Positions 1 to 64,000 of a stretch of DNA of 64,000 nt are shown here, in pieces. The position numbers and the translations under genes were made by a program. A model generated the notes under the pieces. That model saw nothing but the letters and a program-made list of their open reading frames with translations, was not told the DNA's origin and searched no databases. The stretch covers positions 23,560,001 to 23,624,000 of the forward strand of contig OZ024754.1 in assembly GCA_964016885.1 (NCBI GenBank), read 5' to 3'. This DNA comes from Eledone cirrhosa. Lineage: Eukaryota. Within the stretch, counting starts at the first letter, position 1; each line of letters starts with the position of its first letter.

Positions 1-334
1 CTCGATCCAGCCCCAAACTCGAGCTGGGAAGGGAAACCTGCAGCTTCCAAGCCATGCTTAATGCCCTCGTTGAGGGCAGCATGGCGTGGAATGCGGCCGG
101 CACTGTGGCGACAGAAAAGTGGGTGGAGGCCGAAAGATTCCACGGTGGAGCCGCAGCGACATTGGTGTGGCTGGCAGATCCGGAGGCTGAGCCTCAGGGA
201 AACGCCAATTCACAGGCTATGGTTGTCTAACTGCGTGCCAGTGGAGAAGGAATGCAGGGCATGGAGCCAGGCACCACTGTGGGGTTTGCAGGTCGCACGA
301 AAACAAGCAAGGCGGTGCTGGTCGAGCTTGCGCG

Positions 335-735
335 TACCATTTACGTGGTTTTGTTTTTGCGTGCAATTGTTCTCACCTCTCCATATAATGACGTATTATC
401 TTCGTTTTTTTCCGTTCATTTCCAGAGAACGTCTCCATGAACCACCTAATAGAATATTAGACTATGACTTCATTTATACCATAAACGCGGTTTTGTCTTT
501 GCGTGTAATTGATTTCACCGCTCCAAATAATGACGTATTATCTTCGTTTTTTGCCGTTCTTTGCCGGGGAACGTTTTCACGAACCAAAGTATCGTCTTCC
601 TGTATTCCTCCAGTTGCAACGTTTTTTGAAATATATACTTCTGCGTTCACAGATTGACTTTTTTAGGTTCAGAAGATCCCGTTAAGGGTAGCGATTCTTT
701 GCTTAAACTTTAATCTGTTATTTTAATAAATATAT
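335..735 (+). mobile_element. Solo pseudo-LTR of PLE family A, with a degenerate hammerhead
   Basis: Matches the 3' regions at 32640-33170 and 52870-53275. It has two ~140-bp subrepeats, an HHR remnant at ~666-710 lacking GAAA, and ends in (TA)n. Confidence 0.85.
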
Positions 736-741
736 ATATAT

Positions 742-1200
742 ACAAGCTCGACCAGCACCGCCTTGCTTGTTTTCGTGCGGCCTCCAAACCTCACTCCCAC
801 AATTGAAAGAACTACTTCGGCCGCTGACCTCTGTCTGACCACCCCATTTCACGCGCACGCGCGCTCTGGTGAATACGTCAGATATTCAAAACAACGAACA
901 GCGGAGGACACGTTTCGCACCTTTCCGACAGACCCCCCCCCCCCAGGAAAAAAAACCCAGTTGATGGATGTGAATCCGAAATATATAGGGATATTTAAAT
1001 CTATCCCAAGGTACTCTTTCTCGTGTTGTTATTTTTATTTTTATCCTTTACGCTCTTTGCTTCATTCCTCTACAGGTTACACGCCACACATCTCAACGTA
1101 CACCCACTTACATCTCTCTCTCCACCACCGGATCTTGTTACCCGGAGATTTACCCAACTGCATTGTCGAGGCTTCCAAACGACTTAAAGAAATTTACCTT
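742..1200 (+). repeat. Dispersed repeat family D (PLE pLTR-like)
   Basis: 956-1197 matches 17258-17510. 742-795 is the reverse complement of 279-330. Confidence 0.7.
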
Positions 1201-1233
1201 ATTATTCCACAATGCTTCAAGCAAACTTCAATA

Positions 1234-1299
<66 letters not shown>

Positions 1300-1313
1300 T
1301 AAATAAAAGAAGA

Positions 1314-1369
1314 AAAATTATAATAATTAACTTACTTACTTAAGTAAGTAAGTTAATTATTATAATTTT
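1314..1369. repeat. 56-bp perfect AT-rich palindrome
   Basis: aaaattataataattaacttacttactt|aagtaagtaagttaattattataatttt. Confidence 0.9.
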
Positions 1370-1486
1370 CTTATTTTACGTCTTTCATATAATTGTTCTA
1401 CAAAGTTACTAAGACAAAACCTATATCTTGCTAGCGTAAGTATTCTTCTGTATAAATATGTTGGTAGATATACTAATTCTTTATAT

Positions 1487-4400
1487 ATATATAGTAATAA
1501 TAATAAAGTTGAAGACTAAAATCCAAAGAGGGCTCGATAAGGATAAATATATATCAAATATATAAGAACCGTAGGCCAAATATTTATTAATTTCAATTCA
1601 ATTACCTCTGTATTTAACTTACTTTATTCTTAACTCTGAAGCCGACAATCATTCAGTTTCCTAGTTAGAATTTTAGTCTACAACTTCGGTTATACCATTT
1701 ACGTGGTTTTGTCTTTGCGTGCAATTGTTCACAGCGCTCCACATAATGACGTATTATCTTCGTTTTTTCGGTTCATTGCCAGAGAACGTCTCAATGAACC
1801 ACCTAATAAAATATTATCGAGCCCTCTTTGGATTTTAGTCTTCAAATTTATTATTATTACTATTTGGCTCCCTAGGTTGAGCACTCTATTGACTTATATT
1901 CATCATGCAGAAACAACATCTGAATATTTCTACAAAGAACATACCAGTACGAAGCAGGAAAACATACCTAAAACTCATGATACAGAAAACAGACGCGTTC
2001 ATTAAAAGGTTGCGTTGGCGTGCTTTTTATTTCGATAATCAGGGAAAAGCAGACAACAAACAGGATAAATTTGGGTTTAAAACCTATAATAACCATCCGA
2101 GTAACCCAGCATGCTACCCTTCGAAAATGATGTCTTGGAACTCATACGGAGCATCAAATTTCGGAACAGGAGCAATTCCTTCCATCAGGACCTGAAGAAT
2201 AGAATTCGTTCTATTAAGCATTCTAATGCCGTGCATGTCCACTCCGACAAAACTGGCAATCTATATCAAGTAGAGCGCAGTACTTACCACCAACTGCTAC
2301 ATAATGTTGTAACTAAGGATTACCGTAAAACTAATCGGAACGTCATTAATAAAATCAATGATGCTGGGTTTAAAATCACCTCTGATCTCAGCATCCTGGA
2401 CCGGACTGAACCTCTGGACCCTATTTCTCTCCACGTTACCCTGAAGGATCACAAATCCAATTTCCCGAACAACCCCTCTCTTCGGCTTTTAACCCTACGA
2501 AGTCCGATTTAGGTAGACTTAGTAAAAGGATTTTAGATAGAATTATACCTGAAATTAGAAGCTTGGCCTTTCTTGCACTGTGGAACAATTCTTTCGCGGT
2601 AATTGATTGGTTCAACGGCATATGCAACAAGGAACATTGCCGTTTTATCCACTTCGACATCAATAATTACTACTCCTCCATCACTTTACCACTTCTCCTT
2701 AGAGCTATCAATTTCGCTAAAACACTCACAGTGGTTAAGGATTTCGAAGTTGATGTCATCCTCAATACCCGTAAGTCGGTCATTAATTTCGACGACTCTA
2801 TTTGGATTAAAACATCTAATAGTAACCCATTCGACGTGAGTATGGGCGCCAGCGATTCAGCGGAGGTTACTGATCTTATCGACCTTTTCCTTCTTTTCTC
2901 TATCAAGGAAGAATTCCCCAACGTGGGCGGTGGTTTGTACCGTGATGATGGTCTTTGATCATGACAAAGTGTGGCCCACGTGCTTGCGACAGGTTCAGAA
3001 AAGAACTCACAGCCTTCTTTAAAGGTTTCAACCTCTCCATACAGATTAAGGCCAACCTCTCGGCCGTTAATTACCTCTACGTTACTCTCAATTTGTCGAA
3101 TGGCTTGCACTACCCGTATAGAAAGCCGAATGATACGCTTAATTACATAAGTAACCATTCTGCCAGCATAACCAAGAACCTGGTAAGAAACGTTTATTTG
3201 AAGCTTTCCCGTCTACTAACAAGCATATTTTCAACGACCATTCCACATATTACAATGAAGCTCTTGCTCGGAGTGGATTTGTCGATAAGGTAGCATATAG
3301 AGAGTACGAGAATAGACCTAGAAAAATTGATCCCGACGCATTATATGGTATAACCCACCATATAATATGGAGGTGGCCACACCATTAGCTAGGATCTTTC
3401 TCTCCCTTATTATGAAGCATTTCCCCCAGCACATAAATATAGTAAAATTTTTAATAGAAATACCATTAAAATTTCTTACTCTACGACTCCTAACCTTGTA
3501 CATAACATCACAGCTTCAAATCTAGCTAAACTATCTAGAAGTAGGAACACGTGCAACCCTGTAGTTAGTACTAACTGTAATTGTAGGAATCGGGTTGATT
3601 GCCCCCTATCCGGGAAATGCCTCTCTAGTAACATTGTCTACAAATGTAAGGTTGTAACACCCACGTCCCGTAGGGCCTACATAGGGTTAACCGCCAATAG
3701 ATTCAAGCAGCGTCTTTACATGCATACCCATTCTTTTCGTTACCCTCTAAGAAGGAATATGACGTCACTTTCAGCTTATATCTGGAGTCAACCACACCCA
3801 ATATAAGTTACACTGGGAGATCCTAGCTAGGGCTAGATCGTATAACGGAAATAAAAGACCATGTGACCTCTGCGCCGCTGAGGCCCTGGAAATACTCTAC
3901 GCCACAGACCACATCTTAAACAAAAAATCTGAGGCAATTTCGGCTTGTAAACATAAATTGCACAAAACTTTCCTGTATTACAGTCCCACGTTATACCCTA
4001 ACGGATAGTACGAACTATACGCGGATATTTTACGTCTTGATGTGGTAGCTAAGTATATGTTATGTTTATACCATTACTTATTTGTATAGGTAAGGATATA
4101 TTACCTGTATGTTTTGTGAAGGTACGTATACTTTCTCGTACATATATTGCTTGTATATGTTATGGTGCATATATTGTATATTCTGGAACACGTGCATATA
4201 GTTAGGTGTATACGCGAATTTTGCGTCTGTGTGAGTGTGCGGGTTCGTACGTATGTAGTGTGTGTGTATATGTGTACTTTGTGTTTTGGTCGACGTACGT
4301 CTGCGAACATATGTGTATTTACATGTAGGTATGTGTGTGCTCGCGTTATATACGTATTTATTTATTCATATACGTTTATTTAATTATATGTATACACGCA

Positions 4401-4735
4401 CACACACACATATATATATATATATATTTATATATATATTTTTATGTGTATTTGGTGTATACATTCGTATGCGTGCGGGTACAGGCGTTGCGGGTTTTTT
4501 TTGTGTACGTGCTTGTATTTGTATACCTATGGCAGGTGTTTTCGCGTATGCTTGTGTATGTACGTATATGGATGCGTGTATATATTTATTTAATTTCACT
4601 TACCTCTGTATTTTACTTACTTTATTCTTAACTCTGAAGCCGAGAATCATTCGGTTTCCTAGTTAGAATTATAGTCTACGACTTCAGTTATACCATTTAC
4701 GTGGTTTTGTCTTTGCGTGCAATTGTTCTCACCGA
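1487..4735 (+). mobile_element. Near full-length Penelope-like element, family A (C-terminal EN, Hydra-clade-like)
   Basis: Order is inverted tail 1487-1590, partial pLTR, 5'UTR, fragmented ORF 1905-4008, then 3'UTR/pLTR. Confidence 0.9.
1905..4008 (+). pseudogene. PLE reverse transcriptase + GIY-YIG endonuclease ORF (frameshifted)
   Basis: Motifs STKNIP..FIKRLRWRA, DKT (HSDKTGN), FDINNYYSSI, MGASDSAEV, GLYRDDGL, CNCRNRVDCPLSGKCL, IVYKC..YIGLT. Several frameshifts. Confidence 0.92.
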
Positions 4736-4774
4736 TCTATATAAATGGAAACTATATTTTTATAAAACCATATT

Positions 4775-4836
4775 TATTCTATTATATATATTTTAAGGGT
4801 ACCAAAAATTTTGGTACGCTATCATCAGATAAAATA
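4775..4836 (-). ncRNA. Type-I hammerhead ribozyme (GAAA mutated to AAAA)
   Basis: Minus strand reads tattttat CTGATGA tagcgtacca..tggtaccctt AAAA tatata TA atagaata. Confidence 0.7.
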
Positions 4837-6167
4837 CAAAATGTTTTATAAATATTTGACATGACGAAGGATAATATACCTTAACGGTTCAAGTTATCCC
4901 TGGAAAGTGAAGGGAAAAGAGGAGAAAAATCAGATATTTAAAATTATTAATATGAGTATGCAAATGATGTGTATATTAAAGGGCTGAAAAAACGTTATTT
5001 TAGACGCTATGGAAAATTTAAATATTTATGATAAGGAAGAGAAAGAGAAAAGAATAATGTTAATTTGGGGGAAAAGATTTTTGTTACCTATATTATGAGT
5101 TATAAAATTAAATGAAGAATTATGGTTGTAAGTATTTTTATCTTATTACATTAGGATAAGTTATATGTATATAAATATCTCTATATATATTAAGTTGCGT
5201 ATGCATTGATTGTTTATATAAACAAATATGAGTTACGAAGGATGTTGAAATTTTATTTTCAAGCTGTGAGATTAGAATAATTTGTGGATTCAAACATTTT
5301 CAACATTGAGAATGTTTTCAGAATATTGTTATTTTAACGAAGCTATATCAATTATCAAACTAAAATTGTTAAAGAAGGAAAAGGAACGTTAATTTAGGGA
5401 AAATATATTCAGGCATTTGTCTATATTTATATGGAGAATTATTTATCTTATTATAATAATAATATATAAATATCTCTATATATATTTTAATAATAGAATA
5501 TGTGTTTTTATTTATTAAAAGGATAGTTTGTTTATAATATGAGTTACGAGGGATGTTGATTTATAAATAAATAAAAAATAAATAAATAAATAGGTGTTTT
5601 TTCCTAATATAAGTTACTAGGATGTTGATTTTATGTAAATAAATAGGTAGTTACAATTTATAAGGTTAAATTAACGGAGTTATGTATAAAAAGTGTTTAT
5701 GTTTGAAAGAAGGAAAGATAATTCTAATTTTTTTTTTATTAATCGCTAGTGTGGGATTAATTATTTATTCTAAAGAAATATGAATATTTAAACATCATCC
5801 TGAATAGTATATATTTTACTAAAAACAGTTAATGATTATTAATCTACATTTAAAAATTAGATTTAGAGGGTGTCATTAGAAAAATAAAGCTTTAGGGGGT
5901 GTCATTAGAAAAATAAAAATTAAGAAAAATGAATTAAAGAATTTAAAAGAATTAAAATTAAAATTAAAATTAGAATTATATAGAAGTACATAATGTATAA
6001 GTACATAAATATATATAAATATCTATACATGCACACGTATATATATATTATAAGAAATTTTAAAGATATTATGATTTAGAGATATTAATATATTAAAAGT
6101 ATTAAAAATATAAAATGTTAGAGCAGATAAGATCATTTTGGAGATTAATAGGAATATTATAAGTATA

Positions 6168-6776
6168 TTATAAGTTACATATATTTCTGAATGTAGAATT
6201 TTGGCGATGTCTGCAACAACTAAATATTTCTGTTCTAAGGTTAATAGAGATTTTACAATTAATTATATATAAAAATTCTTCAATACATAATTTACAGAGT
6301 CTTGATAAGGCCGTGTTTCGGTAAGCAGGTGCTTTCGAAATCGTTTTCCAAGATAATGAATAGTCTATATTCCTGCTTTTTAAGTTCCATATAAGATGTG
6401 AGAGGGTAGTAGAATATTTTTTCTCAGATCTTCTAAAAGAACAATTGTGGTTATTCCAACGAAGTTTAAATTCTGTAGAAGTGGTACCGACATAGATATT
6501 ATCACTAATTTTAACTGTACATTTATAAACTATATTTTTATCTAAACACTTATTTTGTAAAGGGCAGTTTGATTTGATTCTACAGTTACATTTTACGGAG
6601 TTGTTGTTGCTCAGAACGGTACTATTATACTGGATATTGCTAGAAATATTATTATTAATATTATGGTTATTTTGGTTAGGGTTTAAATTTAAGTTTCTAT
6701 TATTAATTATATTTATATTTTGTGCTATGTTCATAGTAGTAGAGTAGTATAGTTTTATAGTATGTCTGTTAAACAT
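6168..6776 (-). pseudogene. PLE GIY-YIG endonuclease region
   Basis: CNCRIKSNCPLQNKCL, IVYKC..YVGTT, FKLRW..H, CKLCIEE. Confidence 0.88.
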
Positions 6777-7521
6777 TGAGTGCTATCTGTGGGTTTTAGG
6801 AAAACATTTGTCTGGTGCTTTAAAGAATAGCTTTGCTAAAAGTGTGTTAACGCTTAATGAGAATGTGGATGAGTACCAAATAATATTTCTAGTTCTGGTT
6901 CTTTTGTTTGTTTTAGAGTACAAGTTAAATTGTTTATTCTTATTATAATTAATAGTAGGGTGATTTGCCTTATTATTGTTGTCAATGTATTTAATTTTAT
7001 TCGTATACCCTGCTCTATTTAAAGCTTCATTATAATATTCAGCCTTATCCTCAAAAATATTTTTATTAGCAGAGATGCGTGAAATTCGTTGCTGGACGCT
7101 ATTGACGATAGTGTTCTTAATAGATCTAGGATGATTAGAGTTAAAACTTACGTAATTTAGATTCTCATTGATTTTATGGAATGGATAGTAGAGCCCTGTG
7201 CTAAGATTTAATGTTACGTCTAAAAAGTTAACGATTTTATAGTTATTCTCTATTTCTAACTTAAGGTTATAATTATTGAATAGATAGATTTTCTTTTCTT
7301 ATTAATTTCACAATTACTATGGTAATTTTTCAAGGGTACCAACATTTGTGGTACCCTTGAAATATATATAATAGAATAAATATGGTTTTATAAATATAGT
7401 TTCCATTTATTTAATTTCATTGAATATTTACTCCAGAAACCCGTCGAGTGCTCTGAATCAGTTGTAAACATCTATATTTGTTGGATTTCCAACAAATTAA
7501 ATATCTCTTCTACACACACAC

Positions 7522-9664
<2,143 letters not shown>

Positions 9665-9665
<1 letters not shown>

Positions 9666-9668
9666 TAA

Positions 9669-9734
<66 letters not shown>

Positions 9735-9785
9735 ATATGTGTGTATATATATGTGTGTATATGTGTGTGTATATGTCTGTGTGTA

Positions 9786-9823
<38 letters not shown>

Positions 9824-10200
9824 TATGTATATATATGTATTTATATATATATGTGTGTGTGTATATGTGTATATGTATGTATATATATGTGTGTGTATGT
9901 ATGTGTGTATATATATATATATATTTTTGTATATGTATATATATATATGTGTGTATGTATATATATGTGTGTATATATGTATATATGAATATATATATGT
10001 GTGTGTATGTGTATGTGTGTATGTATGTGTATATGTGTGTATATGTGTGTATATATGTATATATATATATATGTATATATATATATGTATATATATGTAT
10101 GTATATATGTATATGTATGTGTATGTGTATGTATGTGTGTATGTATGTGTATATATGTGTGTATGTGTGTGTGTGTATTTATTTATATAAATATATAAAT
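9665..10200. repeat. Compound (TA)n/(TG)n microsatellite; dozens of similar tracts occur across the window
   Basis: Directly visible. These tracts generate the YI/CV-rich ORFs. Confidence 0.98.
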
Positions 10201-10281
10201 ATAAACAAGATGGCGTAGGACAGAACAAAGGAGAGGCACAAAAACAAAGGAGAGGCACAAAAACAAAGAAAAGAATCCCCA

Positions 10282-10324
10282 GTCACTGAAGAGGTCACAG
10301 AATGTGTGACGAAAGAACTTTGAC
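10282..10324 (+). ncRNA. Minimal type-I hammerhead ribozyme
   Basis: gtca CTGAAGA g-gtcaca gaatg tgtgac GAAA gaac TT tgac. Confidence 0.75.
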
Positions 10325-10470
10325 AATATATAAACAACTATCTGTTTGTGGAACCAACCAACTAACCAGAAATTTATAAATTCCTAAATTTATAAATTTA
10401 TTATAATAAATTGAAGTGAAAGCAACTGGTGCGTGTGTTTCTTATTGGCAACATGACCCTCCCAAAGTAT

Positions 10471-10506
<36 letters not shown>

Positions 10507-10511
<5 letters not shown>

Positions 10512-10672
10512 AACGAGTAGGACCCCGACGGCTGAGCTCAAGCCGTTTCGACGAAACGGCTTGAGCTCAGCCGTCGGGGTCCTACTCGTTCATATTACCC
10601 ACTCTACTACCCTAAGTATTGAGTACTTTGGTGCGTTATGGTCCACCTGGTTCCTTACCACATTTCCTTCGT

Positions 10673-10675
<3 letters not shown>
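10507..10675 (+). mobile_element. Palindromic PLE-pLTR remnant, family E (half hammerhead, folded back)
   Basis: Inverted arms 10511-10550/10552-10591 contain GAAA-cggct..agccg-TC-ggggtcc. Flanked by (TA)n. Confidence 0.75.
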
Positions 10676-10711
<36 letters not shown>

Positions 10712-10818
10712 CTGTGTGTATATATATATATATATATATGTGTGTGTATATGTGTATATGTGTATATGTGTGTATATAAGTATATATATGTATATATGTG
10801 TATATGTTTATGTATGTG

Positions 10819-10871
<53 letters not shown>

Positions 10872-10936
10872 CTATGTGTATATATATGTGTATGTTTGTG
10901 TTTATGTGCGTATATGTATGTGTGTGTGTATATATA

Positions 10937-10973
<37 letters not shown>

Positions 10974-11102
10974 GTGTGTTTGTATGTATGCGTGTATGTA
11001 TGTGTGTATATGTATGTATATGTGTATATGTATGTGTATGTATGTATATATGTGTGTGTGTATATGTATATGTATGTGTATATATGTATATATATATATA
11101 TA

Positions 11103-12770
11103 TTTAAAACCCTTCTGAATGGACTCAACACTAACTTACAATTCACAATGGATTACAGCCATGAACAACTCCCTTTCCTCGACATCCTCATCAAGAAAAC
11201 TAGCAACAAAATAGAAACAGACATATACTACAAACCCACAGACTCTAAACAATATCTTCCATTCAACTCGTGCCACTCTAGACACACCAAAATGGCAATT
11301 CCTTATAACCTAGCCAGAAGGATCTGCACAATAGTTTCAGATAAATACACATGCTACGCACGACTAGAAGAATTAAAAAACACACTTTTCAGCAGAAACT
11401 ACCCACCATCCCTAATCACCAATGGATTCCAACGTGCCCTAAAACTAGACATCCAGGAACTCAGACACCCCAAACTCACGAATGAACCGCAACAAAAAAA
11501 TTCTACCATACATCTCCACACACAACCCCCTCAACAATGAGGCATTCGACACCATCCTCCAGAACATTCCTTTACTAAAAAGAGACCCAAGAATGAACAA
11601 AATCCTCCAAACACACAACATCATAAAGAGCAAAAGACAACCCAAATCCATAAAAAACATCCTCACACAAGCCAAAATCCAACAAACCCTCACAATGAAC
11701 CCTACAGTAACAAAATGCGGAAGGCCCAACTGTAGCATATGCATAAATCTAATAGAAGGTTCAACATTCCATTCTAAACAAGGACAGCGTTTCACAGTTA
11801 AACACAACTTTACATGTGCATCTGGAAACCTTATCTATGTTTTGACCTGCTCAGGTTGTCAAGTGCACTACATAGGACAGACAAAAAACAGCCTCCTTCA
11901 ACGTATGACCGTGCATAAATCGCAAATTAAAATACAGGAATACAGAAAGATTGCATTTAGTGAACATATCGCCAATTGTGCTCACAACCAACATCCAAAC
12001 TTTAAAATTTCCGCCATTTACAAATTCATAGACAACGCTACTTTCATCCAACGTACCAATAAGGAAACATATTTCATTAATAAATTCCAACCCCTACTTA
12101 ATGCTCTAAAAATCGGATCAATCTAAAACTGCAACAAACAATCAAACATTTACAAGAGTTACCTCCCTCACACCCTACCTAATCCTTTTTCTTAAATAAA
12201 TTAAATATCACCCAGCAAGAATTGCTTCCCCCTGCATATTAACTCTCTAAAAAGGGAAATCATATCAAACCTCAGTCCACCATTTGCCTCCATCATGGAA
12301 TCATGGATCAACTAAGCACTCTTGATATATTAACACATTTTGATCTGCTTAACTTCAATAACTATGCTTTTAAATAACATTATTTTTCTTCCACATTGAC
12401 TTTTTATGCTCTACATTATGCACGTTTGTTTTTCCTTTTTCTTTTTTCTTTTCACTTCATAAACCTTGTTTGTAAATAACATTATTTTTTTTGCACCTTC
12501 TATTTAACATGTGCGACACCACACTAATACATTTCACTATCATTTGATAATGCATAAAAATGCTGAAACCGGTAATAGACAATAATTAAATAGATAAATA
12601 GATAAATAAATGCCATTGTTAAATAATACATAAATCAACTAATACCTTAACACTTCACACAAAGTAAAACATTTCGTTTTAATCATTTTCTAACCCAGAA
12701 AAAAGAGAGAGAGAAACAAAAAAGGAAAAAAAAATATTTTTCTTCCTAATAATCGTCTCTTTCTCCCTGT

Positions 12771-12775
<5 letters not shown>
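11103..12775 (+). mobile_element. 5'-truncated Neptune-like PLE (RT thumb, Cys linker, CCHH GIY-YIG)
   Basis: [58 protein letters not shown]. Frameshift near 11490. Inserted in (TA)n. Confidence 0.9.
12537..12578 (+). ncRNA. Hammerhead variant with U3-A8 core (TTGATAA) in the 3'UTR of the Neptune-like PLE
   Basis: ctatcat TTGATAA tgcat aaaa atgct GAAA ccgg TA atag. Palindromic helix III; helix I imperfect. Confidence 0.55.
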
Positions 12776-12846
<71 letters not shown>

Positions 12847-12976
12847 ATACTTGGGGAGGGTCATATTTGTGTAATATTGCCAGAATTAATAACAGAACAC
12901 ACTCACTGTTTGGTTGGTTTTCGCTTTTCAACACACGATTTCATATCAAAAACCTCACAAAACTAATTCATCGCCG

Positions 12977-13018
<42 letters not shown>

Positions 13019-13023
<5 letters not shown>

Positions 13024-13218
13024 AACCAGTAAGACCCCGACAGCTGAGCTCAAGCCGTTTCGACGGCTAATTCTGGACTCATGTCCAGAATTAGCCGTCG
13101 AAACGGCTTGAGCTCAGCTGTCGGGGTCTTACTGGTTCCTATTACCCACTCTACTACCTCAAGTATTGAGTACTTTGGTGCGTTATGGTCCACCTGGTTC
13201 CTTACCACATTTCCTTCG

Positions 13219-13222
<4 letters not shown>
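13019..13222 (+). mobile_element. Palindromic family E element (60-bp perfect arms)
   Basis: Arms 13019-13078/13083-13142, loop tcat, flanked by (TA)n. Confidence 0.8.
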
Positions 13223-13271
<49 letters not shown>

Positions 13272-13669
13272 CACACACATACATATATATATACATATAT
13301 ACATACATATATATGTATATGTATATATGTATATATATATATGTATGTGTGTGTATATATATATACATATACATATATATATGTGTGCGTGTGTATATAT
13401 ATATATATATATGTGTGTATATATGTGTATATATATGTATACATGTATATATATATATGTATATGTATGTATATATATGTGTGTGTACATATATATGTGT
13501 ATGTATGTATTTATTATATGTATGTGTGTGTGTGTATATATATATATGTATATATGTGTGGATGTGTGTGTATATGTGTATATGTATGTGTGTATCTATA
13601 TATGTCTGTGTATGTGTGTATATATTTATATATATATGTATGTATGTATATATATATACGTGTGTATAA

Positions 13670-14035
13670 TGGTAGCGATGGTGCTTCCATAGGCAGTATG
13701 CCAAAATTAGCATTCAATATTCATACAGAACAGAGTGTAGATAGTATAAAAAACGAAAAATCAGTGATGCATCTGGACTCAATTTATTGCGTGTTACAAT
13801 TGTTTCGCCAGCAGGTAGCTCGAGACATGATCACTGTATGGACCTGGCTGATTCTACGGCTGCAGGTTCCTTCGGACACGGGCAGTTCGTTCGGAGCAAA
13901 TTTTCTCGAGTGAGAAAATACTGCAGCTGTAGAATCAGCCAGGTTCATACTGTGATCATGTCTCGAGCTACCTGCCGGCGAAACAATTGTTACACGCAAT
14001 AAACTGAGTCCAGATGCATCACTGATTTTTCGTTT
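13670..14035. mobile_element. Fold-back pLTR remnant, family F (arms ~13750-13865/13921-14035)
   Basis: The right arm carries GAAA caattg TT ..AATAAA (3' half of an HHR). Related to 41695-41806 plus 49389-49476. Confidence 0.7.
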
Positions 14036-14129
14036 ATATATATATATATATATATATATAATCAAGGTTTAGCAAATAAGAAAATGTTTCGAAATAAATT
14101 TAAAAAAATTCACTGTACTCACTATGGTT

Positions 14130-14216
14130 ACCTTTACCGAATCGGTTTCGAGTCTCAAAAATAAATGGACAGTCCTTGCGTCCTTCCATTGAAAAGATAA
14201 ACTCTCGTCAGAAGGT
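14130..14216 (-). ncRNA. Type-I hammerhead ribozyme
   Basis: Minus strand reads acctt CTGACGA gagt..actc GAAA ccg att cgg TA aaggt. Confidence 0.85.
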
Positions 14217-14420
14217 TCCTTTCACTCGGAGAATATAAAATTCCCGAGTTCAAATCACAAACTGGCGCTATTCAAAATTGTTCCCGAGATGAGAATGAAT
14301 GATGTGGAAGCAATTCTGTCCAGTGCCGTGTGTAAAGATAGAAGCAGAGGCAGGGAGGTCAGTCTAATACCACTATAAATAGCAGCAGTCAGAACGACCA
14401 AATTTTATCTCGACCAAGAG

Positions 14421-14536
<116 letters not shown>

Positions 14537-14541
14537 GATGT

Positions 14542-14575
<34 letters not shown>

Positions 14576-14616
14576 ATGTGTGTGTATATATGTGTATATG
14601 TTTATATATATGTGTG

Positions 14617-14671
<55 letters not shown>

Positions 14672-14704
14672 GTATGTATGTGTGTGCGTCTGTTTATATA
14701 TATG

Positions 14705-14735
<31 letters not shown>

Positions 14736-14749
14736 ATATTACACCTGAT

Positions 14750-14851
<102 letters not shown>

Positions 14852-14865
14852 TATGTATATATATA

Positions 14866-15961
14866 TCCCATCAGGTGTAATGACTTGGGTTTTGGTGTTG
14901 GTGTAGTACAGTGATATCAGGTCCACTATCTTCTTGGAGATTCCATAAGCCTGTAAGATCTTCATCAGGCAGTGACGGTCCACAGAATCAAAGGCTTTCC
15001 TAAAGTCAATGAAAACCATGACCGCAGGAAGGCACTTTGCTCTAGCTCCCTCTAATATCTTCCTCAGCATCCGGATGTGACTGGTGGTTGATCTTCCCTC
15101 TCTGAAGCCGTTCTGGTTGTCCCTGAGCTTCTTCTCCATCTCAGGCTGGATCCTGTTAAGAATCATCCTGTTGGGGGTCTTTGCTACAAGTGACGTCAGT
15201 GAGATCCCCCTGTAGTTGTTGGTGTTAGAGAGATCTCCCTTCTTTGGCACTGGGACGATGTTACTGATCCTCCACTGATTAGGGGCAACTCCTTTCTCCA
15301 GTGCCTGGTTACAGAATCCCAGGATGATATCATCAAAATCAGACCTCTTCATCACCTCTGATGCCACTCCATCTTCTCCATGAACCATGCCCTCCTTGAT
15401 CCTCTTCTTGGCTCTCTGAAGCTCCTTTCTGGTGAAGGGCTCTGTCGCCTGATCTCCCCAGTGCTCTGGGCTGGGGGGGCTCTCCTAGTAGGGTCCTAAA
15501 AGGGTCTAGCCATTTCTTCTTCCTATCCTCGGCCCCGTTCCCTGAATCTGACTCAAACACCTCTTCCTCCCTGTGATCTCGTTGATGATCATCCAGCTCT
15601 CCTTACATCCAAATCTGTCAACCGCTCTCTCCACACTTCTGATCTTCTCTATCAGTGCCTCCTCTCTGGCCTCAGTGTAAGCGGTACAGAGTTCTTCCCT
15701 CATCACCTCCACAGTCTCCACAAAGGAGACTGAGGTTAGCTGGACATGCTCACCGACATCCAGAGTTGACATTTCACTCAGTGCTCCTGTGGGAGCCCCT
15801 ACATAGACACACTGGAAGAGGAAGACCAAGGTTAACGTATGTTGATGCCCTAAAGACAGACACTGGTCTGTTGGAGACGCAGGATATGGCAGCGATAATG
15901 AGGAACAGAGACCGCTGGAGAGAACTCGTCCATGGATCTCGGGAATTTTACCCGCCCTAGA
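14866..15961. mobile_element. RTE-clade LINE copy with 5' inversion: minus RT segment 14866-15720, plus 3' end 15721-15961
   Basis: [40 protein letters not shown]. 3' end [22 protein letters not shown]. Confidence 0.9.
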
Positions 15962-15966
15962 TTAGA

Positions 15967-16064
<98 letters not shown>

Positions 16065-16172
16065 GTATGTTTGTATATATATATATGTGTGTGTATATAT
16101 ATATATACATATGTCCAAGGCTCTAAAACCATCAACACCATAAACACACCTGGCATATCTAAGAACTGACTA

Positions 16173-16228
16173 ACTGCCTGATGAGGTCATAGCCATTCAA
16201 TAGCTATCATCGAAATATATATAGCAGT
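16173..16228 (+). ncRNA. Type-I hammerhead ribozyme
   Basis: actgc CTGATGA ..atagc/gctat.. GAAA tatata TA gcagt, followed by AATAAA. Confidence 0.82.
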
Positions 16229-16286
16229 AAATAAAGGATTATGAGTTCATGCAATTGACTTATGTATCGTCACTATATATATATAT

Positions 16287-16482
16287 ATAGGAACGAGTAG
16301 GACCCCGACGGCTAAGCTCAAGCCGTTTCGACGGCTAATTCTGTCCAGAATTAGCCGTCGAAACGGCTTGAGCTCAGCCGTCGGGGTCCTACTCGTTCCT
16401 ATTACCCACTCTACTACCCTAAGTATTGAGTACTTTGGTGCGTTATGGTCCATCTGGTTCCGTACCACATTTCCTTCGTTAT
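16287..16482 (+). mobile_element. Palindromic family E element
   Basis: Arms 16287-16343/16346-16402, flanked by (TA)n. Confidence 0.8.
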
Positions 16483-16579
16483 ATATATATATATTTGTGT
16501 ATGTGTATTTATGTATTTATGTATATGTGTATATATGTGTATATGTGTAGATGTGTTTGTATATGTTTGTATATGTGTA

Positions 16580-16643
<64 letters not shown>

Positions 16644-16889
16644 AATGTGTCTGTTGACACCTGAAATATAGCTTAAGAGAAACTTAAAAATAAGGAGTGG
16701 CTCCCCAATCTGAACTTGTTTATAGAATTCTTTCTGCCTTTGTCACTCTAAATATAAATTATAGCCTTAAAGAATTTGTTTTTAATGAATTCCCTTTTCT
16801 TTCAACCAATGAGCTCCACCCATCCCACTCCCCACCCTCTCTTACCACCTGAAAAGATATAAATACCACAACATTTATTTTGGACCGCC

Positions 16890-16940
16890 AGATTCCTGAT
16901 GATTTCTAAAGAATGAAACAGTTCTAGTCCTGTAGAATCT
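16890..16940 (+). ncRNA. Type-I hammerhead ribozyme in a PLE pLTR (~16790-16955)
   Basis: agattc CTGATGA t-ttct aa agaa-t GAAA cag ttctagtc ctg TA gaatct. Confidence 0.8.
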
Positions 16941-16972
16941 CATCTATATTAAAACTAAATATATATATATAT

Positions 16973-17510
16973 GTAAATATCTTTAAGTCGTTTGGAAGCC
17001 TCGACAATGCAAATGGGTAAATCTCCGGGTAACAAGGTCCGGTGGTGGAGAGAGAGATGTAAGTGGGTGTACGTTGAGATGCGTAGTGTGTATAAGATGT
17101 GTGAGATGTGTAGAATGAAGGGAAGAGTATAAAGGATAAAATAAAAATAACAACACAAGAGAGAGTTACCTTGGGAGCGATTTAATAGTCCCTATATATT
17201 TCGGATTCGCATCCATCAACTGGGGTTTTTTCCGGGGTGGGGGAAAAGGTTGTCTGACCCCAGTTGATGGATGTGAATCCGAAATATATAGGGACTATTA
17301 AATCTCTCCCAAGGTAACTCTCTCTTGTGTTGTTATTTTTATTTTATCCTTTATACTCTTCCCTTCATTCTACACATCTCACACATCTTATACACACCAC
17401 GCATCTCAACGTACACCCACTTACATCTCTCTCTCCACCACCGGACCTTGTTACCCGGAGATTTACCCATTTGCATTGTCGAGGCTTCCAAACGACTTAA
17501 AGATATTTAC
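16973..17510. repeat. ~250-bp inverted repeat of family D
   Basis: Arms 16973-17225 and 17258-17510. The track shows near-identical ORF translations on opposite strands. Confidence 0.9.
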
Positions 17511-17571
17511 TTTCTTTGTTACCTTTCACTGCACACCTCAATAAAGAGTGCAGTACGAACAGTGTTGGAGA

Positions 17572-17761
17572 GGGCGGTGGATTGGATGTATCGGTAGAGA
17601 GTCGGACACCATGCTTTGAAGCATAGAGTTACGTCCCTTTATGACCTCAGTTCAAATCCCGCCGAGGTTAACTTTGCCTTTCATCCTTACGGGGTCGATA
17701 AAATAAAGTACCAGTAATGTACTGGGTAATTGCTGGCCTTGTGCCAAAAATAGAAACAATT
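17572..17761 (+). mobile_element. tRNA-derived CORE-like SINE
   Basis: A/B boxes (..GTTCAAATCC) followed by ctttgcctttcatccttacggggtcgataaaataaagtacc. At least 7 copies in the window. Confidence 0.85.
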
Positions 17762-18131
17762 CTATATATTTAAATTATACAAATGTGTATATCTAGATAA
17801 ATCTGATTTAATAATATCTTATTAGATACATTTATAATGCTTTATGACTTATTAATAACATTTTAATTTTAAGGTTTTTTTTTACTAATATATTGATTAT
17901 ATTCTTGATTTTAATACACTTTTAAATATACTTGTGAATACCTTTGGAGTTATGATAGACATAAATTTATCTCTTTCACGTTACATTTGCTTGAACTCAG
18001 ATATAATACAATAATATAAATCCTTCAAAATTTTATAGTCTAAAATCTTATGTCATTTGATTAATTGACTATTTTCAATTAACTTAAGATTTGAAAATAA
18101 ACGGTCACGCATTATTCTTTCCCCCTATCTA

Positions 18132-18322
18132 GGGCGGTGGATTGGCAGTATCGGTAGAGGGTCGGACGCCATGCTTTCCAGCATAGTTACGTCCCTTTAC
18201 GATCTGAGTTCAAATCCCGCCGAGGTTGACTTTGCCTTTCATCCTTACGGGGTCGATAAAATAAAGTACCAGTAATGCACTGGGTAATTGCTGGCCTTGT
18301 GCCAAAAGTAGAAACAATTATT
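18132..18322 (+). mobile_element. tRNA-derived CORE-like SINE
   Basis: TGGCAGTATCGG A box, GAGTTCAAATCC B box, same body as 17572. Confidence 0.88.
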
Positions 18323-18762
18323 CTTTCCCCCTATCTAATTATACGCTATTTACATCTTACAATGCATATCTTCCTCCCTTTGATTATACGATTTAACTTA
18401 TCTCTCTATCATTTGATCATTTCTCCCTTCTCTTGTTCCTACGATCAAATCTCCTTCCTTTTTTTTCTCTTTATCTCTTTCCTCATGATTTGCTATCTCG
18501 ATCTATCACTTCCACTATCAATAATAATGAGGTATGAATATATTATTATTATTTAAATTTTTAACAGTTATATAAGTTTATGTATTATATATTATTAATT
18601 ATTTATATATCTTTTTACACATTCTCATACGCACCCTCTGTATTATATGTAACTTTTAATGTTTCAACTTAAGGTATATAAATATCGAGTTTTGTCATAA
18701 CTAATCACTGCCATGGCTAAATTATAACCATCAACATAGTCAAGGTATGTCAGGCATCAACT

Positions 18763-18828
18763 TATTTTATCTGATGAGGACGTACTGTTGAAATAGCTCA
18801 GTATATCTGAAATATGTATAATAAAATA
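18763..18828 (+). ncRNA. Type-I hammerhead ribozyme
   Basis: tattttat CTGATGA gga..tactg/cagta..tct GAAA tatgta TA ataaaata. Confidence 0.82.
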
Positions 18829-18870
18829 TATTTGATCACATGAATGTCTATATTTATTAATATTTTGAAG

Positions 18871-18949
<79 letters not shown>

Positions 18950-19145
18950 TAAACCATATATATATGAAGCTTTTGTTTTATGAAATTTTTGGAAGTCCTT
19001 TATTGAGCGAGTTTTTATATAAAAATGTATGTCAATACCGAACATTTTTTTGACAAAAAACTTTTGAATTTAAGTTATTTACAATTGTCAATTGTCTCTT
19101 TTACAACCGAATCCCATGCCTGGACTGACCAAAAAATACCATGCA

Positions 19146-19283
19146 ATAATTGTTTCTACTTTTGCCACAAGGCCAGCAATTATCCCAGTGCATCACTGGT
19201 ACTTTATTTATCGACCCTATAAGGATGAAAGAGTAAGTTAACCTCGGCGGGATTTGAACTCAGAAAGTAAAGGGGCGTAACTC
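19146..19283 (-). mobile_element. SINE, 5'-truncated (same family)
   Basis: Reverse complement of the SINE body. Confidence 0.8.
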
Positions 19284-20160
19284 ATGACGTTCCTTTTGAA
19301 TTGACACTTTCACATCTTGATTAACCAACTTTATTAATAAAAATCGTATTGTAGTTGCACTTGAATGACCAAATTATTCCTTGGTCTAAAGGTCGTAATT
19401 TTGTAGTTGTGTTCGGGGGTAGAAAAAAAAAGTTCTATATTTTAAAAGCTTTGTTGTTTGTGGCATGCTGCATTATCAAGGAGCAATAATACTTTTCTCT
19501 GTTGTTTAAAAAAATCGTAATTGATTTCTTTTAGGTAAAATGAAAATATTTTGTCTGTCATCCATGCCGTAATGTTCTTTTTATATTAAAATTCCTGTTT
19601 ATAAATGTCAATATTCTTGAAACAACGAGGTTTAAGGCTTTTTTCAATAAAAAGGGGTTTTAACTTCTCACCAGTTGCACTACATGTGAATAGTACTGTA
19701 ATTCTCTCTTTTGATTCCTCTAATTTTGTATTATTATCGTTAAGAAAAACATAACTTTTAGTCCATCTCCTTATTCCTACCCTTTATGTCTCATCCTCGA
19801 ATCCTTATTATCAGTCCCTGTCTCCTATTCCTTATCTCTCTATCATTTACTTTTTATTCTTTATTTAATCATTTGATATTTTAATATACAACTTGCCTTT
19901 TTATTTTGCCGATTTATAAACTCAAAACATATATCGTATTCCTTTTCATGTTATTGTTATCACTATTTTACACATCCACTTACTCACCACTATAACTTCA
20001 ACTATCACCACTACTACTATTATTATCAGAAACCGTATTTTGTACTTATTTTTTACATCGTCATTCTTACTTCTTTATACTTTTATTATTGATGTTATCG
20101 TTTTCATTCACTCGATTCTCTGATGTATCTATAAATGCCAATGCCATGTGTTACACCCTC

Positions 20161-20275
20161 CAGTATTCCGATGATTTGATCAGAGACACACACTGTATTT
20201 AAGGTCGAGTAACGCAATTTCGAGTGATTAGCGGCCTTTAGACTCACCTGTTCAATGAAACAATTGTTAGTACTG
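20161..20275 (+). ncRNA. Type-I hammerhead with long helix II and U4C core
   Basis: cagtatt CCGATGA t-ttga.cag..ctg.tcaa-t GAAA caattg TT agtactg, then AATAAA. Confidence 0.65.
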
Positions 20276-20438
20276 TAAATAAAACCCTTTTTGTACAGCC
20301 GACCATGTTACTCTTCACTCTTTCACTACTATTACTCCAAGATCGACCTGCATTGAAATTCTCGCAAACTCGCTACCTACGTAAGGAAACCTCTCACTAG
20401 ATTACCTAAAATGATAACTTGTTATCCCATGTGTATAT

Positions 20439-20439
<1 letters not shown>

Positions 20440-20491
<52 letters not shown>

Positions 20492-21003
20492 TTAACGTCT
20501 GTCTTCCACGCTAGCATGGGTTTATACCTGAGTTGTCCCACTTGAGGCAAGATTGGTTTTCTCGCTCGTATAGGACTGTCTGGCAAGTTTTCTACGGCTG
20601 GATGCCATTCCTAACACCAATCACGTTTACAGTGTGGACAAGGTTTTTACCGCGTTACCTACACGGCCACATTATAGCGTGGACTGTGTCTTTTTGTCGT
20701 GACACCTACACGACCTCATTTATTTAGGACTGGATGTTGTGGTACCAACATAACTTTACAGAGAAAGGGGTGGTGTTGATGGAGGTGGGAGGGTAGTGGG
20801 ATGGGGGTGTATTTTTGGTTAAGAGGTGCCTACTGGCTGTAGGTTTCGCTTTGTACATAGGCAAAGCAGATCTGTATTATTGCGTAGTGCCAAAGATCTC
20901 GGTCCAGTGACATTGTCTTGGAGAGATGTAAGTGTGTAAGGTCGGAATTTATCAAATGGTCCCAGGTTTTTCTGGGTCTGCCTACTCCGTAACTTCCATC
21001 AAT
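20440..21003 (-). mobile_element. Non-autonomous RTE-associated repeat with (GAT)n tail
   Basis: Carries an RTE C-terminus (GRPRKTW), the ggcatccagccgtagaaa motif and a taaatgatgat tail. Copies at 58040-58560 and 54050-54425; related sequence at 59660-60080. Confidence 0.75.
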
Positions 21004-21299
21004 TTTGATATATATATATATATATGTGTGTGTATATGTATGTATATATTTGTTCATGGTATGACATTAAACGAGATTCAGTGGGAAGGCTCGAGTTCAG
21101 GAACTGTGGGGAACGTGGAGTTACTCCTTAGTTGTCATAACTTCCAGGTCTGCTCTGGCCCGGAGTTGTAGTACCTGTTAGGGCCCCATTTATAGGTTAA
21201 ATCATTACCTTATTCGAGTGGTGCTGGTAAGGTATTGTCAGCCATTGAAAAGAACGTGGAGAGTGTATTTAACAGCACTAGGGTTAGAGACCCTAACTA

Positions 21300-22530
21300 C
21301 ACTGTCAAGGAGCAGTCTGGTTGTTATAACTATGCTGGCTTATAGCCACAGGGAGCACCAGTTGAGTGGAGGATCAGTAACATCGTCCCAGTGCAAAAGA
21401 AGAGAGATCTCTCTAGCACCAACAACTACAGAGGGATCTTACTGACGTCATTTGTGGCAAAGACCATCAACAGGATGATTCTTAACAGGATCCAGCTCGA
21501 GATGGCCTCATAACGGCTTCAAAGAGGGAAGATCAACCGCCAGTCACATCCTGATGCTGAGGACGATATTAGAGGGAGCTAGAGAAAAGTGCCTTCCTTC
21601 GGTCATGGTTTTTCATTGACTTTAGGAAGGCCTTTGATTATGTGGACTGTCACTGCCTGATGAAGATCTTACAGGCTTATGGAATCTCCAAGAAGCGAGT
21701 GGACCCGATATGACTGCTCTACACCAACACCAAATCCCAAGTCATTACACCTAATGGGATGACAGAGTTTTACTGGCTGGAGTGTTCCAGGGAGATACAT
21801 TGGCTTCCTACCTTTTTGCGCTGGAGAAACACCAAGACTCTGGCTTTACTATAACACCAGCTCAGAGCAGGAGAGTTAAGGCGAAAAAGATATCGGATGC
21901 TGAATTTGCCGACGACATAGTTTTGATGACAAACACATTGAAGGCGGCAGAGGATTTGATGCAGGAGGTGGAGGCTGTGTCGATGAGTGGGGGGCTGAGA
22001 ATGAATGAGATTAAGACAAAATATCTGCTAAAATATATTAAATATATTAAGAAGCCAGAGAAGATTACTAATGTAAGCGGGAAGCCGCTAGAATTGGTTG
22101 AGGACTTCCTGTATTTGGGTGCAAAGATTGGGAATACGGAAGATGATGTGGTCGAGAGGAAGAGCAAAGCTTGGGCGGCATGCCACAGCTTGAGATCGGT
22201 AGGATGGCTCTGAACATCAATTAGTATATACTGAGGATGAAGAACTCAGAGCTGTACGGGAGCCTCCCGAAAGTCAGCTCAAAAGCGACACAGAGGAGAC
22301 TGAGGTTAGCTGGACATGCTCACCGACATCCATAGTTGACACTGCAAACAGTGCTCCTGTGGGAGCCCCTGCATGGACCCACTGGAAGAGGAAGACTGAG
22401 GTTAACATATACTGATGCCCTAAGTACAGATACTGGTCTGTTGGAGACCCAGGACAATGCAGCTATAATGAGGGACAGAAATTGCTGAAGAGATATCGTC
22501 CCTGGATCTCGGGAATTTTACCCGCCCTAG
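21300..22530 (+). mobile_element. RTE-clade LINE, decayed RT to 3' end
   Basis: NNYRGI, GVFQGDTLASYLF, FADDIVL, FLYLG. Ends gggaattttacccgccctag. Confidence 0.88.
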
Positions 22531-22586
22531 ATAGATATGTATATATGTATGTATATATGTATGTATATATGTATGTATATATGTAG

Positions 22587-23805
22587 GAGTCAATGGCCAT
22601 CCAAAATCACCGGGAGAGATGACCTCTTAGCCTTTGTCAAGGCAGAATTTTAGGAGAAGGAAAACTCTGATATAACACCTGCAACCCTGATGGTATCCAA
22701 TGATCTTGACTTGTTCTTCTTTTTGGTAAATATCATCTTGGTTAAGAGAGTGGGAATGGCTTTGTGCAGTGCCTTTGCTCACTATAAAAGCTTCACGGCA
22801 CAGGCATTGCTTTGTATCTGGAGATCTCTCTGCACTTGTCGTCACATGGTACCATGGGCCCAGCACTATGTGTCAATAATTGTCACAAGTGCAGTGTTTG
22901 TACCAGAGTTTTCAAGTCGCTGGCTGGATTAAAAAGTCACACTCGTTCAGCGCATCGGTAGGGGTTCTCCTACATGGATATAAAGTAGTGGCCGTACTCG
23001 AAAACGAGTTGGCAGCCACCATGTATGTATATATATATATATATACATACACATACATATATATGTATCTCTTTCTCACTCTCTCTGTATGTACGTATAT
23101 ATATATATAATTATATATTTATATACTCTTTTACTTGGTACAGCCCTCCAGTTGAGGCCATGCTGGGGCACCATCTTTAATATATATATATATATATATA
23201 TGGTGGCTGCCAACTCGTTTTCGAGTACGGCCACTACTTTATATCCATGTAGGAGAACCCCTACCAATGCGCTGAACGAGTGTGACTTTTTAGTCCAGCC
23301 AGCGACTTGAAAACTCTGGTACAAACACTACACTTGTGACAATTATTGACACATAGTGCTGGGCCCATGGTACCATGTGACGACAAGTGCAGAGAGATCT
23401 CCAGATACAAAGCAATGCCTGTGCCGTGAAGCTTTTATAGTGAGCAAAGGCACTGCACAAAGCCAGTCCCACTCTCTTAACCAAGATGATATTTACCAAA
23501 AAGAAGAACAAGTCAACATCATTGGATACCATCAGAGTTGCAGGTGTTATATCAGAGTTTTCCTTCTCCTAGAATTCTGCCTTGACAAAGGCTAAGGGGT
23601 CATCTCTCCCGGTGATTTTGGATGGCCATTGACTCTTAAGAGCTCCTTTGCCCTTTGACAGGTTTTGTTTTTAGTCCTGCAGGATGTCCAAAGTCACCCT
23701 CCTCACCAAGAAACCTTGGTGGGGTTGCCAGTTTAGTCGCCAACGACCCGACCATGAGACAGGTTGTACTGGGATACATGTTACCAGTAGCACCAACTAG
23801 TGACC
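22587..23805. repeat. ~435-bp inverted pair of family G (22587-23021 plus; 23201-23805 minus, with extra RTE-like 5' leader)
   Basis: Mirror ORFs in the track. A third copy lies at 54466-54892. Confidence 0.9.
23728..23805 (-). ncRNA. Candidate HDV-like ribozyme at the 5' end of the family G element
   Basis: P2 CCAGT/ACTGG, CC-containing L3, GG, P4 GTCG-TTGG-CGAC, J4/2 C-TAA. P1 is imperfect. Confidence 0.4.
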
Positions 23806-23806
23806 T

Positions 23807-23850
<44 letters not shown>

Positions 23851-23853
23851 CAC

Positions 23854-23929
<76 letters not shown>

Positions 23930-23934
<5 letters not shown>

Positions 23935-24716
23935 TATATATATGTATCCTGAAAGCTTTGTAAATGTCTGAGAGATTGGCTAAATTTGTTTTACAGTGTA
24001 CTGTGCCATACTGCAACAGTAAACTGCACCATACTAAATCACCCTACATCACACCACACCACACTACGCTACACCACATCACTGTTCACTCTAACACTAC
24101 TGTCTTCTATTTCGCAGGTATGACCAGTTACATTAAGTGAAAGGAAGTTATTTCAAAGGATCTGAGTAATTAAACACTTCTTTGACCATTATTTTAAGTT
24201 ATATTATCTCAGTGTATTTTTAAATTGACCTCTTGATATCATTACACTGCAGTTGTAACGTAATGACCTGTAAAATTTTTTCATATTTAGACGGAAGGGA
24301 AGAAACGAGAAAATCAAAGAAAATCAACAAAAAGGAAGGCAATGAAACAAAGTTCAAGAGAAAGTATTCGGCAATGACAACGGAGGTATGATTTCAGTTC
24401 AATCTTAACCTAATGTCCCACCAACCACTTTACAGAGTGTACTGGGTGTGTTTTACCTCACTGTGTTGTAGTGTACTTAGGCAAGTGTCTTCTGGTGTAA
24501 ACCCTAGATAACGAATGCCTTGAGTGTTGTGAATTGTGAACGTGATAGGATGTTGTGAGGTTGTGTTGTGGGGTTGCGTGGTGAGGTTGTATAAGGAGGT
24601 TGTTGTGAGTTTGCATTATGATGTGGCTTTGTGAGGCTTTGTTGTGCAATGAAATTTGCATCTGGCCCCCAACTATATTTTAGTCAGTGTCACTTTAACT
24701 GAGCAATGAAAACACA
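23930..24716 (+). repeat. Segmental direct duplication, copy 1 (copy 2 at 26832-27560)
   Basis: Colinear similarity over ~750 bp, including a candidate exon. Confidence 0.9.
24291..24385 (+). CDS. Candidate host exon (95 nt; xGREETRKSKKINKKEGNETKFKRKYSAMTTE)
   Basis: ttttttcatatttag acceptor, GAG|gtatga donor, open frame. The paralog at 27128-27225 differs in length by 3 nt. Confidence 0.45.
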
Positions 24717-25054
24717 CCTCTATATATATCATCATCATCACTCGTCGACTACTGTCGAGATGATGGATCTCACTCTCATGCCCCAGAATTCCCTGTCCCC
24801 CATCGCTGCCCCCAGGTCCTGTCTACTGATTCCCGTATCCCTAGAGATAACGTCAGGGAATGACAGCTTCCTACTTCTAGTCAAGCTGGGGTCAGGGTTC
24901 CAGAGCAAGAGAGCGGATACGATTTCATATCTATATATATATGTATATATGTATGTATATATATAATTATATATATATTTATATACTCTTTTACTCGGTA
25001 CAGCCATCCGGCTGAGGCCATGCTGGGGCACCGCCTTTAATATATTTATGTCTA

Positions 25055-26810
25055 CTAGCTGGACTCGTGAAAAAAAATCATGGATAATTTTTGAAATTTA
25101 AATATTGTTCAATCAATATTTATCATTTAATCAAAGCTGTTTGATTTGCAGTATTTTGGCGAATAAACAATTATATTTTCCTTTATTTTATGTATAATAA
25201 TTGTTTCTACTTTAGGCACAAGGCCAGCAATTATCCCAGTGTATTACTGGTACTTTATTTTATCGACCCCGTAAGGATGAAATGGCAAAGTAAACCTCGG
25301 GGGGATTTGAACTCAGACCATAAAGGGCCGTAACTCTTTGCTGCAAAGCATGGCGTCCGACCCTCTACCGATACTGCCAAGCCATCACCCTATTTTATGT
25401 ATAATAATGATTTTTAAAATTAATTTCATAAAACTACACATAAAAAACATCCTTCAAAGCACTTCCCTATATACAATATTTCTAGTAAAGGTGATTCCTC
25501 TTCTGTGGCGATGAATGGATTCGTTTTGAGGTATCACTTTAACTCTCACCCTTGCTCTTGAAAATGCTACGTATAACTGGCTATGAGTGAAGCATGGCTG
25601 TGGTAAGTGTATGCCGACTCTGTGGAATGTTTGCCCCTTGTGCTTTATTGATTGTCATAGAATAGGACAGACGAACCGGAAACTGGGTCCTATGCAGAAC
25701 AATTGGAATGTTTGCATCGCTTGGATTGAGTTTGATTCTTGGAATCAGTACTCTCGTCTGTGAGTGAGATCCACTTATAATTGAAGCTTCGATGTCCCAG
25801 TGGAGGTTTGATATTGGCACCAAAAGAAGCAAATGAAAAGGCAGAATTATAATTTCTTATGTTGTTCCTAAAATTATATCCTTCGTGGTTATTTATATCA
25901 AATAATAGCCTAAGATTATTAGGATATTCTTGTAAAGCAGGAAGTAATAATTTTCCATTGTTGCGGCAATTCGGGGGCTCTCCTGGGAATCCTAGAGCTT
26001 CACAGTATTGACAAATGACATTCATATCACCAATATGGAAACGTAAAGGCTCCTCTTCAATTATGGCATTTTGTCGCTGTTGAACTCTGTTTCTCATATT
26101 CTGTCGATAAGCTTCTCTCTCATGTCATTTCTTCTCTCGTAATCTTTGTTTCTCATAGTCTGTAGATAAGTTTCTCTCTCTTCTGGATTCATGTCATTTC
26201 TTCGCTCTTGAACTCTGTTTCTATTATTCTGTAGATAAGCTTCTCTCTCCTCTGGATTCAAGTTACTTCTATCATGATCTGCGTTTCTTCTATTCTGTAG
26301 ATAAGCTTATCTCTCCTCTTGGCTCATATCATTCATCCTTTCTTGCATTTGTTCTCGATTACGGTCACGGATTGCTTGCCTCTCTTCTGCTTGTAACCGT
26401 TGTCGTCGTCGTCTTTGTCGCTCTCTCGCTGCCTCTCTTTGTTGACTTATTCTATCTTCCATTTTTAAGAATGGTTGTTTCAGTAATTATGAAGAACACT
26501 TAGCTGGTATAAGAAAGTGGTTAGAGATGATGTTTGTCATAAAAATAAAACTTGTAACAAAAAAACAAACAAACTGAGGGTAAAGCATGTAATTATTGAA
26601 AGCATGACACACACCCCTCTCTCTCTAAATATATTAAAACCCCCCTCTCTCTATATATAAACCCATCCCTTTCTTTATATTGCAACGCTCTTTGACTTTC
26701 TTTTGCCGTAGATTTTCGTAGATTGTTTACCACCCCACTTCCATTGTTTTACTGAAAGCGTGACACACACGGTCGGGCGGTACGTAGGTATTAGCGTATT
26801 AATATGTAGA
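25055..26810 (-). mobile_element. Internally deleted Helitron (SINE inserted at 25197-25391)
   Basis: 5' TCTACATATTAA at 26810 and CTAG at 25055. N-terminal charged repeats, IGDMNVICQYC..NIRNYNSAFSFASFG, fused to helicase C-terminus IPRIKL..RTQFPVRLSYSMTINKAQG. Confidence 0.8.
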
Positions 26811-27127
26811 TATATCTACACACACACACAGATATATATATATATATCCTGAAAACTTTGTAAATGTCTGAAAGATTGGCTAAATATGTTTTACAGTGTA
26901 CTGTGCCACACTAAATCACCCTACACCACACAACACCACATCACTGTTCACTCTAATGCTACTGTTTTCTATTTCGCAGGTATGACCAGTAAGAGAAAGG
27001 AAGTTATATCAAATGATTTGAGTAATTAAACACTTCCTTGACCATTATTTTAAGGTATTATCTCAGTGTATTTTTAAATTGACCTCTTGATAGGACGTAA
27101 TGACCTGTACAATTTTTTCATATTTAG

Positions 27128-27225
27128 ATGGTATAGAAGAAACAGACGAGAAAATCAAGAAAGACAACAAAAATGAAAGCAATGAAACGAAGTCCAAGAG
27201 AAAGTATACGGCAATGACGACGGAG
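27128..27225 (+). CDS. Candidate host exon paralog (98 nt; xGIEETDEKIKKDNKNESNETKSKRKYTAMTTE)
   Basis: AG/GT boundaries and reading frame conserved with 24291-24385. Confidence 0.45.
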
Positions 27226-27904
27226 GTATGATTTCAGTTCAATCCTAACCTAATGTCCCATCAACCACTTTACAGTGTACTGGGTGTGTTTTACCTCACT
27301 ATGTTGTAGTGTTCTTAGGCAAGTGTCTTCTAGTGTAAACCCTAGATAACGAATGCCTTGTTGAGTGTTGTGAATTGTGAACATGATAGGATGTTGTGAG
27401 GTTGGTGAGGTTGCATAAGAAGGTTGTTTTGAGTTTGCATTATGATGTAGCTTTGTGAGGCTTTGTTGTGAATTGATAAATATTTGAGCAATGAAAATTA
27501 CCTCTGGCCCCCAACAGTATTTTAGTCAGTGTCACCTTAACTGAGCAATGAAAACACACTTCTGTCCCTCAACAGTCAGTCAGTCATTTTTTACTAAAAC
27601 TCATTGATGCGAGTCCCCAGCATGGTCATAGTTCCTTGTCTGATATCAGTAAAAGACAAGCATTGTATCTATAAGTACATTATGACTATTTTCTCTTTAT
27701 GTTAACATTCAAGGATATTTGTATATATTTTGTTGATGTTTTTTAGTTACGAAATAGCTTAAAAGCTCCTTTGATCACAGCACTTTGTAAAGGCAACATA
27801 TATGTTTTACATTCTTTTGTTTTTGTTATTCAGATGACAGAGAAGGCAAAGGCACAGAAGAAGAAAAGAACAATGACAATTATTATTATTACTATTATTT
27901 GTGA

Positions 27905-28096
27905 GGGCGGTGGATTGGCAGTATCAGTAGAGGGTCGGACGCCATGCTTTCCAGCATAGTTACGTCCCTTTACGATCTGAGTTCAAATCCCGCCGAGGTT
28001 GACTTTGCCTTTCATCCTTACGGGGTCGATAAAATAAAGTACCAGTAATGCACTGGGTAATTGCTGGCCTTGTGCCTAAAGTAGAAAAAATTATTA
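27905..28096 (+). mobile_element. tRNA-derived CORE-like SINE
   Basis: Near-identical to 18132-18322. Confidence 0.88.
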
Positions 28097-28149
28097 CTAT
28101 TATTTGTTTTATTATAAGCAAAATAAGCTGTTAGTTTGCCTGCTATCCC

Positions 28150-29199
28150 ACTACATCCCTGCTATCCCACTACATCTCTTGTGTACCTAAGATCTGCATT
28201 GTGTACATTTTATAGAATTTATGCCAGTTCCTTTTCTGCATATTGAACATGGCCATTTCGCTGACGGAATAGAGTTTTGTCCTATTTTCTACTCAGCAAC
28301 ACTCATTCGTGACACAAAGTACACCGGCATCATTGCGGACAGACTTAATCCCGATTTGCGCTGACACACTGCCTTGCAATGCGGAACACCGCACGTCTTT
28401 GATCTTCCCGTCGCAGCAGCCTCCCTGCGTGCTAAGTACACCTGACGTCTAGCTTCTCTCTTAGTGGCTGTATATTCTTCTCTACACCCACTATTTTTCC
28501 ACGCATTCCATGCTAGTGTTTAGTCTGTAATGGCCCTATCTACCGTGCTGTCCCACCACCATGTTACTCTCTGTCTGGTTGGAGCTCTGCTCCAGCCACA
28601 AGTTTCATCAGTAGCCTGCAGTAAGTTGTCACGTAAGAAATTCCAGTTATCATCTATGTCATACGACTCTATATCGTCTTCTTTTTCGTCATACACATCT
28701 TGAAGGGCTTTCCTAAATTTGTATTCGAATGAAAGGTCTTTTAGCTTTCAGACCTTTCTTTTTTCCACACCTTTCTGTATGTCTCATTTAGTCTCTTGCT
28801 TACTGAGATATCACTAACGACTAACCTGTGCTGTGGGGTACATTCTTCCCCGGAGTATGCCTTGGTGTTTGACACCATCTGCCTGTCCTGCCGCCTAACT
28901 AGCAAGAAGTCAATCTGGCTTATGTGCTTGCCTGATTTGTAGGTTATTAGGTGGTTGGCAGGTTTCTGGAAGTTAGTGTTGCAAATTGTTAGTGCACTTG
29001 CATCGCAACATTCAAGAAGTCTCACTCCTTCATTTCTTAAGCCGTAAGCGTGCCCACCATGTACCTCAGTGTAACCATCCTGGAGCTGTCCAGCCTGACC
29101 ATTGAAGTCCCTTGCTAGCATAACGATGTCTCCGTCCTCTGTCATTGCGGCTGTTTGTAAAAGTTGCTTGTAAATGTAGTCTTTCTTTTCTTTACCTAG
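28150..29199 (-). mobile_element. RTE (BovB-like) LINE fragment: AP-endonuclease and linker
   Basis: DFNG..G, VHGGHAYGLRNEG, ICNTNFQKPANHLITYKSG..SQIDFL, PQHRLVVSD. Confidence 0.88.
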
Positions 29200-29220
29200 C
29201 AGTAATCTCTTGCCTACAAT

Positions 29221-29316
29221 TAACCCTAACCGTAACCCTAACCCTAACACTAACCCTAACAATAACCCTAACACTAGCCATAACACTATCCCTAACACTA
29301 GCCCTAACGCTAACCC
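29221..29316. repeat. Degenerate (CCCTAA)n telomere-like tract
   Basis: About 16 hexamers: taaccc taaccg taaccc taaccc taacac... Confidence 0.85.
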
Positions 29317-29890
29317 AGGCAGGCCTAGGTAAAGAAGAGAAAGACAAAAGAAGGAGTGATGCTTCTTGAATTTTGTCATGCAAGTGTACTAACCATTTAC
29401 AACACTAACTTCCAGAAACCTGCCAACCACCTAATAACCTACAAAGCACAGAAGCCAGATTGACTTCTCGGTAGTTAGGCAGCGAGACAGACAGATGGTG
29501 TCAAGTGTCAGGCTGTGCCTCGGGGAGGAATTTTCCCCACAGCATGGGTTGGTCGTTGGTGATGTCTCGTTGATCCTGAGATGGAGTGAGACGTGCAGGA
29601 GGGTGTTGGGGGTAGCTAGGAGACATTTCACTGAAGTGCAAGTTTTGGAGGGCCCTTCAAGATGTGTGTGGGGGGAGGGGACGATTTAGAGTCGTGTAAC
29701 ATGGATGCTGGCTGGAGTTTCTTGTGTGACAGCTTGCTGCGGGATGCCGATGGGACTTGTGGCCGAGGCGGGGCTCCGGCCGGATGGAGGGTGGCCTGGT
29801 AGTGGGGCGAGGTGGATGGGGCTATTGGAGGCGAGAGACTAACATGGAATGCTTGGGAAAATGGTGCCATTAGAGAAGGATGTACAGCCG
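29314..29890 (+). mobile_element. Second, deleted copy of the same RTE endonuclease region in opposite orientation
   Basis: QAGLGKEEKD..NTNFQKPANHLITYK..PQHGLVV. Confidence 0.8.
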
Positions 29891-29974
29891 CTAAGGTAAT
29901 AGATAGGTAAATAGATAGACTGATGCACAGATATCTAGATAGATACATAGATTGATAGAGAGTATCATTATTAT

Positions 29975-30454
29975 CATCATCATCATTTTACGTCTGCTTT
30001 TCCCTGCTTGCGAAGGTGGGACGGATCCTATTCAGCACAGCATCTCTCCACTTGTCACGGTCCTTCGCCATTTCCTCCGTGAGCTTCAGCGATCTGAGGT
30101 CTGCTCTCACCACCTTCGCTCATGTTTTTCATGGTCTTCTTCTACTGCGTCTTCCTTCTACTGGGATTTCTTGGCACTTCTTTACCCAGCGCTCATCCTC
30201 CATGCGCATCTCATGTCCATACCATCTCAGTCTTCTCTCCTGCACACCACAACTTATCCCTCTTAAACAGTTTTTTTCTCAAGTCGTCTCTGCTTGGTCG
30301 TTCACGCACATTGACATTGCACATCCAACAGAGCATGCTTGCTTCATTTCTCTCCAGTCATCGCATATCCTCTGCAGTTGCTGCCCATGTCTCACTACCA
30401 TGCAGTATCGCGCATCTCACGTATATGTATATATATGTATATATGTATGTATAT

Positions 30455-30486
<32 letters not shown>

Positions 30487-31185
30487 TTCTCGCTTCCTCT
30501 TATTTTCACTCACTTCTCCGCTAGCTCACTTCCGCCCTCGTCCGCCACTGTCTCTTCTCTCACTCACACTGCTACAGTGAATGCGTATCTTTTTTTCTCA
30601 TCAAACCCGCCAGAACTTATGTTCGAAATGAGTTGTTCACTTGATTTTTTCCTCTCTTTTGGTTTCTTCACCCTTCGTGTCTGTTTACATTTTTCTCTCT
30701 ATCTCCCCCCTTTTTTATCCCAATAACTTATTTTAGTTATGGTTCTCCCTAGGCTGAGGTATCTTGTCTCTAACGCAAAGAAATACCTATGATTCCTAGT
30801 AGACAACTGACGATGGATATTGCCCTCTTTTGCCCGTAACTTTTCTTTTCTTTATATTTAATTGCAACCACACAGCTCGCCATTTTATTCACATAGTTTC
30901 CTTCTCCGCTGAGTTTTGTCCACTGTTCTACTCATCAACACTTTTGTCTTGGCTAGGTTCACTCTCAGTCCTCTTAATTCCAACTGCTGTTTCCATAGCC
31001 AGAATTTATTCTCGAGCTCCTCTACTGATTCTATTGTCAGCATCGATAAGTTTCTACGGACAGGATGTACTCTTACTTGTATCTGGAATTCCTCACTAAA
31101 CTCCATTCCTACCCCCACTTTACTGACAGCACCTCTGTACAAAGCTTGCACTGTCCTCACAAGCCATTCCTCAACACCTACACCG
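29975..31185 (-). mobile_element. RTE LINE RT/3'-end fragments, interrupted at 30420-30890
   Basis: GVEEWLVRTVQALY, GLRVNLAKTKV. 3' end with GRRSRRRP and a (GAT)n tail. Confidence 0.8.
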
Positions 31186-31369
31186 AAACCAACCCAAACC
31201 ACAGCGTGAGAGTGTTCTGTTATTATTTCTTGCAATATTTATAACAATATGACCCTCCCCTGGTATAACTATCTCTCTCTATATATATATTGTCATACAA
31301 ATATGTATCACTGCATTATCAATAAAGGACTTTAACATCTGAAAGTATTTTGCATTTTATCATTATATT

Positions 31370-33167
31370 TATATAGTAATAATAATAAATTTGAAGACTA
31401 AAATCCAAAGAGGGCTCGAAAAGGACCGTAGAGCAAATATAGTAAATTTTTTATAGAAATACCATTAAAATTTCTTACTCTACGACTCCTAACCTTGTAC
31501 ATAACATCACAGCTTCAAATTTAGCTAAATTACCTAGCCGTAGGAACACGTGCAACCCTGTAGCTAGTACTAACTGTAATTGTAGGAATCGAATTTGACT
31601 GCCCCCTATCCGGGAAATGTCTCTCTAGTAACATTGTCTACAAATGTAAAGTTGAAACACCCACGTCCTGTAGGGCCTACATAGGGTTAACTGCCAATAT
31701 AATTCAAGCAGCGTCTTTACATGCATACCCATTCTTTTCTTAACCCTTTAAGAAGGAATATGACGTCACTTTCAGCTTATATCTGGAGTCTAAAAGACAA
31801 CCACACCCAATAGCTAAGGCTAGATCGTATAACGGAAATAAAAGACCATGTGACATCTCAAACAAAAAAATCTGAGGCAATTTCGGCTTAAATTGCACAA
31901 AACTTTCCTGTATTTCAGCCCCACATTATACCCTAACGGATAGTACGAACTATACGCGGATATTTAACGTCTTGATGTGGTAGTTAAGTATATGTTATGT
32001 TTATACCATTACTTATTTGTATAGGTAAGTATATATAACCTGTATGTTTTGTGAAGGTACGTATACTTTCTCGTACGTATATTTGCTTGTATATGTTATA
32101 GGCGTATATATTATATTATATATACTGGTACATGTGCATATGGTTATGTGTGTACGTGAGTTCTGCGTCTGTGTGTCTATGGGGGTTTGTACGTATGTAG
32201 GGTGTGTGTGTATGTGTACTTTGTGTTTTGGTTGACGTACGTTTAGCGTACATATGTGTATGTGTGTGCGCGCGTTATATACGTATTTATGTGTGTATAT
32301 TTATATACGTTTATATAATTATATGTATACACACACACACAAATATATATATATCTTATATGTATTTTTATGTGTTTGGTGTATACGTTCGTATGTGTGC
32401 GGGTACAGGCGTTGCGTGGGTTCTGTATGTGCGTGCGTGTTTTTTGTGTTCGTGCTTGATTTTGCATACCCATGGCGGGTGTTTTCGCGTATGCTGTGTA
32501 GTATATGGATGCGTGCATGTATATATTTAATTTTTGTTGATTTCAATTACCTCTGTAAATTATTTACATTTTTCTTAACTCTGAAGCCGAGAATCATTCG
32601 GTTTCCTAAATAGGATTTTAGTCTACGACTTCAGTTATACCATAAACCTTGTTTTGTCTTTGCGTGTAATTGTTCTTAGCACTCCACATAATGACGTATT
32701 ATCTTCGTTTTTCCGTTCATTTCCAGAGAACGTCTCCACGAACCACCCAATAGAATATTAGTCTTCGACTTCATTTATACCATAAACGTGGTTTTGTCTT
32801 TGCGTGTAATTGTTTTCACCGCTCCAAATAATTGTTTCTACTTTAGGCATAAGGCCAGCAATTACCCAGTGCATTACTGGTACTTTATTTTATCGACCCC
32901 GTAAGGATGAAATGCAAAGTCAACCTCGGCGGGATTTGAACTCAGATCGTAAAGGGACTTAACTATGGTGGAAAGCATGGCCCTTCGTTTTTTTCCGTTC
33001 TTTGCCAGGGAACGTTTCCACGAACCAAAGTATCGTCTTCCTATCTTCCTTCGGTTGCAACGTTTTTCGAAATATTTACTTCTGCGTTCACAGATTGATT
33101 TTTTTAGTTTCAGAAGATCCCGTTAAGGGTGAAAGCAGCGATTCTTTGCTTAAACTTTAATCTCTTA

Positions 33168-33172
<5 letters not shown>
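31370..33172 (+). mobile_element. 5'-truncated PLE family A (inverted tail, GIY-YIG remnant, pLTR; SINE at 32829-32983 minus)
   Basis: Colinear with 3440-4735 and 335-735. Confidence 0.9.
33106..33156 (+). ncRNA. Family A hammerhead variant (CAGAAGA core)
   Basis: agttt CAGAAGA tccc gttaa gggt GAAA gca..tgc TT aaact. Confidence 0.7.
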
Positions 33173-33713
<541 letters not shown>

Positions 33714-33764
33714 TTATATATATGTATATATATACACACCGAGAGAGATATATATTTATATATA

Positions 33765-36120
33765 CTAGCAGAAGAACTTCCCTTCGGGCGGTTTTCTGCT
33801 AGTATATATAGACTTCTTAAGTTTTTGTAGTGTCCCTTTTCTAGCAGTTAAAAAGAAACTGAAATGCATTTCAACTAAAAGAGAGTGATAGCTGTTTCAC
33901 ATCACTGTAGAATTTCTTTATAGACACAGTTGTCAGCAAACAGACACCTTTCATTTAATATTTTTATATTTTCTTTTTTTTGTAACTCGTGAGAAGAATT
34001 ATTGGTAGATAAGTCTTCCCTTGTGCCTTTCATCAGAATCCTCTGCATTAATTAACTGTTGATTTGATGTCATCTATGGTTTCCACATAGTCCCAGAGAT
34101 AGGATCTCTTCATGGTTGTTTCAACTATTTGTGGTCTAGCACCGTGACATACAACTGGAAGAATTTGGTTTTAGTCACCAGATATCACTAAATGGATTTT
34201 GCAATCTCGAACATCTTTGAAGCTCCTGTCATGGCATTGAAAGATATGCTTATGTCCCATACCTATCTCATCAATGATTATCAGGTCAGCTTGCTGCATT
34301 TGCATTCAAGCAGAAAATTCTGCCTTCATTTTCATTTACAGAGGTAATTACTTTGAATCCTCAGCAACTGGTTATTTTTCACAATGTTGGAAGAAGTTCA
34401 TTTATTTATGTTTGCTTTGCTTACAGTTGATATTGAAGTCTTTGTTGGATCTTCTGTAGGACAATCTGCACGGTTTGCATGGACATGACTTGCTCATGAC
34501 GTTCATGCATGATATCATCTGCAAGACAATTCTTCCATTTCTCCCAGAACTGCAGAGGGTCATTTGGCATGCTGTACAATGAAAAGGTGCAGAAGATCTG
34601 TGGCAGCTGAGGACCAAGCGTAATGGATGAGGCATCTTCCATAGCTTTGTCTTTTTCTCCATCTTCATCCAACAGACTAAGTTAATCTTTGTATGAAGTT
34701 GACCCAGCCTTGTGATGTAGGATCATTCTGAGGTAATATAATTCAGATTGATGTCTACTGAGAATGCGTCCAAGAGATTCACTCCTAAATTGTTGATCAC
34801 CATCCAGATGTCCCTTTTTTTCTTTGGCACCTTTTGTTTGTCCAAGTGAAATATTTAGGAATATCAATATACAATATGTCTTGTTCCAGCGGGTCTCTAA
34901 TATTCAGTTGAAAATATTCCGTGAACTTAGTCATTGGCTGTCCCCTAGAAATAACTCTTTCTTCCTGCCCTCGCTCATACACGACCATTTGTTCCCCGGG
35001 TAAATGGCAAGGCAACTTTCCAGAATGCTTCACTGGCTGAGATGTACCGTGCATTCATATAGGTCTCAATTTCATTCTGGGCATGGACACAATTTCCTCG
35101 ATCATCCTTAATAGTGAAAGTGATTTTGTCTGATCCTTTTGTGATGTACTTATAAGTACTTAACAGCCTTGACACTGTAGACAACCTCACTATTGACCAT
35201 GCTGTCTATCCCTTCTTCTATACTTTGAAAAGGAACTTTCGGCAACAAATGCGGTTTGTGTGAATGCCTTGGGATAACTTTTCGAGTATTGGCATTGTTG
35301 TCCTAGCCCTTCCATACATGAGCACATCGTATTAGCTTGTCCACATGGGCCATGAATGTTGCAGGATGTGGATGATCTTCTGCAAAATTTGAATCTCACA
35401 GTACACTACCTGATCAATGGCATCAGCAGTTTTGGGCTTGCTATCTTCAGCCATTATCAGCAGAATATGAGCATGAGTGAGGCTTCGTTTCTGCCACTCT
35501 ATTGTAGCAGAACGAACCACAAATTTTCCTAGGACATTTTCTTTTTCAGTATGTCATCCACGAGGCTGTCATACTTGATCTTGAAGACTCTTGCACAAAT
35601 ATCAGGACGGTCTCTAGGTTCTTGACCAGGGTGCAAACTATTTTTTGTTTCATCCCAGTTAGAGTTAGTTGTTACCGTGATGAAATAAGACCGCTTTCCC
35701 ATGTGTCGAACCATTGTCATCGAATTCTGAAAGCACTCACTGTAGAAGCGAGGGGAACCATAGATTGAAGGTGGAAGAACGATTCTCTGGCCTTCATTTA
35801 CTGAATCTCCTTCAGCCACAGCATCATACAAACCCTCATACTTTTCAACTCACATCACGGTTCGATTGTTGCAGGCCCATTTGAGGCGACAATGTTCTAT
35901 TTTTGCCTGGGCATCTACAGCATATTGCTGCATCAGCCACCTGCTCTTCACGATAATGTTACAGTCACCTTGCCTAACCTGAAACCGATAACAGTAGAAA
36001 CCAGTGGGTGTGAGTGTGTGGTTGTTGTCAATCCTTTTCAAACCAACCCGAAACCCATCATTCCCCCAAGGAAACAGTAGCACAGGATAATATTCACATT
36101 TTCAGAGACTGGCATTCCAA
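33765..36120 (-). mobile_element. Decayed Helitron
   Basis: LLFPWGNDGF, LPPSIYGSPRF, IEWQKRSLTHAHILL, YKYITKGSD, ARYISASEA. 3' hairpin (cccttcggg) plus CTAG at 33765. Confidence 0.85.
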
Positions 36121-36533
36121 TGACTGCCTTGAAGCTTCTTATATGATAAATGTTACCTATGATCTTAAATGTGGGACTAAATTCTAGCTTTCTCTCACCC
36201 CCCCCCCCCCCTCTCTCTCTCTCCCATACTCTGACATAAGATTATATAATTCAGCATTGTGGCTCTCTGTAAAATGTGAAAAGAAAGGCAACGTTTTAAC
36301 TGACATATAATTAGATGTATGTATTTATGCCATGTGCGTTAATTTATCTGATCTGTTACAAACACAATTCTCAGGGCGAAACAGATTAAATTTCTAATCT
36401 GTCCGGGAGATGAAATAATTATTGAAACGGTGTGTACATTTTACTCTTTATCCCGTATTTTCTGTTTGGTCGCACAAGGTGAAATATTCATTCGTGTAGC
36501 TTTTAGTTTAATGTGTTTGTCACATTTTATCTT

Positions 36534-36621
36534 ATCTCTCGCTGATGATGCCTACAGATTATCTGTTACAAACACAATTCTCAGGGCGAAACAGATTAAA
36601 TATTTAATCTGTCTGGGAGAT
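36534..36621 (+). ncRNA. Type-I hammerhead ribozyme in a 210-nt tandem unit
   Basis: atctctcg CTGATGA tgcc..ggc GAAA cagattaaa ta tttaatctg TC tgggagat. The upstream partial copy has its GTC at 36401-36403. Confidence 0.85.
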
Positions 36622-36701
36622 GAAATAGTTATTAAAACGATCTGTACATTTTACTCTTTATCCTGTATTTTCCATTTGCTTCAGGTTAAATCTGTCAAAC
36701 C

Positions 36702-36828
<127 letters not shown>

Positions 36829-36948
36829 AAAATTAAGATAGATTAAAAGAATTCAATCAGAATCGAAATTATGGGTGTCAATCCTTAACGGAATGCGCCA
36901 TATCGCCCAGAAAATAAGCTCTAGGACTTTGTAAGTACGAGCATTTTA

Positions 36949-37023
36949 ATAACTAGGAATTGATCAACATATATATAAATAAATATTATTTATTTATATA
37001 TATGTTGATCAATTCCTAGTTAT
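36949..37023. repeat. 75-bp hairpin palindrome abutting (TA)n
   Basis: ataactaggaattgatcaacatatatataaataaat att atttatttatatatatgttgatcaattcctagttat. Confidence 0.9.
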
Positions 37024-37942
37024 ATATATATATATATATATATATCTCCCTCGTTCTCTCTGTTTCTCCTACTTTCTTTCGCCCCCTCTGTCATGTCAGT
37101 TAACTCTTCCTCACACTTCCACTCACTCACTCACTGTTTCTCCTCTTCTCACTTCACCCCGTTCGCGATGAATACATTTTCTCTCTTTCTCACATTTGGA
37201 TTCATCTCGAAAGGTCTTTTTTCTAAGCGCTCATATATTCACCTAGCTTATGCTAACAGAATAACTATGTAGCTTGTTCCCTTCCTCTCTACGGTTAGCT
37301 CTCCTCTTGTTGTTTACTTGTCTCACTCGCTTTACGCGTTTTAATTGTCCTAATAACTTAATTTAGTTATTATTGCACCGACGTGAGGTATATGATTTTT
37401 AATGCAATGAAATATCTATGATCGTCGGCAAATCACTGATGAGGGACTCATTTTATTACATGTTATCCATGTGCAACCTGCAGTATTCTTCTCCCCATTT
37501 TTTCACATATATATATATATATGTGTGTGTGTGTTGGTTTGACAGATTTGAGGGCGACTGGCCGAGGTGAAAGCAGCTAGTTGGTCAGTCGTCCTCTCTG
37601 TCTCTAATTTTTCGGACCCATGGTTTTTTACATATTCATTTGTTATATTTCGAATACCTGATGATATCACCGGATTCATATGGAACCCGGTCATTGAAAT
37701 GATCTTAGTATAATAAACCGTTCAAGGATTTACACCAATCCAGCCTCCTGTTATTTTATTTATATATGTTTCCCTATTCCAACGGCTTAATTTAAATATA
37801 CTGTTTTTAAACCTTTCCAACACTAATTTGCATAATAAACCAACAATAAATATAATAACTCCACTATCAAGGAGATTCCAACCAGAATGGTTGCATTTTT
37901 TAAGGGTATGTCAATATTTATTTATAAAACTAACCTATATTA

Positions 37943-38008
37943 TATTTTATCTGATGAAAGCGCACCATAGTTTGCTCTGGTGGCCCTTGAAATATGTATA
38001 ATGAAATA
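37943..38008 (+). ncRNA. Type-I hammerhead ribozyme (family C-related pLTR, to ~38140)
   Basis: tattttat CTGATGA aag.gcacca..tggtg.ccctt GAAA tatgta TA atgaaata. Downstream sequence matches 7370-7510. Confidence 0.8.
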
Positions 38009-38139
38009 AATATGGTTTTATAAATATAGTTTCAATTTGTTAATATATTGTATATTTACTCCAATAATTTGTTGAGTACTTTATATCAGTTATAAAAATA
38101 TTTTGCTTGTTGTATCCCAACAAATTAAGTATAACCTCT

Positions 38140-38228
<89 letters not shown>

Positions 38229-38478
38229 TATATTGTCCTGGGTATGACATTAAACTACATCCAGTGGCAAGGCTCAAGTTCGGGAGTTCAGGAGAAGTGG
38301 GGAATGTGGAGTTACCCTTTAGTTGTCATAACTCCCAGGTCCGCTCTTGCCCGGAGCAGTGTTACCTGTTAGGGCCCCCTTTATGGGTGAAATAATAAAA
38401 GAACCATGTAGTCGATTTAACAGCATTAGGGTTGTCAAGGCTTATGGGCACTCTGAATGTGAGGACTATTCGGACACT

Positions 38479-38550
38479 GAGAAATACTTCCCTGGAGCTA
38501 AGAAGACCCCGCCCGAAAAGAGGCCTGACCCAGTGGTGCCAAACCAAAAG
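38479..38550 (+). pseudogene. Truncated duplicate of the AFG3L2-like exon
   Basis: EKYFPGAK..AAG|gtatg, with a 1-nt indel relative to 39369-39441. Confidence 0.4.
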
Positions 38551-39254
38551 GTATGCTTTCTCTCTTTCTCTCTCTCTCGCATACACTTAATGTTAAAAGA
38601 AAGACAAGCTTTGAAGTGACAAATAATTAGATACATTGATACGACGCGTCGCCCTCATATCATGTATCTGTATGGCTGTCTATCTGAACTTTCTAAATAA
38701 AACACACCCACACCTAACAAGGGAGAGAACCAAATAGTTAAATTATAGAGTAGCCTAACTTGAGATTTTAATTTTTTCCAGTTTCTTCATACACAAATGT
38801 TTCTGGATCTGTGTTTTTGTGTGTGTGGACATATGTATATATATATAGAGAGAGAGAGAGAGTGAGTGAGATAGATAGATAGATGGACAGGGCTGTCTCA
38901 CATAGGAGGTTTCCCGGTTGTTGTAATGATAGACCCCAGTTCTATCACGAAACACTTGAAATGAAGCAACTGGCTTAATAATACAATGTGCTGCCTGACC
39001 TAGGGTTTGATCTTATGACCTTATGTTTATGAGTGCAACACACTAACTATTGAAGCACCACCATCACATACTGAACCTACATTAGAACACTACCACACAC
39101 TACAGCACTACCAGACACTACAACACCGCCATACTACACTACCACCATCACACTACATCACCACCAACACCACCATTCTATATATTCAGATATATATCAT
39201 ATCTACCCCACCTTTAACCCTAGCCCTTTATAACCCTTAAAATCTCTATTTCAG

Positions 39255-39441
39255 ATATATCGTCATTCCTACGTTACCTCTAAATATGTAACGGCTTCAC
39301 CACGGTCGTTGTTGTCCCTAATGAAGGACTGGGCTCTGCTACGCAACAGCAATGTACCAGAGGGTTTTGAAAAATACTTCCCTGGAGCTAAGGAGACCCT
39401 GCTGCGAAAAGAGGCCCGACCCAGTGGTGCCAAACCAAAAG
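39255..39441 (+). CDS. Candidate exon resembling the N-terminus of the m-AAA protease AFG3L2
   Basis: tctctatttcag acceptor, AAAG|gtatgt donor, 62 open codons. ..NVPEGFEKYFPGAK resembles the PPKGFEKYFP motif of AFG3L2 (from memory, not searched). Confidence 0.5.
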
Positions 39442-39619
39442 GTATGTTTAATCTCTCTCTCTCTCTCTTCTATAGACTTCTATAAGGTCATATAAGTCAA
39501 CATTGTCTCATTTCTAAAATGTGAAAAGAAAGGCAATGTTTTAACTGACATAATTAGATAGATACGCCGCGCACTCATATCATCTATATATATATAAGAC
39601 TGTAGTTGTGTGTGTGTGT

Positions 39620-39760
<141 letters not shown>

Positions 39761-40122
39761 GGTGTGTGTGTGTGTGTGTGTGTGTCTCTCCTCATTTTTG
39801 CAAAGTCTATACAAATCCACATTTATACCCCGATTGACTTCAAACTTGCATTTATATATTCCTTGCGGTCTAAAGATACTAACTGCAGCGTATATTTTTC
39901 AATTTTCTGTTGTTAAAGGGGTGTTAGGCGCCGGTTACCGATCTCCGTCGAACTCTTATAATATCTGTCTGTATGCCTGGCTGTCTGCATAACGACAATA
40001 TGACCAAAACGTCATTGCTGACGTATTATCTTCGCCACATTCACACTCACACACATATACATATATATATACACATATATACATATACACACCCATATAT
40101 ACACACATACATATATATATAT

Positions 40123-40669
40123 ATATTATAATTGAATATAAAAGAAAAACGAACACAGATATATACATATATGTGTTCAAATCGTAAGGGATCAGATTCG
40201 CTAAGGTGAAAAGAATACTAACTATAGACAATAGGGTTTGCCTGTCTCAATTTAAGAAAAAATCAAGAAAATAAATACAAACCTGACCTGCTATCTTTAG
40301 TGGCGTGAGTTTGTGAGACACGCTAAGTTCAGATACCATGTGCGTTATTATATATACGCACACTATTCAGTTTTTTAATATACATAGAAGTGTCCAGGAT
40401 ACTAATTCTTCATCCACTGATGAGCAAGAATTGGTATTCCTATTCACAATTAATTTTGCGAAACAGCATTACCAAAGCTGTCTGGGTGATTGGTAGTTAG
40501 CACAATTCCAGTTTGTATTTATTTTCTTGATTTATTCTTAAATTGAGACAAGCAAACCCTATTGTCTATAGTTAGTATTCTTTTCATCTTAGCGAATCTG
40601 ATCCCTTACGATTTGAACACATATGTATATATCTGTGTTCGTTTTTCTTTTATATTTAATTATAATATA
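40123..40669. mobile_element. PLE-type pLTR with ~155-bp inverted arms (40123-40282/40511-40669) around a hammerhead
   Basis: Arms are reverse complements; the HHR lies in the spacer. Confidence 0.8.
40410..40489 (+). ncRNA. Canonical type-I hammerhead ribozyme (GUC site at 40480-40482)
   Basis: tcatcca CTGATGA gcaagaattg..caatt..ttttgc GAAA cagc attaccaaa gctg TC tgggtga. Confidence 0.9.
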
Positions 40670-40839
40670 CGGCTCGGAAAAATCTCTTTCCTAGAGCTAT
40701 TTTATTGTAAGAGACTATTTTGAGTTTCTAACTCAATATATACCTTCGATATATATATATACACATACATATACAAACACATATACACACATATATATAT
40801 ACACAGATATACTTATATATATATACACATAAAAATCTA

Positions 40840-41066
40840 TCTAGGGCGGGTAAAATTCCCGAGATCCATAGACGAGTTCTCTCCAGCAGTCTCTGTCCCT
40901 CATTATCGCTGCCATGTCCTGCGTCTCCAACAGATCAGTCAGTGTCTGTCCTTAGGGCATCAACATATGTTAAGTTTGGTCTTCCTCTTCCAGTGTGTCC
41001 ATGCAGGGGCTCCCACAGGAGCACTGAATGCAGTGTCAACTCTGGATGTCGGTGAGCATGTCCAGT
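40840..41066 (-). mobile_element. RTE LINE 3' end
   Basis: Matches 33227-33450. Confidence 0.85.
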
Positions 41067-42071
41067 TCGCGAGTTTTTAACAGGCACTCACAAATAAACG
41101 TTTCTCATTGGAGGTGCTATTACCAATGTTCTTATCCGCGCAGCGCCGGGATACACTGCTAGTGTGTCTGTATGGCTGAATGCCTGAACTTAATAGCTAA
41201 ATAAAAGACACCCACACCCAACAAGGGAGATAACCAAATGGTAAAATATAGAGTTACTTCCCTTCAAATTATATTTTCTATCTTGAAATTATATTTTCTA
41301 CTCTTAAAAGGTTCTTAATATATAGAAAAACATTTTTTTGGAATTGTATTTACTAGTATAGAGAGAGAGGAAGAGGAATTAGAAAGTGAGGGGACAGACG
41401 GAGTAGTATAGAGAGAGAGGAAGAAGCAGAAGAATTAGGAAGTAGAGTGACAAACTGAGATGGAGGAAGAGGTAGAGGTGGAAGGATTCCTCGATCAGTT
41501 TTGATTCGTAGACTTCATGTCGTCGATTTACAGTGTAGGTAGTTAAAGAGAAATCAATTGTTTATAGTGGGAGGGATTATAGAGAGAGAGAGAGGGGGGG
41601 GGGGGATAGAGAGATAAATATATATATATATATATAAAATAAAAATAAAAATAAAGAAGTATAACAATATATATATGTGTCGTTTGGTTGCTAGGATGCA
41701 TCCATAGGCAGTATGCCGGTTGAGCACTCTATACTCCTACGGAGCAGAGTATGATCAAATGGAAAACGAAGAATCAGGGATGCATCGGAACTCAATTTAT
41801 TACGTACTAGCAAATGACCCCCGTCCATTGGACGGTGACAATTCTTGGTAGGGCTGCAATGTTAATGGTCAATTTCCGTGTTGTATGTTTAACTTGGAGG
41901 ATAATTTTACCTGATCAACTCTATCAATAAAAAAAAAATGAGACGGTATTCAAAAAGAGCAAGTTTTATTTACAGATGTGTCATTAAAATGTGAACATAG
42001 AGAAATGTATCGTTAGCCGTGTCGGTTGAACAATGTGTAATTTTTTTTATTAATAACCGAAATACAAACAG

Positions 42072-43440
42072 TAAATGAGACTGGATGTCAAACCATTTTG
42101 GATTGCATGTAAAGGTGATAAAAAGATCAGGACGGCCACAATGGTGGACATAGGTCAGAATATCCTGCATTTTTTCATGCATGTAACGGGGGTCTCCAGT
42201 GTATGATGATGGGAGAATGACAGAAAGCCCAACATCCGAAGCATTAGCCTGATCATTTCGGTTTACTTCGTCGCGTAGATTGCCGTATTCTTCTGAACGC
42301 AGTTTCTTTTGATGATGTCTTATCCATTGGAAGCGTTCAGTGTCAATCTTAGCACATATGTCTACACAGTATTGATTGAGGAGCATCCGTGTTCTATGCA
42401 GAATGTTGACGTCGTTTTTGCGAAACATAAGTCTAAATGCATAAAATTCCATTTGTGAAATGGTTTTCCCTGGTGTAAGATGCATTAAACTTACAGGATT
42501 ACACTTTTTCAAATCAATGCGGTAGCCATCGTCGGCAAAGGGGAACAGCAATGGATACTGGAGAGCATCATATGCGGGATGAAGTTCATTTATTTTTTGA
42601 AGATGCGAGTCCTGCCATTCAATAACAATATCACGGTTTGAAGCGCTCTGATTAGGACGTGTTATAATCACCGCAACTTCATCGGTTTGGGGTCTATTAA
42701 AGCAACCCCGATGCTGCCCTGGTGGAGCGCGGTCATTTCGAATGACAACCTTGTATTGATTGTTGTTAGCATCTCTACGTTGTAAAGCAGTTTTGAAAAT
42801 GGTGATGTACGGGTTTATGGAATGAAGCATATATTGAAGGGGCTGCAGAAGAGAAGGTGTCGTTCCTTTAGCAACTGAAGCCCTTCGTGCAATTTCTTCA
42901 GGTCCGTTGCCCATAAAGTAGATCTGGAGAAAACTGTGTTCTTTGCCATCTTGTGGAATAAGTGATCCTATTTGATGGTAAATTTGGCTTTGCACTTTAA
43001 ATGTGGGCATATAATTCCCATCTTTTTATTGTTGTATGACCAAAGCTTGTCATTTGGAAAGCCGAATTGTAGGCTCTTATATTGCTGAAAAAGTGTTTAG
43101 AATCAGGGTGGTCTCCAAGCAGCAGAGAATTCAAAGGTTCGGCACCGACTTGTAAATAAGGCAATGTAACCGTTCCATTGGAGCAACATATACCGGTAGA
43201 TTCAGCTGGCCACCTCATTGCATTACAATGGACGCAAACAGTTGACATACTACCAATGATGATATGTGGATTGGATGCGTAGTCCTCTTGGGGGTTGTAT
43301 TGAAAACCTTTCTTAGACCAGTAACAGGAAGAATCCCTCGGAAAGACATAAGTACGCATTTTCCGTTGAGAATCAGCCGCAAGCCTTGTTGCCTTTGGTC
43401 AACAGTCTCTAAAGCACGGCTATTGGAAGTAGAAGCAGCA
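42072..43440 (-). pseudogene. Internal duplicate of the 5' part of Helitron RepHel
   Basis: Near-identical to ~46372-47740, with the same frameshifts. Confidence 0.92.
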
Positions 43441-43449
43441 TTGGATAAA

Positions 43450-46400
43450 CTATTGGAGGGCTGCCTTGTAAACCACATTTTTTGTAAATCTTCCGGGAGC
43501 GTAGTAAAAGAGACTTGCTGAGTTTCCAACTCTTGAACATCCCACATACAGTTGTCCGTGTGAAAAACATGGGGTACTGAGGTCCAGCTCAACCACTTTT
43601 AGTGATTGCCCCTGGGCTTTGTTAATGGTGATTGCAAAACTTAACCGAATGGGGAATTGAACTCTTTTCATCGGAAAGACACAGTCAGTTGGAATAAGTG
43701 GAACTCGGGAAATAAAAACAGAGTCACCAGCGCCTTTTCCAGTAATGATTGTAGCCTCGAGAACGTCATCCAACATTTGCGTTATAACCAAGCGTGTGCC
43801 ATTGCAAAGCCGAGGAGGTTCCAAATTTCTTAAGAGTATGATGGGACATCCAAGTCTTAGGCAGAGTTTATGCGGTGGCATTCCCGATGGTTCTTGTGAG
43901 TTTAAAAACTCTGTTGGGTAAAACGTTACTTGCGTTGGATCCGTAATCGAATCAATCGAAGCATAACATCGCTCTTGGGAAGGAAGTTGATAAAGCAGAC
44001 ATGTGTTAATAGCTTGGACGGTGGCATTCGTAGGGGCTAAGATAACCCTTTCACACATCCATTGATGACTGACGTAATTTGTTGAGAGGTCGGGGTAAAC
44101 TTTTGTGCAAAGGTCCCCAGTGCTGGAGACGTAGTTGCCGATGGTACTTATGTCAACGAAACCGTTTACGTCGATTAGTAAGTTCCCATTACCAACATCC
44201 AATAACTTTGAAGCAAAATAATTGTTACCGTCTTGTTGGTGGAGAATCGATCGCATGTTGATGGTTAACATTCTCGACTGGACGAAGCGCCAAAAATGAG
44301 AATGTTTAATGCAAGCGTCTATTTCATCACCTGGTTGACCTTTTGGGATGATGGGAAGAGTTTGACGAAAGTCCCCAGCAAGAAGCAGAACGACGCCACC
44401 GAAAGGTTTAGAGTTGGAGCGCAGGTCTTGTAGCGTTGCATTGATTGCATGAAGTGCATTCTTGTGAGACATTGTCGCCTCATCCCAGACAATCATTTTG
44501 CATTTTCGAAAGACAGCAGCCTCATCAGAATTCTTCTTTACATTAGTGGTAGGATTTTCAACATGACCAATGTTAAGGGGAAGCTTAAATGTTGAATGGA
44601 CTGTTCTGCCGCCGTCTAGCAGTGTTGCTGCTATTCCTGAAGATTCCATTGCAATGGCAATCTGTCCATGTTGGCGAACTTTGGCAAGAAGGAGGTTTAG
44701 TAGAAATGTCTTTCCTGTGCCACCTGGCGCATCAAGGAAGAGGATGCCACCGTTTATGTCTTCAAGCATGGTCAAAACAAAAGTATAGACATCAGCTTGT
44801 TCAGAATTCAAAAGTTTTTCTCTTTTTTGAATCCAGGACAGAAGCCTGGCAGCATTGTAGCATGTCTCCCTTAGTATGTGGCGGTTACAAACAGCCTCAT
44901 TTTCTCTTTTAGGGGATTCCATATAGTAGTTCTTCAAGGGATGGCCGGTCATTTCCAAAAGTATATCTTCTAGAAATATGAGACCGCAATTGTACATTTC
45001 ATGTGTAAATTGTAAATTCATGTCTGTGGACGCAAAGCGAGATTGCATTAGGATGTCCAAGCACATGCTGTCACGATATTTATCCCAGAAAGACTGTGGA
45101 TTCCCAAGACTGCAGTATACCAGCATAACGGCGAAAAGCTTACGAAGAGCAATTGGTGACTGCAACATTGATGCTTCATGGAGGGCGTGGTCATAGTGGT
45201 CATCGTTGTCGAGAAGACCTAATTTGGAGCAGGCCTCTTTAAATGTTGACCAAATATGGCCATTGACGGTACGGAGGTCTTCAAAGGAAGTCAGACCTTT
45301 GATAACGTGCAATAGAAGACGAAGGTGAAAACATTCTGAATTGAGCGGGTGAACTGTGTACACTCTTGAGAGGGCATCAGACTCACGCATCAAAGCATCC
45401 CTTTGTGAAATGCGTCCTCGCTTTCTTCTTTGCCAACAGCGGGAAGATTTATTCCACGTGTAGAATGTAGGCAACTCCGCATAAAGAAGTGTTCTGGCAA
45501 AAGAGTCTGAAGTACAAAGTTCAAAGAACCCTGTAAGGGTCGTTCTTCGAGGTTGTCTTGCACAGTCAAGCATATTTTCTTGGTTAAAATACACCCGTTG
45601 ACCATTCTCCAAATGAACGCTGAGATGAATAACTGCAGGTTCATGGATCGGAAAACCGAATATGCGCCAAAATCCCTCGTTAGAAGAGATGTAACGTCCA
45701 GTTTGAAAACACGTGACTTCATCTGTGACAGCATCAGGGTTATCGCTTTTAGCCAACTCAATAACTGCTCGATCAGCTCCCTTATGGACATACTTGCAGA
45801 TGTATTGGATTGCTTTGACGGAGTTGCAGAATTCAACGTTAATATGGGCTGAAAACATTTTACATAGCACCTTGTTATGTGGTACAACCCATCGGTTGTC
45901 AATAGTGAAATCTTGACCACCAAGCATTGTTATATTTGCCATATGTCCACCCTCATGCGGTGCTCGGCGACGGTATGAAGGGTAGCCATCATCACCAGTT
46001 TTGGTTTCATTGATGAGTTTACGTGGGTAACGCTTTGTACATCTCCTATTGTCCATACATGCAGATTTTGGATTTAGGTGGCCATGTATCATGTTGGCTT
46101 TTATGATTTGAAATAGCGAAGGGTCTTCTTGGGGATTTAGCAATTCAGCACTGATAATGGAATCAACATCAGTTGACATAAGTTTCTTTTGAAGCCAAAG
46201 GAGAATACGGGCATGTGGGAGTCCTCTCTTCTGCCATTCTACTGTGTACATGAAGCACCTTACTGGTCCAAAAAGTTGTCCGTATTTTAAAACATCCATC
46301 ATTTTTATAAGCTTCATGTGAAACACTCTGGATGTGATATCATGCCTGTGTGAAGGATTTTGGCCATGAAGTAAATGAGACTGGATGTCAAACCATTTTG

Positions 46401-47992
46401 GATTGCATGTAAAGGTGATACAAAAATCAGGACGGCCACAATGGCGGACATAGGTCAGAGCATCCTGCATTTTTTCATGCATGTAACGGGGGTCTCCAGT
46501 GTATGATGATGGGAGAATGACAGAAAGCCCAACATCCGAAGCATTAGCCTGATCATTTCGGTTTACTTCGTCACGTAGATTGCCGTATTCTTCTGAACGC
46601 AGTTCCTTTTGATGATGTCTTATCCATTGGAGGCATTCAGTGTCAATCTTAGCAAATATGTCTACACAGTATTGATTGAGGAGCATCCGTGTTCTATGCA
46701 GAATGTTGACGTCGTTTTTGCGAAACATAAGTCTAAATGCATAAAATTCCATTTGTGAAATGGTTTTCCCTGGTGTAAGATGCATTAAACTTACAGGATT
46801 ACCCTTTTGCAAATCAATGCGGTAGCCATCGTCGCCAAAGGGGAACAGCAATGGATACTGGAGAGCATCATATGCGGGATGAAGTTCATTTATTTTTTGA
46901 AGATGCGAGTCCTGCCATTCAATAACAATATCACGGTTTGAAGCGCTCTGATTAGGACGTGTTATAATCACCGCAACTTCATCGGTTTGGGGTCTATTAA
47001 AGCAACCCTGATGCTGCCCTGGTGGAGCGCGGTCATTTCGAATGACAACCTTGTATTGATTGTTGTTAGCATCTCTACGTTGTAAAGCAGTTTTGAAAAT
47101 GGTAATGTACGGGTTTATGGAATGAAGCATATATTGAAGGGGCTGCAGAAGAGAAGGTGTCGTTCCTTTAGCAACTGAAGCCCTTCGTGCAATTTCTTCA
47201 GGTCCGTTGCCCATAAAGTAGATCTGGAGAAAACTGTGTTCTTTGCCATCTTGTGGAATAAGTGATCCTATTTGATGGTAAATTTGGCTTTGCACTTTAA
47301 ATGTGGGCATATAATTCCCATCTTTTTATTGTTGTATGACCAAAGCTTGTCATTTGGAAAGTCGAATTGTAGGCTCTTATATTTCTGAAAAAGTGTTTAG
47401 AATCAGGGTGGTCTCCAAGCAGCAGAGAATTCAAAGGTTCGGCACCGACTTGTAAATAAGGCAATGTAACCGTTCCATTGGAGCAACATATACCGGTAGA
47501 TTCAGCTGGCCACCTCATTGCATTACAATGGACGCAAACAGTTGACATACTACCAATGATGATATGTGGATTGGATGCGTAGTCCTCTTGGGGGTTGTAT
47601 TGAAAACCTTTCTTAGACCAGTAACAGGAAGAATCCCTCGGAAAGACATAAGTACGCATTTTCCGTTGAGAATCAGCCGCAAGCCTTGTTGCCCTTTGGT
47701 CAACAGTCTCTAAAGCACGGCTATTGGAATTAGAGCAGCATTGCGAGCACGCCGGAGTTCTGCTTGTTCAGCTTTCTGTAATGCTCTGATGTTCAAAGTA
47801 GAGGCAGCATTGTGAGCACGCCGGAGTTCTGCTTGTTCAGTTGTTTGTAATGCTCTGGCGATCGAGGTAGAAGCAGCATTGCGAGCACGCCGTAGCACAC
47901 ATTGTTCTTCTGTTTCGCTTGCGCGCAAAGAACGCAAAGCAAAAGCATTTTTTTGTTTTTTTTCCAATGTTACTCTTTCTTTTTCGAGGCAT
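43450..47992 (-). pseudogene. Helitron Rep/PIF1-helicase (1286-aa ORF 43450-47310 plus frameshifted N-terminus from MPRKRK at 47992)
   Basis: ITFTCNPKW, EWQKRGLPHAR, YICKYVHKG, Walker A DAPGGTGKT, IVWDEA, GDFRQTLP, RLCNGTRL, QFPIRLSFAITINKAQGQ, FSHGQLYVGCSRV. Confidence 0.95.
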
Positions 47993-48345
47993 TGTACCGA
48001 AAATATGTAATTGAATAAAGCTGATACAAATCAATTAAAAGAAATAAATAGTTGTGTACAATGTGTACATTTTTGTAATAATAAGCAAAACGAAAAAGTA
48101 TATTTTATCATCTGCTTTTTCTACACGGGAATTATATATTAGATTTTCATACTTACAAAATAATTTTGCTAATATCGTGTTTAGCAGTGTCGGTTGAGCA
48201 ATGTGTAAATATTTGATTAAAAACCAAAAGACAAACAGTAAATATATTTCAACCTCTGAATAAGTATTAAAGAAATGACGATTTTTCACTTTGAAAATAT
48301 GATTTATGACATCAAAACTGCTTTAGCGTTTAATTTTTTGAATAA

Positions 48346-49060
48346 AAAGTATCGTCTGTTATTTCTTACAATTAACACATTTCTACACATACACACACAT
48401 GCACACACGCACACACATACGCACGTACACACACACACACAAACACATACACAGACAAACATACACACAAACACACACACATACACACACACACACATAC
48501 ACACACAATCCCAAGACGTGACGTTGTGGAAGAGGGAGAGTTAAGAAGTGTAATAAGTTAAAATTATAAACACTGTATTTATCGCGAAAGTATCGTCTGT
48601 TATTTCTTACAATTAACACATTTATACACATACACACACACATGCACACACGCACACACATACGCACGTACACACACACACACAAACACATACACACACA
48701 TACACACACATACACACACACACATACGCACACAATCCCAAGACGTGACGTTGTGGAAGGGGGAGAGTTAAGAAGTGTAATAAATAAGTTAAAATTATAA
48801 ACGCTGTATTTATCATATTCGCGTCGCACACACTCCTCTCTTTCTTTATTTTACTCTCCCTCTCTCACTCCTCTCTTTCTATCTCCCTCTCACACATCCT
48901 TCTCTCTCTGGCCGTTATGGAAATTACACACACACACACACACACACACACATGCACGCACACATACACACACAAACACACACACACACACATACACACG
49001 CACATACACATATAATCCCATAACGTCGTGTTGTGGAAGGGGGAGAGTTAAGAAGTGTGT
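48346..49060. repeat. ~240-bp (CA)-rich tandem units inside the Helitron 5' region
   Basis: aagtatcgtctgttattt..aatcccaagacgtgacgttgtggaag repeated 2-3 times. Confidence 0.85.
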
Positions 49061-49942
49061 AAAAGGAACGCTCTCTCTCTTTAATGGCCGTCATGGAATT
49101 TGTTAGTGCAAAAGTCTATCTATATATATAATTCCCGTTCTGTGTGTGTGTGTAAAAGAGTTTCACTTGGAAAATATTCCATCCATCTCTGTCAAATTAA
49201 ACACAGCCAAAATAGGCTGAAAATCGAAGTTTGTGACTTCGAAATTAATCATTATGAAATAATTTTTTCTTTATGTTACAAACCGTAGCCTATTTTGGCT
49301 ATGTGTTTAATTTGACAGAGATGGATGGAATATTTTCCAAGTGAAACTCTTTTACACACACACACAGAACGGGAATTATATATATAGATTACAATTGTTT
49401 CTCCGGTGAACAGCTCAAGGTGCGATCTGTTTGTGGATCGAACCTGACTCTGCATTCACAAGTTCCTCAGATACGTCTAGTGATTTCGATACAAATTCTC
49501 TTTCTGCAGGGCTCCGACCATTCAAGTCTATATCATCTGCCTTCATCCTGTTTGTGCGGCCCTTAGATTGGTCGATGGTTCATGACGTCATCATAGTTCT
49601 TGACCACTGAAATCTGCCCACTGGCCATCTCCGTTCAGGTGTGAGCTGTCACATAAAATTACTGTTCTGTGTAGTATGATCTTTATTATTTCGCAGGCCA
49701 ATCCTTTGCTTGGCAGCTTCCCCCATACATAAACATCCATAATCACATGTGCTCACATCTATATAGAGGTATTATGTATATATATATATAGTAATAATAA
49801 TAAATTTGAAGACTAAAATCCAAAGAGGGCTCGATAAGGATAAATATATATCAAATATATTTATCGTAGAGCAAATATTTATTAAAATAACAGATTAAAT
49901 ATATTTATCGTAGAGCAAATATTTATTAAAATAACAGATTAA

Positions 49943-49993
49943 AGTTTAAGCAAAGAATCGCTGCTTTCACCCTTAACGGGATCTTCTGAAACT
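49943..49993 (-). ncRNA. Family A hammerhead variant (CAGAAGA core)
   Basis: Reverse complement of the 33106-33156 motif. Confidence 0.7.
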
Positions 49994-52900
49994 AACAAAG
50001 TCAATCTGTAAACGCAGAACTGGATATTTCAAAAAACGTTGCAACCGGAGGAAGACAGGAAGACGATACTTTGGTTCGTGGAAACGTTCGCTGGCGAAGA
50101 ACGGGAAAAAAAACGAATAATACGTCATTAATAGGAGCGGTGAAAAACAATTACGCGCAAAGACAGAACCACGTTTATGGTATAAAAGAGGTCGTAGACT
50201 AATGTTCCCTTAGGTGGTGCATAGAGACGTTCTCTGGCAATGAACGACAAAACGAAGATAATACGTCATATGTGGAGCGTGGAGAACAATAGCACGCAAA
50301 GACAAAACCACGTAAATGGCATAGCAGAAGTCGTAGACTAAAATTCTAACTAGGAGACCAAATGAATCTCCGCTACAGAGTTAAGAACAAAGTAAATAAA
50401 TACAATACAGAAGTAATAAATAAATACATACACGCAAACAAAAACGTACATACACAAGCACACGCAAAACCTTACCATAGGTATACAAAACCACGCACAT
50501 ATAAATATGTGTGTGTGTGTATGCGTGTATACAAATAAATAAATAATTATATAAACGTATATAAATAAATAAATACGTATATAACAAGCGCACACACATA
50601 CCTACATATAAATACACGAATGTTCGGAGACGTAAGTCAACTAAAACAAGAAGTACACATATACACACACCCACCATACGTACGAACCTACATAATCACA
50701 CAGAATATATAAAATGATACGCCATAGCAATCAATTATACGTACGAGAAGGTATACGTACCTTCACAAAACATACGGGTAGTATATACTTACCTATGCAA
50801 ATAAGTAAAGGAATAAACAAAACATATACTTAGCTCCCACATCAAGACGTAAAATATCCACGTATAGATCGTACTATCCGTTAGGGTATAACGTGGGGCT
50901 GTAATACAGGAAAGTTTTGTGCAATTTATGTTTACAAGCCGAAATTGCCTCAGATTTTTTGTTTAAGATGTGGTCTGCGGCGTAGAGTATTTCCAGGGCC
51001 TCAGCGGCGCAGAGGTCACATGGTCTTTTATTTCCGTTATACTAGGATCTCCCAGTGTAACTTATATTGGGTGTGGTTGTCTTTTAGACTCCAGATATAA
51101 GCTGAAAGTGACGTCATATTCCTTCTTAGAGGGTAACGAAAAGAATGGGTATGCATGTAAAGACGCTGCTTGAAACTATTGGCGGTTAACCCTATGTAGG
51201 CCCTACGGAACGTGGGTGTTACAACCTTACATTTGTAGACAATGTTACTAGAGAGGCATTTCCCGGATAGGGGGCAATCAGCCCGATTCCTACAATTACA
51301 GTTAGTACTAACTACAGGGTTGCACGTGTTCCTACGGCTAGGTAGTTTAGCTAGATTTGAAGCTGTGATGTTATGTGCAAGGTTAGGAGTCGTAGAGTAA
51401 GAAATTTTAATAGTATTTCTATTAAAAATTTTACTATATTTATGTGTAGGGGGAAAATGCTTCGTAATAAGGGAAAGAAAGATCTTAGCTAATGGTGTGG
51501 CCACCTCCATATTATATGGTGGGTTATACCAACAAATGCGACGGGATCTATTTCTTCTAGGTCTATTTTCGTACTCTGTATATGCTACCTTATCGACAAA
51601 TCCACTTCGAGCAAGAGCTTCATTGTAATAAGTGGAATGGTCGTTGAAAATACGCTCGTTGGTGGAAAGACGGGAAAGCCTCAACGAAACGTTTCATACC
51701 AGGTTCTTGGTTATGCTGGCAGGATGGTTGGAATGCTTACTTATGTAATTAAGCGTATCATTCGGCTTTCTATACGGGTAATACAACCCATTCAATAAAT
51801 TGAGGGTAACATCGAGGTAGTTAACGACTGAGAGATTGGCCTCAACCTGTATAGAGAGGTTGAAGCCTTTAAAGAAGGCTGTGAGTTCTTTTCTGAACCT
51901 GTCGCAAGCACGAGGTCCGCACTTAGTCATGGTCAAAAGACCATCGTCACGGTACAAACCACCGCCCGCGTTGGGGAATTCGTCCTTGATAGAGAAAAGA
52001 AGGAAAAGGCCAATAAGATCAGTAACCTCCGCAGAGTCACTGGCGCCCATACTCACGTCGAATGGGGTACTATTGGATTTTTTTATCCAAATAGAGTCGT
52101 CGAAATTAATCACCGACTTTCGGGCATTGAGGATGACATCAACTTCGAAATCCTTAACCACTGTGAGTGTTTTAGCGAAATTGATAGCTCTAAGGAGAAG
52201 TGGTAAAGTGATGGAGGAGTAGTAATTGTTGATGTCGAATTGGATAAAACGGCAATGTTCCTTGTTACATATGCCGTTGAACCAATCAATCACCGCGAAA
52301 GAATTGTTCCACAGTGCAAGAGGGGCCAAACTTCTAATTTCAGGTATAATTCTATCAAGAATCGTTTTACTAAGTTTACCTAAATCGGACTTTGTAGGAT
52401 AGGTAAGTATATACTACCCGTATGTTTTGTGAAGGTACATATACCTTCTCGTACGTATAATTGATTGCTATGGCGTATCATTTTATATATTCTGTGTGAT
52501 TATGTAGGTTCGTACGTATGGTGGGTGTGTGTATATGTGTACTTCTTGTTTTAGTTGACTTACGTCTCCGAACATTCGTGTATTTATATGTAGGTATGTG
52601 TGTGCGCTTGTTATATACGTATTTATTTATTTATATACGTTTATATAATTATTTATTTATTTGTATACACGCATACACACACACACATATTTATATGTGC
52701 GTGGTTTTGTATACCTATGGTAAGGTTTTGCGTATGCTGGTGTATGTACGTTTTTGTTTGCGTGTATGTATTTATTTATTACTTCTGTATTGTATTTATT
52801 TACTTTGTTCTTAACTCTGTAGCGGAGATTCATTTGGTCTCCTAGTTAGAATTTTAGTCTACGACTTCTGCTATACCATTTACGTGGTTTTGTCGTTGCG

Positions 52901-53201
52901 TGCTATTGTTCTCCACGCTCCACATATGACGTATTATCTTCGTTTTTTCGTTCATTTCCAGAGAACGTCTCTATGCACCACCTAAGAGTACATTAGTCTA
53001 CGACCTCTTTTATACCATAAACGTGGTTCTGTCTTTGCGCGTAATTGTTTTTCACCGCTCCTATTAATGACGTATTATTCGTTTTTTTTCCCGTTCTTCG
53101 CCAGCGAACGTTTCCACGAACCAAAGTATCGTCTTCCTGTCTTCCTCCGGTTGCAACGTTTTTTGAAATATCCAGTTCTGCGTTTACAGATTGACTTTGT
53201 T

Positions 53202-53252
53202 AGTTTCAGAAGATCCCGTTAAGGGTGAAAGCAGCAATTCTTTGCTTAAACT
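53202..53252 (+). ncRNA. Family A hammerhead variant (CAGAAGA core)
   Basis: Same motif as 33106-33156. Confidence 0.7.
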
Positions 53253-53268
53253 TTAATCTGTTATTTTA

Positions 53269-53327
<59 letters not shown>

Positions 53328-53328
<1 letters not shown>

Positions 53329-53711
53329 GGAATGTAACATCCAGTTACTGTAGGTTCACCAGAGTGAGCACTCAGTGTGTAGTTTCCAGTAAGTATAGAG
53401 GTGTAGAACTAAGCAGAGTGTAAATATAATAATAAAAAGAATGTTTCACTATTGATCAGCTCAAGGTTCGATCTGTATCTATAAAGCCCGGCTCTGGAAT
53501 AAAAAAATTGTTGGACCTTTGCTGACCATTCCGATGAACTTTTGATTCTAGAGTCGGGCTAGATCGATAGAGATCGATAGAGATCAATAGTGAAACATCC
53601 TTTTTATTATTATATTTACACTCTGCTTAGTTCTTGACCTCTATACTTACTGGAAACTACACATCGAGTGCTCACTCTGGTGAACATACAGTAACTGGAT
53701 GTTACATTCCC
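53328..53711. repeat. ~130-bp inverted repeat (53328-53457/53582-53711)
   Basis: Arms are reverse complements. The spacer shares cagctcaaggt.cgatctg with 49411-49429. Confidence 0.8.
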
Positions 53712-53716
53712 AACTG

Positions 53717-54048
53717 AGCATGGATATGTTGAGAGAGAAACTGTGTCTGAGAGGGATAAGTTGTAGTGTGATAAGAGAGGAGATTGCGATGGTATGGACA
53801 TGTGATGCACATGGAGGATGAGCGATGGGTGAAGAAGTGTCAAGAAATGCCAGTTGAAGGAAGACGTAGTAGAGGAAGACCACGAAAAACATGGGCGGAG
53901 GTGGTGAGAGCTGACGTCAGATCACTGAAGCTCACGGTGGAGATGATGAAATACCGTAATAAGTGGAGAGATGTTGTGCTGAATAGGACCTGCCCCACCC
54001 TTGCAAGCAGGGAAAATCAGATGTAAAATGATGATGATGATGATGATG
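53717..54048 (+). mobile_element. RTE LINE 3' end with (GAT)n tail
   Basis: LRWYGHVMHMEDERWVKKC..VEGRRSRGRPRKTW. Confidence 0.88.
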
Positions 54049-54465
54049 AAGACAATGTCACTGGATGGAGACCTTTGGTGCCACGCAGTAATACAGAAGA
54101 CCCACCTTTCCTACGTACAAAGTTGACCTACAGTCAGTAGGCATCTCTTAACCAAACATACACCCAACCCACTACCCCTACTCCATCCTCTCATTCCCAC
54201 CAACATCACCCTTTCTCTGTAAAGTTATGTTGTTACCACAGAACATGCAGTCCAAACTAAAGAGGTTGTGTAGGTATGACAACAAAAAGCACCCAGTCCA
54301 CGCTGTAAAGTGGTCATGTAGGAGACACAGTAAAAAGGCTCCAAGTCCACACTGTAAATGTGGCTGGTCTTAGGAAGAGCATCCAATCGTAGAAGACCTG
54401 ACAGATACAGTCCTATACGAGCGATTTTGCCTCGTATGTATATATATATGTATGTATATATGTAA

Positions 54466-54892
54466 GAGTCAATGGCCATCCAAAATCACCGGGAGAGATG
54501 ACCTTTGTCAAGGCAGAATTCTAGGAGAAGGAAAACTCTGATATAACACCTGCAACCCTGATGGTATCCAATGATGTTGACTTGTTCTTCTTTTTGGTAA
54601 ATATCATCTTGGTTAAGAGAGTGGGACTGGCTTTGTGCAGTGCCTTTGCTCACTATAAAAGCTTCACGGCACAGGCATTGCTTTATATCTGGAGATCTCT
54701 CTGCACTTGTCGTCACATGGTACCAAGGGCCCAGCACTATGTGCCAATAATTGTCACAAGTGTAGTGTTTGTACCAGAGTTTTCAAGTCGCTGGCTGGAC
54801 TAAAAAGTCACACTCGTTCAGCGCATCGGTAGGGGTTCTCCTACATGGATATAAAGTAGTGGCCGTACTCGAAAACGAGTTGGCAGCCACCA
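54466..54892 (+). repeat. Family G copy
   Basis: Matches 22587-23021. Confidence 0.9.
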
Positions 54893-54956
54893 TGTATGTA
54901 TGTATGTATGTATGTATGTATGTATGTATGTATGTATGTATGTATGTATGTATGTA

Positions 54957-55710
54957 TGTTCTTCTGGTTTTATAATTTCACAAAGTGTTACCAATAGAGA
55001 GAGAGTCGGTTTCTAACATAGAAACAAGACTCTCTCATTGGAATTTACAGAACATCAACTAGGTAGATATGTATGTATGCATGCATGTGTAGATATGGAT
55101 GTTATTGTATGTGTGGATGTGGATGTTTTGAGTTGTATGTGTGCATGTGTATATGCTTTGTATCTGTACATGTGTATGTATGCATGTGTATATGCTTTGT
55201 ATCTGTATTAGATGCATGTATGTATATATGTATATATGTATGTATCGTATGCATGTTCTTCTGGTTTTATAATTTCACAAAGTTTTACCAATAGAGAGAG
55301 AGTCGGTTTCTAACATAGACACAAGACTCTCTCATTGGAATTTACACAACATCAACTAGGTAGATATGTATGTATGCATGCATGTGTAGATATGGATGTT
55401 ATTGTATGTGTGGATGTGGATGTTTTGAGTTGTATGTGTGCATGTGTATATGCTTTGTATCTGTACATGTGTATATGCAGTTATTAGATGCAACATTTTT
55501 GGAATGTTTTACATATTTTTACTGTTCCATTAATGGATTGTACTTGTAGTTTCCTAACTAGTTGTGTTCTTTCTGTTCCTGTGAAGCCTAGCTTCTCAAG
55601 ATTTGTATTGAGGCAGTTACTAACATACCCCAGTGCCCCAATAATCACAGGCATAAATCTGAAGGTGTAATCAGGGTGGAGTATCTGCAGATTTCTCATC
55701 AGTTCTGCAT
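54957..55710 (-). mobile_element. R4/Dong-like (RLE) non-LTR 3' fragment with duplicated 3'UTR, inside (TATG)n
   Basis: ELMRNLQILHPDY..MPVIIGALG..LEKLG..KICKTF C-terminus. 54957-55205 resembles 55255-55470. Confidence 0.65.
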
Positions 55711-55956
55711 GTATGTATGTATATATGTATGTATCGTATGTATGTATGTATCGTATGTATGTATGCATTTATGTATGTATGTATGTATATACTTAGGAGA
55801 CGAAGCAAGTCAAGTGGAACAGACATAACTCAGATAGCCACAGCATACACTTTCATGAACAATCTCCAATCTATCTTCTGAATTTGGATGCAATAGTATC
55901 TACATACTTGGTCTTGTTTTCCTTATCCACCAGTACTTTCCACTTTATCCTGTATA

Positions 55957-57500
55957 TCACCCTAGACCTGCCAGTTTGTGGGCTTCTTTGGCTTTAGGTA
56001 GTCTTATGTTGCAGATAACTAGACGATGATCAGTTGGCAGCTCAGCCCCTCTCTTAACACAAACAACCATCACAGAATCAAAGAGATCAGAGACAATTAT
56101 AAAATCAATTATTGATTTCTGTCTCCGATTGAAATTATACCATGCGTATTTATGGTGGTGCATCTTCGCAAGGTGCAGAGAATATTTTGCTGAGCTCCTA
56201 AACCCGATTACAACAGCATCTTCAGATATACACGAGGTTCATCTGGGAGTGGTGACTAATCTCTTGGAGGCTGAGGTCGCAAGAGCAGTGAAAGAGCTCA
56301 AATGTGGCAAGGCCGCGAAAGATGAATCTGGCCCGAGATGTTAAAAGCCTTAAACAGAGAAGGTATTCTCTGGCCGACTCATGTGTGCTGGTTGGCCTGG
56401 ATCTTTGGAAAGGCACCTAAGCAACGGCAATCGGGAATGATAATCCCAATTTTCAAAAAGGGAGACAAGAGAGATTGTTACAATTACAGAGGGATCTCCT
56501 TGTTAAGCCTCCCCAGTAAAGACTGGCAAAGAGATGCAGGGAGATTGTCAAGTCGAAGCTAGCTGATTAACAATGGAGTTTTCTCCCCAGATGCAGCACA
56601 GCTGACCAAATATTCACACTGTGGCAGGTATTTGAGAAATCTTGGGAGTATTGCCAAGAAGTATATTTTTGTTTTATTGACATTGAGAAGATATATGACT
56701 GTGTTTCTCGGGACCTGCTGTGGAAGGTTCTTCAGGAGTATGGGGTCAATGGTTAGCTTCTTGCTGTCTTTGTGTTCAGATAAATGGTGCTAAAACAAAA
56801 CCATTTAATGTGGGAATCAGTCTCCGCCAAGGGTGCATATTGTCACCTCTCCTGTTCATTATTTACATGAGCAGGATTGACATGCACAGCCAGGTTAGAA
56901 GTGGTATCACGACTGGCGAGTGTGAAATCAGTTGGCTGGAATTTGCAGACGGCATTGTGTTACTTTACTTAACAGAAGTTGATCTGTGATTTACATTCGA
57001 TAGATTTGATGCTGACTGCTGCATGGCTGGAATGAAAATCAATGTAGCAAAAACTGAGACACTCATCCTCTCAAGGAAGCCTGCGCAGTGTACTCTACAA
57101 GTAAATGGAGTTCCACTGAAGTAAGTAGAGAAGTTCAAGTATCTAGGATACTGACCTGAGGCTAAACAACAAGAAGGAAAGACACATTAGATAATGTAGT
57201 CCTAGATACACTGTGTCTGAATAAAAGACAGGATGGTCACAGCTGGAACATCTTTGATCCTATCATAGGTCTACTGGATGAGGACTGACCTAGGTGATGG
57301 AAGGCAGGAGGCTGAATTAAGAGCGAGAATTGCAGGAGCTGGTGCAGCAATGTGACAGCTTCAGCCTTCAGTAACTAGAAGAAGGGAGGTAGGTGTAAAA
57401 ACCAAACTCGCTGTCTTCAATTCAGTATTCGTGGCAACCCTTAACTTTGGTCATGAATCTTGGATAATGACCGAAAGAATACAATCACAAATACAAGGGT
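55957..57500 (+). mobile_element. Decayed RTE-like LINE (inverted EN piece 55957-56130, RT 56170-57500)
   Basis: SIIDFIIVS..TDHRLV; IIPIFKKGDKRDCYNYRGISLLS; LRQGCILSPLLF; FADG. Confidence 0.85.
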
Positions 57501-57625
57501 GTGGAAGAAGAAATAAGAAAAACAGATCCTTAAATATATATTCCGTGCTATTTCCAATTCCACCTTTTCTGTATAATCCCTGTTTTGTATAGCACTTACT
57601 CCCTTTTCAAATATATATATATATA

Positions 57626-57852
57626 TAACGAAGGAAATGTGGTAATGAACCAGTTGGACCCTAATGAACCAGAGTACTCGATACTTTGGGTAGTAGAGTG
57701 GATAATAGGAAAAGAGTCAGGACCCCGACAGCGGAGCCCAAGCCGTTTCGACGGCTATTTCAGTCCAGAAACTACCCACTCTACTACCCTAAGTATTGAG
57801 TACTCTGGTGCGTTATGGTCCACCTGGTTCCTTACCACACTTCCTTGGTTAT
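57626..57852. mobile_element. Family E element, fold-back with deletion
   Basis: The minus copy runs to the helix-II loop (~57765), then the plus copy resumes at 57773. Confidence 0.75.
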
Positions 57853-58039
57853 ATATATATATATATATTATTGCAAGGTATCTATATTCAAGGTTCTTGT
57901 TAATTATTAATATGTTACCTCCGTAACTATGCGTGTTTACACTCTTTATAAATTATCCCTGTAATTGTTTGATGTGTTTATTTTATATATACATATATAT
58001 GTCCATTAACGTTTAATTTCATATATATATATATATATT

Positions 58040-58560
58040 AGATGGACGTTATGGAGTAGGCAGACCCAGAAAAACCTGGGACGATTTGATAAATTACTAC
58101 CTTATACACTTACACCTCTCCAAGACAATGTCACTGGACCGAGATCTTTGGCGCTACGCAGTAATACAGAAGTCCCGCCTTGCCTAAGTACAAACCGAAA
58201 CCTACAGTCAGTAGGCACCTCCTAACCAAAAATACACTCCCATCCCACTACCCCTACCCCCACCCCTTTCTCTGTAAAGTTATGTTGCTACCACAACATC
58301 CAGTCCTAAATAAAAGAGGTCATGTAGGTGTCACGACAAAAAAATACACAGTCCACGCTGTAATGTGGCCGTGTAGGTAACACGGTAAAAACCTCCGAGT
58401 CCACACTGTTGGTGTTAGGAAGGGCATCCAGCCGTAGAAAACCTGCCAGACAGTCCTATACGAGCAAGACAACCAATCTTGCCTTACGTGGGACAATTCC
58501 TGTCTAAACCCACGGTAGCGTTGAAGATAGACGTTAAACGATATTGATGATGATGATGAT
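58040..58560 (+). mobile_element. RTE-associated non-autonomous repeat
   Basis: Matches the reverse complement of 20440-21003. Confidence 0.8.
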
Positions 58561-58583
58561 ACATATACATATATATATAATGT

Positions 58584-58702
58584 GAAGGCGCGTGGCTGAG
58601 TGCTTAGAGAATTAGATTCGCAATCGTGAGGTTGTGAATTCCATTCCTGGACCGGGTGATGCGTTATGTCCTTGAGAAAGACACTTTATTTCCCGTTGCT
58701 CC
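58584..58702 (+). mobile_element. Second tRNA-derived SINE family, 5' part
   Basis: ggcgcgTGGCTGAGTG A box, degenerate B box, then gtccttgagaaagacact. Confidence 0.65.
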
Positions 58703-59064
58703 TTCTACCTGGAGTTGCGACCGATAGATAGTATTAGCAATTGGAAAGACCAATGGAAACATTGTTTCCTCGGTCCAATTTGATGAAAGTCGATCGACTG
58801 ACGACGATATATACACAGAGACAACCGCTGTAACATACTTAATCGTAGGTGTAGTGGAACACGCCTGACCTGGGGCTAAACAACAACGAGAAACCGACAA
58901 TGAGGGGCCGCTATAATCCCTGAAGATGTTTCTAAAAGCAGCCATGATGTAATGTAGAGGAAACTGGGAGGGGTGGGGGTGCTCTGAACAACATTTCCTA
59001 CTGTCAAGGGGAAATAACTCTTGTAATACGTTTTGTGTGTACGGTGCATCTTTGTATTATTATT

Positions 59065-59183
59065 TGGCAGAGTTGGTAGAGGGTTGGACGACATGCTTTC
59101 CAGGATAGTTACGTTCCTTTACGGTCTGAGTTCAAATCCCGCCAAGGTTAACTTTGCCTTTCATCCTTACGGGGGTCAACAAA
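59065..59183 (+). mobile_element. CORE-like SINE, 3'-truncated
   Basis: Same family as 18132. Confidence 0.75.
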
Positions 59184-60202
59184 ACAGGAAGTCAATTCAG
59201 TGTGGAACTTATTAACTTACTAATGAAGCAAGTCTGTCAATAATGACAGCAATAGTGTTGAATATATTTAATGTTTGGAGTCTAGGTTTGTTATGTTATA
59301 TATATACCAGGATTACCAGAACTACTGGGAAACCTGTGTTTTGATGAATTGATGGTGTAAGAGAAACCCTATAGTTTATGTTGATTAAAATGGAAGTAAG
59401 AATGATATTTTAATGATTTAGTTCTAGGATATAATTACATAAATGTTTAACATTTGATATAGAGGATTAAATGTATGAGTAACTTTGGAGAAATAATTAT
59501 TTCCAGGGACTAATGTAGGGGGGCTAGAACCCAGGACCTTGTGATAGGAAAGTTAACTTCTTATTGTAGCAACAGGGCAGATAGGAAATACACTGTGTAT
59601 ATGTGTGTATATATGATTGTGTGTATAAATTATAGTTACAAACAATTATATATATATATATATCATCATCATCATCATCACCGTTTTACGTCCGTTCTTC
59701 CACGTTAGCATGGGTTAGACGGGTTGTCCTGTTGTGGGCTGCTCATACGGGAACTGATTCTGGCTTGATTTCTAAAGCTGGATGCCCTTCCTGACACCAA
59801 CCTCATTTACAGTGAGTGCTGGTTTCTTTTTTTCCGTGGCGCCTACACGCCCATATTACAGTGTGGGCTGGGTGCTTTTTTGCCAAGGCACCTCCAGAAC
59901 CCCTTTGCAGTGGGAGGGTGTGGGGGCATATTGTTTATATGCTTCAGCTTCGGCTTGTACCCGTGGGGGATTGGGTCTTCTTTATTACTATGTGATGCCA
60001 GCAGTCACGGTCGTGTGTCATCCATAGCCTTTGAGAGGTGTAATTGGGTAAGGTCAGCTTTTATCACCTCATCCCAGTTATATATATATACATATACATA
60101 TATATGTATGTATATATATATATATGTTAACCTGATATATTCCTTCCATAGACTGTACCGATTGTGTTGTTATGTTTACTTTTTATATACATACATATAT
60201 AC

Positions 60203-60238
<36 letters not shown>

Positions 60239-60680
60239 AATGAAGTAATTCCATCGGAAAAGTCCAGGAAAAAAGAGTGCTCTATGTAGGCAACAGAGCT
60301 TAATTATTATTATTATGTAATAAACAACATAAGGCAATTATTCCATTTACCAGTGGTTTCTTAAAAGCAAAAGGTTTTGCTTTCAATCCTCAGAATGAAA
60401 AAATCCTGGTTTGTTTATTGAATTTGGATTTTAAAAAAACAAAAATGCAATCTATATGAAAGTGAGGCTGGAGAAGGGAGAAGGAAAGGAAAAATAAAAT
60501 AAAATAAAACTACACATGCAAACACACACACAAAAAAACACAAAAGCATACTTACACACACATACATATATACATATATATATGTACGCATACATATATA
60601 CATATACACATATATATAAAAAACGTACACTTACATACACATACACATATATACACACATATACACATACATACATTCAT

Positions 60681-60744
<64 letters not shown>

Positions 60745-60759
60745 ACACACATATATATA

Positions 60760-60803
<44 letters not shown>

Positions 60804-60819
60804 CACACATACACATACA

Positions 60820-64000
<3,181 letters not shown>

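Follow-up and report, generated by a model that had tools for sequence, protein, structure and literature searches.

The inversion junction of a decayed Penelope-like element (PLE) in Eledone cirrhosa carries a perfect 14-bp hairpin built around helix II of the element's hammerhead-like ribozyme. The junction has three parts, namely an inverted arm, the hairpin and a truncated RT; a mismatch at the fourth base pair (pair 4) of helix II is lost there, and the core of the family is intact. Templated copying at this junction is very likely, and the route that we favour as the probable one is a snap-back of cDNA on helix II, a self-copy of 2-8 nt and a microhomology join to a second cDNA. All coordinates refer to the window, that is, the whole 64,000-nt stretch of DNA analysed (assembly GCA_964016885.1, contig OZ024754.1, positions 23,560,001 to 23,624,000).

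Results

The hairpin's host is a minus-strand, 5'-truncated PLE of ~2.76 kb with an inverted arm, whose ORF is interrupted by one stop and one frameshift and in which the N-terminal half of the RT is absent (Table 1). Both its order, a PLE-type RT followed by a C-terminal GIY-YIG endonuclease, and its layout, a pseudo-LTR (pLTR) with a hammerhead motif and an adjoining inverted 5'-truncated copy, are those of EN+ PLEs, and such an arm beside the body is the usual PLE arrangement in the accessible text of PMC8557442. Judged by the motif definitions available from the same source (Craig et al. 2021), the element appears to share features of the Hydra clade: the CxCx5C linker is present (C-N-C-R-I-K-S-N-C in the 6168-6782 frame), the CCHH motif is absent, with a single Cys between IVY and YVG, and the right flank (7513-7681) is of the Hydra-type (TA)n kind. 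As described there for that clade, the RT precedes GIY-YIG, no two-Cys motif lies inside GIY-YIG, the hammerhead sits in the pLTR and the arm is inverted and 5'-truncated. The RWK and DKT motifs were removed by the truncation; RW and DKT are seen in the majority line of 15 aligned homologs. Asn-rich stretches lie between RT and endonuclease (6600-6960), as noted for Adineta PLEs, and a comparison with viral contigs gave 0 matches.

Table 1. Features of the element and its surroundings (window coordinates)
Feature	Position	Strand	Basis or remark
Other repeat adjoining the pLTR end at 4741	4579-4744		
3' pLTR end	4741-4870	-	Aligns to the inverted arm and to a relative at 37880-38150; upstream limit approximate
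Hammerhead-like core with helix II	4791-4828	-	Motif and fold; T-T at pair 1, C-C mismatch at pair 4, GAAA changed to AAAA
GIY-YIG endonuclease part with CxCx5C linker	6168-6782	-	Pfam PF01541, E=1e-4, 22.9 bits (cut-off 22.6); translation 34% identical to full-length homolog P0052
C-terminal part of Penelope-type RT, NFLDVTL onward	6783-7298	-	20, 25 and 2880 homologs in separate searches, the 2880 counted at E up to 0.001; no Pfam match
RT remnant upstream of the frameshift, just past the missing YRDD motif	7299-7327	-	Frame L-K-N-Y-H-S-N-C-E-I-N-K-K-R-K
TTGAAA, candidate microhomology (inferred)	7328-7333	-	Complementary to the right strand and in RT frame (Leu-Lys)
Bases requiring the hairpin template	7334-7335	-	7335 diagnostic: native left strand predicts G on the minus strand, C seen
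Native inner helix II left strand, 6 nt, putative fold-back primer	7336-7341	-	Identical to the 4791 copy
Helix II loop, 7 nt	7342-7348	+	Shares 5 of 7 letters with the 4791 copy
Inverted pLTR arm	7349-7512	+	Helix II right strand, GAAA, short palindromic helix III, ~100 nt extra tail relative to the 4741 end
(CA)n/(TA)n microsatellite flank	7513-7681	.	

The ends of the element sit in another repeat and in a microsatellite, and one arm is ~100 nt longer than the other, the published tail being 30-40 nt. The end point of the inverted arm is shared with the relative at 37951-38150. The two arms end ~100 nt apart (4741 vs 7410-7512), and many reads depart from the reference at 7408-7415 and 7487-7498; two start sites, or divergence between subfamilies, could account for this offset and these departures.

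At the junction, TTTCAAGGGTACCA (7328-7341) pairs perfectly with 7349-7362, which yields the predicted 14-bp stem, closed by a 7-nt loop, and the RT frame stands directly beside it at 7327, in agreement with the predicted contact between hairpin and truncated RT. Perfect stems of at least 14 bp arose in one of 300 composition-matched simulations of 4745-7505, and the form TTTC, at least 10 perfect pairs and GAAA was met in none of 100 simulations of the whole window. The hairpin is thus real and beyond chance, and, as laid out below, it is not the normal sequence of its family. Folded as single-stranded DNA, the full hairpin reaches -14.3 kcal/mol (z -5.4). The cDNA end is predicted to fold into the 6-bp primer hairpin within it (7336-7341/7349-7354; -3.6 kcal/mol), a weak structure that is equalled in stability by 22 of 200 shuffles.

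The left strand of the ribozyme core at 4791-4828 (minus strand) reads as had been given in the original prediction. In this copy and its relative at 37951 the CTGATGA core is kept and pair 4 is a C-C mismatch; in the left arm of the junction hairpin a G stands at that pair and the mismatch is gone. Neither ribozyme copy of the element has a complete core, position 4794 being mutated in one and CTGATGA lacking from the junction copy. The AAAA of the 4791 copy is a private change, as the GAAA letter is found at 4794 in 786 of 861 reads (X4) and 869 of 992 (X5). It had been claimed that the left strand was replaced by a perfect complement of the right strand, GAAA included. The complementarity holds for the inverted copy but not for the 4791 copy with its AAAA, and the replacement extends to five bases, the other 9 of the 14 left-arm bases equalling the native left strand and core.

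Twelve hammerhead-like cores were found in the window and nine of them scored at pair 4, where a mispaired C is present in six and absent in three. The six lie at 4791, 16178, 18771, 37658, 37951 and 61952 (C-C four times, C-A, C-T), and their stems are divergent. Most cores in related metagenome loci are fully paired at this position. The C at pair 4 is possibly a tertiary contact special to the families in which it is mispaired. A search of the window against Rfam gave 0 gathering matches and four weak, unrelated ones; the ribozyme is called by motif and fold.

If the perfected arm were simply the consensus of its family, no copying event would have to be invoked; this explanation is ruled out by the 4791 copy, the 37951 relative and the reads, since copies and reads alike keep an intact core and the perfected arm is therefore atypical. 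The reads come from four public runs, representing three samples at most; of the sampled words, 0.27-0.29 are present in three indexed runs, which together form one sample and give no independent support. Reads with an intact left strand are common, with joints from 4805-4811 to 7349-7356 (for example 121+17 reads, 11 starts, X4). Such "opposite strand" joints resemble fold-backs, but the best interpretation is that of intact ribozymes whose sequence is divided over the reference's two arms, and they do not count as support. The loose-end line of the main read subfamily has an imperfect left strand too (5420 and 7373 reads). Mean depth in two read runs was ~31-32 over 7256-7348 vs ~1120-1250 over 4745-4837, and ~16000-17500 over 7349-7441. 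Since the first of these depths, even if it all came from 7328-7348, corresponds to under ~140 reads, the perfected arm is not common among copies, a statement about these reads and no genome-wide rate, as the libraries are reduced-representation, the loops variable and the rows best-supported ones only. Among the best-supported read rows listed, none was informative for 7328-7333 and, which is weak evidence, none among the best 40 for 4818; depth falls to near zero at 7282-7283.

As to how much was copied, the family's pair-4 mismatch is missing at the junction, and the left arm was therefore most likely copied from the right arm. Judged from the letters, 2-8 nt were newly synthesised, one base (7335) being strictly diagnostic: a 6-bp inverted primer repeat lies next to the join, and 7334-7335 extend the inverted repeat. 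The original prediction thus had a short templated copy right but overstated its size, since native helix II accounts for 6 of the 14 bases and the outer six are possibly RT-derived. The same applies to the GAAA said to be part of the copy, which the hairpin does hold, but within a TTGAAA that is in RT frame at a place where homologs often have hydrophobic-K-N.

That place was defined on 195 homologs, 82 of which span the YxDD to FLDV motif, 78 of these with 35-37 residues between. A hydrophobic-(K/R/E/H/D)-N triplet occupies positions 3-5 after YxDDxx in 18 of the 78, none having it at starts 1, 2, 4 or 5; the exact hydrophobic-K-N is found there in six. Pro is absent from position 2 in all 41 homologs of the commonest length. 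From the hydrophobic-X-N register and this lack of Pro, RT-like coding probably starts at 7333, which would supply the microhomology that the snap-back model needs. The remnant lies 98 nt from IVNF vs 102 expected for the commonest spacing, so that a small deletion is needed, and the peptide beyond L-K-N-Y (residues 7-9) fits the register poorly. TTGAAA (7328-7333) is thus plausibly RT-coded and a candidate microhomology. Searches for close protein relatives covering the RT at the join returned none, the best homologs being 44-49% identical over most of the piece.

The hairpin had also been taken as a second, unrelated instance of a mechanism seen in another family, which was left unnamed. The best candidate for that first family, with copies at 10511, 13019, 16290 and 57628, indeed has no BLAST similarity to the hairpin's element, and two of its four copies share the outward form, being the only other matches to the perfected-hairpin pattern in the window (13058-13103 and 16326-16363). 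It offers, on the other hand, no intact ribozyme and no RT junction: no CTGANGA core of this family lies within the window, and its arms, 42-60 bp long, run to the element end and meet no RT. The 13019 copy has two identical arms, which nevertheless depart at 3-4 of 42 sites from the other two comparable copies, and each palindrome of the family was therefore likely built from one template. Its palindrome centre may be either native helix II or a head-to-head join, and a first step shared with the hairpin's element is plausible. The four copies are palindromic insertions in (TA)n (10511-10672, 13019-13219, 16290-16479 and 57628-57849) with GAAAC, a 6-bp helix III and GTC; the arms within a copy share private changes, and the short-arm end is common to three of the four and the long-arm end to all four.

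Elsewhere, no such hairpin was found at four other junctions of the window (7928, 52398, 17258 and 40282; best stems 4-6 bp) or at seven junctions in 80 related metagenome loci (best stems 3-5 bp), a set from which L076, as the uninverted reference, and L072, which lies where two families meet, were left out and in which the join of L064 is roughly placed. A helix-II fold-back is therefore not the required route. The 80 loci hold 45 ribozyme-like cores and six TTTC...GAAA stems of 5-7 inner bp, four of them seen with 20-nt flanks only. The other two, in L022 and L072, look like unrelated long palindromes. L017 has the only compared junction in helix II, a complex join with no perfected hairpin; at L017:446-582 lies a multi-piece head-to-head join of a related pLTR, with the strand switch inside the helix II left strand.

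At 41970-47767 the window has large ORFs (1291 aa) that carry motifs of a replication initiator and a Pif1-like helicase, with a 1.4-kb internal duplication, and we take them to be Helitron-like. Further Hydra-like PLE copies lie at 7681-9303, 50701-53276, 2250-4185 and 31435-32169, two of them with plain inversion junctions (7928 and 52398), and a truncated PLE of another type at 11100-12126, with a C-x4-C-xx-C linker and two Cys inside GIY-YIG, is Neptune-like by published definitions. More head-to-head or palindromic repeats stand in microsatellites at 16973-17510, 22587-23635, 49118-49389, 53328-53711, 40173-40620 and 61570-62729.

Discussion

A fold-back copy made before template switching had been proposed for this junction, and the best fit is indeed a brief stretch of templated copying with a switch after it, although a template jump gives the same letters. 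In the scenario that we favour, both target strands would be nicked and each would prime reverse transcription from the element's 3' end, giving a long cDNA primed from the left flank (4741 to ~7327-7333) and a short one primed from the right flank (7512 to 7336). Two converging cDNAs may be supposed for the hairpin's family because a purified PLE protein was found to nick the two target strands and to extend each, with two start sites (PMC11167929, in the part available). The last 6 nt of the short cDNA would then pair with its own copy of the right strand, a G-G mismatch (the mirror of the RNA's C-C) marking the outer edge of the primer. Self-templated extension, by the element RT or a host repair polymerase, would add CC and up to TTGAAA, and the 3' end would so gain sense polarity; it would finally anneal to the 3' end of the long cDNA via up to 6 nt (TTGAAA) and be extended as second strand. 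Against this model stands that it draws on one junction and on one strictly diagnostic base if TTGAAA is RT-derived. A donor RNA without the pair-4 mismatch is a possible source, as PLE ribozymes vary much within a genome according to the accessible text of PMC4209133.

Exactly the same letters would result, through the same 6-nt match, if the long cDNA, its end complementary to the RT's TTGAAA, had jumped by microhomology to the ribozyme's UUGAAA on an RNA, with no fold-back, copied ~8 nt of the right strand and then annealed to the short cDNA via the self-complementary helix II. "Extra template" joints of this kind are a recognised class of R2 junctions in the available part of PMC11371274, and multi-piece junctions exist at 57628 and in L017. 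The ribozyme RNA would, however, already be paired with both cDNAs, so that a third copy would presumably be needed, and the intramolecular partner is closer, only 7 nt away; we regard the jump as unlikely. Pairing in trans would likewise give an identical product: the 3' end of the short cDNA would pair with the right strand as copied in the long cDNA (4791-4804), be extended by 2-8 nt, released and re-annealed at the long cDNA's 3' end. Although "trans" SD-MMEJ junctions exist (PMC5728401, as far as accessible), the pairing site would lie 2.5 kb from the final join and two strand exchanges would be required, which makes this course very improbable.

The weight put on a single strictly diagnostic base also invites the reading that an ordinary inversion join was helped by luck, the short cDNA having ended in the left strand and met the RT at a chance (T)GAAA, with the pair-4 base stemming from a variant donor, from mutation afterwards or from correction of the near-palindrome in a later replication. 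Ribozyme sequences are variable in what is accessible of PMC4209133, three of the nine scored cores have no pair-4 mismatch, and the copy is old, its two arms differing by 3 substitutions in 76 nt. Such a join nevertheless needs a chance GAAA (0.009) or TGAAA (0.0025) by base composition and one specific transversion, which we estimate at ~0.01 from the differences between the arms, for a joint chance of ~1e-4 or less; both close relatives (4791 and 37951) moreover retain the mismatch, and we find this account quite improbable. Self-priming on antisense RNA, in which synthesis starts from the folded-back end of an antisense transcript that terminates in helix II, has been proposed for the head-to-head junction palindromes of Adineta vaga (PMC3846280, accessible portion). 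Purified PLE protein, by contrast, primes from nicked DNA on sense RNA in the accessible text of PMC11167929, and a switch into mid-RT after 2-8 nt is unexplained unless a jump is added; for the present junction, this reading is highly improbable.

The snap-back that we prefer has relatives in several known systems. Snap-back synthesis-dependent microhomology-mediated end joining (SD-MMEJ) is reportedly the subject of a study by Khodaverdian et al. 2017. As in the snap-back SD-MMEJ of PMC5728401, described at nuclease breaks in flies in the part of that paper available, the junction combines a 6-bp inverted primer repeat, short synthesis, a candidate new microhomology to the other end and a longer inverted repeat. 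In R2, too, the cDNA 3' end self-primes before the 5' junction forms (PMC11371274, Zhang et al. 2024, and PMC11331408, both in part); there, however, one strand is primed and the join is to rDNA, whereas here the join would be to a second cDNA, with a ribozyme stem as primer. Palindromes at inverted PLE junctions and their reading as self-priming have been published for Adineta vaga, whose EN-bearing PLEs also have palindromes at inverted-pLTR junctions (PMC3846280; Arkhipova et al. 2013). That account, in its accessible text, invokes antisense RNA, predates the report of PLE hammerheads and makes no tie to the ribozyme helix; in contrast to it, helix II forms the stem here, and the direction of copying can be read from a conserved mismatch. 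PLE hammerheads, including opposite-strand pairs, have already been reported (PMC4209133, accessible text). The terms "hairpin" and "palindrom" are absent from the main text of PMC8557442, none of three short sequence terms was found in the portion available of its supplement, and the available part of bioRxiv 10.64898/2026.07.22.740005 contains nothing on junctions. A PLE junction palindrome tied to helix II was not found in the openly accessible literature, which excludes the subscription PLE reviews of 2005 and 2006. Junction palindromes in PLEs, R2 cDNA snap-back and snap-back end joining have each been described in print.

How PLEs make their inverted ends is still an open question in the accessible text of PMC8557442. 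Coming from one dead copy, this one junction is a further example for ideas already in print and establishes no pathway; it shows that PLE joints are, at least sometimes, made with the ribozyme stem as template. The conserved mismatch of helix II also provides a cheap marker, in that a mismatch-free left arm flags a templated event and can be counted in assembled genomes. Speculatively, and we hold this to be doubtful, helix II of PLE hammerheads could act, in unrelated PLE clades alike, as an inherent switch for DNA self-priming that flips first- to second-strand synthesis. If so, its outcomes would be a full palindrome, as in the four-copy family, or, as at the present junction, a strand switch after a short perfected hairpin, and the ribozyme would gain a non-catalytic job, consistent with the finding, in the accessible part of PMC11167929, that cleavage is dispensable for PLE insertion in vitro.
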